Shown here: in pieces, positions 1 through 60,617 of the stretch
Position numbering within the stretch: position 1 is the stretch's first letter
Layout: each line of letters starts with the position of its first letter
IMG/VR virus record: IMGVR_UViG_3300045988_140605
Source of the DNA: a virus
Strand: one strand, 5' to 3'
DNA length: 60,617 nucleotides
Notes under the pieces: model-generated
Told to the model about the DNA's origin: nothing
The model's database searches: none
The model's input: the letters and a program-made list of their open reading frames with translations, nothing else
Made by a program: the position numbers and the translations under genes

Positions 1-55
1 GGGATTAGACTCTCAGCTCCAAAATCAGCCAAATTTTGTGCATTATTCACGAAAC
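1..55. repeat. Terminal direct repeat, left copy (identical to 60563-60617)
   Basis: The first 55 nt (gggattagactctcag...cattattcacgaaac) recur exactly as the last 55 nt. The unique unit is 60,562 bp. Confidence 0.97.
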
Positions 56-111
56 ATCAGTCATCCCTTTGCACGTAATGCCACATAAGCCTTTATAATC
101 CAATGGGCGTT

Positions 112-132
112 TGTGGTAAAATCTGTGGTAAA
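112..132. promoter_or_regulatory. Two direct TGTGGTAAA 9-mers; candidate arm-type integrase sites of attP
   Basis: TGTGGTAAA occurs at 112-120 and 124-132, just 3' of the int stop (135-137). The same tandem pair recurs at 60468-60487. Confidence 0.4.
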
Positions 133-134
133 AC

Positions 135-1397
135 TCAGAAGAGATCCGTAATCGCTTCCAGACGGGCGAAGCTGGCCTTCTTTCTGTCGGTGTTGGATTC
201 GTTATACACGTCCATTGTCGTGGAAATATCCGCATGTCCCATGATCTCCTGAATCAGCTTCAAATCGCGTTCACGTTCACAGAGACGTGTGCAGAATGTG
301 TGACGCAACTGATGTACGCTGAAATGAGGAAGAATGACCGCATCGCGATTCTCAACCAGAGCTATTCGCCGTTCGCATTGATTGTAATCATCAACGATTC
401 TGGCGATGGCACGATTCACACAATGAGGACTGAGCACGTTTCCAAAACGATTCTGCCAAATGAATCCGCAGTAGCCATCTACGACATCCTGACAAAATCC
501 ATCTTCCTGCTGCCGCAAATACTCATTTTGAAGTTCGCGGCGAACATTCTGGAACATCGGGATTACCCGGATACCTTTGCGGGTCTTCGGTGTGGTGATG
601 TGGAATTCCACCTTACCGTTATCCTGTAGACGATAGATCAGATTGTGATTGATGGAAATGATGTTCTCCTTCCAGAGCACATCCTCCCATCTGAGTCCCA
701 ACATTTCTCCAATTCGACACCCTGTTCCAAGAAGACACGCAAACAACGGGTTCCAATGACGATACTTATCGCTGGTTTCCACATAAGCCATAAAGGCTCG
801 CTGCTGTTCTTCCGTCAGCGCATGGCGCTTTGGCTTTTCCCAGTCGTTAGACCGCTTGAGATCGGCCATGATGCCATCCGTTGGATTCATGCGAATCAAT
901 CCATCGCGCATGGCAATGGTGAACACGGGATGTAAAATGGTGTGAACTATCTCCACACTGTTTGGTTTGAATCCGCAATCATGTAGCAGGTGATTGAAGA
1001 ACTTCTTCATGGTGCTGTAGTTGATGGTCGTTACCTCAAGATGCCCAATCTCTTCCCGCACATACTTATCGTACATATAACGATAATTCGTGCGCGTTGA
1101 CTGCTTCAGCTCCGGTTTGTTGGCAATGTAATCATCCCACCGGGCATTCAGCGCAACCTTTTGCTGCGTCAGTAGACCATCTTGGACATCCCGAAGAATA
1201 TCCCGCTCCATTTCTCTGAGGCTGAGGCATTCGCGTTTACCTTCCGGAATTGGATCGGTCGTGGTAAGCCGCCATGAATAAATGCTTCTTCTTTCGCTTT
1301 TCGCATCGTAATAGCGAAATTCATACCTTCCATCAGCCTTCTGGATCTCTCCGTCTCTGAGAATCCGGCCTTTTGTGTCTTTTCTCTTGGTTGACAT
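135..1397 (-). CDS. int: Tyrosine recombinase (phage integrase)
   Basis: The ORF is 135-1451. The best start is ATG 1397 (MSTKRKD), preceded by AAGGAGG. The C-terminus carries HQLRHTFCTRL and GHADISTTMDVY, matching the R-H-R-Y catalytic signature. Confidence 0.9.
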   Translation of the reverse strand: MSTKRKDTKGRILRDGEIQKADGRYEFRYYDAKSERRSIYSWRLTTTDPIPEGKRECLSLREMERDILRDVQDGLLTQQKVALNARWDDYIANKPELKQSTRTNYRYMYDKYVREEIGHLEVTTINYSTMKKFFNHLLHDCGFKPNSVEIVHTILHPVFTIAMRDGLIRMNPTDGIMADLKRSNDWEKPKRHALTEEQQRAFMAYVETSDKYRHWNPLFACLLGTGCRIGEMLGLRWEDVLWKENIISINHNLIYRLQDNGKVEFHITTPKTRKGIRVIPMFQNVRRELQNEYLRQQEDGFCQDVVDGYCGFIWQNRFGNVLSPHCVNRAIARIVDDYNQCERRIALVENRDAVILPHFSVHQLRHTFCTRLCERERDLKLIQEIMGHADISTTMDVYNESNTDRKKASFARLEAITDLF

Positions 1398-1499
1398 GGA
1401 CGCCTCCTTATCCCGAGCCGCCACGTTGCCAAGATACTCTCTGACAAACATAGTATACCATAGTTTATCTGAATTCTCAACACCCGTGGCGAGATTTTC

Positions 1500-1700
1500 T
1501 TATAACACATTAACAGAATCAATGAACTTCTCAAACCGTGCGCGCTTAATCAGCGCATGGGTCTGGTTCCAGAGCACCCAATCGGCGTTTTTATGTTCCG
1601 AGACAAGTTTGCGCAATCGGTTTACGCCGATGTGAAAATATAAAGCCGCTTCGTCTATCGAGAGAACGTATTTCTGATGAATCGGAACCTGAACATCCAC
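1500..1700 (-). CDS. xis: Excisionase-family HTH DNA-binding protein
   Basis: LSIDEAALYFHIGVNRLRKLV looks like an excisionase-type helix-turn-helix. A GTG at 1700 follows AAGGAGGA. The gene lies directly upstream of int. Confidence 0.6.
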   Translation of the reverse strand: MDVQVPIHQKYVLSIDEAALYFHIGVNRLRKLVSEHKNADWVLWNQTHALIKRARFEKFIDSVNVL

Positions 1701-1720
1701 AGATTTTCCTCCTTTTTTTT

Positions 1721-1765
1721 CAAAAACCAAAAGAGAAAGCGCCCGCCGCGTAGACGAGCGCTTTC
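1721..1765 (-). terminator. Rho-independent terminator after the lysis cassette
   Basis: On the minus strand, GAAAGCGC (1765-1758) pairs with GCGCTTTC (1742-1735), followed by TCTTTTGGTTTTTG. Confidence 0.6.
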
Positions 1766-1783
1766 CCAAGAGGTCAATTCATA

Positions 1784-2002
1784 TCAATCATCATCCAGCG
1801 GGGCATTTTCCTTATTGTACTGCGCGGTGCTGATACCCAGCAGGACGCCAAGGAAGGTATCGACGGCAGTGATCGTGCCGACCACCTCTTCACCATAGGG
1901 GAAATTCCAGATTCCCGACAGCGCGAAGTAAAGCGTGCCCAGCGCGGGCAGCAAATATAGCGCAATCCACTTGAGAACGTCGTAGGTCTTGTTACTCAAC
2001 AT
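1784..2002 (-). CDS. Holin (Dp-1/SPP1-like small holin)
   Basis: ATG 2002 follows AAGGAGGA. MLSNKTYDVLKWIALYLLPALGTLYFALSGIWNFPYGEEVVGTITAVDTFLGVLLGIS has two hydrophobic helices and a charged tail. It sits in the lysis cassette. Confidence 0.65.
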   Translation of the reverse strand: MLSNKTYDVLKWIALYLLPALGTLYFALSGIWNFPYGEEVVGTITAVDTFLGVLLGISTAQYNKENAPLDDD

Positions 2003-2015
2003 ACTTGCTTCCTCC

Positions 2016-2339
2016 TTACTCTTCGTAAATGATTTCCAGGCCATAGGCCTTGGCGGCTTCGTGCTCGATGCGGCAACCGCGGGCCTGCTCCCAGCCCTTA
2101 CAGAAATAAGCGGCATGGCAAAGGCTCATGTTTTCCAGAGACTTTGCCAGGAAGCACAGCGGAATCTGCACAACGCCCCGCGCCTCCATGGCTTCCTTGC
2201 CGTACCACTTATCCGTAAACAGCGTGTTGACGATCTCGTAGCCTCGCTCCTGAAGCGCATGAATTGCGCGTTCACGGGCTTCCACGATTTCTTCCTGAGT
2301 CTTGCCGCTCATCGGCTGACTCAACATTGCTTTGAGCAT
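2016..2339 (-). CDS. DUF4406 / nucleoside deoxyribosyltransferase-like protein
   Basis: ATG 2339 has an AGGAGG RBS. The QPMSGKTQEEI N-terminus and CHAAYFCKGWEQARGCRIEHEAAKAYGLEII C-terminus resemble the DUF4406 pattern. Confidence 0.45.
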   Translation of the reverse strand: MLKAMLSQPMSGKTQEEIVEARERAIHALQERGYEIVNTLFTDKWYGKEAMEARGVVQIPLCFLAKSLENMSLCHAAYFCKGWEQARGCRIEHEAAKAYGLEIIYEE

Positions 2340-2362
2340 GGTTGCTCCTCCTTTTTTTCACT

Positions 2363-2665
2363 TTACTGCGAATGAATTGGCAGCTTGTTTACTTCCTGCA
2401 TTATACGTTTAGCGGAGCCGTTTCCGCCCATCTTTTCATAAGGTTGATATAAATACTCGTAGAGGTTTTCATATTCATCACTGGTGATATACCCCCGATC
2501 AACGTAGTGCATCCCCAGAAACAAAATCCGGTCATGGGCAAGCCCCACGAGCATCCGCGTCTTAACGTCCTTCTTTTCGTAGCGCTTGGAAATATACGCC
2601 CAGAAGCCGGAGGACGCAATGACCGCGCAGACGATGGTGAGGACCATCTGAATCCATGAATCCAT
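2363..2665 (-). CDS. Membrane-anchored protein in the lysis cassette (possible holin or lysis accessory)
   Basis: It has an N-terminal TM helix (MVLTIVCAVIASSGFWAYI) and lies directly downstream of the endolysin. Confidence 0.5.
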   Translation of the reverse strand: MDSWIQMVLTIVCAVIASSGFWAYISKRYEKKDVKTRMLVGLAHDRILFLGMHYVDRGYITSDEYENLYEYLYQPYEKMGGNGSAKRIMQEVNKLPIHSQ

Positions 2666-2682
2666 ACTTCTCGCCTTTCTGC

Positions 2683-3498
2683 TTAGCCGCCGGAAACGGC
2701 GGAGTATTTGTTGGATACCCAGACGATCTGCTTCCCATGCCGCCCGGCGTGCCAGCCGTTGGGGGCGTCAGCCACCCATTCCAGCACTTCGCCCTTCTTC
2801 AGGTGTCCCAGACTGGCATACTTGGTGGAATCGCCCACGCGCATGTTCACCGAGTTCGCCGTGATGGTAATTACCTTGCCGTTGGGAATCGTAGGCTCAG
2901 GCTGCATGGGTGTAACAGGCTGGGTTTCGACCTCCGTCCCCCAGTCTGGCCGTCCGTAACCGGCAAGACGATTGTAGGTCAGGCGGTACTTCTTCTTACA
3001 TACGCCGCCACCGTTGGCAATCACACCATTCGCGCCGGAAGTGTTGCCCTCGATAGTGTAAACGTAGCTGCCATCCACGGCATATACCAGTCCTGTATGC
3101 TGCACGGCGGGGCCGCCGATAGCGTCCTTGGGCCAGAAAAAGATCTGATCGCCCGGCTGTGGCGCATCGAACAAACGCCCTTTCTTCTTGTAATAATTCC
3201 GGCTGTAACGGCATCCCGCGCCGCAGTTGCTCTTCCCCAGCGGCTGATTGGTCAGCTTCAGCGCCGCGCTTAACCCATAGGCCTGCACGAAGCACCAGTC
3301 CACAAACACATCACACCAGGCGTAACCGTTCTTCCGACCGTTGTAGAACCCAAGTGCATCGAGGTCTCGCGCATACTTGGTGTAGTTCTTGTTGCCGGCG
3401 TTCGCGGTCTTATCGTCCAGGTTCGACTTGTCGTTCTTCTCCAGATAGCCGATCTCGTTCTCGGCCACCTGAATGACCTGTCTATAGTCATAGCTCAT
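2683..3498 (-). CDS. Endolysin: CHAP peptidase/amidase with C-terminal SH3b wall-binding domain
   Basis: NGYAWCDVFVDW carries the catalytic Cys and HTGLVYAV...TIEGNTS the His, as in CHAP domains. The C-terminal VNMRVGDSTKYASLGHLKKGEVLEW is SH3-like. The start overlaps the RT stop (ATGA). Confidence 0.85.
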   Translation of the reverse strand: MSYDYRQVIQVAENEIGYLEKNDKSNLDDKTANAGNKNYTKYARDLDALGFYNGRKNGYAWCDVFVDWCFVQAYGLSAALKLTNQPLGKSNCGAGCRYSRNYYKKKGRLFDAPQPGDQIFFWPKDAIGGPAVQHTGLVYAVDGSYVYTIEGNTSGANGVIANGGGVCKKKYRLTYNRLAGYGRPDWGTEVETQPVTPMQPEPTIPNGKVITITANSVNMRVGDSTKYASLGHLKKGEVLEWVADAPNGWHAGRHGKQIVWVSNKYSAVSGG

Positions 3499-4604
3499 TC
3501 GGATTCCTCCTTCCGCAGTTCCTTCACATATTGGTCTGTTCTTTGCAGCAGCTTGTAGCTGTCGCCCTTGCTCGCATGATTCTTCCAGGAGTTATAGCAT
3601 TCATCCACCTTTTCGGTGCTTCGCTCGCCCTTACGCTCAAGGGCGGCCAGCTTGGCCATTTTCCTGCGCTCATGCTTGATGTTGGCGGAATTCAGGGTCA
3701 TAACCACCTTGCCGGCCTCTGTCAACCGGTAGTGAAAACCCAGAAACAGAATTCCGTCGGATAGGGGGATAATGCCGGTTTTCTTGATGTTGAACTGACA
3801 TTCGAGGGCTCGAAGCCTTTGCGCAATGTGCGCCTTGCATTCAAGCAGATACTCCGCATCCTCATGGATCAGGATGAAATCGTCCATGTACCGGATGTAA
3901 AACTCGATGTGCAGCTCTTCCTTGATGAAATGGTCGAGCGCGTTCAGGATACCGATTCCGGCAATCTGAATCATCTGGCTTCCCGGATTGTAGCCGATCT
4001 CACGATCATACTGGTTGTCCAAAATACAGCAGGCCTGCTGGTAAGTCCAGCCGTCGATCACCTTCTTGAAGCAGTCCTTTACCACCTTGTGCGACATATT
4101 CGGGTAATAGCCCTTGATGTCGCATTTCAGCACATATCCCGCCGTGCCGTGCTTTCTGTAAAACCTTTGCAGAAAGTTCTTCAGCCTCTCCCTCGCTTTA
4201 TCCGGTCCCTTCCCTTTTTGGCAGGCCATGTTGTCGTAGATGAAGCTGCGGCTGATCTTGGGGTAGAGAATATTGTCATTCAGGCTTCTTTGGAAAACGC
4301 GATCCCGAAAATGTACGCTCACAATGTCGCGCTCCTTGGGGTAGTAAACCTTAAATTTTCGGGTCTTTTTCTGCTTGTATTTTCCATTTTGAAGCTGACG
4401 GGCAAGAATCAGATTCTCCTCAATATTGTTGAGAAAGTAATGCGCCGGGGTATCTTTCCATAAAACGCCCTTGACGCATTTCATCATCGATTCGTGCAGT
4501 GCTTCATAGCCTGCAACTTTTTGAAAATCTCCGGGGTGCTTAGACCGATCATCACCCTCAGGCGATGCGGCCATCCCCTTCGTATTGTTTCGCGTGTTCT
4601 TCAC
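3495..4604 (-). CDS. DGR reverse transcriptase
   Basis: The active site is YIRYMDDFILIH (YMDD). The motif-4 region GYNPGSQMIQ matches the DGR-type (I/L)GxxxSQ signature. The gene is adjacent to TR and Avd. The start (GTG 4604 or ATG 4574) is uncertain. Confidence 0.9.
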   Translation of the reverse strand: MKNTRNNTKGMAASPEGDDRSKHPGDFQKVAGYEALHESMMKCVKGVLWKDTPAHYFLNNIEENLILARQLQNGKYKQKKTRKFKVYYPKERDIVSVHFRDRVFQRSLNDNILYPKISRSFIYDNMACQKGKGPDKARERLKNFLQRFYRKHGTAGYVLKCDIKGYYPNMSHKVVKDCFKKVIDGWTYQQACCILDNQYDREIGYNPGSQMIQIAGIGILNALDHFIKEELHIEFYIRYMDDFILIHEDAEYLLECKAHIAQRLRALECQFNIKKTGIIPLSDGILFLGFHYRLTEAGKVVMTLNSANIKHERRKMAKLAALERKGERSTEKVDECYNSWKNHASKGDSYKLLQRTDQYVKELRKEESE

Positions 4605-4680
4605 GCCTGGTCACTCGGCTCCTTGTGTCAGATTGAAAATGCGCCAAGCCTGCGGCTCAGCCCTGTGATTTTCTAAAGAG

Positions 4681-4803
4681 CACAATCCGGGGAGAAACGA
4701 TTCGCGTTGCTGGCGTTGTTGTTGTTGACATAGCCCGCGGAATTCACATTCCACGTATTATTCGCATTGCCACGATTAGCACTCCGCAAACGCACGTTCT
4801 GCG
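4681..4803 (-). repeat. DGR template repeat (TR)
   Basis: This 123-nt segment matches 5916-6038 at 110 of 123 positions. All 13 mismatches fall where TR has plus-strand T, which is A on the transcribed strand. The coding-strand run AACAACAACAAC is typical of DGR TRs. Confidence 0.9.
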
Positions 4804-4839
4804 CTCAGCCTACAGCCAGTATGTCAATAGAGTAGCATG

Positions 4840-5265
4840 TCACCTGAGCATGAAGCGATTGGCGTCATCATCGATCCAGCCGCATACACGGTTTTTTACA
4901 TTCACCACCATCTGCCCCCAGTATGCCACGCGGCGGGAACTCAAATGGAAAATGCGATGCGCCAGATCAATCAAATAAAGAAGGCGCTTGCAGTTACGCA
5001 GCGCCTGTCTTTGCAGATTGCTCCGTTCGCGGTAATCGCCCAGCTGAAACGGCGTTCCAACCCGGACGTTCACGTCATTCGCTTCACGGATCCCCAGATA
5101 GATGTTCTTCGCCGTCTCGACGATGTCATCCGTTACCTGTTTCCTGTATTCGGGAAGGAAGACCTTTTCGTTTGCCGTAATCTCGATGGTGTATCGAGCC
5201 AGGCTCTCTGCCTTAATCAGCAGCGAAAACTTTCCTTCCTCTCTTTCACCGACGGGTACGGACAT
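4840..5265 (-). CDS. avd: Avd-like DGR accessory protein (four-helix-bundle type)
   Basis: ATG 5265 overlaps the upstream stop (TAATG). The protein is 141 aa, helical and basic, and lies between the target and TR/RT as in many DGRs. Confidence 0.7.
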   Translation of the reverse strand: MSVPVGEREEGKFSLLIKAESLARYTIEITANEKVFLPEYRKQVTDDIVETAKNIYLGIREANDVNVRVGTPFQLGDYRERSNLQRQALRNCKRLLYLIDLAHRIFHLSSRRVAYWGQMVVNVKNRVCGWIDDDANRFMLR

Positions 5266-5744
5266 TAGTCCTCTGCCTCCGTCCAGCCATAGGCTCCGGG
5301 CTCCCACACGTTATTATCCACGTCGGACACCCAATGCTTGCCGTTATGGCTGCACTTTGCGCCCTTTTCGTAAGCGTCATGAGCGCCGATAGGCTGAGAC
5401 CATGCGGGCCACTCTTCCGCCGGATCGGCGGTCAGCGCCCAGAGAGACGCAGCAGCAGGCGGCGTCCAATCGTCCTGCGACGTGTGCGCCTGCACGCAGC
5501 GATAGAGCTTCCGCTGCTCGCCTTCACCATGAGTGCGCAGGTCGCCCTGCTTATAGGCGATGCCGCTCTGCCAGGGCGCAAACACGTCGATGTTTTCCAT
5601 GGCCGTGGTATCGTCGATATCGCCCTTTTCGGCCATAACCACAAAGGCGATGTTCGCCGTCTTTTTCAGCGCTTCCGTTTCCATTCTGGCAACTTCCAGC
5701 GCCTGCTTTTCAGCGAGATTCATAGTGTTCTTCACATATTCCAT
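5265..5744 (-). CDS. Protein with two CBM5/12-like carbohydrate-binding repeats
   Basis: YKQGDLRTHGEGEQRKLYRCVQAHTSQDDWTPPAAASLW and YEKGAKCSHNGKHWVSDVDNNVWEPGAYGW fit the aromatic Y..G....W.P..W pattern. The RBS is GAAGGAGGG. Confidence 0.5.
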   Translation of the reverse strand: MEYVKNTMNLAEKQALEVARMETEALKKTANIAFVVMAEKGDIDDTTAMENIDVFAPWQSGIAYKQGDLRTHGEGEQRKLYRCVQAHTSQDDWTPPAAASLWALTADPAEEWPAWSQPIGAHDAYEKGAKCSHNGKHWVSDVDNNVWEPGAYGWTEAED

Positions 5745-5858
5745 GGCTTTTCCCTCCTTCTATTGCACGCACGCTCTGCGCTTCGCTGGCGCGCGCTTTC
5801 TTGCTTTTTAATCACTGATTTTTAGTGCGTCGTAAACCATGTTTGCTCCTCATAATTT

Positions 5859-5893
5859 CCGGGCGGAGCCTTTCAGGCGGGCGTTCCGCCCGG
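5859..5893 (-). promoter_or_regulatory. GC-rich hairpin just 3' of the VR (candidate DGR target-recognition element)
   Basis: CCGGGCGGA (5859-5867) is complementary to TCCGCCCGG (5885-5893), giving a 9-bp stem. It starts 12 nt after the target stop codon. No U-tract follows. Confidence 0.5.
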
Positions 5894-5904
5894 ATGGGGA
5901 GCGA

Positions 5905-7155
5905 TTAGCAGATGACACAAGCCGGGGAGAAACGACTCGCGTTGCTGGCGTAGTAGCTGCCGACATAGCCCGCGGAAATCACACCCCACGTATTATACGC
6001 ATTGCCACGACTAGCACTCCGCAAACGCACGTACTGCGGAGAATTTGCGTTCAGCGCCGGAATCTTGAAGCCCTCGAATTTATTGGAATCGTACCAGCCG
6101 ACGGGGCCGGTCACGCCGAGGCGCTTACGCCAATACGGCCAGTAGCTGCCTTCCACGTTCGCCAGTTGCGGATTAGCGTTCATCTGCTCAAGCGACGGCA
6201 GGAAGAACGTATCGTAGGTGTCCTCCGTGGTTGCGGAGAGACCTTCTACCGTATTCAGCGCAGTCGTCACCTTGACTGGTTTGATGGCGGCAAGGAAGTC
6301 GTCCGAGAAGCCGGACATAAAGCCTTTCTTGTTATACTGATCCGGGCGAATGTCGAAATCCTCCTGGCTCGTCCACCAGTTGTTGCCAGCGGCGTTCAGG
6401 TATTGGCGAATTGCCGAGGTTTCCCAGCGGTTATGGCCGTAGCCCGCGCACTGCATGGAATTCAGTCCGTCATCGCCAACAGAGGCAAGCTGCATTGTGC
6501 CGAGACTGGTTCCATCGCTGCCAGAAGTCACGTCAACCGTCTCAATGGGGCTGGCCGCATCGGGCGTTGCCCAGCTCTTTACCTTAAATGCGGTGGTCGC
6601 CACATCCGGCAGGCTCTCAAAACCGCTCAGACGACCACCTGCTGGTACAGCCTGCGTCAGGGTGAACTGCCAGGTTGTGCCTGCGTCCGCACCCTTGCTG
6701 CCCCACTTCGCGCCGAAGGTGACATAGTAGGTTCCAGCAGCCAGACCGTCCGGGCAGTTCATGAACGCCTGCTGATGGCTGAACTGCACGCCGTAGGCGG
6801 AGCACAGATGCATCTGGAGCCACAGACCCGGCACCTCGCTGCCGTCCTTCAGCGTCACCATGCCGTAGTTCACAATGTTCCATGCCACCTGATAGGCGGT
6901 TTCGTCCGTGTTATGGGCGCTGTCGTCCATGTCCTTCCACGGCACGATGAGCTGATCGCCGATCGGGAACAGCCGGGGCAGCTCATCCAGGCTGCTGGTG
7001 CGCACCAGATGGGCAATCTGTGCCATGGAGCTGTAGATTTCGCTGCGCTTTCCTTCCGCCAGCATGGCCAGATAACCATTTTGACGATCCAGCGCATCTT
7101 TGATCAACATGCCCGTTTCGTTGAGCATGATGGGATCATTGGTGATGGTACTCAT
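5905..7155 (-). CDS. DGR variable (target) protein, putative receptor-binding tail-fibre-region protein
   Basis: ATG 7155 (MSTITNDP) lies 7 nt after the upstream stop. The VR encodes the C-terminal ~40 aa (...RGNAYNTWGVISAGYVGSYYASNASRFSPACVIC). It sits at the distal end of the fibre gene block. Confidence 0.85.
   Translation of the reverse strand: MSTITNDPIMLNETGMLIKDALDRQNGYLAMLAEGKRSEIYSSMAQIAHLVRTSSLDELPRLFPIGDQLIVPWKDMDDSAHNTDETAYQVAWNIVNYGMVTLKDGSEVPGLWLQMHLCSAYGVQFSHQQAFMNCPDGLAAGTYYVTFGAKWGSKGADAGTTWQFTLTQAVPAGGRLSGFESLPDVATTAFKVKSWATPDAASPIETVDVTSGSDGTSLGTMQLASVGDDGLNSMQCAGYGHNRWETSAIRQYLNAAGNNWWTSQEDFDIRPDQYNKKGFMSGFSDDFLAAIKPVKVTTALNTVEGLSATTEDTYDTFFLPSLEQMNANPQLANVEGSYWPYWRKRLGVTGPVGWYDSNKFEGFKIPALNANSPQYVRLRSASRGNAYNTWGVISAGYVGSYYASNASRFSPACVIC
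5916..6038 (-). repeat. DGR variable repeat (VR)
   Basis: This is the counterpart of TR 4681-4803, offset by 1235 nt. It lies in frame at the 3' end of the target gene. Substitutions occur only at TR adenine positions. Confidence 0.9.
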
Positions 7156-7162
7156 ATCAGTA

Positions 7163-7366
7163 TCACTCCTTTTCAACTTTCACGCAAATTTTTCCGTCCT
7201 GGAGCGTGAGGCCCAGCGCCTGAAACAGAGCGATCTGCGCCGCGGAATCCTCCACGGATTGGGCAGCCGCCTCGGCGCGGTTGGCTGCGGCGGTCGCGTC
7301 GCCCACGGCAGTGTTCGGAATCGATTTCGCAATGGCGATAGCTGCGCCAAGAGTTGCTGCATCCAT
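7163..7366 (-). CDS. Short Ala-rich fibre-module protein (C-terminal LGL..DGKICVKV motif)
   Basis: ATG 7366 follows GGAGGAG. The C-terminus ALGLTLQDGKICVKVEKE is shared with the two upstream fibre genes. Confidence 0.55.
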   Translation of the reverse strand: MDAATLGAAIAIAKSIPNTAVGDATAAANRAEAAAQSVEDSAAQIALFQALGLTLQDGKICVKVEKE

Positions 7367-7380
7367 CGGTTCACTCCTCC

Positions 7381-7623
7381 TTACGTCAAAGAAACCCAAG
7401 AGCCGTCTACGCCCAGCTGCCACATTTTCTTGAAACCGGCAGTATAAGCGATGGTTCCTGGGTGATAGTGCTCGTTGAGCAGGGAAAGGTCATTTTCCGA
7501 TCCCACCAGAACGGAGGGAGCGTTTGCGCCTTGATGGAGCCTTCCATCCTGTACATAATCCACTTCGCCGCTGGTCTGCTGACGGCCGACAAAGTGAAGC
7601 GGATGCTCGGGAACTGTAATCAT
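7381..7623 (-). CDS. Hypothetical fibre-associated protein
   Basis: The 80-aa ORF has an AAGGAGGAA RBS and lies within the fibre block. Confidence 0.5.
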   Translation of the reverse strand: MITVPEHPLHFVGRQQTSGEVDYVQDGRLHQGANAPSVLVGSENDLSLLNEHYHPGTIAYTAGFKKMWQLGVDGSWVSLT

Positions 7624-7644
7624 ATATCGTTTCCTCCTTTTTCA

Positions 7645-8067
7645 TCAGGATCGTTCCACGCGGACACAGAGCTTTCCATTCTGAACGGATAACCCAAGGC
7701 TATCCAGCGTGCTTTGCAGCTGTCCGGGCAGCGCTGCCGCCGCGTCGTTCGCGGTAATCGCCGCATTATTCGCAGCGGTCGCTTTTGCAGAGGCGTTGGA
7801 AGCGGCGTTATTAGCGGCGGTGGACGCGCTGTTGCAGTTGGCGATGGCAGCGTTGGTCTGTGTGGTCATGTTTTCAATGGCGTCGTCCGCGCTGGCCCTT
7901 GCCTGCTCTGCGGCGGTGTTCGCATTGGCAGCTGCTTTATCCGCAAGCGTTTTTCCGCTGATCACATCATCGTAGCACTGGGAGATGGCGTCATGGATAG
8001 ATTGCCGCACATCTTTTCCATATACGGCCTTGAGGATCTGTCCGAGAAGCGTCGAAATATTAGCCAT
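7645..8067 (-). CDS. Ala/Asn-rich fibre protein paralog (140 aa)
   Basis: Its N-terminus AVYGKDVRQSIHDAISQCYDDV and C-terminus LGLSVQNGKLCVRVERS are both shared with the 8060-9307 product. Confidence 0.6.
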   Translation of the reverse strand: MANISTLLGQILKAVYGKDVRQSIHDAISQCYDDVISGKTLADKAAANANTAAEQARASADDAIENMTTQTNAAIANCNSASTAANNAASNASAKATAANNAAITANDAAAALPGQLQSTLDSLGLSVQNGKLCVRVERS

Positions 8068-9307
8068 CCGCTCTCACCACCTTTGTGCAGAGCTTGCCCT
8101 CCACAAGAGATAGCCCCAGCGCTTCAAACATCTCCTGCAAAACGCTTGGAAGGCCGGCAACCGCCTCATCGCAGGCAAGCTTTGCATTGTTGGCCTCATA
8201 GGTGGCGGTATTACAGGCGTTTTTTGATTGATTAGCCTCAAGAGCGGCTGAGGTGGCGTTTACTGCGGAATCGTTTGCAGAGTTCGTCGCTGCTTCGCAC
8301 AGTGCCGCAGCATTCTCCGCAGCTAACGCCTTTTGGTTTGCGTTGGCTGTAGCGGCATCGCAGTTTTTCACGGCGGTATTCACGTCATTGATTACAGCCT
8401 GTGCATTCGCAGCCTTTTCATCGGCATTCGTTGCCGCTGTATTGGCAGCGGAAGCTTTTTCAGTGGCGGTATCAGCAGCTGAGTTAGCCGCTTCTGCTGC
8501 TTCATTCGCAGCGGTAGCGGCACTGTTGGCGCTGTCCGCAGCAGCGGTTGCCTTCGTATCGGCCGCATTTGCCGCCTGTGCGGCGGCGGTCGCGCTATCG
8601 GCAGCCGAGGAAGCCGCTGTCGCCGCCTGATTGGCTGCGGTCGCTTTCGTGTCGGCAAGATTAGCCTTTTCTTCTGCAAGTGAGGCCTTCTCGTTGGCAT
8701 TTGAAGCCGCAGAGATTGCGGACGCAGCGGCGGTATTCGCAGCTGATGCGGCATTGTCAGCAGCATCCTTCGCTGTGTTAGCGTTCTCTGTCGCTGTCTG
8801 CGCTGCTGCCGCTTTCTGCCCGGCAAGAGTGGCTTTCTCATCCGCCGTATTGGCGGCCGTCGTCGCCATCTGGGCAGCGGAAGAAGCACTCGTTGCGGCA
8901 GCATCCGCCGCCGTTTTGGCTGCGTTCGCTGCGTCAGCCGCATCGGAAGCGCTTTTCGCCTTAGCATTAGCGTTTGAAGCTGCCTGATTGGCAGAAAGAA
9001 CGGCTTCATCAACCCGATCCGCAGCGTCATTAGCAGAAGAAGCGGCTGCGTTGGCAGCGCTGGCCGCATTATTCGCAGCCGTAGCGGCGCTGTTGGCATT
9101 AGCCGTCGCCGTTTTGGCCAGATTCGTCTGGGCTTCGGATTGAGTAGCCTCCTGATTAGCGTTTGCGGCGGCGGAATCGGCCTTTGTTTTGGCGACCGTT
9201 ACGTCGTCATAGCATTCTTTGATAGCGTCGTGAATGGAACTGCGAACCTCTTCTCCGTAAACGGCATTATTGATGTTATTCAGTAGCTGCTGAATCCTGC
9301 TCGCCAT
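8060..9307 (-). CDS. Ala/Asn-rich fibre protein paralog (415 aa, low-complexity coiled-coil-like)
   Basis: The N-terminus is AVYGEEVRSSIHDAIKECYDDV. About 330 aa are A/N/T/S-rich repeats (AANANxxATxAA). The C-terminus is LGLSLVEGKLCTKVVRADG. Confidence 0.65.
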   Translation of the reverse strand: MASRIQQLLNNINNAVYGEEVRSSIHDAIKECYDDVTVAKTKADSAAANANQEATQSEAQTNLAKTATANANSAATAANNAASAANAAASSANDAADRVDEAVLSANQAASNANAKAKSASDAADAANAAKTAADAAATSASSAAQMATTAANTADEKATLAGQKAAAAQTATENANTAKDAADNAASAANTAAASAISAASNANEKASLAEEKANLADTKATAANQAATAASSAADSATAAAQAANAADTKATAAADSANSAATAANEAAEAANSAADTATEKASAANTAATNADEKAANAQAVINDVNTAVKNCDAATANANQKALAAENAAALCEAATNSANDSAVNATSAALEANQSKNACNTATYEANNAKLACDEAVAGLPSVLQEMFEALGLSLVEGKLCTKVVRADG

Positions 9308-9518
9308 TCATGTCGCCCTCCTCTGCCAGATCACGTGCGCCTTCCTCTCCATTTTGATTCTGCTGCTGAACCACGCTGTTAATGGCGGCAATGATGTCAT
9401 TGCACTTATTGAAGGCGTACTCCACCAAGGAAGCGTTCTCATGGCCGCGAACCTCAATGGAATCAATCGCCTCACGAACTCTGGTCACTTCCATGCCGAA
9501 TTCATACAAAGTCTGCAT
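9276..9518 (-). CDS. Hypothetical protein
   Basis: The 80-aa ORF has ATG 9518 after AAGGAGGA and lies between Tal and the fibre genes. Confidence 0.5.
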   Translation of the reverse strand: MQTLYEFGMEVTRVREAIDSIEVRGHENASLVEYAFNKCNDIIAAINSVVQQQNQNGEEGARDLAEEGDMNGEQDSAATE

Positions 9519-9532
9519 TGAACGAATCCTCC

Positions 9533-12043
9533 TTAGTTGTAGCCGGTGTTGCCGGAAATTTTGATATCGAACTTGTACCTGGATGCTCCAAGGGAAGTAT
9601 ATCGTTTACTACCTACTTTCACATCGTGGGTATGGCCGGTGGAAATGCTGGTCGAGCCAGAAAAGCTGTGCCGGTGGGAAGAAGGCGTGAAGGTAGACGG
9701 CTTACCCGTAATGGAGCTCCAAGCGTGAGAATGCGAAGCCAGCGCGTAATTGGCCAGCTGCTCTTTCACCCAGTCCTGTGTGGCGTACTTTTTCGTAACG
9801 AGGCACCAATACTGGGTCGCCACCTTTTCAACGCCGATGGACATGCTGCTTGTGGCTTTCAAGGAGTCCACGGTCAAGGAGGATGGAATACTGGTAAGGT
9901 ATCCTTTAGCTTCCACCCAGGCCTGCGTGGCAAAGCCTGAACATTTTTGATTGACATATTCTTCAGTCGCCACCATTTTTCCACGCAGAAAAAGCGAACT
10001 GGCGACTTGAATGCTCGCAGCCCGAAGTTGGGTGATCTTGGCGATGGACGAATCAAGCCACACGGTATCAGTCTTGATAGCACTGATCTCATTTGCAATC
10101 AGTGTCTTGATGTTGGTGATTTCCGTGTTGATATTCGTAATATCGCCATTGATGGTGGTGATATTGGAATTGATCGTGGCGACCTTGGAATTCAGCGTCG
10201 CCTTATCGGCCTTCGACGTAATGGCGGATTCAGTATTGCTCGCCCGCACTTCAAGGGCCGCGATCTTCGTCCCATGGTCGCTGTTATGGGATGCTTCCAG
10301 CGCAATCTGCGCCTTCAGATCATCCGTTACCTGCTGGATGCTGGTTTTCGTGGTGCTGATCTGGCTGTCCAGCGTCCTCTTATGCTCCGCTTCCAGCGCG
10401 ATCTGCGCCTGTAGATCATTGGACAGCTGCGTGATGCTCGTCCGGGATTCCATTATCTGGCCATCCAGATTCTGAATGCTTTCCGTATTGGCCGCGATTT
10501 TGGATTCCTGATCGTTCGCCGAAACGGTCATTTCTGCATAGTGACCGGCCTCCAGATTGGCCAATTCCTGATGCTGCGAGGCGACCAGGGAAATACGAGC
10601 ACCAAGTTCATTGTTTAGCAAATCGATATAGGCGGCCTGTTCCTTCTGAACCTGATCCATATCATCAAACTCTTTACGCAGAGTCTTGATGTTGATGTTG
10701 CCGGTCGGAGCGTCCAGAGAAATGCCGCACGATGACTCAAGTATCTCTTTTGCGTCATTGAACTTCTTATAGAGCGTCCCAAGGTCGATATGAGCGGCTT
10801 CCGGATTGACATTGATCCAGGCATCGAAGAACTCATCGAGTTGTTTCTTTGCCTCTTCGCTGGCGGCTTCTCCCGCGCCACCGCCGCCTCCGCCGCCTCC
10901 ACGGGTCTGTTCGGCGTCCTGCTTCGCCTTATCCTTGCGGTATCGCTCGGTCAGGCTCTGTTTTGGCGTGCCGAAGGTGTAGGTGTTGTTAGCCGGGTTC
11001 TCCAGATCGTATTCGATCTTGGTGCAGACCAGCTCGTCAGCCATGCCATGCGCCGCAGAAATCAAATGCACCTTATCACCAACATAGATCGGGCTGGCAT
11101 TGGGGTCCACCAGATGCATGTCAACGGCTTTCACTGTCAGTGTAACCGGAACATTCACATTGCTAGCCAGAAAGCGCCTGCCGTTTTCAAGCAGCGTTTC
11201 CGGCGTATTCACGCTGTCGAACACATGCGTCTTGACAATACGCCCATAGCGTTCCACAGCCATCGCATCCACCAGCTCATCGCTGCCGTTGTTCACGGAT
11301 TCGATGGTCAGGTTCTCATCCCCCAACGGAATCAGCACCGTGAACACATCCTCGGCGGATACTTCTTCCGTCAGATCCAGCATGTTTTTGCCGAATTCAA
11401 TGTCCTGCGTGGCATTATTTCCATAATCCAGTAGTAGATCAATATAGGTTTTTCCATTTTGACGGCGCGTGCGCAGATAGCCGCCAGTGTAGTCGATCAG
11501 GCAGTTCTGGATAAAGTCGAAGCTGTTCTGCCATTCATCCGCAATGGAATTGATGGCGATCTGCTTGTAATCGAACTTGCCGGTTTCCTCATCCTGCACC
11601 TCGTCGGACTTACCGGAGAGCACCACGTCCCTGTTTTCGATGGTGATGTCGCCCACAAGGAACTGTTTATCCGCGCCTGCGCGTTTGTTGTGCGCCTCGA
11701 TAATTTTTCGGAAAAGATCGTGGGTCTTGCCGTTATACCGCTCTGCCTTTTGCACCGTATCCACCAGATAGGCGAGATCGCCCTCACAGTAGACCGTGCG
11801 CACATTGTTGAAATTACGGTTATTTGTCAGTACGCGTCCGCGGAAGATCTCCACATCGTCCATCTCTACGGTAATCATCGTGGTCAACTGAGGAAGGGCA
11901 TTGTAGTAGCGGTTGCTGGGCGGAATCTGGAAGGAAAGCGCACCTGCCTTGCCCATTTCAAGCGTCAGCTTGGGTGTGAACAAGGATAGACTGTTGTCCA
12001 TCGGCTGAAAGATGGATTTGCCATTCGCATAAATATAAAACAT
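9533..12043 (-). CDS. Tail-associated protein (Tal / prophage-tail N-terminal domain) with coiled-coil shaft and HxH fibre tip
   Basis: The N-terminus (LTLEMGKAGALSFQIP...VEIFRGRV...YCEGDLAYL) is typical of siphovirus Tal proteins. It also has a poly-Gly run, long heptad-like repeats and a C-terminal SHSHAWSSITGKPSTFTPSSHRHSF...GHTHDV. Confidence 0.7.
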   Translation of the reverse strand: MFYIYANGKSIFQPMDNSLSLFTPKLTLEMGKAGALSFQIPPSNRYYNALPQLTTMITVEMDDVEIFRGRVLTNNRNFNNVRTVYCEGDLAYLVDTVQKAERYNGKTHDLFRKIIEAHNKRAGADKQFLVGDITIENRDVVLSGKSDEVQDEETGKFDYKQIAINSIADEWQNSFDFIQNCLIDYTGGYLRTRRQNGKTYIDLLLDYGNNATQDIEFGKNMLDLTEEVSAEDVFTVLIPLGDENLTIESVNNGSDELVDAMAVERYGRIVKTHVFDSVNTPETLLENGRRFLASNVNVPVTLTVKAVDMHLVDPNASPIYVGDKVHLISAAHGMADELVCTKIEYDLENPANNTYTFGTPKQSLTERYRKDKAKQDAEQTRGGGGGGGGAGEAASEEAKKQLDEFFDAWINVNPEAAHIDLGTLYKKFNDAKEILESSCGISLDAPTGNINIKTLRKEFDDMDQVQKEQAAYIDLLNNELGARISLVASQHQELANLEAGHYAEMTVSANDQESKIAANTESIQNLDGQIMESRTSITQLSNDLQAQIALEAEHKRTLDSQISTTKTSIQQVTDDLKAQIALEASHNSDHGTKIAALEVRASNTESAITSKADKATLNSKVATINSNITTINGDITNINTEITNIKTLIANEISAIKTDTVWLDSSIAKITQLRAASIQVASSLFLRGKMVATEEYVNQKCSGFATQAWVEAKGYLTSIPSSLTVDSLKATSSMSIGVEKVATQYWCLVTKKYATQDWVKEQLANYALASHSHAWSSITGKPSTFTPSSHRHSFSGSTSISTGHTHDVKVGSKRYTSLGASRYKFDIKISGNTGYN

Positions 12044-12748
12044 TTACAGTCGCCCTCCAGTATTCTCGATTGTGATCGTACCCTGACCGGCGAATATCAG
12101 CGTGTTCTCTCCGCTGTGCAGCACAATTTGAGGGATCGTGTTTGCGCCCTTGCTCAGGCTGTACGTCTTACCCTCATATGTGACCTGCATTCCGGAGGCC
12201 GAGGCGATGATGACCGGAACTGAATCCATCATATCACCCTCAACAACGACCGTGAGCGAAGTCAGCACGGAGAGATTCTTGTAGTTTCGGATAATGCCAG
12301 TTTCGAAGTTAAAGGGATCCCAAAGCCAGTCCGAGCCGGTATTATTGATCTCTTTCTTATAAGGCCCAACATTGTAGTTAATCACAATCTGAGAGTAATC
12401 CTTATCGGATTTCCACTGATTGACGGAAAACCGCCCTTCATAGAAATACGCAGGATCATCCTCCAGAATCGCCTTGAAGGTCTGCCCGTGGAGATAGACC
12501 ATGATTTCACTATACAGCACGGACCAATCCTTGAACCCGTTCTGCACATAGAAAGTCCAGGAACCGGTTCGATTGTTGTAGGTGGGTCTCCCGGCGAGAG
12601 AGGCGGTCAGATCGAGCACGCCGTCTCCCCCCGGAATGTTCACCATGTTTTCCTTTACCGTCGGCGGGTTGAACAGCGGGCGAGTGGCGGGAATTAAATG
12701 CCAATCGTCCCAGGTGTTTTTATCGCCAATCGTGATCGAATGATACAT
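12044..12748 (-). CDS. Distal tail protein (Dit)
   Basis: It lies between the tape measure and Tal. The N-terminus MYHSITIGDKNTWDDWHLIP...NIPGGDG resembles the Sipho_tail family. Confidence 0.7.
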   Translation of the reverse strand: MYHSITIGDKNTWDDWHLIPATRPLFNPPTVKENMVNIPGGDGVLDLTASLAGRPTYNNRTGSWTFYVQNGFKDWSVLYSEIMVYLHGQTFKAILEDDPAYFYEGRFSVNQWKSDKDYSQIVINYNVGPYKKEINNTGSDWLWDPFNFETGIIRNYKNLSVLTSLTVVVEGDMMDSVPVIIASASGMQVTYEGKTYSLSKGANTIPQIVLHSGENTLIFAGQGTITIENTGGRL

Positions 12749-15700
12749 TTAATTCCCCCTTCCTCGTCTCATTGCCAACTCACCAAGCTGGTTGTCCATT
12801 TTGCGTGAAGTAGCGCCAACCAGTTCGCCGGAATCCAGCACAACCTTCATGTTGGTAACCGCTTCATTGAGATTGTCAAAGCGGTTCGCAAGCGACTGCA
12901 ATTCGGCAATGACATCCTTATTGTTTATTCCGCCTGCGATTCTGGCGCCATCAAAATTCAGGGCATTAACGCCCTTGTTGAAATTGATGCCATTGAATAG
13001 CCCGCCGCTCAAAACCTGATCGGAATTGAGCATCCCGCCAATCATACCAACGCCAGATCGAACATTGCTCAAATCAAGCACAGGTCTGATTGTCGGGTTA
13101 GGATCGATAAAATCAAAGATGCTGTAATCCGTACCACGAAGCATGGTTTTCGCGGAATCAACCGCGTTCTCACCAATGCCCTCGGCGCTCTGGCTCACAA
13201 CCCTTGAGTAACGATCCAAGCCGCCAGCGATGCCCAGATCGAAGTTCATACCCAAATCACGTCCCACTCTCGACGGGGAATGAACGGACCAGGTGATTTG
13301 AATCGCTCTGGTTGCACCGGCAGCCGCATTCGTGGCCGCTCGTCTTACGGAGCCAGCCATAGAAGAAATACCATTGGAAAGACCTTTACTGAGGTTCTGA
13401 CCGGTTCGATACCAGACCAAGTAGGTTTCCTGCGCAGCCGTTGTTCCGGAGGAGGAAAGCGCAACCGCAGCAGCGCCGACCTGATCTCCGCCATTGGAAA
13501 TCGTGGCAGCCATCGTGGTGACAAAGGAATCTGCCATCAGTTCGGCGGCATACTCAATATCCCCGGTGTCTACGTTTCCTTCCTTGATGGAGTCCGCAAG
13601 CGCGGTAAACGCGGTTACGATTGTCTGCACAGTGGCAAAATCAGTCGCAGCCTGAGAAGCCCCGGTAATTCCAGTTGCGAAAGTGCTGAAATTGTTAGCG
13701 AAGGAAGCCATACTGCTTGATAATCCGACAATATCCTTGCTTCCGCCAAAGAACGCCCCAATATCTGCCCAGACGCCACCCTTGGTTTCGAGCGTTCCGA
13801 TGAAAGTCTGCATGTCTGTCAGAATCTGTGTCGCTTGTTCTGTATTAGAGAAGTCAGCGGCGCTCAGTTGGGAAGCAAACGTCGCCAGATTCGTGCCGAC
13901 CGTAGCCATCTTTTCAGAAAGCCCGACAATATCCTGCTGGCCGCCAAAGAACTTTCCGATCGCATTAAATACGCCGCCTTCGCTGCTCAACCCATTGGTA
14001 AACTGCGTAATCAGCCCCATAGCTTCAAGAGCATTGGAGGTTTCCTGCGTGCTGACGCTGCCGATATTAGCAGCAAACGAGGCCAAGCCGGCGCCCAGCT
14101 GGGCGCACTTTTCGCCGAAAGTACCAAGATCCTGCTGACCAAGAATAGTCTGCACCCATCCGCCCTCAGCGGGAATTGAATTGGCCAGACCGGCCAGCGC
14201 CATCGCCGCATTGGTAGAGTTGGTAATGTCGTCTTGAGTAACGGTGGTGGTAAATCCGGAAATTTCTGCTGCATAAGCGACCATGCCAGCTGCAAAACCA
14301 GGAATGCGTTCAGCGAATGTTCCTAAATCCTTGATACCAAGCAGCTTGTCGAGCGTGCCGCCCTCCGCTGGAAGCGCATTCTGAAGCTCGATTAAGGCCT
14401 TAGCGGCATTATTGGAATTGGTAACATCTGCATCAGAAACCGTAGACGTAAACCCGGAAATTTGCGTGGCGTAAGCGACCATGCCCTTAGCGAAACCCGG
14501 AATCTTCTCGGCAAAAGTTCCAAGATCCTTAATGCCAAACAGCTTATCGAGCATACCACCTTCCGTAGGAAGCGCGTTTTGGAGCTCGATTAAGGCTTTT
14601 GCAGCATTGGTAGAATTAGTGATATCAGCTTCGGAAACGGAGGCCGTGAATCCAGAAATTTCTGTAGCATAGGCCTTCATGCCAGCTGCGAAACCGGGCA
14701 CTCGCTCACCAAAGACAGAAAGATCCTTGATGCCAAGAAGGCCGTCAAGAATTCCGCCTTCAGTAGGAAGCGCATTCTGGAGTTCGACCAGAGCTTTAGC
14801 AGCGTTGGTAGAATTGGTAATGTCTCCATCAGCAACACTACTGCTAAACCCTGTGATTTCAGCAGCATAAGCCACCATACCAGCAGCAAATCCTGGAAGG
14901 TTCTCAGCAAAAGAAGAAAGATCTTTAATGCCGAGCAATCTGTCGAGCAAACCACCCTCCGCAGGCAGAGCATTCTGGAGTTCGACCAGAGCTTTGGCCG
15001 CATTGGTAGAGTTTGCTACATCGGACTCGGTTACAGTTGAACTGAACCCGCTGATTTCGGCAGCATAGGCTTTCATTCCCGTAGCAAAGCCCGGAATCTT
15101 TTCGGCAAAGCTCGTCAGATCCTTCACGCCAATAATTCCGTCAAGCCAGCCACCTTCGGAAGGAAGAGCATTTTGAAGCTCGACCAAACCTTTTGCAGCA
15201 TTAGTGGAATTCATGATGTCTGCTTCGGAAACCGTAGACGAGAACCCGCTGATTTCTTTGGCATAGGCCTTCATGCCAGTGGCGAACCCCGGAATTTTGG
15301 CAGAGAAAGTCGTAAGATCTTTCACGCCCATGATGTTCTGAAGCAAGCCGCCTTCACCAGATAGCGAACCTTCCAAAGCAATCAATGCCTTTGCAGCATT
15401 TGTGGAATTATCAATGTCCGTCTGTGTAACAGAGGAACTAAACCCGCTGATTTCGGCAGCATAGGCTTTCATGCCGGATGCAAAACCAGGAACCTTACCG
15501 GCAAAGGTAGTCAGATCCTTAATGCCGATCAAATCTTGCAGCAGTCCACCTTCGCCAGACAGAGAATTTTCAAGCCCGATCAATGCCTTTGCGGCATTCG
15601 TGGAATTGTCAATGTCCGTCTGGGTCACAGTGGATGAAAAGCCGCTGATTTCTTTCGCATAGGCTTTCATGCCGGTAGCAAACCCCGGTACACGTTCCCC

Positions 15701-18700
15701 AAAGGTAGAAAGATCTTTAATGCCGAGCAAGCTCTGAATCCAGCCTCCTTCGGCCGGAAGTGCCTGCTGCAATTCAACCAATGCTTTTGCGGCGTTCGTG
15801 GAATTCGTAACGTCGGTTTCACTGATCGTTGCGCTGAAACCAGAAATGTTAGTGGCGTAATTCAGCAGAGCCGTAGCGAGAGTTGCCGCGTCATCTGCGA
15901 ATCCCTCAACATCTTTGCTTCCGGTCACAGCCTTGGCCCACTCAGGCGCTTCCCATGGCACGGCTTTCACAAGCTCGGCCAAGCCTTTCGCAGCGTTGGT
16001 GGCATTTGTCAGGTTGGAGTTATCCGTTTCAGTAAACCCGCTAATGCCGGCTGCGAAATTGTTCAGGGCAGTGGCAATGATTCCGATATCATCAGAGAAT
16101 TGACTGATCGGGTTATCGCCAACGAACCAGGAACTGATAGCGGAAACGATCTCCGCACCGCCGATTGCAGTAATAGCGGATGCCAGATTCCCAACTCCGG
16201 TTTTTACAGATTCATCAACGCCCTTACATCCATCCAGGAAAGGCTGAATGTTCGTCATAAAGTCGGAAAGGTCGCTGCCAATCTGCGGGAGATTCAATCC
16301 CTGCATAACGCCAGCGCCAAGACCTCCGACAAATCTGCCGATAGCCTTTCCGATTGCTTCGGTCATGTCTCCGAAGCTGTTGATATAAGAAGAAACGCTC
16401 CATGCCTGCTCCGCCGCTCCGAATACAGCCATCAGGGCCACGATAGCGGCTGCAACCAGCGCCAGCTTAGCAATGCCAGCAAGAGCTGCGGTTACAGGAA
16501 CCTTGCTGATGAGCATCATGGAAGCGGAAAGCGAAAGCAGCGCAACACTGAACGAAGTAGAGAACGCCAGCATTTGGCCCATCTCAACGCCATCCAGGTG
16601 TTTCAGCGCTTTCACAAATACCTGTAGAGACAGCGCCATCACGCCGAGCATAACAAGCGATTTGGTGATACCGGTGATCTTGGTCTTGTTCATGATATTC
16701 ATGAACGCTGCAATTTCAAGCAGTACAAGCCCAAGGCCAGCCACGCCCTTGATGATTGTTTTGGTTTTCAGTTTGCCAATCTTTGCGATGGTCTCGGCGA
16801 AGCTGTTCAGCGACACGGCCATCAGAATCAATCCAGCGCCCTTGAACACGCCGAAATTACTCTTCTTGACCATGGACATAAAGGCGGCCAGCTCCAACAG
16901 TACCACACCCAGCCCGGCCAGACCCTTTACAATCGTGCCGGTATCCAGCGAGCCGATCTTTTCGATGGTGCTTGCAAACATGGAGATGGATGCCGCCATC
17001 AGAATCAGGGCAGTGCCTTTGAACACGCCCAGCTTTGCTTTCTTGGTCAGAGCAAGGAACACGGCCAGTTCGAGCAGTACAGCGCCGAGACCGGCAATAC
17101 CCTTAACGATGGTCCCAGTTTCAAGGCTGCCGATTTTCTTGATGGCGTTAGCGAACATGTTGATCGAGACAGCCAAGAGAATCAATCCAGCCCCCTTGAA
17201 TATGCCAAGATTGGCCTTCTTTGTGAGAGCGAGGAAGATTCCAAGCTCCAGCAGTACGGCTCCAAGCCCTGCAATACCTTTTACGATGGTATCCGTTTCC
17301 ATGCCGCCAATCTTCTGAATCGCGTCGGCAAACATGTTGATCGAAACAGCCAGCAGGATCAACCCGGCCCCCTTGAATACGCCAAGATTGGCCTTCTTCG
17401 TAAGAGCGAGGAACGCAGCCAACTCCAACAGCACAGCGCCAAGCCCGGCAATGCCCTTAACAATCGTTCCGGTTTCAAGGCTGCCGATTTTCTTGACGGC
17501 GTTAGCAAACAGATTCAAAGATGTGGCAAGCAGAATCAGCCCGACGCCCTTGAAAAGACCCATTTTGACCTTTTTGGTCAAACCAAGGAATACAGCCAGC
17601 TCAAGTAAGACAGCACCGAGACCAGCAATGCCTTTTGTGATCGTTTTCGTATCCATGCCGCCGAGCTTAATCACCACATCGGCGAAAATTTTCAGCGAAG
17701 TGGCAAGAAGAACCAGTCCGGCGCCTTTGAACAGGCCCATCTTAGCCTTCCTGGTCAATGCCATGAAAACAGTCAGCTCCAGCAGCACAGCACCGAGACC
17801 TGCAATGCCCTTGACCAGCGTTTCGCCGTCCAGTTTGCCGATGCGTTCGATGACGCTGGCAAAGACGAGCATAGCAGAGCCAAGAAGCATTAGGCCCGTA
17901 CTGGCGGCCGCCAACCCCGCCGCATTCTTCAGCTTAATTTTGCTGAGAATGAAGGCGAAGGCTGTAATTGCCGTCAGCATGATACCCATGGTGAACACCG
18001 CGTCTCCAAGTCGATCAGGATCGATCTTGGCAACGATATACAGCGCACCGGCAATCAGGGCGAGGGAAGCTGCAATGTTGAGAATGGTTTTTGTGATGTC
18101 TTTCTTGGATTTGAAAGAGCCGAGCGTGTCAACAATGCCATCGGAAATACCTTCGATTCCGCCGCAGATCGACTCTTTAATGTCGGTAAGACTCTTGATA
18201 AAATTCCGAATTTTCAGAAGAACACCGCCGCCAAGCAGCGCGCCAAGAATCACCGCAATATCCGCGCCATCCATATTGGTCACGAAATTCTCAACGCTTT
18301 CCCCGATATTGGAGAAGAAGGTTTTGATGCTCTTGAGAATATCGTTTCCGTCAAAGAACTTGCTGATCTTTTCCCCAATTCCGGAAAAACGATCGAACCA
18401 GTCCTTGATTTTCTCGGTAATCCCATCCGGACCGTTGCTGAACAATTCTTCCGTAGCACGAATGAAGTCTTTTACCGCGTCAACCATCTTCTTGATGAAG
18501 TTGGTGACCTTTTCGACTACGTTCTGCACGCCGCCGGTCTCTTTCAGACGCTGATTGAATTCCGTGATCTTGTCGGCGCCCTTGGCAATAAGCTCAATAA
18601 GATCACCGGCATAGGGTGAAACATAGCTGAAGACCTCTTTAGCAACCTGCCATACGCCGCCGATTACCTGACGAATGATGTCCAGCCCATTCGCCATACC

Positions 18701-20215
18701 GGAAACGATACGGCGAATCTTGTCCATCTGCTCTTCGTTTTCCGTGAAAGCTTTTACTCGGTCAGTCAGTTCGCGGAAGCCCCTGGTCATGCTAAAAAGC
18801 TGCTCACTTGTCTTGGGTGGGAACACTTTCTGGAATTCGGTGCGGACGGCATTAACAACATTCTGGATAGCATACACGATGTTCCAGAAGCTCTGAATCA
18901 GCTCGTCGCGGCCGCCAAGATCCTTCCAGCCTTTCACAATTTCATTTCTTGCGGTAGCAGATTCATCGATGATCTTCCCGAAGAAATCGCTCATGCTGGT
19001 CAGAAGCGCTTTTGCTTCCTCGAAATCGCCGATGATATATTCCCATGTCTGCGTCCAGCCGCTCTGCGCCGCTTCCTTAAGCGTATCAAAAAGCTGCGTA
19101 AAGGTTTTCACCTTGGTGGCGGCCTCAGTCGCGTCCTTTGCCAACTGGAGAATCTCATCGGCTTCTTCTGACGTATAGCCTTGCGCGAGTAGCTCGCTCT
19201 TTTTCATCTCCATGGCCTTGAGCACGCCCTCTTCCATATTGGCAGACGTGTAGCCCATGTCTTTGGCGATTTGCTCGAAGTCCCAGGAGAACTGTTCGAG
19301 TGTTGCCGTCAGGATATCGCTTGTCAGCCAGCCTGTGGACAAGCTGTCGCGGAAAGAGCCTTCCTCTGCGATCACTTCGTCCACGGTGCGCTGGACTGTT
19401 TTCTTTACTTTTTTTCCAGCCTTATCCGTTTCCGTAACGGTGTATTCCACCGTTTTGCCCATTGCTTTAGCCGTGCGCTGAAGAGCCTTCTGAAACACTT
19501 CGCCGCCCATACCTGCATTGACAACGGAATTCCAGTCCATCAGCCTCACCGTGCCGGTTGAAATCGCTTGCGAAAGCTGATACATGCCACGGCTGGCCTG
19601 CTCGCTGGTCGAGCCAGATATGGCAGCCAGGTTTGCAATACCCTGAATGGATTGCACAGCTGTGTCCAATTCAACACCGGCAGCGGTAAATGTTCCGATA
19701 TTCCGGGTCATTTCCGTGAAATTGTAGATCGTCTTGTCTGCGTAATGATTCAACTGGTCAAGACGGTCGTTGACAATCGCAAGTCGCTCGGAATCGCTCA
19801 GGCCCTGCTTGGTCATCGCATCACGAGTGTTGGATAGGATGGTCTGAATTGCGTTGATTTGCGTCTCGTACTCCTGCATACCAGTCTGCACGGGATCGAT
19901 GGTCAGTGCTTTAATAAAATTCTGTACGGGAACGATCGCGTTCAGCGCTGCGTCGCCAATTCGGTTGTATACGTTCTGCACCAGGTTCCCCATGAAAGAG
20001 AACCTGTCGGCAACGGATTGTGCGGCGTCGGACAATCTGCTCAGGTCGATTTTACTTGCGGCCTTGTCGATCGCTTCGAGTCCCTTTGCCGATTTTTCTA
20101 AGTCAAGCCCCTTTTTCAGATCGTCAAGCGACTTAACGCTTTCCTGGATGCCATTCTCAAACTGTTTGTTGTCAAACTGCATCTCAACAACGCGCTTATC
20201 GACATTGTTGCTCAC
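12749..20215 (-). CDS. Tape measure protein, 2488 aa, with two internal repeat arrays
   Basis: It is the largest ORF and sits upstream of Dit. The GTG start overlaps the upstream stop (GTGA). The protein is helical and Ala/Gly-rich. Confidence 0.9.
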   Translation of the reverse strand: MSNNVDKRVVEMQFDNKQFENGIQESVKSLDDLKKGLDLEKSAKGLEAIDKAASKIDLSRLSDAAQSVADRFSFMGNLVQNVYNRIGDAALNAIVPVQNFIKALTIDPVQTGMQEYETQINAIQTILSNTRDAMTKQGLSDSERLAIVNDRLDQLNHYADKTIYNFTEMTRNIGTFTAAGVELDTAVQSIQGIANLAAISGSTSEQASRGMYQLSQAISTGTVRLMDWNSVVNAGMGGEVFQKALQRTAKAMGKTVEYTVTETDKAGKKVKKTVQRTVDEVIAEEGSFRDSLSTGWLTSDILTATLEQFSWDFEQIAKDMGYTSANMEEGVLKAMEMKKSELLAQGYTSEEADEILQLAKDATEAATKVKTFTQLFDTLKEAAQSGWTQTWEYIIGDFEEAKALLTSMSDFFGKIIDESATARNEIVKGWKDLGGRDELIQSFWNIVYAIQNVVNAVRTEFQKVFPPKTSEQLFSMTRGFRELTDRVKAFTENEEQMDKIRRIVSGMANGLDIIRQVIGGVWQVAKEVFSYVSPYAGDLIELIAKGADKITEFNQRLKETGGVQNVVEKVTNFIKKMVDAVKDFIRATEELFSNGPDGITEKIKDWFDRFSGIGEKISKFFDGNDILKSIKTFFSNIGESVENFVTNMDGADIAVILGALLGGGVLLKIRNFIKSLTDIKESICGGIEGISDGIVDTLGSFKSKKDITKTILNIAASLALIAGALYIVAKIDPDRLGDAVFTMGIMLTAITAFAFILSKIKLKNAAGLAAASTGLMLLGSAMLVFASVIERIGKLDGETLVKGIAGLGAVLLELTVFMALTRKAKMGLFKGAGLVLLATSLKIFADVVIKLGGMDTKTITKGIAGLGAVLLELAVFLGLTKKVKMGLFKGVGLILLATSLNLFANAVKKIGSLETGTIVKGIAGLGAVLLELAAFLALTKKANLGVFKGAGLILLAVSINMFADAIQKIGGMETDTIVKGIAGLGAVLLELGIFLALTKKANLGIFKGAGLILLAVSINMFANAIKKIGSLETGTIVKGIAGLGAVLLELAVFLALTKKAKLGVFKGTALILMAASISMFASTIEKIGSLDTGTIVKGLAGLGVVLLELAAFMSMVKKSNFGVFKGAGLILMAVSLNSFAETIAKIGKLKTKTIIKGVAGLGLVLLEIAAFMNIMNKTKITGITKSLVMLGVMALSLQVFVKALKHLDGVEMGQMLAFSTSFSVALLSLSASMMLISKVPVTAALAGIAKLALVAAAIVALMAVFGAAEQAWSVSSYINSFGDMTEAIGKAIGRFVGGLGAGVMQGLNLPQIGSDLSDFMTNIQPFLDGCKGVDESVKTGVGNLASAITAIGGAEIVSAISSWFVGDNPISQFSDDIGIIATALNNFAAGISGFTETDNSNLTNATNAAKGLAELVKAVPWEAPEWAKAVTGSKDVEGFADDAATLATALLNYATNISGFSATISETDVTNSTNAAKALVELQQALPAEGGWIQSLLGIKDLSTFGERVPGFATGMKAYAKEISGFSSTVTQTDIDNSTNAAKALIGLENSLSGEGGLLQDLIGIKDLTTFAGKVPGFASGMKAYAAEISGFSSSVTQTDIDNSTNAAKALIALEGSLSGEGGLLQNIMGVKDLTTFSAKIPGFATGMKAYAKEISGFSSTVSEADIMNSTNAAKGLVELQNALPSEGGWLDGIIGVKDLTSFAEKIPGFATGMKAYAAEISGFSSTVTESDVANSTNAAKALVELQNALPAEGGLLDRLLGIKDLSSFAENLPGFAAGMVAYAAEITGFSSSVADGDITNSTNAAKALVELQNALPTEGGILDGLLGIKDLSVFGERVPGFAAGMKAYATEISGFTASVSEADITNSTNAAKALIELQNALPTEGGMLDKLFGIKDLGTFAEKIPGFAKGMVAYATQISGFTSTVSDADVTNSNNAAKALIELQNALPAEGGTLDKLLGIKDLGTFAERIPGFAAGMVAYAAEISGFTTTVTQDDITNSTNAAMALAGLANSIPAEGGWVQTILGQQDLGTFGEKCAQLGAGLASFAANIGSVSTQETSNALEAMGLITQFTNGLSSEGGVFNAIGKFFGGQQDIVGLSEKMATVGTNLATFASQLSAADFSNTEQATQILTDMQTFIGTLETKGGVWADIGAFFGGSKDIVGLSSSMASFANNFSTFATGITGASQAATDFATVQTIVTAFTALADSIKEGNVDTGDIEYAAELMADSFVTTMAATISNGGDQVGAAAVALSSSGTTAAQETYLVWYRTGQNLSKGLSNGISSMAGSVRRAATNAAAGATRAIQITWSVHSPSRVGRDLGMNFDLGIAGGLDRYSRVVSQSAEGIGENAVDSAKTMLRGTDYSIFDFIDPNPTIRPVLDLSNVRSGVGMIGGMLNSDQVLSGGLFNGINFNKGVNALNFDGARIAGGINNKDVIAELQSLANRFDNLNEAVTNMKVVLDSGELVGATSRKMDNQLGELAMRRGRGN
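13655..16027 (-). repeat. In-frame 198-nt (66-aa) repeat array, about 12 copies, inside the tape measure
   Basis: The unit is NSTNAAKAL(V/I)ELQNALPxEGGxLDxLLGIKDLxxFxExxPGFAxGMxAYAxEISGFxxxV. Antisense ORF starts at 14481, 14679 and 15471 confirm the 198-nt period. Confidence 0.9.
16580..17824 (-). repeat. In-frame 177-nt (59-aa) hydrophobic repeat array, 7 copies, inside the tape measure
   Basis: The unit is TIVKGIAGLGAVLLELAxFLALTKKAxLGVFKGAGLILLAVSINMFAxAIxKIGSLET. The DNA offset is 177 nt (for example 17187 versus 17364). Confidence 0.9.
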
Positions 20216-20589
20216 GATGACATGACCTCCCTCCAGGCGGCGTCAGCGAGTTGCTCAAAGACCGGACGAAGCGCGGGGTTGATATAATCAATCCCTTTCA
20301 CATAGCCGCCCGTGCCGGTGCCGTGCCCGTATTGGAGAATCACGGCAATGTTTACGCCTTTATTGATGTGAGAATTTGTCCAAAAAATAGAATAGCCGCC
20401 GCTGGTCTGAACAATCTCATAACCCCATGCGGCGGCTGTTTCTCCAGAATCGACCGGAGTTGCGGAGGCAAGAGCCGTGACTCCGGCCCGACCATACGTT
20501 TCCAAAATCTCTCGCTTCATGACCTTTGGCGCCTGTGCGAAGAATCTTTCCGTATTCCGGAAATTGCCTTTATGTTTGACCTTAATCAC
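20212..20589 (-). CDS. HK97 gp10-like tail-component protein
   Basis: ATPVDSGETAAAWGYEI and IAVILQYGHGTGTGGYV resemble the gp10 family. Its position directly upstream of the tape measure is unusual. Confidence 0.45.
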   Translation of the reverse strand: MIKVKHKGNFRNTERFFAQAPKVMKREILETYGRAGVTALASATPVDSGETAAAWGYEIVQTSGGYSIFWTNSHINKGVNIAVILQYGHGTGTGGYVKGIDYINPALRPVFEQLADAAWREVMSS

Positions 20590-20612
20590 AGCTCTCTATT
20601 TCACCTCCTTTT

Positions 20613-21158
20613 CTATCCTTTGCTGTTCAGCCGTGCGCGGCGCGCCTTGTTCATGGCTGTTCTCTGTTCCATCATTTCACGCCGGCTTTGCTTCTTCTTG
20701 GGAGCATTTTTGGCGTTGCATACGCGAATCAGGGTCAGCAATGTATTCAGGTGCCACTTGCGGCATTCCCAGGGGATATTAAGTGAAATCATCCAATAGT
20801 AAATGACTTCGGATGTAATGACCTCCCGGTGAGGAGATCCTTGCTTATCTTTATCGCTGAACCATGTCGCTGTCATGGGCGCTTCGATATAGTTGTTGAC
20901 CTCGTCCATTACTTCTGCGGTAATGCCGTTATAGACAGCTGGGTCAACATGCTGGGTCAGCGTCATGCAGCGAATGTAATCAGCGCATTCTTCTGCGGTT
21001 TTAGGTTCCTTGCCCAGAAACGGCTTGCACCATTTCTGCTCCCAGCGATGAATAGAAACCAGCGAATGCTCCAGCTGCAAGGTCGTTTCCTTGGTGCAAC
21101 CGAAGCTGTTGGTTTTCTCATCAAACCATTCGTACCCCGGTATCGTAACTTGCAGCAT
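20613..21158 (-). CDS. Tail assembly-associated protein (gpT-position)
   Basis: It lies between the chaperone and the tape measure and has a basic C-terminal tail. ATG 21158 is preferred over GTG 21167. Confidence 0.4.
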   Translation of the reverse strand: MLQVTIPGYEWFDEKTNSFGCTKETTLQLEHSLVSIHRWEQKWCKPFLGKEPKTAEECADYIRCMTLTQHVDPAVYNGITAEVMDEVNNYIEAPMTATWFSDKDKQGSPHREVITSEVIYYWMISLNIPWECRKWHLNTLLTLIRVCNAKNAPKKKQSRREMMEQRTAMNKARRARLNSKG

Positions 21159-21171
21159 TCGGGCCACGCCC

Positions 21172-21591
21172 TTACTTTACAACCGCAAGATCAGCGGGGT
21201 TGGAGCCTTCCTTCATGGCGTTCGCCTGAGCAAGTGCGTCCTGGGGCAGAATGCCGTTAATAAACAGCGTGCACTTGTCCGGGTCAAGCAGCTCAAGGAA
21301 CAGCTCGTCATAAGCCCCCGTCTGACTAAAGCGGCGGGACTTCTCTTCGGACTTCTCGAAATACTTGCCGTCGAGCGACTTCTCACCATAGGCCTTCAAG
21401 ATAATGTCCTTAAAGGTTTTGGTGATGCGCTCCATATCCTGCTCGGCCACCAGACGCTGAATCAGCTTGGTCATGCCGCCGTTAATGCCCATTTCCATCT
21501 CCAGCACTTCCGACTTGGAAAGGTTGAAGAAGAAATCCTCGGTGCGCTGGTTGCCATCATAGTCGGTATAGGTAATCGTCTTTTTAAGCAT
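21172..21591 (-). CDS. Tail assembly chaperone
   Basis: TYTDYDGNQRTEDFFFNLSKSEVLEME resembles a TAC-like N-terminus. It lies directly downstream of the major tail protein and has a strong RBS. Confidence 0.55.
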   Translation of the reverse strand: MLKKTITYTDYDGNQRTEDFFFNLSKSEVLEMEMGINGGMTKLIQRLVAEQDMERITKTFKDIILKAYGEKSLDGKYFEKSEEKSRRFSQTGAYDELFLELLDPDKCTLFINGILPQDALAQANAMKEGSNPADLAVVK

Positions 21592-21701
21592 TTTTCATTT
21601 CTCCTTTCAAATAAAAGCGGGTGGCGTCCCCTCCAACGTCACCCAACGGTGTATCCCTCCGGAATTGCAAATCCGGCTCGACCCATCTTCGTTTCCCGAG
21701 A

Positions 21702-22370
21702 TCAGTCCGTGACAGCCTGAAGAGCGGTCAGAATTTCATTCGGGGTAGGCAGCTTGGAAGCGGCGGTAGTGCTGCCATACAGCAAATCCTCCAGCGCCTT
21801 CATCTGGTTGGTAGTCAGCTTAGTGGAGTCGAACTCCAGCTTCGCCGTGGGCTTATAGCCGGTCATAGGTACAGGGGTGCCTTCGGTATCCCAGCTCCAG
21901 GGATTGGCTTCCGGAGAATCGTTCACCGTGTCGTGAGACTTCTCGGTAGGCGACGCGCTCAGGCCGTAAGCCACATGAATCTTATAGCCCAGCTTGTCGG
22001 TGTTGGCATTGCCGATCTCGGTGCGCCAGGAAAGACCGAACTTCTTGCGGGCCTGCTGGCCGACATACATACCGGGAAGAGGCTCAGCAGAGCCATCGCA
22101 TTCGGCGAATTCGTCGGGATAGGTATACGCCTCGATGCTGGCGTGATACTCTTCAGCACCGCGAATACCGGCGTAGTAGATGCCATCGGCATACATCTTG
22201 TTGATGTCTGCGCCTTCCGGCTGGTCGGTAACATTGGTCAGGCCGTTCCAGGGCTTACCAGCGTCATAGGTGCCGTCGTCCTTCATGGGAAACAGAACGC
22301 CCTGAGATACGCCGTATTCATACTTGCGATTTTCGGCCTCATCCCAGGTCAAACGAGCGTTGTTAGGCAT
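21702..22370 (-). CDS. Major tail protein (phi13/TP901-1-like)
   Basis: The N-terminus is WDEAENRKYEYGVSQGVLFP...GKPWNGLTNVT. The 222-aa size and position fit, and the RBS is AAAGGAGGA. Confidence 0.7.
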   Translation of the reverse strand: MPNNARLTWDEAENRKYEYGVSQGVLFPMKDDGTYDAGKPWNGLTNVTDQPEGADINKMYADGIYYAGIRGAEEYHASIEAYTYPDEFAECDGSAEPLPGMYVGQQARKKFGLSWRTEIGNANTDKLGYKIHVAYGLSASPTEKSHDTVNDSPEANPWSWDTEGTPVPMTGYKPTAKLEFDSTKLTTNQMKALEDLLYGSTTAASKLPTPNEILTALQAVTD

Positions 22371-22389
22371 AGTGGAATCCTCCTTTTAA

Positions 22390-22695
22390 TTAGTAGTAGA
22401 GTGTAAAAACATCATGGTATAGATTGTCGGATACGAATTGCCTGTCGTGAACGCACATCGGAAGCTCGGCAATCCGTCCCGGAATCGGGGATTCAGGATC
22501 CTGATCGATCACGGTAACCGAATAGCGATTACTATGGCAAAAAGGCTTGTTATTGGCAAACAGCGTACCAATCTTTTCCCGCTCATAGACAATGCACGGA
22601 TAGGACAGCTGATACCCTGACGGCGGCTGGAAATAGACGTGTCTGGAACCAACCAAAGTCACAAGCAGTTCATGCAAATCAACCCGTCGGCCCAT
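22390..22695 (-). CDS. Head-tail joining / tail-terminator-position protein
   Basis: It has the motif HVYFQPPSGYQLSYPCIVYE and lies between the capsid and the major tail protein. ATG 22695 is preferred over TTG 22710. Confidence 0.4.
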   Translation of the reverse strand: MGRRVDLHELLVTLVGSRHVYFQPPSGYQLSYPCIVYEREKIGTLFANNKPFCHSNRYSVTVIDQDPESPIPGRIAELPMCVHDRQFVSDNLYHDVFTLYY

Positions 22696-23002
22696 TGTAA
22701 ACGCCCCCAATCGTCAAGATAAGACGGGGGCTCTGGACTTCCACATTTGTGACTTTCCAAAAAGCCCCCATCCATTTCACATAACGAATGGCAAAGAAGT
22801 GTTGATAGGCATACGGGTCGGCAACAATACTCAAGCTGTTATTCACAGAAATGTTATCGTTGATCGTTTCACCGGATTCGAGCCTTCTGTTTTTGCGGAG
22901 CACATCACCTGCATAGTTCCGCTCGGTGATGATTTCCTGAAAGATGCCAGGTCTCGTTTCCTTTGTTTCAGCATACCCGATAGGACCATAAAACTTTGCC
23001 AT
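22679..23002 (-). CDS. Conserved structural-module protein (neck / tail-completion position)
   Basis: The N-terminus is MAKFYGPIGYAETKETRPGIFQEIITERNYAGDV. It lies directly downstream of the capsid gene. Confidence 0.4.
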   Translation of the reverse strand: MAKFYGPIGYAETKETRPGIFQEIITERNYAGDVLRKNRRLESGETINDNISVNNSLSIVADPYAYQHFFAIRYVKWMGAFWKVTNVEVQSPRLILTIGGVYNGPTG

Positions 23003-23014
23003 TTTGACCTCTCA

Positions 23015-24910
23015 TCAGGTATTACTGCTATCGTCGGCCGCAACCACTGTCACGTCCTTCTCCAGCGCGATGGCGGAGAACGGACGGGTCAGAGCGCCGG
23101 AGCTGCGAGTCTCCAGCAGGCTGACTTCCTGGTTGAAGTTGATGTCAAAGTCGGTGAAGTGGGTAATCTCACCGCCCTTGGTGGCACCAAGGCTGTAGTC
23201 GGCAAAATTCACCATCAGACCCAGCAGTTCGAAGGTCTTCTCGGTCTGATTCACGGTGGCGGTACGGGTCTTGCCTGCAAACTGCTCAGCGGTGATAATT
23301 TCGTTCACGTTCAGCGCAGCCTTCAGCTCGTTGACGTTGTCGTAGATTCGACGGCCATTCAGATCGCGTGCCAGCAGCATCACATTCACCAGATGCGGCG
23401 TGCACAGGAAGTCCGGGTTGCCGGAACCCTTCCACTTTTCACGGGCATACAGCAGGCTCTGGATAACTGCCTCGGCATACACGTAATTCTCGCCAAAGTT
23501 GGCGGTGGAATTGGTGCCGGTCAGCTCGGTGCGCATCGCATTGATGTCCACGGTCTTGTGAATGCAGTACAGGTCATCATCCAGCCAGATCGGGCGCATC
23601 TTCGTCGGATCGATCGCGTTGTCGCCGCTGCGGCCGTCGCCGATGGTGATCTGGCGGGCCAGCTCCTCGTTCAGGTTCATGCGATCCAGTCCGTACATAT
23701 ACTGCACCGTGTCGAAATCGGTGATATCAACGATGTCGTCACGATCCAGCTTGGAGCGGATGTACACGGTAACGGGATCGGTGGTGCGGCTCAGCAGAGT
23801 GATCGTGCCAGCGTCAGTCTTCTGAGAGCCCTTGGTGTAGCCCTTGGCACGGCGAGCGGAAATGTCACGAACGTCGGCCTGGCGGGTGCGGATGCGGCTG
23901 ATGGGGCTCTTATGCACCCTGGTCAGCACCTTGCCGATCCAGCCCTGATCAGTGGTCAGCAGTTCCGGAGCACCGGGCTTCACGTCCTTGTATTCCGGGA
24001 ACAGCTGAGAGATGTTGGTGATGTTCGCAGCCGCGGCATGGGCCAGCTCGTCCTTCTTGTTTTCGGTCACATAGGCTTCCATAGCCGCCTTCAGAGAGCC
24101 GCCGCCGTAGGCTTTCGCCATCTCGATGATCTTCTCACCGTCGGCGTGGGACAGGAAGGCGTCCTTGTTTTCAGTTTCCTTGTCGAAGACATTGCGCTTC
24201 ATTTCGTTTTCCTCCTCTTCCATTTCGGAATTGTGTTTGACGTCGGAATCCTTATCGGATTCTTCAGCAGCGCCATCATCGGAATTGACGATGGTATCGA
24301 TGATATAGGCAACGGCATCCTTCTGCTTCTCGGTCAGCGTGTTGAGAATGTCCTGCATGGTTTCCTTATCATCTTCGGGTTTTTCGGGCGTGTGTTTCGC
24401 CTCGCCCTGCTTTTCAGCATTGTCATCGGCATGTTCAATTTCAGCGAACAATTCGATTTCCTCACCGGTGTAAAGAATGCCCTGTTCATGATCCACAGTC
24501 GTAGTGCCGTCGGCATGAACGACCACAGAATCAATGAACGCGCCAGGATTGGCGCCGGCATACACCAGGCTGACCTCGCGGATCATACCGTGCAGCACGG
24601 TTTTGGCCTGCTCCTTCAGCTGATTGGCATAGATGGAGAGGGCATTGATGTCACCATGAAGCACCAGCTTCCGGGCGTTCTTACCGTTCTCAGTATCATT
24701 GAAATAGCATTCAACACGCATACTGCCGTTCTGGCTGTGCAGAATGCCATATCCAAGAACGCTGTCAGGCGTAGCGTGATTATGGTTCCAGACAATCGGA
24801 ACCTTCGCGCCATCCTGATGAGCAAAAGCGTCCTTGGCGATCAGGCGACCATCGGAACAACGCATGTCCGCTTTTGTCGCCCAACCGGCAAAGTCATACT
24901 TTTTATCCAT
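23015..24910 (-). CDS. Prohead protease / acidic linker / HK97-fold major capsid protein fusion
   Basis: The N-terminus (VPIVWNHNHATPDSVLGYG...INALSIYA) is S78-protease-like. An E/D-rich linker follows. The C-terminal ~330 aa are capsid-like. ATG 24910 overlaps the portal stop by 8 nt. Confidence 0.7.
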   Translation of the reverse strand: MDKKYDFAGWATKADMRCSDGRLIAKDAFAHQDGAKVPIVWNHNHATPDSVLGYGILHSQNGSMRVECYFNDTENGKNARKLVLHGDINALSIYANQLKEQAKTVLHGMIREVSLVYAGANPGAFIDSVVVHADGTTTVDHEQGILYTGEEIELFAEIEHADDNAEKQGEAKHTPEKPEDDKETMQDILNTLTEKQKDAVAYIIDTIVNSDDGAAEESDKDSDVKHNSEMEEEENEMKRNVFDKETENKDAFLSHADGEKIIEMAKAYGGGSLKAAMEAYVTENKKDELAHAAAANITNISQLFPEYKDVKPGAPELLTTDQGWIGKVLTRVHKSPISRIRTRQADVRDISARRAKGYTKGSQKTDAGTITLLSRTTDPVTVYIRSKLDRDDIVDITDFDTVQYMYGLDRMNLNEELARQITIGDGRSGDNAIDPTKMRPIWLDDDLYCIHKTVDINAMRTELTGTNSTANFGENYVYAEAVIQSLLYAREKWKGSGNPDFLCTPHLVNVMLLARDLNGRRIYDNVNELKAALNVNEIITAEQFAGKTRTATVNQTEKTFELLGLMVNFADYSLGATKGGEITHFTDFDINFNQEVSLLETRSSGALTRPFSAIALEKDVTVVAADDSSNT

Positions 24911-26159
24911 TTTGACCTGTCTCCTCATTATTGTTGGTTTCATCCGCTCCAGCACTGGTCGGGATCAGCTGCCTTGCATTAGAGGAATCGCTCAGATTCT
25001 TGTTCCGCAGCACATCCGCGTTCGGATCACTGCTCGGCTTCATCCCGATCACCTGGCGGATCTCGTTTGAGGTCATAATCTCATTGCGGGTAAACTTATC
25101 GGCAATTTCTGCAATGTCGTTTACCGGCACCAGCTTAAACGGGTCGCGGAAATAGGCGATCGTCTGCTTCTGGGAACGAGCGGTAGGCGTAAGAAACTTG
25201 CGCTTCATTTCATCAGCAATAGCAGACAGAATAGGCTCAATGGTGCGGTTATAGTAATTGAGCATTGTCTTTTCGTCGGCAGTTCCATCCAGTATGGATT
25301 GTGTGATGCCGAGCTGACTGAAGAACATGGAGGTCAAGTATTCAATCTGTTTCATCAGATTGTTTTCAACAGGGCGGTTAAGCTGTGTAATGCGCTCCGT
25401 TCCGTCCGTATACGCAATGCCGTATTTACCCTCGGATAGCTGCTTCTCGATATTCTTGCGGCGTTTTTCCGCCTGCTCACGCCTGGCCTCGGTCTTGATG
25501 ATATAGGGGAGCTGAATGATCAGATCGAGCTTTCCGCTGCTAGTCTGTTCGTCCACCACATCCAAAAGGGTCAGTTTTCGAACCAAGCGCTGATAAATCG
25601 AGTTCGGCTCATTCATCACCGAGTACATCGGATTCTCAATAAGCGGAACAGTCGATTTAGGGATGATAATCTGCTGGCGCTGACCTTCCTGTTCGTTATA
25701 GACCTCCACCTTCACATAGCGCGGATACCATTCCAGAATCTTACCGGTACGCAGCGTGTAGACCTTAAAATTTCCGGAATCCTCAGGCTCGTCATCCGCG
25801 TCAGTAGGGACAGCCGCAACACATCCTTCATCGAGCATGCTCGCCACGAGATCCTGGATAAAGGCTCGACCCGTCTGATCCAGGTTGGCCTCAACGGATA
25901 AGCAGTTATTAAGCCCGGAATCGATCGTCTCTTTGTAACGATCATTCTCATCCAGACGAATATGCTTCAGATTCACAGCGGCCACGTCCATCGCAATGCG
26001 GTTATACACCGCAGTAACGATAGAGCGCTCATTACCGCGTGTATAGCGCATCCGGTCAGGCCGATACCCGTAGGAAGGACCGATGTTCCAATTTACCTGC
26101 GTGGGGTCTTTGTTTTTGAAGATATTCCAGGCATGTTTGAGCCTGTCCATCAAAGCCAT
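24903..26159 (-). CDS. Portal protein
   Basis: The 418-aa protein lies between the terminase region and the capsid and has a strong RBS (TAGGAGGAAAA). Confidence 0.7.
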   Translation of the reverse strand: MALMDRLKHAWNIFKNKDPTQVNWNIGPSYGYRPDRMRYTRGNERSIVTAVYNRIAMDVAAVNLKHIRLDENDRYKETIDSGLNNCLSVEANLDQTGRAFIQDLVASMLDEGCVAAVPTDADDEPEDSGNFKVYTLRTGKILEWYPRYVKVEVYNEQEGQRQQIIIPKSTVPLIENPMYSVMNEPNSIYQRLVRKLTLLDVVDEQTSSGKLDLIIQLPYIIKTEARREQAEKRRKNIEKQLSEGKYGIAYTDGTERITQLNRPVENNLMKQIEYLTSMFFSQLGITQSILDGTADEKTMLNYYNRTIEPILSAIADEMKRKFLTPTARSQKQTIAYFRDPFKLVPVNDIAEIADKFTRNEIMTSNEIRQVIGMKPSSDPNADVLRNKNLSDSSNARQLIPTSAGADETNNNEETGQNG

Positions 26160-26199
26160 TTCAGTTTTCCTCCTATATCTTGAATTCGAAAATGGGCAT

Positions 26200-26231
26200 A
26201 AAAAAAAAGACCGCGGACATCACGTCCACGG
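26200..26231 (-). terminator. Rho-independent terminator
   Basis: The minus strand reads CCGTGGAC-GTGAT-GTCCGCGG followed by TCTTTTTTTTT, directly after the 26250 stop. Confidence 0.7.
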
Positions 26232-26249
26232 CCGCCGAACAGGCTGCGG

Positions 26250-26450
26250 TTAGATTTTGGTCAACCGATCCTCTGTGCAGTCATACAGAGGGTAATCCCC
26301 ATTGTATGCTTCGGGGTCGTTTACATAGCCCCGTTTATCGCTCTGCACAGTGTATACCTGCTTCCCGTCATCATCGGTATAAATATCAACGATACTTCCG
26401 TTGACGCCTTTACCGTCAATGCGGACCTTGTCATATAACGCGAAGGCCAT
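26250..26450 (-). CDS. Small SH3/Tudor-like protein, DUF4926-like (candidate immunity/antitoxin)
   Basis: ATG 26450 lies 1 nt after the upstream stop and follows GGAGGAGG. The sequence is LYDKVRIDGKGVNGSIVDIYTDDDGKQVYTVQSD. Confidence 0.45.
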   Translation of the reverse strand: MAFALYDKVRIDGKGVNGSIVDIYTDDDGKQVYTVQSDKRGYVNDPEAYNGDYPLYDCTEDRLTKI

Positions 26451-26451
26451 A

Positions 26452-26934
26452 TCAATCCTCCTCCAACCGCCGATCAATATACGCAGTTACAAACCGCGAA
26501 CTCGATTCCGGCCCATCTTTCTGCCAGACGGTTCTGAACAGTCTTTGCGCCGTAACGCCAAGCGACATGGGAATGCTGTACTTTTCTCGGGTCTTTCCGA
26601 TTGATACGGCATCGCACTTCTTTGAAAGATCGAAACCCTTCTCAATATCGCGAAACAGTCTGTCAGCATCCGTTGTTTTATATCCAACGCTGAAAAACTC
26701 GTCGGCGTGATCGGTTCCGGCCTTCAGGCACCATTCGGTGAACTTGTTCTGCTTGACCGTGAACCCTTTCGAGCTTTGGTAAACGCCGTCTACTATTTTA
26801 ACAGCTTCTTCAGCATTTGCAACCGCAGAATTAGTTACATGCCCAAGTTGTTCAGGCGTTCGGCGCACACCCCATTTCATTCCCTTCACGCCGTGATGAA
26901 TAAGAACGCCGCCCAAATAGCTTTCGTAAATCAT
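26452..26934 (-). CDS. HHGVKGMKWGVRR-motif protein with DUF6883-like C-terminal domain (candidate toxin)
   Basis: The C-terminus KFTEWCLK...DEFFSVGY...KYSIPMSL...FRTVWQKD...RFVTAYI fits the DUF6883 pattern. The N-terminal motif is shared with 28698-29063. Confidence 0.5.
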   Translation of the reverse strand: MIYESYLGGVLIHHGVKGMKWGVRRTPEQLGHVTNSAVANAEEAVKIVDGVYQSSKGFTVKQNKFTEWCLKAGTDHADEFFSVGYKTTDADRLFRDIEKGFDLSKKCDAVSIGKTREKYSIPMSLGVTAQRLFRTVWQKDGPESSSRFVTAYIDRRLEED

Positions 26935-26937
26935 GCT

Positions 26938-28683
26938 TTAGTCGAACGCCTCCCTGTTGATTTTGTATGCAACATAGGCGTCAAGCATAGCAGCCACAGC
27001 GTCGATTTTCTGTTCGTAGCGCTTCTTGAGCAGCTTGCGATTGCCGTTATTATCTTCAACGGCAATACAATTCCCCATTGCAAAAGTCATCAGCACCTCG
27101 TCGAAGATCAACATCCTTTCTTCAGACAGTTTCTTCAGCTCACCAAGCGGCACGGATTCTGTTCGCGCACCCTGAATAACTTTTTCAATGCCGAAAGGAC
27201 CGTTTTCAGATTCCCAACGCGCAACAAAATCCTTCGCATTGTAAGGGTCGTACCCAAAGCAGCGCACATCATATTCCATCTCGGTAATGTGCGCATCCAG
27301 ATCGTCATAGACCTGCATCATATCCAGCACGGTGCAGTCCATCACAACCAGGCTTCCTTCACGGATAAATTCCTCGTATTTGGAGTGCATGGCCGCAGGA
27401 AGTTTATCAAAGGTAAGCTGAGAAATGTAGTTTCGCGTCTTCACACCAAAGCTGCCGTCAGACAGCGGGAACAGAAAAGTGAACGCACAAAAGTCGTCGC
27501 CCTGAGAAAGATCGCCGCCCAAAGCGCATGGCATCTTCCAAAAATCGTGATGCCCCTCATGAACCTGAATCTCTTCATAAGAGAAGAAATACGTTTGGCC
27601 TTCCATAGGAAGCCCGAAACGCTTGGCAAGCGTATCATTGCGTTCATGAGGCGATTTTTCAATATTATCGACGTCGCGCTGATAGGTTTCATAGCTGACG
27701 GTCTTTCCGAGGTTTGGATTGGCCTTCAGCCACATTTCGGGTTTTCCGACTTCATCAATCGAATCGAGCTTATAATACCAGATGCTCACCCAAGGTTGAT
27801 CCAACTCCCCGCGCAGAATCTTCATCAGCTGCATCTTAATCGTATCGCCGATCGCATTGCGAACGGTGCCCTCGGAGCTGATGGCGACAATGAGATAGTC
27901 GTCAATTTTGGAAGATCCCTGTTCGATAGCGCCTACAACATTCTCTCGAACATCGCAGGAAAGCCATTCGTCGATGGTCGCAATCTTTGTTCGCATGGAT
28001 TGCAGTTTATCAATGGACATAGGAACGGTTTCGATCCGGCTGCCTGTCAGGAAATTCTCGATGCCCTTTTTGGTGCTGGCGAGCTTAACCCGATTGGCGC
28101 GGGAACCCGTGGTGTTCTGTAAACTGCCTTCGGTCAGGAACTTAAAAAGTGGCCCTCTGGCGCGGGTGATGGATGTACGAATAGGTGAAAGGGTTTCGTC
28201 AGCCTGGCGCATCGTGTAGGCCGTAGCGATCTGGTGGGTCGTACTGGTATCGATGTTGAGGAAGTAACTCTGAATGCAGCTGGCATACATCGTCTTTGCA
28301 GCGCCTCTGGCAATAATCAGATACTGTTTATTGCACAGGCGTTTCTTGACGAGTTTTCGTCTATACTGCATTCGTCCGTCTTCCATGGTGACGGGAACTT
28401 TTTGCTCAACAAAGTAATACCAGCCGAAGATATCTTCTGCCCAGAGCTTGAAACTGTCCAGCAGATGTAAATCAGATCCGTCCGTCAGCGTCAGCTCTTC
28501 CTCACAATAAGCGATAAAACCCTCGACTACTTTATCGTCGTAATAATACATGGGATCGGCGATCAGCGCGTCGATCCGATTCATCTGAAGCTCAATCTCC
28601 TGATTGATAGGGATAAGCCCCTGCACTACGGCATCTCGAAACATGCCGTAATATTTGGGGACGGCAGTATTCGATAACGCCAT
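26938..28683 (-). CDS. terL: Terminase large subunit
   Basis: The 581-aa protein has a Terminase_1-like N-terminus and an ATPase core around LIIARGAAKTMYAS. Confidence 0.85.
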   Translation of the reverse strand: MALSNTAVPKYYGMFRDAVVQGLIPINQEIELQMNRIDALIADPMYYYDDKVVEGFIAYCEEELTLTDGSDLHLLDSFKLWAEDIFGWYYFVEQKVPVTMEDGRMQYRRKLVKKRLCNKQYLIIARGAAKTMYASCIQSYFLNIDTSTTHQIATAYTMRQADETLSPIRTSITRARGPLFKFLTEGSLQNTTGSRANRVKLASTKKGIENFLTGSRIETVPMSIDKLQSMRTKIATIDEWLSCDVRENVVGAIEQGSSKIDDYLIVAISSEGTVRNAIGDTIKMQLMKILRGELDQPWVSIWYYKLDSIDEVGKPEMWLKANPNLGKTVSYETYQRDVDNIEKSPHERNDTLAKRFGLPMEGQTYFFSYEEIQVHEGHHDFWKMPCALGGDLSQGDDFCAFTFLFPLSDGSFGVKTRNYISQLTFDKLPAAMHSKYEEFIREGSLVVMDCTVLDMMQVYDDLDAHITEMEYDVRCFGYDPYNAKDFVARWESENGPFGIEKVIQGARTESVPLGELKKLSEERMLIFDEVLMTFAMGNCIAVEDNNGNRKLLKKRYEQKIDAVAAMLDAYVAYKINREAFD

Positions 28684-28697
28684 GAATCACCGCTCCT

Positions 28698-29063
28698 TTA
28701 GGTTTTGTTAAACCAGCCAGAAATGGTATTCCAGTTATTTCGGAGGGTAATTGCAGTGGAAGAGACAGCCGCGACAGTACCTGCAACCTTGATAGAGGTA
28801 TTCAGAATCTGCCTGCCCCGCGCAACGCGGGTCGGGTTCAGCTTGGAATACTGCTGCTCCATGTTCAAGCGGTTCAGACGGCTGCGAAGCTCAGCATCGC
28901 TCATCCTCTTTACACTCTTAGAATCATGAGCTTTCTTGTAATCTTCATGGGAATCATCCGTCTTGGTCTGCTTGCTCTTGGGGCTTTGACCAAGCTGCTC
29001 GGGCGTATGGCGAACGCCCCATTTCATTCCCTTTATGCCATGATGCCAAATCTCTTCGGCCAT
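28698..29063 (-). CDS. HHGIKGMKWGVRH-motif protein (function unknown)
   Basis: ATG 29063 follows AAAGGAGAGA. The sequence is MAEEIWHHGIKGMKWGVRHTPEQLGQ...MSDAELRSRLNRLNMEQQY, with a hydrophobic C-terminus. Confidence 0.55.
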   Translation of the reverse strand: MAEEIWHHGIKGMKWGVRHTPEQLGQSPKSKQTKTDDSHEDYKKAHDSKSVKRMSDAELRSRLNRLNMEQQYSKLNPTRVARGRQILNTSIKVAGTVAAVSSTAITLRNNWNTISGWFNKT

Positions 29064-29090
29064 AGTAGGTCTCTCCTTTCTTCCAAACAT

Positions 29091-29123
29091 AAAAAGACCG
29101 ACCTGCCAAATGACAAGTCGGTT
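29091..29123 (-). terminator. Rho-independent terminator after the secreted-protein gene
   Basis: The minus strand reads ACCGACTTG-TCATTTGG-CAGGTCGGT (9 bp including one G-U pair), then CTTTTTAT. Confidence 0.5.
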
Positions 29124-29141
29124 CAAGTCTATAAATTGTGT

Positions 29142-29567
29142 TTACGGAGCCCAGTCCGCCTCAGAAACCATTTTGACGGAAACGGCGCCCTGGTCAATGA
29201 CGAGCACCATGCCATCTTCGAGCGTTAGCTGCAAAGTCTCCCCAACAGCAAGCAGCGTCTCATGTTGACCGCCGTCATGCGCTTCCTTGTGCGTCATGTC
29301 CTCATAGAGGTGACACATAAAGTAAGTCTTGGTAGTCATGGTCAACAGATAGCGTCCAGCCTTAATGTCCTTACCAACGACATAGATTCCCTGGTAAAGA
29401 CCGTTCGCATCAAGTTCGCAATCAAACTTTTCCTGAATGGCGCTGTCCAACTCCGCGTGGAGCTTGAGCAAGGTTGCAAGATCCATGCTGCTTAAATCAA
29501 CCTCTTCGGCCAAAGCCGGAACGGACAAGCAGAGCAGGGCGAGCACGAGAGCAATGAATTTCTTCAT
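29142..29567 (-). CDS. Secreted protein with signal peptide (moron cargo)
   Basis: MKKFIALVLALLCLSVPALA|EE is a signal peptide. The RBS is AGGAGGAAA. The gene has its own flanking promoter-like and terminator elements. Confidence 0.6.
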   Translation of the reverse strand: MKKFIALVLALLCLSVPALAEEVDLSSMDLATLLKLHAELDSAIQEKFDCELDANGLYQGIYVVGKDIKAGRYLLTMTTKTYFMCHLYEDMTHKEAHDGGQHETLLAVGETLQLTLEDGMVLVIDQGAVSVKMVSEADWAP

Positions 29568-29571
29568 GGAA

Positions 29572-29781
29572 TCATTTCCTCCTAAAGATTGTTTTTAGTA
29601 GAAACCCAAGTATTCGAAAGGGTAGTGTTACCAACCACCATACAGCTCGAAAAGGAAAGATAAGCAGCTTCACAAACAGATAGTCTGAATAGCTATCATA
29701 TGTCCGCGAAGTTCTGAAGATCTTTCCACTTCTTGACCGATGCGTATGCGTCACACGAACCCCCACCGCCAATACCTCCAC
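29572..29781 (-). CDS. Possible small membrane protein
   Basis: It has a GTG start, no clear RBS and a hydrophobic C-terminus (LLIFPFRAVWWLVTLPFRILGFLL). Confidence 0.25.
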   Translation of the reverse strand: MEVLAVGVRVTHTHRSRSGKIFRTSRTYDSYSDYLFVKLLIFPFRAVWWLVTLPFRILGFLLKTIFRRK

Positions 29782-29810
29782 TTTAACAATCTACGGGTAT
29801 ATCTTTGTGT

Positions 29811-29840
29811 ATTATAACATATACCCCCCCCCGCAAATTA
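29811..29840 (-). promoter_or_regulatory. Extended -10 promoter candidate (TGTTATAAT) abutting a 9-nt homopolymer tract
   Basis: The minus strand has TATAAT at 29816-29811, preceded by TGT. G9 (plus-strand C9, 29824-29832) lies in the spacer, and TTGCGG is a possible -35. Confidence 0.35.
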
Positions 29841-29869
29841 AATTTGTGTTACGAATTATTACAGTATCG

Positions 29870-30220
29870 TTAATTCTTAGACTCGTCTCTCTCAGCGGCT
29901 ACATTGATACGCCATTCATACTGGCTGGCCTGCCGTTCCATCGCCTCCAATACTGCACCCGCAGTCGGAGGATCAAAGATGAGCTTGACCTTGAGATAGA
30001 CATAGGTAGGAACAAGATTGAGGAGCTTATCGCCACTGATAAAATCGCTCCACTTAGCAGTCTTATCCTGAATCATGAACCCCTCAGCCGGGCCAACGCC
30101 AAGTTCGGTCAGCGTAGCCAGAACGGAGTTGACGTGCATGATAATCTCAGGATCGAAATGCTCATAGTCCTCTTCGGGACCGAGCGCCTTCTTTACAGAA
30201 GTGAGGATACTGTCATCCAT
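29870..30220 (-). CDS. gp6-like head-tail connector / DNA-packaging family protein
   Basis: ATG is at 30220. MDDSILTSVKKALGPEEDYEHFDPEIIMHVNSVLATLTELG resembles Phage_connect_1. Confidence 0.45.
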   Translation of the reverse strand: MDDSILTSVKKALGPEEDYEHFDPEIIMHVNSVLATLTELGVGPAEGFMIQDKTAKWSDFISGDKLLNLVPTYVYLKVKLIFDPPTAGAVLEAMERQASQYEWRINVAAERDESKN

Positions 30221-30222
30221 GT

Positions 30223-30774
30223 CTAATCCTTTCTGCGATACGCCGCAAGAGCGCGCTGGTAGTCCTCGGTATCGGCATAACCGCAAGAATGAAATTCCGG
30301 ACAGAAACCACGATAGATACACTCCGGCACCATCACGGAACTGAGCACCGGATCGACCTGCGCAATCCGCTCTTTGACCTCCTGCCAGGCTGCCCGAGTC
30401 TCAGGAGATGCCTGACTGCAAAGACGCCGGCGGCTGATAAAGATCAGCGCTTGAGCATTGGCTTCGCACTCATGCTGAACCGGAGTGTCCTGCGAACTCT
30501 TGTCACGGTTCACGCCGGTTCGATCGGAACGCTGAGTAGACACCCAATGCTCAATACCGAATTTATGGCGAACGAAATGAACCGATACCCAGCTCTTCAA
30601 ATTTTCCCAGCGCCAGGAGAATCGGATTCTCCGAATCGGACTGTGCTCGGCAAGGAGGATCGTCTTCTTCCAACCCGTAGTCGGATAAGAGCCGCTCCCA
30701 TCTTTGCTGATGGTTGTCCGCGCAGAACGTTTTACATTCGCCCAGTTATCAATGTATTCGACCCACTTAATCAT
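30223..30774 (-). CDS. Divergent ThyX-like (flavin-dependent thymidylate synthase family) protein
   Basis: AEHSPIRRIRFSW...VHFVRHKFGIEHWVSTQRSDR and NAQALIFISRRRLC parallel the ThyX core, but the RHR triad is degenerate. ATG 30774 follows AGGAGG and overlaps the HNH stop. Confidence 0.4.
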   Translation of the reverse strand: MIKWVEYIDNWANVKRSARTTISKDGSGSYPTTGWKKTILLAEHSPIRRIRFSWRWENLKSWVSVHFVRHKFGIEHWVSTQRSDRTGVNRDKSSQDTPVQHECEANAQALIFISRRRLCSQASPETRAAWQEVKERIAQVDPVLSSVMVPECIYRGFCPEFHSCGYADTEDYQRALAAYRRKD

Positions 30775-31229
30775 CACATCCTCCTTTCCGAATGCTTCCA
30801 TGGGCATGTATCAAAAGGTGTCCTCTCTACCGGTTCCATCACCAATAAAGATGAATCGCCATAGTGGATAGCGTTATGCGTATTATGCGTCGTGCAGATC
30901 AGAAACTCAGGATTGGTCAGATATTCGGTCGCCTCTCTGATGTCGCGAACTTCAATCGGATTCATGTGGTGGATGTAAATTCTCCCATGAATATCGTATC
31001 CATCGCAAGCCAGATCACGGCCGAGATCTCTGGTAATCACATGATCCTTGATTTCTCCCCACTCACCGGAGTGGTAGAATTTCTGATTCAAATAACGCTC
31101 AAATCCAAACGTCTCCTTGCCCACCTGTCCATTCAGTTGCAGGTACTTGAAGCGATTCAAAAATGTGGGAAGCGTAATCAGCTCCGAATATGTTCTAATA
31201 CTCATCAACAAATTCATCCTCATCATCAT
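30774..31229 (-). CDS. HNH endonuclease (packaging-associated)
   Basis: The HNH motif is IYIHHMNPI...HNTHNAIH. The gene lies next to the terminase genes. The start is ambiguous (31229 to 31205). Confidence 0.7.
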   Translation of the reverse strand: MMMRMNLLMSIRTYSELITLPTFLNRFKYLQLNGQVGKETFGFERYLNQKFYHSGEWGEIKDHVITRDLGRDLACDGYDIHGRIYIHHMNPIEVRDIREATEYLTNPEFLICTTHNTHNAIHYGDSSLLVMEPVERTPFDTCPWKHSERRM

Positions 31230-31548
31230 GACCGCTATACCGCTGCATCGCCTTAAGTGCGTTAGAATATAGCTCTTCGATTCTCGCCTGAGACTGAATC
31301 TGTTGACGCTTTGCTTCCTTGAGCTCTAACTCCTTCTCAGCGAGCCTTCTCTCAACTTGCTCTTTAGCAGTCGCAAGCCTGAGAAAATGCGTAGTCTCCT
31401 GAGAAGATGCGGTGCCGTCACGCAGCCGCTGCTCCACAAGATCCATTGCAAGGGAAATCATCTGCCCCTCGCGTGCCTCAGGAGTCAGGGCCGGACGCAT
31501 CTTTGGCAGATCCACGGAAGATTCTGCCACTTTTTGTCGTCTTCCCAT
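31195..31548 (-). CDS. Terminase small subunit-like protein
   Basis: ATG 31548 follows GGAGGG. The sequence PALTPEAREGQMISLAMDLVEQRLRDGTASSQETTHFLRL is followed by a coiled coil. It is the first gene of the packaging block. Confidence 0.35.
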   Translation of the reverse strand: MGRRQKVAESSVDLPKMRPALTPEAREGQMISLAMDLVEQRLRDGTASSQETTHFLRLATAKEQVERRLAEKELELKEAKRQQIQSQARIEELYSNALKAMQRYSGHDDEDEFVDEY

Positions 31549-31573
31549 GACATAACCCTCCGTTTCAAAGACT

Positions 31574-31710
31574 ATTGCGGTGCTAAAAAGAACATACGAG
31601 GATGGTTCACCCATTGTCGAAAGGAGAAAAATGAAGGAAACCCAAAGAACAGATGGAGGACTGCCATGAAGAAGCTCCCAAACCCCGTATGTTCGTTTTA
31701 GCACCGCAAT
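31574..31710. repeat. 25-nt inverted repeat (24/25) enclosing 87 nt, in the leader of the packaging operon
   Basis: attgcggtgctaaaaagaacatacg (31574-31598) is the reverse complement, apart from one mismatch, of cgtatgttcgttttagcaccgcaat (31686-31710). Confidence 0.85.
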
Positions 31711-31823
31711 AACAACCAGCCACAGAAGGCAAAACACCCCCAAAAAACTTCCACCGGAGAAAAATCAAGGAGCTCGTCGATGCAGGGAGGGGATGTGTTT
31801 TTGAGACCCCCTCCCTATGTCTT

Positions 31824-32093
31824 TTAGTTTGCGGTTGCCGTCTGCTTTCGGTTGTTTTTATATATTTTTCTGTAGATGTTCATGAAATCATACTTAATGA
31901 TCTCATCAATCGCTGCCTCGATGGCCCTACTGTACTCCTCATCTGAAAATTCGTCGCTGGTCTTCGCGATTCGACCCAGGTAGTCACATGTGTTATACCC
32001 TTTTTCGGTGTCGAAGTGGAACCAGTTATCGAACTGAGTGAACGGATTGTAGGGATTATCGAAGGTTGTCAGCATGCAAGCCTCGTTTGCCAT
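31824..32093 (-). CDS. Conserved small phage protein
   Basis: ATG 32093 follows AAAGGAG. The sequence is FDNPYNPFTQFDNWFHFDTEKGYNTCDYLGRIA. Confidence 0.5.
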   Translation of the reverse strand: MANEACMLTTFDNPYNPFTQFDNWFHFDTEKGYNTCDYLGRIAKTSDEFSDEEYSRAIEAAIDEIIKYDFMNIYRKIYKNNRKQTATAN

Positions 32094-32107
32094 GTCGTCC
32101 ACTCCTT

Positions 32108-35100
32108 TCAATTACTATATTTCGACACTGTCGAAGCTGAAATTCCAAGCGCGCTCGCGATTTCGGAGTTCGTATAGCCAGAAGCGCGCATCGCTTTGAT
32201 TCTCGCCTGCTTTCCGCTCGAAAGCGTAGTCGTTGCACGCGGCGTTGCGTAAGACCGCACCTGATCGATGTCCGCAAACCGCAGAATCTGCGATAGGGTG
32301 GACTCAGAAAACGCTCCAGCCTGGATAGCCTGCCAACCGCGTTCCGTAATTTCGATTGGATGCCGCTGTGCTCCGTATCGAGTACGCGCACGGCTCAGCG
32401 CAAGCTGCCCCTGCTTCTTGACTTCTTTCTGTGTCATGTCGGGGTTGGCCCGCTTCATGGCCTTCACTTCGCTGTTGGCCGCCAGCTGGGCCTGCCGCTC
32501 GCGAGGAGCGTTCTTCAAGGCAATGTTCAGCTGATGCATCATGCGATCGACTTCATCGCGATATGTTTCCTTGGCCGTCGCGCTGTACTTAATCCGCCCA
32601 GCAGTCACCATTTCCTTGCGGGCCTGGTTCGCTAAAGCCTTCATACGGTTCGCATAGGTGGCGTATGCTTCCTCCTGGGGGGTCCCAGAGGATAGCTTCT
32701 GGGCGTCCTTCACCTCTGCCATTTGGGTCGAGTCCTGCGTCCGCAGTTTCTTCTTCCCATGCTTGTCGGTGTATTCTTCCCGGACCTCCTTATACTGAAG
32801 CTCCCCGGTACGGGGATCAATTTTCGGCGAACCCTTGCGCTTCAACACAGCTTCCGGCGATTTGGCGCGGCTGATTAACGTGGATGCCCCGTAATGGATC
32901 TCTCCATCCTCATCGGGGTGGGCCTGATACTTCTTTTTCAGGGCAGGGATTCCGTTGTCAATCTCGCTCGCCTTCCAGTCCAGCTTGTGCTTCTCCGCAT
33001 CAATGACCACCATGGAGTGGCGCACAGCGCGGGCCAGTTCATCCTGACTGGCGCCTTTTAGCGTCATGTCCGTAATCAGGTTGGATACCTTGCCCATCTC
33101 CATCTGGGTAGCACTCTTTGTCATCCGCTTAAACTCATGGCCATCGCGATAGTAGTGTTCCTTGCCGTCGGCGTCGGTTTCCACTCTCGAATAGCCATAG
33201 CTCATCTTGGGGTCGAATCCTTCCAAACCTTTAAGCGGTGGTGTCGAAGTGATCTTCACCTTGCTTCCGCTCGAATTGCACGGAATGACCATCACCGTAT
33301 CGCCGTCAAAGTCAGCGCCCGACAGCCGAGCGGCGACGTTGGCATTGATGCCGATCGCGTCCTGCGCATCTGGTCCCAGAATCCTGCGTCCATCCGGCTG
33401 CTTGTTGTTCACCGTCAGAATCGGAATCTCAAAGGTTCCACCATGGGGATACCGAATCAGGGCAACTGTCTCGCCGTCGTGATAATTGGGGGCGTAAACT
33501 TCATCGTCCTTCATCGTTGCGATAGGCAGGATTACCTGATACTTTTGCCTCGGCAGGGCAGCGGCCTGCAAATGCACAGCCGCCGAATCGCAGTCATTGG
33601 CGAAGGTTTCCAGCAGCTGCTTCTTTACCGTGGGATTGGTAAGCGAACAAATCTCATCAAACTCGGCCTGCTTGTCCGCAGCGGCCAGGTTCAGCTGTTT
33701 GTTAATCAGCTGCATACTCTGCTTGCTCAGGAACTGGCTCGGCAACGCATCTGCCCATTCGCCCCAATCGCCTTCGGCTCTCGTTTTGTTGATGAGCCCC
33801 AGCTGTGCTACTCCGTTCTCATCCACATAGTGGTACTGGCCGCCTTCTTCCTTGATAAGCGCGCCGAATGGGTTGTTCGGATCATCGGTCTTGGCTTTCT
33901 TCAGCACATCCTGACCGGGCGTTTTGTTGGTATTAAATATCACGTCTACGCCGTCAGGCATGTCGTCGCTGTAGAAGGCCATTCCCTTTATGTACTTGTC
34001 TCCGTCCACCAGAATACGCACCTGCGCATAGTGGCTGTCGCCCAGATCCAGATCATCTACGCCTCTGCGAATCTCGATGGTGCCGTCTTTCTCGATGCCT
34101 GTGTGCCCATCAGGCGCAACGTCATCTCGATAGCGGATCATCAAACGGTCGGAATCCATAGAGGCCGGGTATTCAAACCCTTTCTCAAAGCGTTCCTCGC
34201 CGTTTTCGTCCACACGCATCTTGTAATCGGTGATGGTATGGACGTTCTCAAAGTCGTAAATATCCTTATGCTCGGTGCCGGGCGGGCAGAGAACCTTGAG
34301 ATTCGTCTGCTTGCCGGGATTTGTAACCTGCGGAACGCCTCCGCCATACACTGCATAGCCCTCATCCTGAAGAATTTGCAGCGCCTGATTGAGTTTTTCC
34401 CGGCTGATGCCAAGCTCCCGCTCCACACCAGTGCCAACATCGATCAGACCTTTTTCTTTGATCTGCTGACGCAGAAAATCGGCGGTATTCTGAGCGGCGT
34501 TGGTTCTCGCAGCACTGCGCTCGTTGAGCAGCGAACGCAAAGTTGACTCGTTGATGCCCATCTCCCGGGCAACCTCGGCCTGACTTTTCCCGTCAGCCAG
34601 CATCGAGCGGGCGCGGGCAATCTGGTCGCTCCTTCGCTGATTGATCGCATTGGAATAATGCGTTCTCAGCTGCGTTGTGTTCTCCAGTCCCACGGCCTTG
34701 GCAATTTCGGCTTCGCTCATGCCCTGCTTGCGCAGATCCTGAACACGGCTGATGAAATCCCCGCTGTGTTGGTAGGGATCCTCTCCGGAACCCCATGGGT
34801 AGCGCCCTGAACGCCGGGGCATGCCATAATGATACAACTCCGTCTTGGGATTGGTTTTTTCCCAAATATCCCGGTAGGCTCTGTGAAGCACTTCGCTGGC
34901 GCTGATCTGCCCATGGCGAAGTCCCTCAGAATACGCTACATCCCAAATTTCTCCGGGAACAAGCTCAATTTCGATGTCTTCCAGCTCGTCAAACACCTGC
35001 ATATGACGCAGTTCGTCATAAGTGTCTTCCGACATTTCACTGTTGATATAATCCCAATTCAGACTGCCGTCGCTGTGGAACATATCTTCCAGCACGCCCA

Positions 35101-35215
35101 TCGTCGCAAGTTCATCGATTCTGTCGGGCCGACGCTGAGAATACAGTTCGAAAACAGTATCAACGACTTTATATTCAAGCCCGTTCGGAGCCGTATAACG
35201 TCTCACGTCGTCCAT
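32108..35215 (-). CDS. Large multidomain protein with RNAP beta-prime / YonO / RdRP-like double-psi beta-barrel motif and several HTH modules
   Basis: GETVALIRYPHGGTFEIPILTV...VAARLSGADFDGDTVMVIP (DFDGD at 33299-33313) parallels beta-prime ...LNRAPTLHR...YNADFDGDQMAVHVP and QDE-1 ...SGGDYDGD. A downstream MGKVSNLITD follows. HTH-like segments include GMSEAEIAKAVGL, GKSQAEVAREMGINESTLRSLL and GYTNSEIASALGISASTVSKY. Confidence 0.6.
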   Translation of the reverse strand: MDDVRRYTAPNGLEYKVVDTVFELYSQRRPDRIDELATMGVLEDMFHSDGSLNWDYINSEMSEDTYDELRHMQVFDELEDIEIELVPGEIWDVAYSEGLRHGQISASEVLHRAYRDIWEKTNPKTELYHYGMPRRSGRYPWGSGEDPYQHSGDFISRVQDLRKQGMSEAEIAKAVGLENTTQLRTHYSNAINQRRSDQIARARSMLADGKSQAEVAREMGINESTLRSLLNERSAARTNAAQNTADFLRQQIKEKGLIDVGTGVERELGISREKLNQALQILQDEGYAVYGGGVPQVTNPGKQTNLKVLCPPGTEHKDIYDFENVHTITDYKMRVDENGEERFEKGFEYPASMDSDRLMIRYRDDVAPDGHTGIEKDGTIEIRRGVDDLDLGDSHYAQVRILVDGDKYIKGMAFYSDDMPDGVDVIFNTNKTPGQDVLKKAKTDDPNNPFGALIKEEGGQYHYVDENGVAQLGLINKTRAEGDWGEWADALPSQFLSKQSMQLINKQLNLAAADKQAEFDEICSLTNPTVKKQLLETFANDCDSAAVHLQAAALPRQKYQVILPIATMKDDEVYAPNYHDGETVALIRYPHGGTFEIPILTVNNKQPDGRRILGPDAQDAIGINANVAARLSGADFDGDTVMVIPCNSSGSKVKITSTPPLKGLEGFDPKMSYGYSRVETDADGKEHYYRDGHEFKRMTKSATQMEMGKVSNLITDMTLKGASQDELARAVRHSMVVIDAEKHKLDWKASEIDNGIPALKKKYQAHPDEDGEIHYGASTLISRAKSPEAVLKRKGSPKIDPRTGELQYKEVREEYTDKHGKKKLRTQDSTQMAEVKDAQKLSSGTPQEEAYATYANRMKALANQARKEMVTAGRIKYSATAKETYRDEVDRMMHQLNIALKNAPRERQAQLAANSEVKAMKRANPDMTQKEVKKQGQLALSRARTRYGAQRHPIEITERGWQAIQAGAFSESTLSQILRFADIDQVRSYATPRATTTLSSGKQARIKAMRASGYTNSEIASALGISASTVSKYSN

Positions 35216-35217
35216 TG

Positions 35218-35775
35218 TCAGCCCTCCTCTTCTTTGATTCGCTGAATCACCTTGTCAAAGGTGATGATCTTATCGATGATGGGTAAGATCTCGTCTGCTT
35301 CGGGGTTGTGAAATATCACTTCGTCGTTCTGGTAAAGCCGAAGCTCCATCTGAATATCGCCGGGCTTCACCTTGTATTCCAGGCAGAACAGTGCGGCGTA
35401 TACCATCAGCTGCTCCATGTGCGCCAGCACCTTGCCAGTTTTCAGATCATGAATGCGTAGCATCCCGTTTCTGAAGGCGATAGCGTCCGCGGTGCCGTAG
35501 CAATTTTCAGAATAGTAGAGCACCTGCTCGCTCTGCATCTTGTAGCCAATGGCGTCGTTCACAAACATGTTCAGCGTCTTCTGACTTTTGGGCAGTTTCT
35601 GTCCAAGAGTGATGCAGCGGCTGGCGAATTCATGCAGTTCGGTTCCCTTCAGAGTCGCCATAAAACTCTTGTAGCTGTCGGCCAGCTTATCGGTATCATA
35701 ATTGATCCAATGATACTTGCTTGCGCTCAGGAACGCATGGCTTCCCTCAAGGTCTGAATGCCTGTTCCAGTTCAT
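35218..35775 (-). CDS. PD-(D/E)xK nuclease (Cas4/RecB-like exonuclease family)
   Basis: GTADAIAF...LRIHDLKTGK gives the D...D-x-K motif arrangement. Confidence 0.55.
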   Translation of the reverse strand: MNWNRHSDLEGSHAFLSASKYHWINYDTDKLADSYKSFMATLKGTELHEFASRCITLGQKLPKSQKTLNMFVNDAIGYKMQSEQVLYYSENCYGTADAIAFRNGMLRIHDLKTGKVLAHMEQLMVYAALFCLEYKVKPGDIQMELRLYQNDEVIFHNPEADEILPIIDKIITFDKVIQRIKEEEG

Positions 35776-36049
35776 GCAGAACTTCCTCCTTGTTCTCGGG
35801 AAATATAAATCTCGAAAAGGACATGTCGTTCATCCGTTTCACGTAATACTTCTGATTGGGCTGTCGATGCGCGTTCGCGTTTGCTTTGCACTCCAGCGTC
35901 GCCCAATGCTTTCCCCAGAGAACCAGAAGGTCCGGAATGCCCTGAATATGTCCAGAGTCCAGCTTCGTGACGATGCAGCCCTTGAACAGCGTCTTCAGTT
36001 CCCGAATCAACGCTCTCTGAAAGTCGCGTTCCAATTTGCTCGCTTTCAC
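35747..36049 (-). CDS. VRR-NUC domain nuclease
   Basis: The pattern is ERDFQRALIRELK...GIPDLLVLWGKHWATLECK. The start is GTG, after GAAGGGAG. Confidence 0.65.
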   Translation of the reverse strand: MKASKLERDFQRALIRELKTLFKGCIVTKLDSGHIQGIPDLLVLWGKHWATLECKANANAHRQPNQKYYVKRMNDMSFSRFIFPENKEEVLHELEQAFRP

Positions 36050-36134
36050 GAAACCGCTCCCTTCATAGCATAAAAGAAGAGAGTAAGCGCATATTGTCTT
36101 CTCTCTTCATAAAAGGGCATGTTTTTCACGCGGA

Positions 36135-36166
36135 CAAAAGAAAAGCCTGCGAATTCGCTTCGCAGG
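36135..36166 (-). terminator. Strong rho-independent terminator (a second hairpin follows at 36076-36108)
   Basis: The minus strand reads CCTGCGAA-GCGAA-TTCGCAGG, then CTTTTCTTTTG. It is followed by GAAGAGAG...CTCTCTTC and TTTTATG. Confidence 0.7.
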
Positions 36167-36180
36167 CGATGGGGAAGGAA

Positions 36181-36495
36181 TTACAGCATGGGATCCGTTG
36201 GGTCGATTAAATATAATGCGCAGTATTTCTTGCAGAAGGGGTAATTCTCGCAGCAATTTGTCAGGCAGTCCGCTCCTGGCGGATCCGCCCCGATATAGTC
36301 AAAATATACTACGCGGCTCATCCACTGTCCGCACTCTGGGCAATACCACAATCGCTCCTTCGGATTCCATTTCATTTCGGAAGAACAAATATCGCAAAGT
36401 ACGCTTTCTCCATTTTCGTCATAGGCAGAGTTAGCCCACTCGTCTTTCATGTCCAGTCTATAAATCTTTTCATACTCGTCTCGGTCTCGTGTCAT
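36181..36495 (-). CDS. Zinc-ribbon protein
   Basis: It has CDICSSEM...CPECG and a Cys-rich C-terminus. The RBS is AAGGGAGG. Confidence 0.5.
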   Translation of the reverse strand: MTRDRDEYEKIYRLDMKDEWANSAYDENGESVLCDICSSEMKWNPKERLWYCPECGQWMSRVVYFDYIGADPPGADCLTNCCENYPFCKKYCALYLIDPTDPML

Positions 36496-36651
36496 TCGGC
36501 CGCCTCCCTTCCAACCCTGACAAAGCTCATACTGCTTTTATTCTATCACATTTTTGCCGGGGAGGGGAGGGCTTGAAAATATAAGATTGGTCTTATCACA
36601 TCTTCCTCTCTTTTGATCGTTGCCGAGTCCAAAGTTCTCCGTTTTGAGGCT

Positions 36652-36958
36652 TATGGCCAAATGCCCACTTTTTCTCCTATACTCTCTATAATTATTTATT
36701 TTCTAACTTTTTATAGAAAGGTATGAAAAAAAGTGGGCAAGTGGGCAGAAATGCCGTTTTTCGCCTCAAAACCCTCGAAAAGTGAACTTATGTGGCCTTA
36801 TGTGGGGTTATTTCACTTATTTTTCTGCCCACTTTCATTCCGCCAAAGTGGGCAAAAGCCCACTTTTTCTGGCCACAGCCCACTTTTTTCTCAGAAGTTT
36901 TTCTTCAAAACCCAAACAAAAGTGGGCAAATGGCCATTTTTCAAAACAAAAGTGGGCA
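36652..36958. repeat. Iteron array (AAGTGGGCA / TGCCCACTT) with AT-rich segment; origin-like or operator array
   Basis: Forward copies lie at 36731, 36739, 36846, 36920 and 36950. Reverse copies lie at 36662 and 36826, with variants AGCCCACTT at 36857 and 36877. ATGGCCA(A/T)(A/T)TGCCCACTT forms inverted ends at 36652-36670 and 36920-36937. There is an AT-rich stretch at 36677-36720 and tandem CTTATGTGG at 36787 and 36797. Confidence 0.8.
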
Positions 36959-36965
36959 GAGATTT

Positions 36966-37328
36966 TCATACGTCCTCACTCGTCCTGTGCTGCGATTTCT
37001 CACTTTCAAAGCCGTCGGGATAGCGTGCTGCCAGCTTATCGAGATTCATCTGCATCACCTTTTCCAACGAATATCCAAGTGCGTCCGCAACCAGCGCCAG
37101 ATACCATATCACGTCGCCCAGCTCTTTCGCCAGATGTTCACGGTCCAGCGCATGGCCCTGAAACAGATGCTTCTTGAAAATATCAATTGCTTCGCCCGCC
37201 TCGCCGTTCAGGCCCATCAGCCCGTGCAAAATCCGCAGCGAGTTATCATCGGCCTTCATCCAGGGCAGGGGACTCTCCGTGCGCAGCGCAGCCTTTTGGT
37301 ACTTGTTGGGGGTCATCTTTTTTTTCAT
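36966..37328 (-). CDS. MazG-like nucleotide pyrophosphohydrolase
   Basis: YQKAALRT...LHGLMGLNGEAGEAIDIFKK...ELGDVIWYLA is the MazG EExxE/D helix pattern. Confidence 0.75.
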   Translation of the reverse strand: MKKKMTPNKYQKAALRTESPLPWMKADDNSLRILHGLMGLNGEAGEAIDIFKKHLFQGHALDREHLAKELGDVIWYLALVADALGYSLEKVMQMNLDKLAARYPDGFESEKSQHRTSEDV

Positions 37329-37779
37329 CCTTTCTTCTCATAAGACCGAAAAAATGTTCCACGTCTCCTACCGTAATCACCCGGTCAATCCCGGCGTTTT
37401 TAATCATCCGCCTGCAAATCAGACAGGGGTGCACCTGATCTTGCGAAAGCCGCTCGCCCTTTTCAAATCCTGCCAAATATAACGTGCTTCCCATCATGTC
37501 CCGCCTGGAAGCGGACAGAATTGCGTTCTGCTCAGCGTGTACGGCCACACATTTTTCATACTGCTCTCCATGAGGAATACCGTTCGCCTCTCGAAAGCAG
37601 AAGCCCGTATCGCAGCAGTTTTTCTCGCCGCGGGCAGCACCGTTATAGCCGGTGGCAATGATCTCGTCATTTTTCACAATGACTGCGCCATATTGCCTGC
37701 GGATGCAGGTGCTCCGCCTGGCCACCATCGCCGCAATGTCCAGATAGTAAGCGTCCTTACTCGGCCTCTTGTTTTTCAT
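37246..37779 (-). CDS. dCMP deaminase
   Basis: It has VHAEQNA and PCLICRRMI zinc-binding motifs. ATG is at 37779. The 3' end overlaps the mazG start. Confidence 0.85.
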   Translation of the reverse strand: MKNKRPSKDAYYLDIAAMVARRSTCIRRQYGAVIVKNDEIIATGYNGAARGEKNCCDTGFCFREANGIPHGEQYEKCVAVHAEQNAILSASRRDMMGSTLYLAGFEKGERLSQDQVHPCLICRRMIKNAGIDRVITVGDVEHFFGLMRRKDEKKDDPQQVPKGCAAHGESPALDEGR

Positions 37780-38263
37780 AAAGCACCACGCATCCTTTCT
37801 CCAAGCTCTCAGGCACATTGATCAGTCGCTGGTTCGCGCTGCCGCGCCAGTCCAGCTCCATGCTCGCCATGTCCTGTTCGAACCTACCGTCCACCAATAC
37901 GTCGATGCGCTTCAGGAGCTCCTTACGGTTGTCCTCCCACTCCCTGATCTGCTCAAAGGTGTAGCCCGTGTAGCACCATACGCTCAATCCCTTCGCCTTG
38001 GCAAACTGTGCCAGCTCCAGCGCCGCCATGGGTTGCAGAAACGGTTCGCCGCCGCTGAGCGTAATGCCGGAAAGCAGCGAGTCGCTGACCATCAGTTTTT
38101 TAATGAATTCCGTATCTATTTTCTCACCGCCATACATTGGCCAGGAGCCTGGATTCTGACAGCCCTTGCAGTGGTGCAAACACCCCTGAAAAAATATTGC
38201 CAGCCGCACGCCCGGCCCATCCACATAGCTGTTCGCTTCAAGGCCGTAAACACGAAAAATCAT
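37757..38263 (-). CDS. nrdG: Anaerobic ribonucleotide reductase activating protein (radical SAM)
   Basis: It has YVDGPGVRLAIFFQGCLHHCKGCQNP (CxxxCxxC) and a strong RBS. Confidence 0.85.
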   Translation of the reverse strand: MIFRVYGLEANSYVDGPGVRLAIFFQGCLHHCKGCQNPGSWPMYGGEKIDTEFIKKLMVSDSLLSGITLSGGEPFLQPMAALELAQFAKAKGLSVWCYTGYTFEQIREWEDNRKELLKRIDVLVDGRFEQDMASMELDWRGSANQRLINVPESLEKGCVVLYEKQEAE

Positions 38264-38327
38264 TATCTTTTTCTCCTTTCTTTTCCGAAAAAGAAGAGGG
38301 CAAGCATTCTCCGCAAGCCCTCAAATA

Positions 38328-38501
38328 TCATTTTTCTCTGTTCGCCAGTACGTCGCAGGCGTTCTTACACGTCAGCACCAGCCAGTAACCGACGATGACG
38401 GACCACGCCGATCTGCCCAAAAACAACAAAACGGCCACCCCGGCCGCAATTAGCATCAGAAAATATACGCATAGCTGCGACGCTTTTTGCCAGAAGCTCA
38501 T
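38328..38501 (-). CDS. Possible 57-aa two-TM membrane protein (below the ORF-track cut-off)
   Basis: The hand translation is MSFWQKASQLCVYFLMLIAAGVAVLLFLGRSAWSVIVGYWLVLTCKNACDVLANREK. The RBS is weak. Confidence 0.3.
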   Translation of the reverse strand: MSFWQKASQLCVYFLMLIAAGVAVLLFLGRSAWSVIVGYWLVLTCKNACDVLANREK

Positions 38502-38642
38502 GCGCTTGCCTGCTCTTTCACAGGCTTTTCGCCATAGATGATCTTCTCATAAGCCTCAATCGCTTCCATGTAGTTGTCGTAATTCCCCTCGAATGCCCCG
38601 TTGATATGCAGCGTGTAATAGCCGCGAGGGTCGCGCTTGATT

Positions 38643-38906
38643 TCAGACTCTATGCTTCACCCTGTCCCTTTCTTCCGCCTGCTTGGCGTTGTTCCATCTG
38701 TCCAGCGTGCCCACCAGATAACCGGTAATGCGGCGCACCCGTTCAAACGGCTTGCCCTCTACATGATAGGTCAGCTCAACGTGCTCCTTATCGATCACGT
38801 TAATGTCCATTCCTTTCAGCTCACTGCCGTACTTTTCCAGCCCACGCTTCTGATAAGCAGCGATTTCTTTTTCGCTCATCGGCCAGCCGATTACGTTAAT
38901 CAGCAT
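38643..38906 (-). CDS. Stand-alone glycyl-radical module (the NrdD C-terminal RxxGY segment in a separate ORF)
   Basis: ATG 38906 follows AGGAGA with an 8-nt spacer. The C-terminus RVRRITGYLVGTLDRWNNAKQAEERDRVKHR matches the NrdD glycyl-radical tail (E. coli RRVCGYLG...NAGKQEEVKRRVKH). Confidence 0.6.
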   Translation of the reverse strand: MLINVIGWPMSEKEIAAYQKRGLEKYGSELKGMDINVIDKEHVELTYHVEGKPFERVRRITGYLVGTLDRWNNAKQAEERDRVKHRV

Positions 38907-40785
38907 GAGAAATATCTCCTTTCTGCTCTGTGTCCTCATCCGGATTCCACGAATCCTCCGAATCGATGCGGTCAATAGTCTCGCTTTCAGTAAAGCGGTG
39001 CCGTCTACCGCATTTGGGGCAAATATCCCCGATAATGCCGTTGTAGCCGCACACAGGGTCTCGATCCACCGGATGGTTGATGCTGCCATAACCGATACCG
39101 CATTCCTTCATATGGCGAATGATTTTTTCAAACGCCTCCAGATTCTTGCTGGCGTCTCCGTCCATCTCCACATAGGAAATGTGCCCCGCATTGGTCAGGG
39201 CATGGTACGGCGCTTCGATTTCTATTTTTTTCGCAGCAGTGATGTGAAAATATACCGGAACATGGAATGAGTTCGTGTAATACTCCCGATCGGTCACGCC
39301 CTCAATCTCGCCGTAGAATTCCCGATCCAGTTTCACAAACCGGCCGGACAGACCCTCGGCGGGCGTCGCTAGGCACGTCACGTTCAGGGATAGGTACTCG
39401 CTCTGGCAATCGCAGTAGTTGCGAATGTAATGAACAATTTCCAACCCCAGCTTCTGCGCCTCTTCGCTTTCGCCATGATGCTTGCCAGTCAATGCTTTAA
39501 GGGCTTCCGCCAATCCAATAAAGCCGATGGAGAGTGTGCCGTGGCGCAGCACCTCAAGCACCGGATCGTCCGGTTGCAGCTTTTCCGAATCCAGCCACAC
39601 CCCTTCGCCCATCAGGAAGGGGAAATTGCGCGCACGCCGGGCGGCCTGCACTTCAAAACGCTCCAGCAGCTGCTTCATTACATAAGTCAGCATGTCGTTG
39701 AGGTGCATGAAAAATACCCGCGTGTCCCCATGGGATTCAATCGCCAGCCGCGGCAGATTGATGCTGGTGAAAGAAAGGTTTCCTCTGCCTGGCGCAATCT
39801 CCGGCCCGCATACATTGCCCATCACCCGCGTGCGGCAGCCCATGTAGGCCACCTCGGTTTCCGGGTGTCCGGGCTTATAGTATTGCAGATTGAAGGGCGC
39901 ATCCAGAAAGCTGAAATTGGGAAACAGCCGCTTGGCGGAAACCCGCATGGCCAGCCGGAACAGATCGTAATTGGGGTCGCCCGGATTATAGTTCACGCCT
40001 TCCTTTACCCGAAAAATCTGAATGGGGAAGATCGGCGTTTCTCCGTTGCCTAGCCCCGCCTCCGTGGCCAGCAAAAGCTGCTTCATGGCCAGCCGCCCTT
40101 CCCAGGAGGTGTCCATGCCATAGTTGATGCTGCTGAAGGGCACCTGCGCACCGGCCCGGCTGTGCATGGTGTTCAGGTTGTGAATCAGGCCTTCCATGGC
40201 CTGATAGGTGTCGCGAACGGTCTTTCGCATGGCGTATTCCTCTCGCCATCTCAGGTCAGTATCGTACTTCATCTCCGCGTTGTTGATGAGTTCCGACTGA
40301 ATATCGAAAGCCTCACGCAGGTACTTGTTGTACGTCAGCCGCACGCCATCCGCCATGGCATAATCGAAATCTACAATGCTCTGGCCTCCGTGCTGATCGT
40401 TCTGGTTGCTCTGGATAGCGATTGCCGCCAGAGCGGCATAGCTTCCAATGCTCTTCGGCTCCCGCAGATGCCCGTGCCCGGTGTTGAAGCCGCCCTTAAA
40501 GAGCTTTCTCAGCTCGATCTGCGTGCAGGTGGTAGTCCAGCCGTAGAAGTCCAGATCATGAATATGAATCCAGCCCTTGCGGTGCAGATTGGCGATTTCC
40601 GGATCCACCATGGTTTCCAGATAATATTCCTTGGCGGTGTTGGCGCCCTGCTGGAGCATCGCGCCCATTGGGGTATCGCCGTTGATGTTGCCGTTTTCCC
40701 GTTTGAGGTTGCAATTCCTCGCATCAGAGCGGTTGATCTCGTCGCAAATCTTCATCACCGTCTGACCAAAGTTGAGTTCATTCAT
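38896..40785 (-). CDS. nrdD: Anaerobic ribonucleoside-triphosphate reductase, large part ending at the Zn ribbon
   Basis: ATG 40785 follows GAGGGA. Typical NrdD blocks are present (GWIHIHDLDF, SNQNDQHGGQS, NFSFLDAPFN) and it ends ...CGYNGIIGDICPKCGRRH plus a 33-aa acidic tail. No RxxGY occurs in this frame. Confidence 0.9.
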   Translation of the reverse strand: MNELNFGQTVMKICDEINRSDARNCNLKRENGNINGDTPMGAMLQQGANTAKEYYLETMVDPEIANLHRKGWIHIHDLDFYGWTTTCTQIELRKLFKGGFNTGHGHLREPKSIGSYAALAAIAIQSNQNDQHGGQSIVDFDYAMADGVRLTYNKYLREAFDIQSELINNAEMKYDTDLRWREEYAMRKTVRDTYQAMEGLIHNLNTMHSRAGAQVPFSSINYGMDTSWEGRLAMKQLLLATEAGLGNGETPIFPIQIFRVKEGVNYNPGDPNYDLFRLAMRVSAKRLFPNFSFLDAPFNLQYYKPGHPETEVAYMGCRTRVMGNVCGPEIAPGRGNLSFTSINLPRLAIESHGDTRVFFMHLNDMLTYVMKQLLERFEVQAARRARNFPFLMGEGVWLDSEKLQPDDPVLEVLRHGTLSIGFIGLAEALKALTGKHHGESEEAQKLGLEIVHYIRNYCDCQSEYLSLNVTCLATPAEGLSGRFVKLDREFYGEIEGVTDREYYTNSFHVPVYFHITAAKKIEIEAPYHALTNAGHISYVEMDGDASKNLEAFEKIIRHMKECGIGYGSINHPVDRDPVCGYNGIIGDICPKCGRRHRFTESETIDRIDSEDSWNPDEDTEQKGDISHAD

Positions 40786-40810
40786 CTTTTCGTTCCCTCG
40801 ATCCTCCGTC

Positions 40811-40990
40811 TTACAGGAATTTTGCCGCCCAGAGCAAAGCCAGCGCCAGAATAGCCGTAGGAATCCAAGTGGGAGCAAGCACCCAGAGCCACGACCATTC
40901 AATTACGCCAACCAGCTTGAGAACAATAAATATAACAGTCAGTGTGCTGCATAAGCCCAATCCGCCGCCGGCGCAGTTATGCTTGTTCAT
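40811..40990 (-). CDS. 59-aa small membrane protein (LKLxGVIxWSWxWVLAP type)
   Basis: The hand translation is MNKHNCAGGGLGLCSTLTVIFIVLKLVGVIEWSWLWVLAPTWIPTAILALALLWAAKFL. The RBS is AAGGAGGAA. Confidence 0.5.
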   Translation of the reverse strand: MNKHNCAGGGLGLCSTLTVIFIVLKLVGVIEWSWLWVLAPTWIPTAILALALLWAAKFL

Positions 40991-41498
40991 GCTCCGTTTC
41001 CTCCTTGTCCAGCTTTTCCTTGATCTGCCCCAGAATGCCCTCCACCAGGTTCTTCGTCTTGGGGTGCAGGATCATGCCAGGGTTGTGCTTTTCGTACCAT
41101 GAGAAGATTTCCAGCAGGTTACCGCTTTTGAAGGAGAAACTCCACCAGTCCGCGATCATTTCATAGACGTACTCCGGCGGCATTTCCAGCGCCTCCATCG
41201 GCTCGTCATCGTGAATCAGCACCCAGTGCTGCCAGTGATGGGGGTTGCGGTGAATATGCTTGAGCCAAGCCTTATGAAAGTCTCGCACCACGCGGGTGGA
41301 ACGGTTACCGCCGTAAAAATAATCGTCGTAGGCACGGTATTCGTCTCTTTTTGTTTTGGACATATCGTGCATCCGCACCAGATTCTCGACTCCCGTTTCC
41401 AATATCGGACTGACCGGAAGGTTGTCCCGCATCCAGACCCACGCTTTGCCTACGTTAGTCACATGTTCCCTCAGGTAATCGTCATACAGCTGGCTCAC
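40977..41498 (-). CDS. Conserved phage protein, His-rich (DUF5662-like; name uncertain)
   Basis: It has HDMSKTKRDEY...FHKAWLKHIHRNPHHWQHW. The GTG start overlaps the upstream stop. Confidence 0.45.
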   Translation of the reverse strand: MSQLYDDYLREHVTNVGKAWVWMRDNLPVSPILETGVENLVRMHDMSKTKRDEYRAYDDYFYGGNRSTRVVRDFHKAWLKHIHRNPHHWQHWVLIHDDEPMEALEMPPEYVYEMIADWWSFSFKSGNLLEIFSWYEKHNPGMILHPKTKNLVEGILGQIKEKLDKEETEHEQA

Positions 41499-41857
41499 CC
41501 CTGAGCACCTTCTTCCACGGCAGCCTCTTCATGACACCATTCCTTAAAAATATCATAGTACGCGCCGCGGTTGCCGCCGAGCTTCTTGCAGATCGCCATG
41601 GCTAACCCTTTTTCTTTATCAAAGGGCTCGCCATTCTGGGCTTTCACCACGGTTTTCGAGCCATCCAGCCAGAATACAATGGTTGCGGGCGCGTTGAAAA
41701 TAACGCGCTTGATCGTCACGATAAGGGGCAGCTTTCCTTTACAGCGCTCCATCTTCAACAGTTCGTCGTTGATGTAGTCACAGCGAATGCCGTAAATGAA
41801 GTTAAGGCTTTTCTTGATCTCCTGCAAAATATCGCTCCTATTCATGGACTCATTCAT
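41495..41857 (-). CDS. Conserved hypothetical phage protein
   Basis: It has a strong RBS and the segment TVVKAQNGEPFDKEKGLAMAICKKLGG. Confidence 0.5.
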   Translation of the reverse strand: MNESMNRSDILQEIKKSLNFIYGIRCDYINDELLKMERCKGKLPLIVTIKRVIFNAPATIVFWLDGSKTVVKAQNGEPFDKEKGLAMAICKKLGGNRGAYYDIFKEWCHEEAAVEEGAQG

Positions 41858-42056
41858 CTTTTTTCTCCTCCGCTTTCCGTTTTACTGTCGTCAGCAGCTT
41901 GAAAATATCCTCCGCCTGCTGCCCTTGAAAGGCGTTCACAATCGTAATTGCCTTGCCGTCCTTCTTGCCCACAATGCACAGCCGGTTGTCCGGCCCGTGG
42001 GTCAGATCAAAGCTCACCATCAGCACCTCAGTCGGCGCTACCGGAATCTGCTGCAT
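41850..42056 (-). CDS. Hypothetical protein
   Basis: The 68-aa ORF has the RBS TAAGGAGGAA. Confidence 0.5.
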   Translation of the reverse strand: MQQIPVAPTEVLMVSFDLTHGPDNRLCIVGKKDGKAITIVNAFQGQQAEDIFKLLTTVKRKAEEKKDE

Positions 42057-42068
42057 ATCGCTTCCTCC

Positions 42069-42299
42069 TTATAGCTTATTCAGCTCCATAAACTTCTCCA
42101 GTGCCATGCGCTTGGGGTAGACGCTCGTGTTCACCCGAATCTCAGGAATGCACAGCTCACTGTCCAACATCGTTGGAATGCTGGTCCACACATCAATGTT
42201 TTTAATGCCTTCCGTGTTCGGAATTAGCTCTTCAGCCCGGTCGATCAATTCCTGACCCATCAGTTTCAGCATCTCAATAGCCATTTCCCGGTATGTCAT
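42069..42299 (-). CDS. Hypothetical protein
   Basis: ATG 42299 follows AAGGGGTG. The ORF track begins at GTG 42308. Confidence 0.45.
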   Translation of the reverse strand: MTYREMAIEMLKLMGQELIDRAEELIPNTEGIKNIDVWTSIPTMLDSELCIPEIRVNTSVYPKRMALEKFMELNKL

Positions 42300-42311
42300 T
42301 TCGCTCACCCC

Positions 42312-42893
42312 TTATCCAAGCGTCATGGTCACGTTCTTACCCGCCTTGTCTGCCATGCTCGACGCAATCGACTGGTAAATTTTGCCCACGTTGTCCAGAT
42401 TGCGCTGGTAGTCGCTCATCAGCCCGTCCAGCTTCCCGTCGAACCGCTCAAGGAGCATTTCCTTCGCCTTTTCCGTGGCGTCCTCCATGATCTGGTTGCC
42501 GTCCACCTTAGCCGCTTCCCTGGCGATAGCGTCGGATACGCTCTTGCTCAGCTTGCCGTAGCTTTCCTTGACCGCATCGCGAACGCATTTCTGCGTCTGC
42601 CGGGCCAAATCGTCCTCCACACAGCGCACCGCATGGTTCACTACTCGTCCAACCTCATGGGCGGCAGCGTTATTGATTGCCCGATCTACCACGTCGTGCT
42701 GAATATCCACCACCGTCAGTTCGGCCACATGATCGCAGGCTTTGCTCACAAGCCGCACAGTCCTGCGCAGCTCATGGTGACAATATACTGCCGCCAACAC
42801 GGATACGCCGGAAAGCACCAGCAGACCAATTCGCTCCATACGGTGGAGCTTGCGCTCAAATTCTTCCTCACGGGAAACAGTGCGATTATCCAT
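42312..42893 (-). CDS. Membrane-anchored helical protein
   Basis: It has one TM helix (IGLLVLSGVSVLAAVY). ATG 42893 lies 9 nt after AAGGAG. ATG 42914 is the alternative start. Confidence 0.45.
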   Translation of the reverse strand: MDNRTVSREEEFERKLHRMERIGLLVLSGVSVLAAVYCHHELRRTVRLVSKACDHVAELTVVDIQHDVVDRAINNAAAHEVGRVVNHAVRCVEDDLARQTQKCVRDAVKESYGKLSKSVSDAIAREAAKVDGNQIMEDATEKAKEMLLERFDGKLDGLMSDYQRNLDNVGKIYQSIASSMADKAGKNVTMTLG

Positions 42894-42907
42894 ATCCTTA
42901 TGCTCCT

Positions 42908-44155
42908 TTACCATTTAATGAATCGACTTTCGTTGAACGTCTTCTTGTCCTTCAAAGCCCGGCTGATGGCCAGATCAATGCCGCTGCGGCTTTTCAGGTG
43001 ATAATAGTAAAGGTCATGGAACGGCGTGTTCAGCCGGTCGATCCGGCCGCTTGCCTGCACCATGACCTTGTAGGAATAGTTCTGAGAATAAAAGAGGATA
43101 GTATCCGTTTCGATGCAGTTCCACCCCTCCGAGCCCGCGCCATAGTTCACAAAATACACCCAGCGATTAGTCTTGGGAATAGGCTCATGCTTGTGTCCGT
43201 TCCATTCCGCCATAGCCGTTCCCGCCTCCCAGCCCAGTGATTTCAGAATTTCCAGCTCATAATCAAAGCTGTAAAATATAATCATCCTCGGGTGCTTCTC
43301 GGCGATTTCCAGCGCCATTCTCTGACGGCTTTCGTCCTGGTTGACGGCTCGTCGTAAGCAGTAGCACAGTCCGCCTGCGTTCTCAATCGGCTCATTCTTC
43401 CAAATATCCCAACGTGATCGCATCAGATCTTTGTACAGCGAAATATCATACTGCACATACACATCCTCATGATGCGCCTGCGTGGGGCGCTTGAAGTCCA
43501 TGTCAATCAGGATGGAATCCCGCAGTCTTTCCAAACGCCCCTCGCCCAGATACCTCTCGATTTTGGGAAACTTCGCCGCATGAGAATATACGATGTGCTC
43601 CCGTGCAAACTGGGTACGGTTCTTGTAAAAGCCGTTGGCGATGAATAGCGGAATATAATCGCTCCAGTTATCGCCCGGCGTGGCCGACAGAAGAATCCAT
43701 CGGTTCCGCCTGGCAATTCTCAGGAAGCTCTTTACCCATACGCCGCTGCCTACCACGCGCTGCTCGTCAAATATAAAGAAGGCGTTCTCCGCTTCCGTAT
43801 ATTTGTGCACGTTGTTCCAGCTGTCTACTATCACTCTGTTGCCGTATAGGTTGGTCTCCTTTGCAGTAGAAAGCAGAAATGGCGCCAGCTCCTTTTCCCA
43901 TTCGAAGGTGTCGCGCTTGCGGGCAGTGGTGATGATGTAAAGATCCATCGGCGGATCATCCATGGGAATATAATCCTCGCCCTGAAGGCAGGCGATTTCG
44001 CCGCCGTTTTCCAGATAGTAATAGCTGATCGCCGTCAGGCTTTTTCCGCTGCCAACGCCCCCGCACACAACGCAGCCGTTCTTCATCCGCTGAATAGCCT
44101 CCAACTGATGCGAATAGAGATTGATTCTTGCCAACGCTATCCCTGCTTCCTTCAT
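42908..44155 (-). CDS. SF2 (DEAD/SNF2-like) helicase
   Basis: Walker A is GGVGSGKS, motif II is IFDEQ and motif VI is QASGRIDRL. ATG 44227 is an alternative start. Confidence 0.75.
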   Translation of the reverse strand: MKEAGIALARINLYSHQLEAIQRMKNGCVVCGGVGSGKSLTAISYYYLENGGEIACLQGEDYIPMDDPPMDLYIITTARKRDTFEWEKELAPFLLSTAKETNLYGNRVIVDSWNNVHKYTEAENAFFIFDEQRVVGSGVWVKSFLRIARRNRWILLSATPGDNWSDYIPLFIANGFYKNRTQFAREHIVYSHAAKFPKIERYLGEGRLERLRDSILIDMDFKRPTQAHHEDVYVQYDISLYKDLMRSRWDIWKNEPIENAGGLCYCLRRAVNQDESRQRMALEIAEKHPRMIIFYSFDYELEILKSLGWEAGTAMAEWNGHKHEPIPKTNRWVYFVNYGAGSEGWNCIETDTILFYSQNYSYKVMVQASGRIDRLNTPFHDLYYYHLKSRSGIDLAISRALKDKKTFNESRFIKW

Positions 44156-44162
44156 CCGTTTC

Positions 44163-44684
44163 TTAAAACGGATCGTCCTCGTAGTCCTCCCGGCGACGGC
44201 GATACCGCTCCGCATAGGGGTCGTCATCCAGATCCTGCTCCACGTACATCGTGCGAATATACAGGCTCAGCTGATGATTCACCGGGTCGTACTCATACGG
44301 GTTCAAAATCACGTTCACGTTTTTCACCCGCATGTGGTCGATACATGCAACGCTCTCCTCATCCAGCAGCACAGGCTCGCTGTCGCCGCTTACCAAATAT
44401 ACCTTCGGCGGGTACTTCACCGGCGCGCCGCTGCGCGTCCTGTACATCAGCACGCCCGTCACAAAGTATTCAGGAACGAAGCTCTGCGGATCGTCGTCCG
44501 GGCGCGGTCTGGTTTCGCGCACCTTAAAGCCCGCCTTAATCAGATCCCGCGCTTGCTCTGGGTCGGGGATCACGATGCTCGCCTTGCGCCGCACGTCGTT
44601 GAAGCGGTCGTTGGCGGGGTCGCCGGAAAAGTTGGTCTGGAAGATGAATCGGGTGTTGTCCACAGCAATGGTCTTTCCAATCAT
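44163..44684 (-). CDS. Putative ssDNA-binding protein (acidic C-terminal tail ending in DDPF)
   Basis: The C-terminus DLDDDPYAERYRRRREDYEDDPF recalls the SSB and gp2.5 acidic tails ending in F. It sits in the replication block and has an AAGGAG RBS. Confidence 0.5.
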   Translation of the reverse strand: MIGKTIAVDNTRFIFQTNFSGDPANDRFNDVRRKASIVIPDPEQARDLIKAGFKVRETRPRPDDDPQSFVPEYFVTGVLMYRTRSGAPVKYPPKVYLVSGDSEPVLLDEESVACIDHMRVKNVNVILNPYEYDPVNHQLSLYIRTMYVEQDLDDDPYAERYRRRREDYEDDPF

Positions 44685-44856
44685 AAGTCATTACTCCTTT
44701 ACAAATATCTTGCTTTCTCCATTGTCGTCGGTGATAGTGACAATAGAACCTGGCGTGAACCAGCATTTCTGCGAGGCCCAGGCCAGGTTCAAAGTCGTCA
44801 TGGGTTAAATTTCGAGCAGATAGCTTCGATTCCCGCTCTCTACCAGGAAGAATCGG

Positions 44857-47800
44857 TTACACTCCGTCATGCGCATCTCCTTCCGGCGGCACATCGTATG
44901 GGTCATCCGACTGAAACCACTCGAAATCGCCATACTTGGAAATGGTCTCGATGGCGTCGTCCACCAGCTTGTCGTAATAGCTTCGGTCAATATCAGCTTC
45001 GCGATGAAGCGCCGCAACCATTTCGCTTTCCATCCAACGGAAGCCCTTGCTGCCCGTTGCCGCGGCGTATTTACCGCCCGCTTCCCGCAGCAGCACGCCG
45101 CCTCCGCTTCCGGCATTTACCGGCGTGAATTCACCCACGCGCCCCACAAAGCGGTAGTCGTGTCCAGCGGCAATCTGCTCATCCAGCGTGCGCAAATATC
45201 TTTCGTCCTGAATCGGCAGTCCCTCTTCGCCAGAAGCCTTATAGTCGATCCAGTCCTCCAGATTCATGTTCAGCTCCTTCAGCTTCTTTTTGAGCATTTC
45301 TTCTTCATTGCTCACATCGGGCAGTGCTTCGTTCATGTCCAGATACAGCGCACCGCTTACCGAGAAGGTCTCACACATGTCCTTAAATTCAAGCGGTTCA
45401 CGGCTGAACAGGGTCTTGAACACATAGGGCACTGCAAACTGTTTGCCTGTGGCCGTCCATTTGCCATTGTCCTTTCCGCCTTTATATCTGGCAATGTACA
45501 CGGCGTCGTTCACCAGGCACATCTTGTCGTAAGTAGCCTCGTGCTCAAAGGTGTAGCCATACTTCTTGCCGTAATCCATTACAAAAGCGATGATATCCGG
45601 ATCTGCGTCTGGAATCTTGATGGAGTCCGTCTTGATGTGCGCCACGGTAAAGCCCCGTTTTTGCACCTCGTGCTTCAGGTTTACCATGAACAGCGCACCG
45701 CGTTTGGCTACGATGTTGTCGCGGTTCCTCGGGTCTCGGAAGGCGTTCTCGAAAGCTGCGCTAGTCAAGCCGTATACAGAATTGATGGCTGTCTTTAAAG
45801 CATTCGCCAGCTGCTTCGACGTCATTTCGCCGCCAATGACCTTCTGCACGTAGGGAGCCAGCTTGCCGTCCAGAATATGATTTACCTCGTCCCATGCCTC
45901 GTGCTTGATGCTCACGCGGCCGTCCACGATTTCCTTAAAGCGGCGGGTGAACGTGGGGCCAAACAGGCATTCCGCAATCACGCTGTGCGGGTGCATGGAT
46001 GCAATATCCAGCAGCGCCACGTTTCCGTACATTCCCGGCTCGGCATAAACGTATCCGCCTTCGCCAACTTCTTCGCCCTGATAGATGCTTACATAGCCGC
46101 GCTTACTCTGACCGGGCATGGGATTTCCATCCTCGTCTGCCCATTCGAAGGCTGACGCTTTGTCGCCGGGTCCGAAGTAATATCCGGGAAAGTAAGGGAG
46201 TAAGCTGTCTTCCTCGCCGTGGAGTTGCGACATCATTTCCGGGCAGGCGTCCTTGAGGAATTTCAGCACTTCCTGTTTCAGCTCGTGCACCGGCTGGCTC
46301 AGATCACGGTAGTTGAATTCTGCCTGCGGTCTGCGCACCCGGTCAAATATGATTCGCGTGGTCAGGCTGTTGGTGGTGTCGTTCACCGTCATTCCTGCGA
46401 TGTCTGCCAGAATCTGCCGCGCCGTCCAGTCTGCCGAAAGGTGATTAAATACCGCTTCCGTGGCAATCACGTCGTTGTCGCAGTATTCGGCTACCTTGGG
46501 CCACATTTCTTCCGGCACAGGCTTGTCCCATGGCAATCCAAGCTCCTGATGATGAATGCCAAGCTCAATTTCAAATTTCTTCAGGCTCTTCTTATTGCTG
46601 GCTGATGCGAAATCGTACACATCCGTGTAGCTGACGTTGTACGCTTCCCCAAAGAAAGCGTCGCTGCGCTTGCCTCCGGATATAATCCGCTGACTCAGGT
46701 TGTAGAGCTGCATGTTACTGTAGCCCATCAGTCGTCCCCAGAGAATATGATTATCATACCGGCGGCAGTTGAAGCCGATCAGGCGGTAACGCATTAGCTC
46801 TTCCACCTCGGCAGGCGTGGGGTTAATCATCCGAACCACTTTTTTACTCTCACCCTGGAGTTTCCAGTTGACGAGAAAGAGGTTGGGAAACACCTCCACA
46901 TCGTAAAACACGATCGGTGCTTCGCTTGGGGCTTCCGCCTCCGCTTCCTTGTCTTTGGAGCGGAACTGCATCTTTCCTACCAGCTTCAGGCAATAGTCGG
47001 CCTGATGGGTGCTTCGCGCTGCAAAGGCGTATACGGCGTTTCGCATGTCGCTAACGTCGTAGCTCAGCTTTTCATCGTTATACGCATCCTCCAAAATCTT
47101 ATAGATAAAGTCAATGCTCGGCTTGGTGCCGGGATGAATTTCCTTGTCCAGATTCCTTTTAATCAGCGCTCGCAATCCCTTTTCGCTTTGCACAGAATCA
47201 AAGTTTACCGTTTTCTTCGCCTCCTTCAGCGGCAGTCCATGGGTAAGGGTAGCGATAGGTAAGTCGTTACACAGAGAGAGTTTTCTGCGCAGGCTGGAAT
47301 TACCGTTGAACACCTTCACCTCAATGTGGTCGGCATAGATGCGGCTTAGCTGCGTCACGTCGCCCTGGTAAATATAATGCAGATGAATGGCCTTACCGCT
47401 CTTGCTCACCTCCGCATACGTTGGCGGCCATTTGGACGCCTCCTCCAGATTGCGCTCAAAGCTCTTTTCACCGTCCGCACCCAAAATATCAAAATCGATT
47501 ACGATCAGGTTCAGCGGCGTTTTCACATAATGCGGCTTTGAGGTGTCCAGATCGGCAAGGGTTGTCTGCACGTTCTCCCACTTCCGTGAAGGCGTTCCAT
47601 TGTCATTGGCATACTGCGCCGAACAGGAAGCATATTCTCTGTCGAAGCGGCTGGGCTGCGCTTTCAAATCGAGCGCCGGTTTAGGCGTATCATCGGTTTT
47701 CTCCTGTTTTTCTTCTTCAAATTTCTCCTTTCGAAACCCCCGATAATAGCTTCTCACCCGCGTACCATCGGAGAGAATTTCTCGCTCACTGTACTCCCGG

Positions 47801-49017
47801 AAGTAGTTTTTCAGCTCTTCCTTGAACGCGCGCTGCGTGTAGGGATAGCCTACCTTCGCATCCTCGCAGTAGGTTTTGTACATCGTCCATGCGGCCTTGA
47901 GCGTAGTCTCGTCGCTTTTGTTAAACACGGCCCAGCTGTCCAGCACGAAATTATAGAAGTCATTGGATGCGCTGAGCATGGAGAGCGGCACGTAGTCGTC
48001 ATAAGCGTCCGGCTCTTGTAAATATACATCCATGCAGTGCTTGGCAATGGCGCCCAACTCGAAGGTGATCTGCTTCATGAGCTGCCTGTATTCCCCGGGA
48101 CGAATTTTTTCTCCCGTAGGCGATACGTCGATCAGTCGCCTGAGTAGGCCGCTCTTTGCGTCCGTAATCTTCACAGGGCGGTTTGTGCCCATGAATAGAA
48201 AGCACTTGAAATTGTTCTCATACATCTTGGAGAACTTCTCATTCACGCTCATTCGCTCATGGGAAACCAGGCTGTTCAGCCGCGTGTTGTCCTCGATCCG
48301 GCTCAAATCGCCGTCGTGCTCAATGGCCACCAGCGGGTTCTTTTTGAAGGGTTCCAGCGCGAAAGCATTGTTGCTTTGTCCTAAATCCTTCGATACAAAC
48401 GAAGCCGTATAGCCCTCAAACAGCTGCTCGATGATGCCGATGATGGTGGACTTGCCAGTTCCTGCCGCGCCATAAAAAACCATGAACTTTTGCAGTCTGC
48501 GGCTGTCTCCGGATACGATGCTGCCGATAGCCCATTCGATTTTCTTGCGCTCGGCCGGAGAATATAACACGCTCACCAGCCGGTCCCATGCGCTTACGTC
48601 GCCCTCCTCCAGCGGATAGGGCAGGCGTTTGGAGGCATAGTCCTGGCGATTGGTGGGCGTGTTCTGAAAGATCAGTTTTTCATCCAGCATGTGGAAGGAA
48701 TCGCGCATCTGCCGCTGACAGTATTTGTGCCAAACGTCGATCATGCCGCTTTCCGCATCCCACAAATGCAGCACCTTATAGCCGTTCTCAAAGCGCGAAG
48801 CATTCTCCTTGGCGTACTTATCCAGCTCTCCATCGATGATATCCACCGCATCCTGCTCGCTGGTAGACCACAGACCCTTTTCCTCTACCCAAATGGCGTA
48901 AAAATCTCCGCCGCGAATCATCAAATGTTGGCTGGGATTCCTGATGATAAACTTAGGATAGATTTCGGTCGTCCCGCGCTTGGTCTGGCGGGTAGAAATC
49001 ATCAGAAAGTCGATCAT
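44857..49017 (-). CDS. Fusion protein: SF3 (D5/P4-type) helicase, AEP primase-like domain and family B DNA polymerase
   Basis: Walker A is FYGAAGTGKS (aa 181-190). The AEP-like segment is LIVIDFDI...SKSGKAIHLHYIY. PolB motifs are Exo I FYDVEVF, Exo II YCDNDV, motif A LLDIASMHPHS, motif B KTAINSVYG and motif C HIKTDSI. Confidence 0.8.
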   Translation of the reverse strand: MIDFLMISTRQTKRGTTEIYPKFIIRNPSQHLMIRGGDFYAIWVEEKGLWSTSEQDAVDIIDGELDKYAKENASRFENGYKVLHLWDAESGMIDVWHKYCQRQMRDSFHMLDEKLIFQNTPTNRQDYASKRLPYPLEEGDVSAWDRLVSVLYSPAERKKIEWAIGSIVSGDSRRLQKFMVFYGAAGTGKSTIIGIIEQLFEGYTASFVSKDLGQSNNAFALEPFKKNPLVAIEHDGDLSRIEDNTRLNSLVSHERMSVNEKFSKMYENNFKCFLFMGTNRPVKITDAKSGLLRRLIDVSPTGEKIRPGEYRQLMKQITFELGAIAKHCMDVYLQEPDAYDDYVPLSMLSASNDFYNFVLDSWAVFNKSDETTLKAAWTMYKTYCEDAKVGYPYTQRAFKEELKNYFREYSEREILSDGTRVRSYYRGFRKEKFEEEKQEKTDDTPKPALDLKAQPSRFDREYASCSAQYANDNGTPSRKWENVQTTLADLDTSKPHYVKTPLNLIVIDFDILGADGEKSFERNLEEASKWPPTYAEVSKSGKAIHLHYIYQGDVTQLSRIYADHIEVKVFNGNSSLRRKLSLCNDLPIATLTHGLPLKEAKKTVNFDSVQSEKGLRALIKRNLDKEIHPGTKPSIDFIYKILEDAYNDEKLSYDVSDMRNAVYAFAARSTHQADYCLKLVGKMQFRSKDKEAEAEAPSEAPIVFYDVEVFPNLFLVNWKLQGESKKVVRMINPTPAEVEELMRYRLIGFNCRRYDNHILWGRLMGYSNMQLYNLSQRIISGGKRSDAFFGEAYNVSYTDVYDFASASNKKSLKKFEIELGIHHQELGLPWDKPVPEEMWPKVAEYCDNDVIATEAVFNHLSADWTARQILADIAGMTVNDTTNSLTTRIIFDRVRRPQAEFNYRDLSQPVHELKQEVLKFLKDACPEMMSQLHGEEDSLLPYFPGYYFGPGDKASAFEWADEDGNPMPGQSKRGYVSIYQGEEVGEGGYVYAEPGMYGNVALLDIASMHPHSVIAECLFGPTFTRRFKEIVDGRVSIKHEAWDEVNHILDGKLAPYVQKVIGGEMTSKQLANALKTAINSVYGLTSAAFENAFRDPRNRDNIVAKRGALFMVNLKHEVQKRGFTVAHIKTDSIKIPDADPDIIAFVMDYGKKYGYTFEHEATYDKMCLVNDAVYIARYKGGKDNGKWTATGKQFAVPYVFKTLFSREPLEFKDMCETFSVSGALYLDMNEALPDVSNEEEMLKKKLKELNMNLEDWIDYKASGEEGLPIQDERYLRTLDEQIAAGHDYRFVGRVGEFTPVNAGSGGGVLLREAGGKYAAATGSKGFRWMESEMVAALHREADIDRSYYDKLVDDAIETISKYGDFEWFQSDDPYDVPPEGDAHDGV

Positions 49018-49020
49018 TGT

Positions 49021-49251
49021 TTATCCCGCCATTTCGTCTTTTTCTCGAATCTGCCGCTCGACGTTTTCCAGCCTGAGTTGCTGCTCGGCAACTACGCCAG
49101 CCAACAGACCGACGCAGCAGAACAGCAGGAATATAGAACCTCTGCAATCCTTCAGACGGCGATTCATCTGCCGTAGCGCCTTCTCATGCTGCTCCCTGGT
49201 CACATACAGCTCGCTCAGGTTGACGAATGCAATTTTTCGAAAATCAGTCAT
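49021..49251 (-). CDS. Small membrane protein
   Basis: ATG 49251 overlaps the upstream stop. The TM segment is SIFLLFCCVGLLAGVV. Confidence 0.45.
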   Translation of the reverse strand: MTDFRKIAFVNLSELYVTREQHEKALRQMNRRLKDCRGSIFLLFCCVGLLAGVVAEQQLRLENVERQIREKDEMAG

Positions 49252-49846
49252 CGCTTTCTCGGCCCCCTTCATAAAGGTTCTCATTCAGGTACCACATCAT
49301 CTGATACCAGATTTCTGCATCGCGCATATCGTGCTCCGCATCGCTAATGGTAAACAGCCCGCCAAGACCGGAGGGCAAATACTCCCTTCTCATGAACCTG
49401 TCTAAAATATCTGCCGCCGCAATCTTGTCGAAGTGAGCGTCGTCCATATCCTTAAGTCCCAGGCTTTCGACCATTTCAAAGAACCATTTGGCTGTTCGAT
49501 CGCCCAGCCCCGGATCGTCGGTAATGTGCTCCTCACAGCGCTGAGAGAGTGCTACCATCATCTCCAACACACTGCACGGCTTTCCCATTAAGGCTTCTTC
49601 CACCAGCGCCGCATCGTAATGGGATTCATAGGTGAACCGATAACGAAGATCGATTCCATCATCCGCCCGGTTCCCGTCCATCTCCAAAATATAAATAAAT
49701 TCCGTCTCGTGAAGCAGACGGAAGAGCTTTCTAAAGGACTTTTTCCTTGCGTATTTTCCGCTGCACACAAGATGGATCATCCACTCGAAATATGCGTCCT
49801 CAATTCTGTCCAGCTCTTCCTGCTCCACCCCTCCTTGGGTCCTCAA
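49244..49846 (-). CDS. Conserved hypothetical phage protein
   Basis: The 200-aa ORF contains FRLLHETEFIYILEMDGNRADDGIDLRYRF. Confidence 0.5.
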   Translation of the reverse strand: MRTQGGVEQEELDRIEDAYFEWMIHLVCSGKYARKKSFRKLFRLLHETEFIYILEMDGNRADDGIDLRYRFTYESHYDAALVEEALMGKPCSVLEMMVALSQRCEEHITDDPGLGDRTAKWFFEMVESLGLKDMDDAHFDKIAAADILDRFMRREYLPSGLGGLFTISDAEHDMRDAEIWYQMMWYLNENLYEGGRESDD

Positions 49847-49857
49847 ATCATATCACC

Positions 49858-50403
49858 TCAAGTATTGACCAGATACGGCTTCTCCCGGAGCACATCCGCA
49901 TAGCTTCTCGGATCGGCCAGAATCTCATAGTCCGCCTTCAGCCGGTCATTGCGTACAAATACGCTGTCAGGCTCATAGTCGCCAAAGTGATTCAGGCTGT
50001 CCTTGCCGATGGTCTCCTCGATTTCGTCATCGCTCATGGCGTGATCGCTGTCGTCCGTAACCGTACCGTCGGCATAGTAGGTCAGGCTGATCTCGTCATA
50101 ACCATCCTCCGTGCCAAAATCATCCGGTGAAATCACGCACGGAGCCTGAATCGGTGCAGGCTTTTTTTCTTCGGTATAGCCCAGCTTCGCGGTATACTGG
50201 CTGTAAGCAGTCCGCTCCTTTTCGGTAGGCTTTGGGGACTTTTCTTCCGGCAGCGGATGTTCCTTGCGGAATGCGGCCTTCACCGAATCGATTTCGTCCT
50301 GCACCAGCTGCTCGTATTTATCCTTCATCAGTTTGTTGGCGGCCAGGAATCCAGCGGCGCCGCCCGCCATGAAAAATATAACTCCAATAACACCCTTGTT
50401 CAT
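49858..50403 (-). CDS. Membrane-anchored hypothetical protein
   Basis: It has an N-terminal TM helix (GVIGVIFFMAGGAAGFLAA). Confidence 0.5.
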   Translation of the reverse strand: MNKGVIGVIFFMAGGAAGFLAANKLMKDKYEQLVQDEIDSVKAAFRKEHPLPEEKSPKPTEKERTAYSQYTAKLGYTEEKKPAPIQAPCVISPDDFGTEDGYDEISLTYYADGTVTDDSDHAMSDDEIEETIGKDSLNHFGDYEPDSVFVRNDRLKADYEILADPRSYADVLREKPYLVNT

Positions 50404-50452
50404 TACTTCATTTTCCTCGCTTTCTACAATTTAACGCACGCCCTGCGCTTTT

Positions 50453-50779
50453 TTAACTTTTCGCATTTTCAGCCCGTCTTCTGCGGCCATCCTCCCCACC
50501 AAGAATAATGTCGTTCTGCTCCTGGCTTGTGAATTTCTTCAGGCATTGACGGTAATATGCGTCACTTGTCCGCCCGTCGTACAGGCCTTTGTCGTAGGCA
50601 GAGCATTCCCTGCGGCGCTGCTCGTTTTGCTGATAATCGGAAATCTGACGACGCAGCCCGTCGTTTTCCCGAAGAATATGGCTGTTATCGGTTTTCTGCT
50701 TTTTCTGGTTCTCCAATAAAAACAGCACCAGCATTGAAAGGGCTGTGATAACGAACGTCAGAATAATTGCTCCGATCAT
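50453..50779 (-). CDS. Membrane-anchored hypothetical protein
   Basis: It has an N-terminal TM helix (MIGAIILTFVITALSMLVLFLL). Confidence 0.45.
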   Translation of the reverse strand: MIGAIILTFVITALSMLVLFLLENQKKQKTDNSHILRENDGLRRQISDYQQNEQRRRECSAYDKGLYDGRTSDAYYRQCLKKFTSQEQNDIILGGEDGRRRRAENAKS

Positions 50780-50809
50780 AATAAACGCGCCGCAGGGCGC
50801 TCCCTCCTT

Positions 50810-50953
50810 TTAGTTTTTAATTGTCAGAACAGTTACAGCCAGCCCGCCAAACAGTGCGGATGCGCTCAGCAGAATGCCGCCGACAATATGGCGTTTGCGG
50901 CTGGTATCCAGCAGATTGTCCAGGGAAAATATAAAAGCGTCCAAATACTCCAT
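50810..50953 (-). CDS. Possible 47-aa membrane protein
   Basis: The hand translation is MEYLDAFIFSLDNLLDTSRKRHIVGGILLSASALFGGLAVTVLTIKN. Confidence 0.3.
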   Translation of the reverse strand: MEYLDAFIFSLDNLLDTSRKRHIVGGILLSASALFGGLAVTVLTIKN

Positions 50954-50957
50954 TCGA

Positions 50958-51071
50958 TCAACCCTTCTTCATTTTCTTCGGTTTGGTCAGCACGGCCACG
51001 CCGCCGATCAGGCAAACGCTGGCCATCGCCGCGAGCATTACGCAGGTCGCGGTCTTCAAAGCGGTATCCAT
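50958..51071 (-). CDS. Possible 37-aa membrane protein
   Basis: The hand translation is MDTALKTATCVMLAAMASVCLIGGVAVLTKPKKMKKG. The RBS is AAAGGA. Confidence 0.3.
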   Translation of the reverse strand: MDTALKTATCVMLAAMASVCLIGGVAVLTKPKKMKKG

Positions 51072-51117
51072 GCCTACACATCCTTTCCCCAAATATAAAA
51101 GAAAAGGGGCCTATCCC

Positions 51118-52041
51118 TTACTCGGTGATAAGCCCCTTCTCCTGCGCATGTTCCAGAATCACGCCGTCCACGTTGAAGTCCAGCAGGAACACCTTTTCGT
51201 AGTCCCCAGGCTTGTCGCTACGCTTGCGATAGACTTCCTGAATGCCGAAATCCACGTAATTGTCGCCGTGATCGTCCTTGTTCTTGTCGTACACCCAGCC
51301 GACGGACTGCCCGGCCAAGCTCTTGTCGATGCCCAGCATCTCGTAGACCTCGTTCAGGAACAGGAAGTTATTCGCCCGCAGCATGTGATTGGCCAGCTCC
51401 TGCTGTGCCTTGAGAAAGAACAGGTTGTAGTCAGCGTTCGGTTCCGCTGCACGCGTCTCGCCATAGACAAAATATCGTGCATAGTCGGACAAACCGGGTC
51501 CAAGAACGGTTACATTCTTCTTGACCTTCTTTTCTTTCCCGCTCTCATCCGTTTCCACAACCTCGATCTTCTCCTGATGCCCGTCGAAACGCAGCTCACG
51601 GTCCACATCCTCGCCAAAGCGCTGAATGACCCGGCCGCGATACTGCTTAAAGCCCGCATCCACCGCCGCATAAGCCGCAGCCAGCGCCATATTGCGCTTG
51701 CGCAGAATGTTGTTGCTGGTCAGAATGCCGGTAGCGGACAGCACGCCCACCGCTACCGAAGGCCCATAGAGCTTCACAAATTCTACGCCTGTCTTCATAT
51801 AGACCTTCGTAAGATCATGCTTTTCGGCCCGTTCATCCTTAACCCGCGCATACTTCTTGTGAACGGCTTCGGCGTCCTGCTTGTGCTTTTCCAGCACCGG
51901 ATCCAGCCTGCGCGTCGCTTTGCACGCCATCACCGTGCTGCCGATCATTCCGCCAATGCCCGTGAATACCAGGATTTCAGGGCTGTGCTTTTTCAGGGTC
52001 AACTTCGCCCCGTTCAAAAAGGGTTTCACATCGAGTTTCAT
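51118..52041 (-). CDS. Paralog A of a thrice-repeated membrane-anchored family (DUF6353-like; name uncertain)
   Basis: Shared blocks are SPEILVFTGIGGMIGSTV, RKRNMALAAAYAAV..F.QYRGRV and FLNEVYEMLGI...GQSVGW. Confidence 0.6.
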   Translation of the reverse strand: MKLDVKPFLNGAKLTLKKHSPEILVFTGIGGMIGSTVMACKATRRLDPVLEKHKQDAEAVHKKYARVKDERAEKHDLTKVYMKTGVEFVKLYGPSVAVGVLSATGILTSNNILRKRNMALAAAYAAVDAGFKQYRGRVIQRFGEDVDRELRFDGHQEKIEVVETDESGKEKKVKKNVTVLGPGLSDYARYFVYGETRAAEPNADYNLFFLKAQQELANHMLRANNFLFLNEVYEMLGIDKSLAGQSVGWVYDKNKDDHGDNYVDFGIQEVYRKRSDKPGDYEKVFLLDFNVDGVILEHAQEKGLITE

Positions 52042-52053
52042 TTCTCTTCCTCC

Positions 52054-52443
52054 TTATCGAATACTGCTTGACGTGCTCGCCATCAGCTTGCGCATTTCTT
52101 CGTCATGCTTCTCCACGATGCCAATCAGCCGATCCAAATACCACTTGGCTTTCTTCAGATCTTCAAGCCCGTTCTTGCTCTTCCAGCGGCACATGTATTT
52201 GAGCACGTTGCCAGTGTTCGTGGCCTCACCACCCACCAGATCCTCGGTAAAGGCTTCAATCACGTCGATAGTCTCCAAGCCGCTTTTGCTCTGGTAATGC
52301 TTGGGGTGATTCACATTGTCCGCGGGTTCTACCGTTCCAGTTTCGTTACAGCACTTACCAAGCTCACTATAGGCTTTCTTGATGCTGTCGAATGCCGATT
52401 TAGCAGTAGATTCCATGATAGCAGTTTCAGAATTCACGTCCAT
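52054..52443 (-). CDS. DUF3310-family phage protein
   Basis: VNHPKHYQ...ETIDVIEAF...NVLKYMCRWKSKNGLEDLKKAKWYL matches the family pattern. Confidence 0.6.
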   Translation of the reverse strand: MDVNSETAIMESTAKSAFDSIKKAYSELGKCCNETGTVEPADNVNHPKHYQSKSGLETIDVIEAFTEDLVGGEATNTGNVLKYMCRWKSKNGLEDLKKAKWYLDRLIGIVEKHDEEMRKLMASTSSSIR

Positions 52444-52678
52444 AAATATGATACCTTCTTTCTGTTGTCTTGCGCAGGCGGCAATGGTTCCAGAACCACT
52501 TGGCGCGACATTTCAAGCGGCTCTTCTTACTCGAAAAACCGCAATGGTTGCAATGAAAGAAATATTCCCTGGCTTTCCAACCCCTCAGATGAGGTTCGCC
52601 ATGCAATATGCTCCAGGGCGCTATGCTTCGCCAGCCGCACCAGGGACATGCCTTCAGCTTCCTTGTCTCGTCTTTCAT
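52427..52678 (-). CDS. Lar-like zinc-ribbon protein (restriction alleviation family)
   Basis: It has LKACPWCG...FHCNHCGFSS...AKWFWN. The start overlaps the upstream stop (ATGA). Confidence 0.4.
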   Translation of the reverse strand: MKDETRKLKACPWCGWRSIAPWSILHGEPHLRGWKAREYFFHCNHCGFSSKKSRLKCRAKWFWNHCRLRKTTERRYHIYGREF

Positions 52679-53283
52679 AAGCTCGTTGCCCTCGGCAGGC
52701 TGATAATATAACCATCGCGCACACGCTCCACATGAGCGTTCCGCAGGTCGGTCCAGCCGTACTTGTTGTCGGTATACTGGCAGCTGATCCCCGCCATATC
52801 GAACAAATCGGCCACGCTCACCACGTCAAAGCGCTCCAGCAGCTCTTCCATGCGATACAGCACTTCTTCCGCGTCGCCGCGGGTCTCGAAGACAATATCA
52901 TCATAGCTGTACTGCGCCTGCGCTCTGGGGCGGTTGTAGCTGGGCCGTTCATCCCGATCCTGATAATACTGGCGATAGGCCACCTTTGCACCGGGGCTTC
53001 CGCTTTTTCCACGGCTCGGTTCGCCCAGCAGCATGTTTATGCCATTGCAGACAATATCGCTGATCGCCCGTTTGATGGAAGGCACCAGCACATCCATCAA
53101 AATATAACTTTTCACGCTCTCCACATCGCCAGGAACAAAGATGCTTCCGGCCTTCGCAAGCCCGCTCTTTTTGCGTTGCTTTACATTGCCGGTCACTACT
53201 TTTTCCGTTCGCTTTTCAGGCATCGGTTCGTGCAGCTCCTGTTCTTTGGAGCGATGGGAGTTCGGTTTGTAATCTTCCGCCAT
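52675..53283 (-). CDS. Conserved hypothetical phage protein
   Basis: The 202-aa ORF has a basic N-terminus. Confidence 0.5.
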   Translation of the reverse strand: MAEDYKPNSHRSKEQELHEPMPEKRTEKVVTGNVKQRKKSGLAKAGSIFVPGDVESVKSYILMDVLVPSIKRAISDIVCNGINMLLGEPSRGKSGSPGAKVAYRQYYQDRDERPSYNRPRAQAQYSYDDIVFETRGDAEEVLYRMEELLERFDVVSVADLFDMAGISCQYTDNKYGWTDLRNAHVERVRDGYIISLPRATSL

Positions 53284-53319
53284 GAGAAATATCCTCCTTT
53301 TCGCTTTGCAAACTGTGTC

Positions 53320-53589
53320 TTATGCCGCACGACGGACACGACGGCGCTTGCCAATGCCCATCTGGGCGTTATAGCCCTCCTTGGCAAGCCTTCCGCTTGT
53401 CACACGCCGCCAGAGCGGCTGATGCTGCTTCTGGATCTTAGAGAGCGCCTTGCGACCCTGACTGGTGCGCTGCAAATTCTGGGCATGCGTGTGACGCATG
53501 CCCAAACACAGCACCTTGTTTACGTGTGGAACGCCCATGGCCTTCAGCCGGGCTTTGGCAATCGCACGAATAGATGAACGCATACTCAT
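53320..53589 (-). CDS. Small basic protein
   Basis: The 89-aa ORF is K/R-rich and is preceded by a conserved GC-rich leader hairpin. Confidence 0.45.
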   Translation of the reverse strand: MSMRSSIRAIAKARLKAMGVPHVNKVLCLGMRHTHAQNLQRTSQGRKALSKIQKQHQPLWRRVTSGRLAKEGYNAQMGIGKRRRVRRAA

Positions 53590-53750
53590 TTATCATTTCT
53601 CCTTTCATCGCACGCCCTGCGCTTCGCTGGTGTGCGCTCTTCGCATTTTTGATTGTTGTTTCTTACCGCGTCGCAAACTGTGTTTGCTCCTTGAATCGCA
53701 AAAAGAAAAAGAGAAGACGCCTTGTTATCAGCGCCTGCTCTTTATCAGGT

Positions 53751-54035
53751 TTACTCGTCGATCTCGGGAATCTCGTCCAATTCCACGTCGCTCAGATCGA
53801 TCTCTTCCGCCTCAGCCGTATTGACCTTCTTGGTCGCCTTCTTCTGCTGGATCGTGCGCTTAACCTTGTGAACAACCGGAACCACGACGTACTTGGTCAG
53901 CAGAGCTGCTCCAACCACGCCCAGTCCGATGATGCCCACGGTCTTGATCACGCTTCCATTACTGGAAGTTGCTTCCGTCGTCAGGTCCTCAATCGCCTCA
54001 GTGTTGATGATCTCGTTCTTTTCGATGTTTTCCAT
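53751..54035 (-). CDS. Single-pass membrane protein with acidic termini
   Basis: The TM segment is VGIIGLGVVGAALLTKYVVVPVV. It has a strong RBS. Confidence 0.5.
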   Translation of the reverse strand: MENIEKNEIINTEAIEDLTTEATSSNGSVIKTVGIIGLGVVGAALLTKYVVVPVVHKVKRTIQQKKATKKVNTAEAEEIDLSDVELDEIPEIDE

Positions 54036-54131
54036 TGTCGTTTTCTCCTTTCGATTTTAGGGTTTGTCCCCTCATAAAGCCCCTTGCAAATTTCGCGGAA
54101 AATAGGCTCACAGCACCAACCAATTCAGCAG

Positions 54132-54923
54132 TCAACACTCGGTGTAGCCGTACTCAGGCGGATTCATATGGCTTACCACCAAAACCGGCGTGCGGCCGTC
54201 CTTGAGCTGGCTGGAAAACCGCAGCTCAATCAATCCCTTGTCGCTTCGCCATCCCAGATCGTCGCCGACGTCCACTGTGGAAAGGCCAATCTCCATGTAA
54301 AACTCGTTCAGCGAAATATACGGCTCGCTCATGTTGTTCATCTGCCAGTTCAGCTTGTTTGCCGCCCGCTTGAGCGTTTCTACGTCCGAATAGAAGTATC
54401 GCCCAAACATAGAATCTAGACAGAGAACTGGAGCCACCGCACCTTCCGTCGTCTGCATTTCGCCTTGAGCAGGGGCGGGGATCCGTTCCACTCTTTCGCG
54501 GTCGATAGCGTCCAGAATCGCTCCTTCCTTCTTTTCGCCAATGGTTTCCACCACCTTAGAGCGGTAGTCCCGTAAGGTGCTCTCTGCCAGGCTGTAGGCC
54601 GTCGCCAGCGCGGCGTTTCTGCGTCCGTTCACGGCGCTCGCTCCGATGAGACACGCAATCGATACGCCGCCGGTCACGCCAGCCGGAATATAGCACTTCC
54701 AGGCTGCCTGAACCGTTTGCACGGCGGTCAGCTTTTTATGCTGCTCCTCTTTTTTCTTTTTTTCGATTCGCCGCATCGCTTCCGGCGTTGCCCGAACGGC
54801 CAGCACCGTAGTGGTAATCATGCCGCCAATGCCCACGCCCGTCAGAATCTCAGGGCTTTTCCGTTTCAGGGTTCTGCCAATATTGTTGGCGACCCCTTTC
54901 CAGTCAATTTTTTGCATCTTCAT
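54132..54923 (-). CDS. Paralog B of the thrice-repeated family
   Basis: ATG 54923 follows AAAGGAAG. Shared blocks are SPEILTGVGIGGMITTTV, GRRNAALATAYSLAESTLRDYRSKV and SLNEFYMEIGL...GDDLGW. Confidence 0.6.
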   Translation of the reverse strand: MKMQKIDWKGVANNIGRTLKRKSPEILTGVGIGGMITTTVLAVRATPEAMRRIEKKKKEEQHKKLTAVQTVQAAWKCYIPAGVTGGVSIACLIGASAVNGRRNAALATAYSLAESTLRDYRSKVVETIGEKKEGAILDAIDRERVERIPAPAQGEMQTTEGAVAPVLCLDSMFGRYFYSDVETLKRAANKLNWQMNNMSEPYISLNEFYMEIGLSTVDVGDDLGWRSDKGLIELRFSSQLKDGRTPVLVVSHMNPPEYGYTEC

Positions 54924-55248
54924 TTTTCTTCCTTTCAATAGTCCGTAAATACCGCAGAACTTCGCCGCACTCATACTCCATCTTCGCAGCGAATCTGTGC
55001 GTCTCGAAATGGTCGTCGTCCGAATCTCCGAGAATATAATCCAATTCGGAATACGCCTGGCTGACCACCTGAATCGGATCGTCCTCAGACTCACGGATTC
55101 TCCGAATCAGCTCGCTCAGAAGATACCGACCGTACACACAGGTCTGAAAATAGGCGTTCCTCTTTGGAAATATCACGGAACTCGAATTGCACCGATATAC
55201 ATTTCGCCGATATCTTCGTAGCAGGGATATCGCTTCTTCCTGCGTCAT
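54904..55248 (-). CDS. Hypothetical protein
   Basis: The 114-aa ORF has an AGGAGGAGG region upstream. Confidence 0.45.
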   Translation of the reverse strand: MTQEEAISLLRRYRRNVYRCNSSSVIFPKRNAYFQTCVYGRYLLSELIRRIRESEDDPIQVVSQAYSELDYILGDSDDDHFETHRFAAKMEYECGEVLRYLRTIERKKNEDAKN

Positions 55249-55300
55249 GCCCGATCAATCCTCCTCCTTTTCCAACCCCTTCGGGCTCCATCTTCTCGGC

Positions 55301-55329
55301 AAAAGAAAAGAGCCCTTGCGATCGGGCTC
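55301..55329 (-). terminator. Rho-independent terminator (GAGCCC-N8-GGGCTC)
   Basis: The minus strand reads GAGCCC-GATCGCAA-GGGCTC, then TTTTCTTTTG. It lies right after the 55339 stop. Confidence 0.6.
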
Positions 55330-55338
55330 CGTTCTTTT

Positions 55339-55494
55339 TTAGTCCTTGTTCAGTTCGGTCAGCTTCGCCTGAACCGCTTCCTCGATTTTTGCGTCCATCT
55401 TCTTGTCCTCAACGATATTGTTCACTACGCTGATCACAATACCGCCTACGGTGCACAGAAGACCGAGCGCTTTTACCCAGTCAAATTTCTTCAT
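55339..55494 (-). CDS. 51-aa small membrane protein
   Basis: The hand translation is MKKFDWVKALGLLCTVGGIVISVVNNIVEDKKMDAKIEEAVQAKLTELNKD. The RBS is AAAGGAGG. Confidence 0.55.
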   Translation of the reverse strand: MKKFDWVKALGLLCTVGGIVISVVNNIVEDKKMDAKIEEAVQAKLTELNKD

Positions 55495-55539
55495 GGCTTT
55501 TGCCTCCTTTCCATAATAGACACAGTTTTTTTCGCGGAA

Positions 55540-56361
55540 TCAATCTACGCCGCAGGTCGGCACCCTGTCTTCTCCGTCGTATTCCGGATCGTCCAAAGAG
55601 TGCGGCGCAAACGGCGTATCGATGGAGCACACCGTCAGGCCGTCGTCTGTAACATAATGTCTGTGATTGAAATCGATCCAGCGATAGCCGTATTGCGTCT
55701 CGCCGATATAACAATCCCAGCCGATCACGTCTCCTTCCTCAACGGCATCCAGTCCCAGAAAAGACAGGAACTCGTTCAGCGTCACCTCGCCGCGCAGTAC
55801 CAGATTGCGGTTAATGTGGTATTCCGCCTGCACGACTTCTTCCATCGTCCGCTCGAAGAATGCCGCTTTCCCACAGCAAGCGAGATAGAAGGTTTGCACC
55901 TCGTCCCAAGGTGGAAGATCATCCTCGATGTCCTGCTTTTCCTGCTCAACCGCTTTTTCGATCATCGCGTCCGTATCCGACCCCAGAATGCTGTATACCT
56001 TTCGACGATAGCCCTGATAGGCGCTTTCCAGCGCCGCATAAGCGCTGGCGAGAGACGCCTGCTGCCTGCGACTGAGCACGTTCGCGCCGAAGATGCAGAT
56101 CAGCGAGGCCGTGCCAACTGCAACCGTGGGAATATAATCCGCGCCGCAAATCTTAACTGTTTCCATAACGGTCAGCTTTGGCGATTTTGAAGTAGTTCGG
56201 CCTTCTTCATAGCTCGCTCTTTTGAGCTTTTCGGCCATGATCCGCTCATGCGCTACCGACGTTGCCCGAATGGCAAGCGTCACGGTGGCTACCATTCCGC
56301 CTGCACCAAAGCAGGTGAGGATGGTAGAAGCATTTTTCTTAAGCCAATCTCCTATGGTCAT
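55540..56361 (-). CDS. Paralog C of the thrice-repeated family
   Basis: ATG 56361 follows AAGGAAG. Shared blocks are ASTILTCFGAGGMVATVT, SRRQQASLASAYAALESAYQGYRRKV and TLNEFLSFLGL...GDVIGW. Confidence 0.6.
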   Translation of the reverse strand: MTIGDWLKKNASTILTCFGAGGMVATVTLAIRATSVAHERIMAEKLKRASYEEGRTTSKSPKLTVMETVKICGADYIPTVAVGTASLICIFGANVLSRRQQASLASAYAALESAYQGYRRKVYSILGSDTDAMIEKAVEQEKQDIEDDLPPWDEVQTFYLACCGKAAFFERTMEEVVQAEYHINRNLVLRGEVTLNEFLSFLGLDAVEEGDVIGWDCYIGETQYGYRWIDFNHRHYVTDDGLTVCSIDTPFAPHSLDDPEYDGEDRVPTCGVD

Positions 56362-56365
56362 GAAA

Positions 56366-56812
56366 TCACTTCCTTTCAATCAACTTTTGTAGACTTTCGA
56401 ATGCTTCCTTATCCATAAAACCGATTCTGCGCTTGCACAGATCGTCCGCCACATCAGGCGTAAATATCGCTCGAATGGCATTCTCCCGAAGAACCACGTG
56501 TCGTCCCGTCGGATAGGCTCCATGCCATGTAGACTGCTGGGGATTGATCGTCGGGGAATCCATCGCTTCTACCAGATCAACGCCCTGCTCGCGCAATTTT
56601 TTACATGCGTCGCAAGGCTCGTAATCACCAATCAGCCAGGTCGATCTGGGCGCTTCCACGTCGCCAGGCAGTTTTCCGAGCAGGGCAATTTCGTTCTTTT
56701 CTTTCCCGCACCAGAAGCAAATCGGGATGGTTGGGTTCACACCGTGTTTCTGTGAAACCTTAATGCTGTTGGTTTGAATCTCCTCCTTGTCTTTGGCGGA
56801 CGCCAGTCGCAT
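56366..56812 (-). CDS. Zinc-binding hypothetical protein
   Basis: It has CFWCG...CDAC. The start is uncertain (ATG 56812 without an RBS, or GTG 56740). Confidence 0.45.
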   Translation of the reverse strand: MRLASAKDKEEIQTNSIKVSQKHGVNPTIPICFWCGKEKNEIALLGKLPGDVEAPRSTWLIGDYEPCDACKKLREQGVDLVEAMDSPTINPQQSTWHGAYPTGRHVVLRENAIRAIFTPDVADDLCKRRIGFMDKEAFESLQKLIERK

Positions 56813-56970
56813 TGCGTGTAAGCTGTTTTGCGATGCCGCGCTCTCTGTTGTTCATTCTCGCGGCTCTGTTTGATGAGCCGACGAATCTCCAGTCCTTCCT
56901 CCCAGGGCGATTCCTCCAACCACCAGGTCGAGGACAGCCCTCCAAAGATCAAACACACTAAGAAAATCAT
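56737..56970 (-). CDS. Possible small membrane protein
   Basis: ATG 56970 overlaps the upstream stop (ATGA). The N-terminus is a TM helix (MIFLVCLIFGGLSSTWW). The 3' part conflicts with the 56366-56812 ORF. Confidence 0.3.
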   Translation of the reverse strand: MIFLVCLIFGGLSSTWWLEESPWEEGLEIRRLIKQSRENEQQRARHRKTAYTQCDWRPPKTRRRFKPTALRFHRNTV

Positions 56971-57161
56971 GTTGCATCACCCTTTCCAAATACTCTCTGA
57001 TAAGCAATGCGCCAGGCTTTGTGACCCGACATTCCGGTCTGCTTCAGAAAACTTACTTGGGCCCAGTAACTGATAACTTTTCCAGTATCAATTGGACCAT
57101 TTAGTGGGTCGAAATTGATCTTGATGGGGCATTTAAGCTTTTCTTGGCTTGACGTTGACAT
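56967..57161 (-). CDS. Hypothetical 64-aa protein
   Basis: ATG 57161 follows GGGAGGAGAA. Confidence 0.45.
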   Translation of the reverse strand: MSTSSQEKLKCPIKINFDPLNGPIDTGKVISYWAQVSFLKQTGMSGHKAWRIAYQRVFGKGDAT

Positions 57162-57266
57162 GAATTCTCCTCCCATAAATATAAAAGCAAAGAGACTTCG
57201 CTTCTTGTCTCTTTGCTTCATAGTCACTTCAAAACCCTTGTGTGATTCCATTCGAGCCAACGTAAA

Positions 57267-57662
57267 TCATGCGGTTCGAGGTTTTACATTCACATGGATC
57301 TCGCGTCCCTTTACGCAGGCTTCGATCACATGGTTTTCCGGATTCTGAATCAGATCACCGATCACGGAGCCGCCCTTTTTAGAGAGCATCTTTCGCAGGC
57401 CAAACAGGACTCCAAGTTTGCTCTGCTTTTTCTCGGGAATGGCTATATCCGTCATCTCTTCGGGAATGTCGGCTTCTTCCTCATCCGGCGTTTCCGGCTT
57501 AGCAGTCTTAACAGTTTTGGCGTTGATTCCGCGCTGAAGCTGTTCGTATTTGCACTCGGCCTCTGCAATGTCATGTCCGGCCTGGAAAGCAATCTTTCCA
57601 ACCACATACAGCGCCGCCAGCCCAATCGCGCCGCTCAGAACAGTACCCACAAACCCTTTCAT
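57267..57662 (-). CDS. Membrane-anchored hypothetical protein
   Basis: It has an N-terminal TM helix (FVGTVLSGAIGLAALYVVG) and a strong RBS. Confidence 0.5.
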   Translation of the reverse strand: MKGFVGTVLSGAIGLAALYVVGKIAFQAGHDIAEAECKYEQLQRGINAKTVKTAKPETPDEEEADIPEEMTDIAIPEKKQSKLGVLFGLRKMLSKKGGSVIGDLIQNPENHVIEACVKGREIHVNVKPRTA

Positions 57663-57746
57663 GGTGTTTCCTCCTTTTTCTTATCGAACTCAAATGACAA
57701 AAAGAAAAAGACTGAGCCTTTGCATCAGCTCAATCTTTCCATCAGT

Positions 57747-57902
57747 TTAGGACAGCTTCGCTTCAAGCCAGTCGCTAACATAGGTAATCTTCTTCTCCAC
57801 TTTTTTCTCAAACTTCCTGATCTTCCGGTCAACCACGAATACGTGGAATTCCTTCTGAGCCTTCGTCAGAGCTTTGTCCATGGCGTCCAAAATCTTATCC
57901 AT
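57747..57902 (-). CDS. Hypothetical 51-aa protein
   Basis: ATG 57902 follows AAAGGAGAA. The ORF track starts at 57944. Confidence 0.4.
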   Translation of the reverse strand: MDKILDAMDKALTKAQKEFHVFVVDRKIRKFEKKVEKKITYVSDWLEAKLS

Positions 57903-57969
57903 TGCTATTCTCCTTTTCATATTGTTTAGTGTCCGCTTCTTCATAATGCGCCTTGTAAAATTCGCGGAT

Positions 57970-58392
57970 TCAAATATCCCTTCGATCGAACACCGTTTCC
58001 CATCGCTGCTTTGGAATGGGTTTCATCTTCAAAGCCCACATGATCTGCCGAATCGTCACAGTGGGGTAGATCCCGTTTTCACACGGTCCACTCCGCTCAT
58101 CGAAGAATCTTTTGAATTCACCGTTCAGATAAATAGCGTCTGTCAGCCACGGATCAATTTCGCTCCAGTAAGTCTTCTTGGATGACGTGTCAAACCGCTG
58201 CTGAATCACCGCAAGTCCTTTTTCGCCGATCACGTACAGCGTGCAGCGGCTATAGACAGGGTGATCGCAAATATAAACTTTTCCATACTGATTGGCATAT
58301 AGCTCCGGCTTTTCAAAGTGATAGCGCATCATGTCCTCCATGCAAAAAGGAAGAGGCCTTGTATTGGCCCCGCCTTTTTTAGTTGCCATCAT
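57970..58392 (-). CDS. Conserved hypothetical protein
   Basis: The 140-aa ORF contains MRYHFEKPELYANQYGKVYICDHPVYSRCTLY. Confidence 0.5.
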   Translation of the reverse strand: MMATKKGGANTRPLPFCMEDMMRYHFEKPELYANQYGKVYICDHPVYSRCTLYVIGEKGLAVIQQRFDTSSKKTYWSEIDPWLTDAIYLNGEFKRFFDERSGPCENGIYPTVTIRQIMWALKMKPIPKQRWETVFDRRDI

Positions 58393-58658
58393 TGAATCAG
58401 GATTCCTTCTCGATTGATAATATCTGCGAATTCCACATGCTTCGTAAAGTCCTTCGTTTTCACCGATTCCAGGTATTCCTTATACAGCCCTCTGCGATTA
58501 TCCACGACGTAGATTGCTACTGGTTCTGGATAGGTATCCCTCATCCAGTTTGCCAATCTTCGTACGTTCAGCACAGAAATTGCATCATCCTCCAGAAATT
58601 TCGTGTCCACGATCTCCAGCACATTGTTGAATGCATACAGATATACTCGCTTCGTCAT
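58389..58658 (-). CDS. Hypothetical 89-aa protein
   Basis: ATG 58658 follows GGGAGGG. Confidence 0.45.
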   Translation of the reverse strand: MTKRVYLYAFNNVLEIVDTKFLEDDAISVLNVRRLANWMRDTYPEPVAIYVVDNRRGLYKEYLESVKTKDFTKHVEFADIINREGILIQ

Positions 58659-58717
58659 TTTCAAACCCTCCCTTTCGTAGTTTGGTTTCCATAAAGGGGA
58701 TTGTAATAATCGCGGGC

Positions 58718-58752
58718 AAAAAGAAAGAGCCCGTGCATTCAACACGAACCCG
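58718..58752 (-). terminator. Terminator-like hairpin
   Basis: The minus strand has GGGTTCGTG...CACGGGCTC (9 bp including G-U pairs), then TTTCTTTTTG, after the 58775 stop. Confidence 0.4.
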
Positions 58753-58774
58753 TTTCTTTCAGTCGTTCCATTCG

Positions 58775-59182
58775 TTACTTCTTGAACATCCGGAGATGGC
58801 CTCCCAACCAATTTCCGGTTCTGGATGTAAAGGTTCCAGTCTTCTCGAATTGGAGCCCCCGGCCCATCCAGACCCACGACGCCCAAACAGGCAGCACAAT
58901 CGCCACGCCGTCAATCACAATCTTCACGATGTTCCACACACGGCCTTCCTTCGCCTGCTGCTCTTTAAGCTTAGTTTCGCGTTCCTCCAAATGGAGTTTC
59001 TGCAACTCAATATAGCCTTTGTCAGAAGCCTGTGTCTCTTCCATCATCTGCTTGTGAAGCTCGGTCAGCTTTTGCAGCGCCCATTTTGCCTCTTCAGATC
59101 CGGTTCTCGCCAGGGATACCTCTTCGAGAGTCTTGGTATACTCCTCGTCCAGTTTCCTTTGAATCGTCAGGTTCATCTTCAT
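58775..59182 (-). CDS. Coiled-coil protein with C-terminal membrane segment
   Basis: It has a strong RBS and the TM segment VKIVIDGVAIVLPVWASWVW. Confidence 0.5.
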   Translation of the reverse strand: MKMNLTIQRKLDEEYTKTLEEVSLARTGSEEAKWALQKLTELHKQMMEETQASDKGYIELQKLHLEERETKLKEQQAKEGRVWNIVKIVIDGVAIVLPVWASWVWMGRGLQFEKTGTFTSRTGNWLGGHLRMFKK

Positions 59183-59224
59183 TTCTCCTTTCAGTAAGTG
59201 ATAGATTCTCCATTATAGGCGTTG

Positions 59225-59461
59225 TTATCTTCGCGGAATATAGTTTTCGATCTTCACACTTAACGTCACGGTCTTGTTTTTATGAATCGTCTCCATGCCG
59301 CCAGGCTCCAGTTCCAAAAACAAATAAGGCGCCTCGGTCGGATCGGAATGATCCTCACGAAGCGTCCCGGCAAATGTTTTGGCTCTGAGCACGACCGACA
59401 CGCCATATCCGCCTGCAGCCCCAATCAGCAGTCCGATAAGAAAGCACATCCACAGTTCCAT
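59225..59461 (-). CDS. Small membrane protein
   Basis: ATG 59461 follows GGAGGAA. The N-terminus is MELWMCFLIGLLIGAAGGYGV. Confidence 0.45.
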   Translation of the reverse strand: MELWMCFLIGLLIGAAGGYGVSVVLRAKTFAGTLREDHSDPTEAPYLFLELEPGGMETIHKNKTVTLSVKIENYIPRR

Positions 59462-59557
59462 TGCGTAATTCCTCCTTAAAAATATAGCACAGATGATCGT
59501 CACCTGCGTACTGTTTTTTCAAAGGGGAAGAGCCCTTGTAATCGGGCTCTATCCTTT

Positions 59558-59743
59558 TTAGTCGTTGTAGTTTGAATACCGCCACGGGTGTTTCTTCCGA
59601 TCCTGCTCGTCCATAAACGTTTTGTACCAAGGCCACAACCGATACAATAGCTCACTAATAAAGCACACTGCAAAGTGTATTGCGACTTTGGCCACAAACC
59701 AGCCAACAGCAAACAGGAATCCATCAGAAAAGTTAAATGACAT
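59558..59743 (-). CDS. Small membrane protein
   Basis: ATG 59743 follows GGAAGGAGGAA. The hydrophobic N-terminus is FLFAVGWFVAKVAIHFAVCFI. Confidence 0.45.
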   Translation of the reverse strand: MSFNFSDGFLFAVGWFVAKVAIHFAVCFISELLYRLWPWYKTFMDEQDRKKHPWRYSNYND

Positions 59744-59773
59744 TTTCAATTCCTCCTTCCATAGAAGGAGATG

Positions 59774-60181
59774 TTATTTTCGCGCCTTATCCAGAAGCCA
59801 GAAGAACCGTCTGTATGCGGCGTACCAGACCTCTTTGCAGCATGGCGGCGAAATATGCTCATAAGACATGCCCTCCGTCACAGCACGCAGCATCAATTCT
59901 CCCAGGTCGCCAGCAGCCTTTGCTGCGCTTTCTTCCACTATCCGCATCCGGTTTTTATAATAAATTCGCGCTTCTGCATACAGCGCAGTCGGATCGGAGT
60001 GTCCGCTTCCTTTTGTCTGATCCGTGGTACTCAATGATCGCGCTGGCAATCCGTCCAAATCGCGGTACGCCTGCTTCCATTCTGGATATTGCAGACAAAA
60101 GTGCTTCAGCTCGTAGTGACGATGCCTGGAGATGTAGTAAATGTTTCTGCTTGACAATTCGGGGCGTAGCACTGTACCCAT
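59774..60181 (-). CDS. First early gene: putative transcriptional regulator (sigma region-4 / ArpU-RinA-like; tentative)
   Basis: The RBS is TAGGAGGAAG. The motifs are RHRHYELKHFCLQYPEWK...SDPTA...LRAVTEGMSYEHI...YAAYRRFFWLLDKAR. Confidence 0.35.
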   Translation of the reverse strand: MGTVLRPELSSRNIYYISRHRHYELKHFCLQYPEWKQAYRDLDGLPARSLSTTDQTKGSGHSDPTALYAEARIYYKNRMRIVEESAAKAAGDLGELMLRAVTEGMSYEHISPPCCKEVWYAAYRRFFWLLDKARK

Positions 60182-60467
60182 CTATCTTCCTCCTATTCCG
60201 CTCCATCTCAAATCGACTGAAACTCACCGCCTATCTGGGCGGCCCGCGAGCCCAAAAACCACAAAAGCCACCTCGATTTTCTAACCTAAATTAAACTTCT
60301 AACTTAGATTAGAATTTGAGGCGGCAAAAAGGAAGAGGTCATGTAAACTACTTAACCCATATTCTGAAGAAAGCCTCGCTCTATCGGAGCTTTATTCAAA
60401 ATATGGCGCATAAAAAAACACCGCCATCGCTGGCAGTGTCTTCTTTTCAGAGGTATCTTGAGTCAAC

Positions 60468-60487
60468 TGTGGTAAATCTGTGGTAAA
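60468..60487. promoter_or_regulatory. Two direct TGTGGTAAA 9-mers; candidate arm-type integrase sites
   Basis: Copies lie at 60468-60476 and 60479-60487. In the circular map they sit about 190 bp from the pair at 112-132. Confidence 0.4.
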
Positions 60488-60562
60488 TTCATCGTTTTTC
60501 GCCTCGTCAAGACCGGAAAGCCTTGATTTTACTGGGTTTTTCAGCTTATAGGCTTCATCGTC

Positions 60563-60617
60563 GGGATTAGACTCTCAGCTCCAAAATCAGCCAAATTTTG
60601 TGCATTATTCACGAAAC
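60563..60617. repeat. Terminal direct repeat, right copy (identical to 1-55)
   Basis: This is an exact 55-nt duplicate of the window start. Confidence 0.97.

Follow-up and report, generated by a model that had tools for sequence, protein, structure and literature searches.

The founding diversity-generating retroelement (DGR) is that of Bordetella phage BPP-1 (mtd-avd-TR-brt). In its gene order, brt-TR-avd-mtd-tail genes, the DGR has the tail genes on one side and the lysis/attachment end on the other; it has a TR of 134 nt with AAY codons, and a VR located at the very 3′ terminus of the target gene and followed by a GC-rich inverted repeat. In their survey, Wu et al. (2018) described architecture B1, in which an avd-TR-RT core is accompanied by an upstream target and by ORFs nested between target and core, and recorded occasional non-adenine substitutions as well as 3-nt indels of VRs opposite AAC repeats, the latter attributed to template slippage (PMC5758913). 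DGRs with DUF6273 targets were found in the Faecalibacterium prophages Lelie, CP11, Roos and Pioen, where the VR falls at the C terminus of the DUF6273 domain (PMC11792537), and DUF6273 targets of gut phage DGRs were also described in a ‘tentaclin’ study (PMC10743442). Two of the Faecalibacterium prophage DGRs are active, as revealed by read-level variation.

Here we analyzed a stretch of viral DNA of 60,617 nucleotides (IMG/VR record IMGVR_UViG_3300045988_140605, hereafter the window). It almost certainly carries a complete and still active DGR of the commonest layout, and belongs to a temperate, siphovirus-like phage whose host is an anaerobic member of the gut Clostridia. The target gene is followed by avd, TR and RT, all on the minus strand:

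3495–4604, minus strand: DGR reverse transcriptase (RT) gene, 369 aa from the GTG at 4604, with the ATG of codon 11 (4574) as an alternative start
4681–4803, minus strand: TR, non-coding, 36 nt past the avd stop and 77 nt ahead of the RT start
4681–4700, minus strand: undiversified 3′ end of TR (IMH*-like), coding strand CGTTTCTCCCCGGATTGTG, constant, with an A at 4686
4840–5265, minus strand: avd (accessory variability determinant), 141 aa, pI 9.4
5265–5744, minus strand: CBM5/12 gene, not a DGR part, nested between target and avd, 159 aa (Pfam CBM_5_12, 9.6e-12)
5858–5894, minus strand: GC-rich inverted repeat, beginning about 10 nt past the target stop
5905–7155, minus strand: DGR target gene, 416 aa, DUF6273 domain at the C terminus (residues ~239–414)
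5916–6038, minus strand: VR, with 13 differences from TR, all at TR adenines

A first-pass annotation had assigned the four DGR parts to this one strand, and each part passed independent tests; its coordinates for the Avd-like gene and the target gene are correct, but it overlooked the 159-aa gene between target and avd. The stop codon of this CBM5/12 gene overlaps the avd ATG (TAATG). In close relatives, a 67-aa gene and a 49-aa XkdX gene take its place, with the same overlap onto avd.

The window shares its gene order and strand with BPP-1, and again the DGR is flanked by the tail genes and the lysis/attachment end. Both RTs are homologous, both systems have an Avd-fold accessory protein and a TR of similar length (123 nt here) with AAY codons, and in both the VR occupies the very 3′ terminus of the target, ahead of a GC-rich inverted repeat. 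They differ in the unrelated CBM5/12 gene nested between target and avd, and in the target itself, which is Mtd in BPP-1 but here a DUF6273 protein without detectable similarity to Mtd. The core layout and nested ORFs of architecture B1 are present as well. The Faecalibacterium and tentaclin DGRs resemble the present one in belonging to temperate gut Clostridia phages and in having a DUF6273 target beside the tail genes, although the phage here is distinct from those of both studies. A megablast search of the cassette against 50,697 GenBank phage records gave no match; the best protein match to the target is 42% identical and comes from an unannotated faecal phage, and among relatives known from genomes, Clostridia and Oscillospiraceae MAGs come closest, with RT identities of 71–79%. 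The DGR is a further member of a known system, a clear but ordinary example in which all features have published precedent.

Adenine-specific differences between repeats and among natural copies

Exact comparison of TR with VR revealed a gapless alignment over 123 nt with 13 mismatches, all 13 of which fall at a plus-strand T of TR, that is, an A on the coding (minus) strand. The probability that 13 random positions would all land on the 32 adenines among 123 positions is 2.8e-9. The 32 adenines are distributed over codon positions 1/2/3 of the VR frame as 16/16/0, and TR contains four consecutive in-frame AAC codons among a total of 13 AAY codons. Because the third codon position is free of adenines, most of which belong to AAY codons, a single round could recode up to about 17 codons and would never introduce a stop; none of the 24 distinct VRs described below contains one. 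TR itself is flanked by stop codons in the VR reading frame, and the 60.6-kb window holds no further copy of the repeat. The VR is in frame and codes for the C-terminal ~40 residues of the target, which end in SPACVIC*. Twelve of its differences are non-synonymous and lie at sites where phage copies differ from one another; the remaining one (5921) is a fixed marker. These results agree with the first-pass annotation on the gapless 123-nt pair, the 13 mismatches confined to template adenines, the roughly 32 such adenines, the run of four AAC and the in-frame VR with its terminal motif. In its list of mismatches, 12 positions are correct and the last should read 4798 instead of 4797.

About 30 near-identical copies were found in other metagenomes, in which TR is constant and the VRs comprise 24 distinct sequences. 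Among the 29 related loci that bear a TR, 27 have a TR identical to that of the window, which is the consensus and keeps all 32 adenines. In the 20 distinct gapless VRs (of the 24 distinct), 343/640 cells at adenine sites are substituted, compared to 7/1820 at all other sites (Fisher p ~1e-226). Where copies diverge by only 0.2–0.3% over the remainder of the target gene, 11–21 of the 123 VR positions are different, and among such copies those that share an identical RT or Avd protein have unrelated VRs. Such differences between assemblies indicate that the DGR is still active.

Two copies with variant TRs bear on the direction of transfer. In the TR of L007, one site that is not an adenine has changed from C to T, and the L007 VR shows the same T; the TR of L021 has 12 changes, each the loss of an adenine, and all 12 are present in its VR. 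Since TR is otherwise invariant whereas the VRs differ, and the TR variants recur in the VRs of the same loci, the comparison argues for a unidirectional TR-to-VR transfer (mutagenic retrohoming).

The distant relatives L001, L003, L004 and L005, with RTs 51–79% identical, each have their own adenine-only TR/VR pair, and L001 has two; their assemblies are assigned to Clostridia, Oscillospiraceae, Bariatricus and Anaerovoracaceae. Among the copies we also observed 3-nt VR indels opposite the AAC repeats, along with occasional non-adenine substitutions, both of which are features of architecture B1. About one in six distinct VRs carries an extra AAC unit (+1 codon), attributed to slippage. This +1-codon state recurs across independent, nearly identical phage backgrounds with an unchanged TR, a recurrence that can be demonstrated here but could not be in the single genomes of Wu et al. 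(2018).

Reverse transcriptase and accessory protein

The RT gene matches Pfam RVT_1 (2e-9, over the cutoff) and phrog_1423, reverse transcriptase (5.9e-78). Sequence similarity search against the PDB revealed Bordetella bRT (8ub7_A) as the best match, with an E-value of 1.2e-18, followed by a group II maturase (1.3e-7), which bRT leads by 11 orders of magnitude, and Cas6-RT-Cas1 (3e-6). BLASTP against BPP-1 Brt gave 27% identity over ~297 aligned positions (E 1e-24). The gene boundaries, strand and YMDD motif of the first-pass annotation agree with the ORF list, and these searches bear out its reading of the gene, pointing to membership of the DGR RT clade. The residue Arg74 of bRT is conserved as R92.

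By contrast, motif 4 departs from the published DGR RT signature [I/V/L]GxxxSQ (PMC3521204, PMC7826257). The segment reads IGYNPGSQMIQ, and in the register of bRT the residues PGSQMIQ lie opposite IGSLTSQ. The G and the last Q of the signature are retained, whereas Pro replaces I/V/L and I/V replaces S. In an alternative reading, IGYNPGSQ would fit IGxxxxSQ, which is one residue too long. Thus, the letters NPGSQ, which the first-pass annotation had listed as a motif, are present but do not form the canonical signature. The RTs of L004 and L005 have PGSQMVQ at this place; a ‘VQ’ ending is one of the published rare variants of motif 4.

The Pro aligns with Ile181 of bRT, a residue that promotes adenine mutagenesis. 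It is conceivable, though we consider it unlikely, that this RT clade represents a distinct, functional form of the DGR enzyme. The reading draws on Pro instead of Ile181 and I/V where the signature has Ser, in an enzyme family that nevertheless leaves about half of the adenine-site cells substituted, on the AAC unit added by slippage in about 1/6 of the distinct VRs, and on the eroded TR of L021. If it holds, AAC slippage would vary the length of a loop as well as its sequence, and the erosion of the L021 TR would mean that cDNA occasionally homes into TR, so that template protection would leak in nature and self-mutagenesis could burn DGRs out.

The 141-aa protein matches phrog_3206, ‘Avd protein of DGR’ (1.2e-11), which fits the Avd-like label of the first-pass annotation; the Pfam and NCBIfam models remain under threshold, the NCBIfam Avd model reaching just 0.053. 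Neither BPP-1 Avd (by hhalign) nor any PDB chain showed sequence similarity to it. The AlphaFold2 model (pLDDT 88) consists of four helices, and its top Foldseek matches are 2rld and 2gsc of the S23-ribosomal/Avd superfamily and Bordetella Avd (8ub7_B), in addition to 4dwl. Superposition onto 8ub7_B gave a TM score of 0.77 and an RMSD of 2.0; the Foldseek E-values are modest (best 1.7e-3), and helical bundles readily match each other. Altogether, profile and model suggest that this ORF encodes an Avd, predicted to be a basic four-helix bundle.

With these parts at hand, two other origins of the repeat pair can be weighed. The pair might be an ordinary duplication kept similar by recombination, beside an RT of other descent (retron, group II intron or defence RT); the NCBIfam group II RT/maturase model does give a sub-threshold match (67.5 bits, cutoff 300), and weak matches come from several defence-RT models. 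Duplication and drift, however, cannot yield the asymmetry of substitutions between adenine and other sites, the mismatches are biased by codon position as well, and the adenine pattern cannot be an artefact of an alignment that has no gaps. On the side of the enzyme, bRT is far ahead as the relative in the structural database, and an avd gene adjoins TR. A group II intron or a retron was rejected as a candidate: an Rfam search (E ≤ 1) of both strands of 2500–8000 matched no family at all, RNAs of either kind included, and the retron RT model scored 25.5 bits against 235. This explanation is therefore effectively refuted.

A genuine DGR could still be a fossil, with a VR that diverged in the past and machinery that is dead in this copy. 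Current activity cannot be read from a single assembled sequence, and the L021 TR, minus 12 adenines, shows that decay does occur. Nevertheless, the RT, avd and target ORFs of the window are intact, the YMDD is kept and no template adenine has been lost, and unrelated VRs are found in copies that share identical RT or Avd proteins and are nearly identical in the rest of the target. We therefore regard a fossil as very improbable, and favor a working DGR.

Repeat 3′ end, downstream hairpin and proposed mechanism

The last 19–20 nt at the 3′ end of the repeats show no diversification, and a single fixed position distinguishes them, an A in TR (4686) and a C in VR (5921). The position equivalent to 4686 is C in 20/20 distinct gapless VRs, and T in one divergent allele (L026/L032). 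Given this constancy, we take the difference as a fixed marker, putatively of the IMH/IMH* type, so that the mutagenized sites in the window copy number 12, not the 13 counted by the first-pass annotation.

The inverted repeat past the target stop folds as DNA with an energy of -19.4 kcal/mol (z = -3.3). It contains an inner hairpin, CGGGCG-GAA-CGCCCG, at 5878–5892, without a T-tract after it, and was not called as a terminator by terminator calling. A GC-rich hairpin is found at the equivalent place past all 6 VRs compared (the window and L001–L005), with differing stem sequences. The published hairpin consensus has a stem of 7–10 bp and a 4-nt GRNA loop (PMC3240598). Unlike that of BPP-1, the hairpin of the window falls outside the GRNA tetraloop consensus: its stem measures 6 bp with GAA as the loop, or else 10 bp with a loop of 17 nt.

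By analogy with the Bordetella BPP-1 model, we propose that the avd-TR-RT region would be transcribed, and that the RT, bound to the basic four-helix Avd, would reverse-transcribe the TR RNA, copying U, C and G faithfully and placing any nucleotide opposite A. The cDNA would then take the place of the VR in the target gene, at its 3′ end. The direction would be determined by the repeat's own 3′ end, with its difference at 4686, and probably also by the GC-rich hairpin beyond the VR.

Target protein and its fiber context

The target matches Pfam DUF6273 (PF19789) with an E-value of 3e-10 and 40.7 bits against a gathering cutoff of 23.5, and phrog_19280 at 4e-27. It has at least 2118 homologues, and the best 120 of these contain PF19789 with the exception of one fragment. 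In the AlphaFold2 model (pLDDT 80), the VR-encoded residues are of low confidence. Its structural neighbors in BFVD are DUF6273 proteins, and in the PDB only one neighbor is significant, a DUF6273 domain that lies N-terminally in an IgA peptidase from Thomasclavelia ramosa (9qa6, E 5e-6; PMC12402451). The first-pass annotation had expected a C-type-lectin fold, to which the structure search of the PDB gave no significant match.

As that annotation had proposed, the target follows the Tal and fiber genes; gene order and PHROG matches agree, with Tal (phrog_3558, 7e-96) and fiber-like genes directly upstream. We consider the target most likely to be the distal ligand-binding part of a tail fiber, through which the phage would sample new receptor specificities, and it is reasonable to read it as a receptor-binding tip from its position and by analogy with fusion homologues.

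A less probable reading, to which we give a minor share of our belief, accepts the DGR as genuine but assigns the target to decoration or adhesion (mucus glycans, host immunoglobulin) or to another ligand rather than to a tail tip that binds the host receptor. The DUF6273 region also matches a ‘Hoc-like head decoration’ PHROG (phrog_10993, 7.6e-9), the sole PDB neighbor comes from an IgA peptidase, and the next gene downstream codes for a carbohydrate-binding module. Against this, the gene is the last of the Tal-fiber block and is flanked by fiber-like genes, and published DUF6273 targets of DGRs in Faecalibacterium and other gut phages have been read as tail proteins (PMC11792537, PMC10743442). 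The fiber genes and the target further match different, adjacent parts of one PHROG, phrog_19280, and homologues join the same domain to long fiber or collagen-like shafts: in L022 the domain closes a protein of more than 1520 aa, and in P0117 it is placed after collagen repeats.

A template and a variable repeat that differ at adenines

The window almost certainly carries a functional diversity-generating retroelement (DGR) that works as in BPP-1, the Bordetella phage with the founding DGR, and that is still active in nature. Its open reading frames (ORFs) lie on the minus strand at the coordinates originally assigned.

Features of the DGR region in the window
3495-4604, minus strand: reverse transcriptase (RT) ORF
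3900-3960, minus strand: RT motif 4 (RT residues ~216-226), compared with the BPP-1 enzyme bRT and five relatives
4681-4803: template repeat (TR)
4840-5265, minus strand: avd ORF, for the accessory protein
5265-5744, minus strand: gene for a 159-aa protein with a CBM5/12 module, between target and avd, overlooked in the first-pass annotation
5858-5894: GC-rich inverted repeat after the variable repeat, fold z = -3.3
5905-7155, minus strand: target ORF, encoding a DUF6273 protein
5916-6038: variable repeat (VR)

Exact comparison aligns the two repeats without gaps over 123 nt, with the similarity stopping at both edges. As the first-pass annotation had stated, there are 13 mismatches, all at plus-strand T of TR, which is A on the coding strand (P = 2.8e-9 for 13 random positions all landing on the 32 adenines of TR); its list of sites is correct except for 4797, which should read 4798. 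Its estimate of about 32 template adenines, the fourfold AAC in TR and the VR end SPACVIC hold as well: 32 adenines were counted, and VR is in frame, its translation ending in RFSPACVIC before the stop codon. The adenines occupy codon positions 1, 2 and 3 of the target frame in the ratio 16/16/0, and 13 codons of TR are of the AAY type, including the four AAC. TR is bounded by stop codons in the target frame and is therefore non-coding. Half-repeat patterns with N at the adenines, allowing up to 8 other mismatches, recovered TR and VR and no third repeat copy in the window. The observation behind the earlier DGR reading is confirmed and its interpretation supported, with minor corrections.

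We propose that TR would be transcribed, that an RT-Avd complex would make adenine-mutagenised cDNA and that this cDNA would replace VR, the constant 3' segment, and probably also the hairpin downstream, setting the direction. The anatomy of the element, its family matches, the adenine specificity, the TR-to-VR direction and the natural diversity are results of the present comparisons; the biochemical steps, the part played by the hairpin and receptor binding are inferred. All six VRs compared, from the window and from more distant relatives (L001-L005), are followed at an equivalent place by a GC-rich hairpin; the six stems differ in sequence and align poorly. It resembles the BPP-1 element required for retrohoming, although its loops fall outside the GRNA consensus (PMC3240598). 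The inverted repeat of the window has no T-tract and is not called a terminator; scans for promoters and terminators showed no excess of hits over shuffled sequence and nothing at the hairpin. Folding of the avd-TR-RT intergenic transcript is as stable as that of shuffled sequence (z = -0.05).

Documented features include the architecture, termed B1, ORFs nested between target and core, 3-nt indels linked to AAC and occasional changes at sites other than adenine (PMC5758913), and DUF6273 targets with a C-terminal VR are published from prophages of gut Clostridia, two such DGRs having been shown active (PMC11792537). The present system adds no new principle, as its avd-TR-RT core, DUF6273 target, nested ORF and AAC-linked indels are all in the literature; the smaller points of interest are a non-canonical RT motif 4, recurrent VRs with one additional codon and a possible eroded TR.

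Reverse transcriptase and Avd

The RT matches Pfam RVT_1 above threshold and the PHROG reverse transcriptase family (5.9e-78). Among solved structures its best match is bRT (8ub7, 1.2e-18), followed by a group II maturase (1.3e-7) and a Cas6-RT-Cas1 protein (3e-6), and it aligns with the GenBank sequence of the BPP-1 enzyme, Brt, at 27% identity over ~297 positions (E 1e-24). Rfam found no group II intron or retron RNA. The YMDD motif noted earlier is present, whereas the "NPGSQ" motif yields the SQ of the published DGR signature [I/V/L]GxxxSQ (PMC3521204, PMC7826257) only if one extra residue is allowed. Motif 4 reads G[YF][ND]PGSQM[IV]QIAG in the window RT and in five of five relatives, compared with GIPIGSLTSQLFAN in bRT; its segment PGSQM[I/V]Q is in register with IGSLTSQ of bRT, which places the Pro opposite Ile181, a residue reportedly promoting adenine mutagenesis. 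The counterpart of bRT Arg74 is conserved. The element thereby offers an RT with a non-canonical motif 4 for biochemical comparison with bRT.

The Avd ORF has no Pfam match and reaches only 0.053 with the NCBIfam Avd model, but matches the PHROG family "Avd protein of DGR" at 1.2e-11. The protein is basic (pI 9.4), and an alignment-based AlphaFold model predicts a confident four-helix bundle (pLDDT 88), whose best PDB neighbours are the Avd-superfamily entries 2rld and 2gsc and the Bordetella Avd in 8ub7 and 4dwl (TM up to 0.8, RMSD ~2 Å). Avd and the target, each compared with PDB sequences both singly and as a profile, gave nothing meaningful, and hhalign detected no sequence-level similarity between the Avd profile and BPP-1 Avd, nor between the target profile and Mtd, the BPP-1 target. 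Judged from sequence, homology to the BPP-1 prototype is supported for the RT only. The sequence collection indexes this exact Avd protein in 335 blocks.

The stop codon of the 159-aa CBM5/12 gene overlaps the avd ATG. This gene is a module that can be swapped: in its place, close relatives whose Avd or RT is identical have a 67-aa gene and a 49-aa gene of the XkdX family. The N-terminus of the 67-aa protein is similar to that of the CBM protein, and an upstream stop overlapping the avd ATG is common to both versions.

Natural variation of the repeats

Near-identical copies of the phage were gathered from metagenome assemblies by pattern scans and exact-protein look-ups. TR is identical to that of the window in 27 of 29 TR-containing loci, and the 28 VR-containing loci yielded 24 distinct VRs. 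Across the 20 distinct gapless VRs, substituted cells number 343/640 at adenine sites versus 7/1820 at non-adenine sites, with 28 of the TR adenines varying. Copies 0.2-0.3% apart in the 1.1 kb of the target gene outside VR differ at 11-21 of the 123 VR positions. The phage occurs widely in public metagenome assemblies, with a frozen TR and a VR that is different in nearly every sample; this unusually clean natural dataset is well suited to studies of DGR dynamics, of selection at individual VR positions and of phage-host tracking in gut cohorts.

Three TR adenines, 4800, 4783 and 4711, are never substituted in these 20 VRs; one is the A of a CAG codon, and the other two open Ser codons (AGT and AGC). 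Probably either selection keeps Gln and Ser at structural positions or these sites are locally protected against misincorporation. The site equivalent to 4686 is C in 20/20 of the same VRs and was on that ground rejected as a mutagenised site; it is a fixed difference that marks TR and VR within the 3' end that escapes diversification, as in the IMH/IMH* pair, the 3' ends of VR and TR that set the direction of transfer.

Four distinct VRs (L028, L033, L036 and the pair L026/L032) are 126 nt long, while their own TR is unchanged at 123 nt, and always have five NNC codons opposite the four AAC of TR (window 4715-4726). An inherited allele was considered and rejected: three of these VRs occur in different near-identical backgrounds whose nearest relatives outside VR (0.2-0.7% divergence) have the normal length, and the gain is therefore recurrent. 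Such recurrence fits RT slippage on the AAC repeat, which Wu et al. proposed from single genomes (PMC5758913).

The TR-to-VR direction is visible twice, in natural "marker transfer" events that reveal the flow of information without experiment. In one copy, L007, a non-adenine site of TR has changed from C to T, and its VR has the same T. In L021 (ERZ28640001, scaffold_35), the TR-position repeat (3463-3585, equivalent to window 4681-4803) has lost 12/32 adenines (8 A>G, 4 A>T), and the VR (2228-2350, equivalent to 5916-6038) contains all 12 changes, 9 more at other adenine sites and, at the 3' edge of the repeat, one at a non-adenine site. Either adenine mutagenesis may have eroded this TR before it was copied into VR, or the locus may be an assembly chimera; the repeat retains the flanks of TR exactly, as well as the A at 4686 that is specific to TR.

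More distant relatives (RT identity 51-79%) come from assemblies of Clostridia, Oscillospiraceae, Bariatricus and Anaerovoracaceae. Four of them (L001, L003, L004 and L005) have TR/VR pairs of their own in which all mismatches are at adenines; no pair was obtained from L002. In the sheep-rumen Clostridia locus L001, whose RT is 79% identical, two paralogous DUF6273 targets (401 and 415 aa) lie in tandem, each with its own VR.

Targets of L001
3546-4751: target whose VR has 17 adenine-only mismatches to the single TR
4804-6051: target whose VR has 18 adenine-only mismatches to the same TR

Target and phage genome

The genome in the window is that of a temperate tailed phage. On the minus strand, starting at the left end, a Tn916-type integrase is followed by holin and endolysin genes and the DGR; beyond it lie fibre-like genes, Tal, a tape-measure protein of 2488 aa, portal and terminase, and then genes for replication, among them one for an anaerobic ribonucleotide reductase. 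The BPP-1 cassette occupies an equivalent place in an equivalent order. A tRNA scan of the window found none. Megablast of 3400-7300 gave no match among GenBank phages; this phage is not among the described isolates.

One PHROG, phrog_19280, is matched in adjacent parts by the fibre-like genes and the target. In L022 (1-2575), a close relative with identical Avd, one protein of >1520 aa ends in the DUF6273 target domain, where the window has a separate 416-aa protein, and in a 639-aa homologue, P0117, collagen repeats precede the same domain. The split and fused forms suggest a modular fibre architecture, and together with the PHROG sharing, the fused homologues support a putative fibre-tip role for the target.

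Three consecutive minus-strand fibre-region genes (7163-7423, 7645-8067 and 8060-9307) have a common C-terminal motif, (A/S)LGL(S/T)(L/V)x(D/N/E)GK(L/I)C(V/T)(K/R)V(E/V), which may be a shared assembly or attachment module. The two larger ones are long Ala/Asn/Thr-rich repeats of low complexity, and equivalents are present in L001. Elsewhere, a 1035-aa ORF (32108-35215, minus strand) matches many helix-turn-helix families at both protein ends. The reductase gene (38896-40902, minus strand) encodes a full-length NrdD (6.7e-183), which fits a strictly anaerobic host.

Follow-up and report, generated by a model that had tools for sequence, protein, structure and literature searches.

The minus strand of a 60,617-nt stretch of viral DNA (the window) carries, at 32108-35215, an open reading frame for a 1035-aa protein, and the question raised by this locus is whether that protein is an RNA polymerase and, if so, what it does for the phage. 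Single-subunit RNA polymerases with a two-barrel core are regarded as resembling the enzyme from which all cellular RNA polymerases descend, and to our knowledge only a handful of them have been studied: QDE-1, YonO, crAss gp66 and the P23-45 enzymes. An earlier note, made from the letters of the DNA alone, had proposed such an enzyme here on account of an ADFDGD motif and several helix-turn-helix (HTH) segments. The reading frame and the motif were confirmed, residues 581-645 being exactly as quoted in that note.

Domain organization and predicted active site

The ATG of the gene, with a GAGGAGG ribosome-binding site ahead of it, lies 2 nt past the stop codon of the exonuclease gene upstream. 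The gene and the parts of its product are as follows.

32108-35215, minus strand: gene for the 1035-aa HTH-fused two-barrel RNA polymerase-like protein (open reading frame, PHROG 4291 match, AlphaFold model, QDE-1/RDR2 fold matches)
34853-35215, minus strand: N-terminal extension, an acidic helical domain, aa 1-121 (comparison with relatives, AlphaFold model)
34778-34837, minus strand: conserved N-terminal motif, predicted to be disordered, LYHYGMPRRSGRYPWGSGED, aa 127-146 (conservation, model pLDDT below 50)
34331-34756, minus strand: three N-terminal HTH / winged-helix modules, aa 154-295 (Pfam and the helix/strand pattern in the model)
33920-34144, minus strand: upstream beta-subunit-like (DPBB-B) barrel region with D377, R400 and K410-G411 (conservation, order, spacing)
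33278-33544, minus strand: catalytic beta-prime-like (DPBB-A) barrel with R588-Y-P590 and the metal-binding loop G-A-D635-F-D637-G-D639 (conservation, spacing, fold)
32987-33118, minus strand: pair of long helices following the catalytic barrel, aa 700-743, with MGKVSNLITDM (conservation, model)
32114-32218, minus strand: C-terminal HTH, sigma-70 region 4 / LuxR-like, aa 1000-1034 (Pfam)

Within the 1035-aa protein, DFDGD occupies aa 635-639 (nt 33299-33313), R-Y-P aa 588-590 and MGKVSNLITD aa 707-716. In the superfamily an Arg-x-Pro stands approximately 35-45 residues before the DxDxD loop (R446/P448 in Rpb1, R962/P964 in QDE-1); the distance is 47 aa in the window protein versus 45 aa in QDE-1. 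D635, D637, D639, R588, P590, R400 and K410-G411 were invariant in 93 of 93 homologues and in all 150 members of a diverse set, 44-65% identical to the query, and both D377 and D424 were present in 148 of the 150. The acidic triad, whose loss from homologues the earlier note held would count against a polymerase, is therefore retained throughout, and such invariance places the five-residue motif beyond coincidence. Eight superfamily signature residues (D377, R400, K410, R588, P590, D635, D637 and D639) follow one another in the same order and with the same spacing as in QDE-1. That note had also called for a second barrel with a conserved Lys or Arg, and the upstream region supplies a candidate with the invariant R400 and K410, which lie on a beta-hairpin in the model (strands aa 396-403 and 407-416), with D377 upstream. 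The corresponding residues of the beta-like barrel are K979, K987 and D837 in Rpb2 and R738, K743 and D709 in QDE-1; judged by order and conservation and not by residue-level superposition, D377, R400 and K410 appear to parallel these second-barrel active-site positions. Past the catalytic barrel, the model places helices at aa 700-719 and 724-743, in which M707, G708, N712, L713, D716, D739, K742 and H743 are invariant among the 150 representatives; their position suggests that they are bridge-helix-like.

The earlier count of at least three HTH-like segments also held up, with Pfam matches in four places. At aa 204-232, Sigma70_r4_2, HTH_28 and HTH_23 were significant, and weaker matches were obtained at aa 160-178 (HTH_68) and aa 264-289 (MarR_2 and HTH_Crp_2). 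The C-terminal module, at approximately aa 1003-1033, matched HTH_23 (3.7e-11), HTH_38 (7e-10) and GerE (5.3e-9) significantly, along with a second Sigma70_r4_2 stretch. Together the HTH modules make up less than 20% of the protein, and the minimal catalytic core (approximately aa 300-860) lies between the three N-terminal modules and the C-terminal one.

The HYG...WGSG motif, in which H129, G131, S136, G137 and R138 are invariant among homologues, forms the extreme N-terminus of nearly all family members. The extension ahead of it is restricted to the window protein and its closest relatives (P0001, P0002 and P0004), whereas the remaining homologues begin 0-30 residues before the HYG motif and so are without the ~120-aa addition. 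The extension is helical (pLDDT ~85 over aa 20-120 of the AlphaFold model), and a Pfam search with aa 1-121 found no family. The idea that it arose by fusion of the DUF7211 gene, which occupies this position in the relative L007, was rejected (BLASTP E = 2.5). Two small proteins flanking TerL carry an N-terminal DUF7211 motif that is visually akin to the polymerase motif. Assignment of the HYG...WGSG motif itself to Pfam DUF7211 was rejected, as none of six variants tested gave a match even at E ≤ 10; the resemblance is thus visual only.

Predicted fold and relation to known polymerases

The full-length AlphaFold model (pLDDT 81.3) had its best PDB matches in QDE-1 (6.7e-7) and RDR2, with Rpb1 and beta-prime chains next. 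The core alone was modelled with a pLDDT of 88.2 and a pTM of 0.78, and all 23 of its PDB matches at E ≤ 1e-3 were single-subunit two-barrel RNA polymerases. Among them were QDE-1 (E = 4.7e-10, TMq at most 0.44, ~525-550 of 564 columns aligned), RDR2 (7e-8), P74-26 gp62 (1.5e-7) and P23-45 gp96 (2.3e-4); phi14:2 gp66, at E = 0.017, fell beyond the 1e-3 cut-off. As the TM-scores are modest (≤0.44), the fold match rests on the Foldseek E-values and on the exclusively two-barrel nature of the matches. The single-subunit two-barrel fold proposed in the earlier note was thus recovered by structure prediction and fold search, with QDE-1 and RDR2 at the top.

Sequence comparisons were less direct. 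Against Pfam, the window protein reached no polymerase model, HTH families alone being significant, and its core gave no match to the RdRP family PF05183 even at E ≤ 10. Two homologues that are 67-70% identical to it (P0099 and P0120) do pass the gathering threshold of that family (25.2 and 25.1 bits; threshold 23.8 bits), in an alignment that starts at GADFDGD and spans the following helices, including the MGxxSN helix. The family therefore touches PF05183, with the window protein itself below threshold, and the parallels to the beta-prime barrel and to QDE-1 and other RdRPs that had been drawn by eye are borne out in its close homologues. When PDB chains were searched with the protein alone or with a 93-sequence profile, HTH proteins were the only matches, apart from a marginal one between the DFDGD region and a beta-prime chain of phage origin (E = 1.6), so the protein is not placeable by sequence alone. 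Taken together, these data indicate that the gene product is very probably a single-chain two-barrel RNA polymerase fused to DNA-binding modules, predicted to belong to the clade of QDE-1, the plant RDRs and several phage single-subunit RNA polymerases.

Comparison with the characterized enzymes brings out what is shared and what differs. QDE-1 of Neurospora and plant RDR2 are the best structural matches (E values from 4.7e-10 to 1e-4), but they are only 9-15% identical to the phage protein, lack HTH modules, and are eukaryotic enzymes of RNA silencing for which RNA copying is possible. The RNA-dependent annotation of these nearest relatives of solved structure counts against a DNA-dependent reading. 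YonO, from the temperate siphovirus SPbeta (a Bacillus prophage), is likewise a single-chain two-barrel RNA polymerase, and yonO lies directly before the late operon transcribed by its product, a position paralleled by the window gene; however, YonO has no annotated HTH modules, in contrast to the HTH-flanked window protein. Alignment of the 93-sequence family profile with YonO by hhalign gave a probability of 0.4%, a weak test in that YonO entered as a single sequence, and a search of the PDB for a YonO structure found none. The nearest fold is that of QDE-1 and the RDRs, with no sequence link to YonO detected; the earlier label of a YonO-like enzyme accordingly stands for the superfamily and fails in its specific sense. 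The Thermus phage proteins P23-45 gp64 and P74-26 gp62 (fold match to the latter E = 1.5e-7, TMq 0.37, TMt 0.36) are also phage single-subunit two-barrel enzymes, of ~600 aa and non-virion, that transcribe phage genes; they serve early and middle genes, are without a fused HTH, and fall on another branch of the similarity dendrogram than QDE-1 and gp66. The crAss-like phi14:2 gp66 shares with the window protein the two-barrel single-subunit plan and the QDE-1-like clade, but its match is weak (E = 0.017), and it is a virion-packaged enzyme (2166-residue chain in the PDB entry) that transcribes early genes. DNA serves as a template for QDE-1, gp66, YonO and the P23-45 enzymes alike.

A known family and its gene neighbourhood

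The window protein matched PHROG 4291 ("RNA-dependent RNA polymerase") end to end (E = 0, 1244 bits; aa 123-1033 against positions 8-904 of the 909-position profile) and is 37% identical over 993 aa to orf75 of Lactococcus phage 1706. At 50% identity the family comprises ~1200 clusters, from phages of Actinobacteria and Firmicutes. RefSeq names homologues 'RNA-dependent RNA polymerase', whereas most of the ~250 GenBank phage records, including most of those from actinophages, read 'helix-turn-helix DNA binding domain protein', a label that masks a probable polymerase. Ruprich-Robert & Thuriaux (2010) made phage 1706 orf75 the type of a "YonO-like" family and predicted an RNA polymerase; Koert et al. 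(2021), who made the same prediction, described the flanking HTH modules together with the DxDGD motif. The suggestion that the HTH-fused version had gone undescribed was therefore wrong: the protein adds a member to a family already known from prediction, its architecture having been spotted computationally. A literature search for studies of the biochemistry, proteomics or transcriptomics of the PHROG 4291/phage 1706 family found none. Identity to phage 1706 orf75, FP_oengus gp55 (Faecalibacterium) and the actinophage 'HTH DNA-binding' proteins is 37-52% over ~900 residues, and the HTH-core-HTH plan, the HYG...WGSG motif, the upstream nucleases and the small downstream reading frame are common to all; by comparison, the window protein and its three near relatives add the acidic helical domain of ~120 aa before the N-terminal motif.

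The genes and signals around the polymerase gene, in the direction of transcription, are these.

36145-36167, minus strand: terminator-like hairpin closing the upstream nucleotide-metabolism genes (9-bp stem with 6 G-C pairs, then the T-run TTTTCTTTTG)
35747-36049, minus strand: VRR-Nuc-type endonuclease gene, first of the unit (phrog_93 at 2.1e-14)
35218-35775, minus strand: exonuclease gene, the conserved upstream neighbour (phrog_3953 at 2.4e-81)
31824-32111, minus strand: small conserved partner reading frame of 95 aa (phrog_4303 at 2.3e-36)
31783-31817, minus strand: conserved 12-bp G/C hairpin just past the partner reading frame (conserved in L006, L007, L008 and FP_oengus; centroid structure)

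The order is thus terminator, endonuclease, exonuclease, polymerase, partner and non-coding gap, and it sets the polymerase gene between the genes for replication and nucleotide metabolism and those for HNH, TerL, portal and tail. The placement given in the earlier note, after a terminator and two nuclease genes and upstream of the packaging and structural genes, was correct. This neighbourhood of PHROG 4291 (endonuclease, exonuclease, polymerase and small partner) is conserved at the window locus, and the linkage of the first three is invariant across phyla. An exonuclease occupies the equivalent position in FP_oengus, Correa and phage 1706, and the Correa counterpart of the endonuclease is annotated 'VRR-Nuc domain protein'. 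The partner reading frame, always directly 3′ of the polymerase gene (FP_oengus, P162, L006, L007 and L008), is 48% identical to gp96 of Arthrobacter phage Correa (E = 2e-27) and 40% identical to orf76 of phage 1706 (E = 2e-20). The hairpin beyond it opens a conserved non-coding gap of ~275 nt and is not followed by a T-tract. No recurrent phage-specific promoter motif was found in 22 intergenic regions, where only terminator T-tracts and RBS-like strings recur, and a scan for sigma-70-type promoters gave a background level. Elsewhere in the window, a plus-strand reading frame of 727 aa (22799-24982) was rejected as a gene, being the shadow of a minus-strand protease gene.

Proposed role of the probable polymerase in the phage

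We consider it fairly probable that the protein is a non-virion, DNA-dependent, single-polypeptide RNA polymerase for phage genes, plausibly late ones, that chooses its sites through its own HTH modules. The four-gene unit of endonuclease, exonuclease, polymerase and partner would be expressed in mid-infection, and the polymerase would go on to transcribe phage genes, of which the downstream packaging, structural and lysis genes are the most plausible targets. Its HTH modules would pick the DNA sites, possibly with help from the partner protein. The analysis shows the fold, a conserved active-site signature, the HTH modules and a conserved neighbourhood; we infer the DNA template, the genes transcribed and the recognition of promoters by the HTH modules, and the position of the gene makes a late-gene role plausible. 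Weighing against the proposal are the lack of a recurrent promoter motif in the intergenic regions, the modest TM-scores and the negative outcome of the Pfam and PDB sequence searches for a polymerase. A stronger version, which we put forward only tentatively, is a 'holoenzyme in one chain', in which a two-barrel core that acquired sigma-region-4-like HTH modules in cis, the always-adjacent 95-aa partner and the N-terminal linear motif would carry out promoter-specific transcription of double-stranded DNA independently of any host factor.

A polymerase of this fold might instead have a non-transcriptional or RNA-templated task. Like QDE-1 and the RDRs, it could produce double-stranded or regulatory RNA, or it could supply primers or R-loops that act together with the adjacent nucleases in end processing or recombination-dependent replication. 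In favour of this, the nearest folds of solved structure belong to RNA-dependent enzymes, databases call the family by that name, the linkage to the two nucleases is invariant across phyla, and RNA-mediated regulation was raised as a possibility by Ruprich-Robert & Thuriaux. We nevertheless think this unlikely: the 'RdRP' name comes from homology only, YonO and gp66 are DNA-dependent phage members of the same broad clade, and four HTH modules suggest recognition of double-stranded DNA. The same phage also encodes an AEP primase joined to its DNA polymerase, which makes a priming role for the two-barrel enzyme unnecessary.

More improbable still is an enzyme packaged in the virion and injected with the DNA for early transcription, as N4 vRNAP, phi14:2 gp66 and P23-45 gp96 are, with the disordered N-terminal motif as a capsid- or portal-targeting signal. 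The fold likeness to P23-45 gp96 (2.3e-4) and, more weakly, to gp66 (0.017) would fit, as would a strictly conserved unstructured motif at the extreme N-terminus, its visual similarity to the DUF7211 motif of the TerL-flanking proteins, the 'structural protein' label given by JGI to a few homologues, and the position of the actinophage gene at the right genome end. However, the gene is grouped with two nuclease genes, a conserved non-coding gap parts it from the structural genes, its motif has no DUF7211 score even at E ≤ 10, the 'structural protein' labels in phage 1706 are on orf62 and orf71 and not on orf75, and known virion RNA polymerases are much larger or fused to virion proteins. The wording of most GenBank records, and the fact that HTH families alone reach Pfam significance in the window protein, could also point to a multi-HTH DNA-binding regulator whose barrels are no longer catalytic, but we give this very little credence: every active-site residue is invariant over 150 representatives at 44-65% identity, which is not expected of a dead enzyme, and the HTH modules account for under a fifth of the chain.

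What the window contributes is not a new principle but a further member, from a gut phage and with an additional N-terminal domain, of a family that abounds in phages of Arthrobacter, Gordonia, Streptomyces, Lactococcus and Faecalibacterium that are cultured and tractable. How minimal two-barrel enzymes find promoters is an open question in the field, explicitly so for YonO, and DNA-binding modules fused to the core in such tractable phages make this family a good experimental entry to it. If the tentative holoenzyme proposal were true, this large family would constitute a third class of promoter-specific phage RNA polymerases and a tractable system for studying how promoter specificity arose in two-barrel enzymes.

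Fold and active site of the window protein

The 1035-aa ORF (32108-35215, minus strand) begins with an ATG 2 nt past the stop codon of an exonuclease gene, with a GAGGAGG ribosome-binding site ahead of it. The earlier note had reported this ORF with its polymerase-like motifs, two nuclease genes and a strong terminator, and these observations are confirmed: the residues it quoted are present verbatim, a terminator-like hairpin lies at 36167-36145 on the minus strand, and genes for the phrog_93 endonuclease and the phrog_3953 exonuclease separate the hairpin from the ORF. The motifs are as follows.

Sequence motifs of the window protein
aa 588-590: R-Y-P
aa 633-639: G-A-D-F-D-G-D
aa 707-716: MGKVSNLITD

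The sole Pfam families matched by the protein are HTH families, with significant matches at approximately aa 204-232 and 1003-1033 (HTH_23 3.7e-11, HTH_38, Sigma70_r4_2, GerE) and weaker ones at approximately aa 160-178 and 264-289. The motif L-x-H-Y-G-x-x-R-x-S-G-R-Y-P-W-G-S-G is strictly conserved, begins the protein in nearly all homologues and is unstructured in the AlphaFold model. In the window protein and three close relatives it is preceded by an extra acidic helical domain of ~120 aa, for which a family assignment was sought and none found.

Sequence methods alone were insufficient to identify a two-barrel polymerase: phmmer and a 93-sequence profile run against PDB chains returned only HTH proteins, besides one marginal match to a phage beta-prime protein (E=1.6). 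Predicted structures do reveal that fold. A full-length AlphaFold2 model (mean pLDDT 81.3), made from an alignment of 93 sequences 40-98% identical to the query, gave significant Foldseek matches in the PDB to QDE-1 (6.7e-7) and plant RDR2, followed by many chains of catalytic large subunits (Rpb1 / beta-prime type) from Pol IV, Pol II and bacterial enzymes. With a model of the core only (aa 297-860; pLDDT 88.2, pTM 0.78), all 23 PDB matches at E<=1e-3 were single-subunit two-barrel RNA polymerases. These comprised QDE-1 (14 chains, best 4.7e-10, TMq at most 0.44, ~525-550 of 564 columns aligned), RDR2 (7e-8 to 3e-4), Thermus phage P74-26 gp62 (1.5e-7) and P23-45 gp96 (2.3e-4); below this set came gp66 (0.017) from phi14:2, a crAss-like phage, and then multisubunit beta-prime/Rpb1 chains. 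In a library of predicted viral structures, the best matches (~10% identity) were other phage proteins bearing the name 'RNA dependent RNA polymerase'. These model-based comparisons support reading the window protein as a two-barrel polymerase, with QDE-1 and RDR as the nearest solved folds.

The active site points the same way. Eight residues are common to all two-barrel polymerases, in QDE-1 D709, R738, K743, R962, P964, D1007, D1009 and D1011 (Ruprich-Robert & Thuriaux), and the window protein has residues of these kinds in the same order and at similar spacing: D377, R400, K410, R588, P590, D635, D637 and D639. The distance from R-x-P to DxDxD is 47 residues, versus 45 in QDE-1. In a set of 150 homologues, each standing for one cluster at 50% identity and sharing 44-65% identity with the query, D377 is kept in 148/150 and the other seven residues in 150/150. 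In the AlphaFold model, R400 and K410 are carried by a beta-hairpin of the upstream beta-rich region; judging from order and conservation, D377, R400 and K410 are the putative equivalents of the three upstream residues of QDE-1. Two homologues, 67-70% identical to the query, pass the Pfam RdRP model PF05183 (25.2 and 25.1 bits; gathering score 23.8), although the window protein itself does not match it. Since these matches run from GADFDGD onward through the MGxxSNLITD helices, the parallels drawn in the earlier note with the RNAP beta-prime barrel and with eukaryotic RdRPs and QDE-1 are real. Nothing that the note had named as telling against such an enzyme (a two-barrel fold absent from the prediction, DFDGD placed in an unrelated fold, homologues without the acidic triad) was encountered.

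Genomic setting of the polymerase gene

Bases 1-55 and 60563-60617 form an exact 55-nt repeat (assembly overlap), and the identical ends indicate a circularly closed contig and hence a complete phage genome, of ~60,562 bp. Nearly all genes are on the minus strand. The phage is a temperate siphovirus of the type of Faecalibacterium phage FP_oengus, and its gene order is as follows.

Gene order in the window, in descending coordinates
44857-49017, minus: helicase/primase/DNA polymerase fusion, 1386 aa (phrog_4210, E=0)
Below the fusion: helicase, NrdD/NrdG, dCMP deaminase, MazG, then the terminator
After the terminator: endonuclease, exonuclease, polymerase ORF, 95-aa ORF (phrog_4303)
31549-31823: non-coding gap (~275 nt) that follows the 95-aa ORF
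After the gap: phrog_4259, HNH endonuclease, connector-like virion protein, DUF7211 protein
Next: TerL, second DUF7211 protein, portal, head protease, tail terminator, major tail protein
Last: 2488-aa tape measure, tail proteins, diversity-generating retroelement (DGR), endolysin, integrase
135-1451: the integrase, evidence of a temperate phage

The counterpart of the primase-polymerase is gp55 of phage 1706, an SF3 helicase-AEP primase-PolB fusion (Kazlauskas et al. 2016). The 95-aa ORF, with identities of 48% to gp96 of Arthrobacter phage Correa and 40% to orf76 of phage 1706, is as conserved as the polymerase and always adjoins its gene, so that the two constitute a module. In the gap that follows, sequence blocks are kept in relatives, even in FP_oengus; it contains a 12-bp G/C hairpin (31783-31817) that lacks a following T-tract, and actinophages have a physical genome end at the equivalent place. 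The gap could contain a promoter, a terminator or a site for packaging (cos).

Other features of the phage genome

A complete DGR occupies 3495-7176 on the minus strand; at all 13 positions where its template and variable repeats differ, the template copy has A in its coding strand.

Components of the DGR
3495-4604, minus: reverse transcriptase (phrog_1423, 5.9e-78)
4681-4803, minus: template repeat
4840-5307, minus: Avd (phrog_3206)
5916-6038, minus: variable repeat, in the last ~40 codons of target ORF 5905-7176

Beside the DGR lies one copy (5768-5850) of an 83-nt direct repeat whose other copy (53609-53691; 76% identity) is ~48 kb away in a mixed-strand region. The mixed-strand small genes of 53700-60350, which gave no PHROG matches, are accompanied by two phrog_2152 paralogues (54132-55094 and 55540-56379) and by a hairpin-like element of 22-40 nt (GCAAAAAGGAAGAGGCCTTGTA...) that occurs six times; the region probably serves lysogeny/early control.

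TerL is flanked by two small DUF7211 ORFs at 26452-26934 and 28698-29063 (minus strand) with N-terminal HHG(V/I)KGMKWGVR. They score 39.6 and 33.4 bits against Pfam DUF7211, a 25-residue motif, and have in common a 59-nt DNA repeat (81% identity). DUF7211 genes lie on both sides of TerL in two related loci, L006 and L007, the latter with a third copy just upstream of its polymerase gene; a further locus, L008, has one upstream of TerL, where the locus stops. The 2488-aa tape measure gene (12749-20215, minus) contains two internal tandem arrays, one of 198-nt units (~9 copies, 14159-16014) and one of 177-nt units (6 copies, 16713-17897). Between the HNH and connector-like genes, a 194-aa ORF (30223-30807, minus), with no PHROG match, resembles ThyX (PF02511) below threshold (E=6.8e-4; 19.9 bits, cut-off 24.8), an odd location for a thymidylate synthase-like gene. 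A 727-aa plus-strand ORF (22799-24982) without a family match was rejected as an artefact of G+C-rich coding sequence, since it shadows the minus-strand head maturation protease gene (23015-24955; phrog_3270, 5.9e-192).

Family and likely role of the polymerase

The earlier note did not recognise a version with several HTH segments as already described, but existing records do not bear out its novelty. PHROG 4291, which bears the label 'RNA-dependent RNA polymerase', aligns end to end with aa 123-1033 (E=0, 1244 bits). Lactococcus phage 1706 orf75 shares 37% identity with the protein across 993 residues, and in 2010 that phage typified one of five families grouped as 'YonO-like'. The preprint by Koert et al. 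(bioRxiv 10.1101/842583, 2021) described the same family in an actinophage supercluster and in phages of Lactococcus and Faecalibacterium, noted its DxDGD loop, its terminal HTH domains (one or more at each end) and an HHpred match to PF05183, and concluded that it 'could potentially have RNA polymerase activity'. By tblastn, full-length homologues occur in 249 records of phages of Arthrobacter, Gordonia, Streptomyces, Lactococcus, Curtobacterium, Microbacterium, Rhodococcus and Faecalibacterium, most annotated 'HTH DNA-binding domain protein' and some 'RNA-dependent RNA polymerase' or 'putative RNA polymerase'. The family comprises at least 8000 clusters at 90% identity and 1206 at 50% identity (E<=1e-30). 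Because hhalign detected no relation to YonO, the label 'YonO-like' is valid at superfamily level alone.

Since the active site is invariant across this large and diverse family, catalytic activity as a nucleotide polymerase is almost certain on sequence grounds, and the same conservation contradicts a non-catalytic regulator. We favour a non-virion, DNA-dependent RNA polymerase: characterised members of the clade copy DNA (YonO, gp66 and the P23-45 enzymes depend on it, while QDE-1 accepts both DNA and RNA), the presence of four HTH modules suggests that double-stranded DNA is recognised, priming is already supplied by the primase-polymerase fusion, and the gene stands at the boundary between DNA metabolism and the packaging-structural block, mirroring yonO, whose product transcribes the SPbeta late operon immediately downstream of it. 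That neighbourhood also speaks against a virion-packaged early polymerase, as does the failure of the N-terminal motif to match DUF7211; in favour of this less likely reading are the conservation of that linear motif and a fold resembling gp96. An RNA-templated or recombination-linked role is another, less likely rival, given the QDE-1/RDR fold and the invariant linkage to nucleases. For a DNA-dependent enzyme, the HTH modules would be a built-in promoter-recognition device and its target genes are likewise putative; a simple promoter search found no recurrent motif.

Searches of the literature for biochemistry, proteomics or transcriptomics on family members yielded nothing. The window protein joins a computationally predicted family as a new member that carries an additional domain at its N-terminus; this instance would not surprise a specialist, but the family would merit an in vitro transcription assay.
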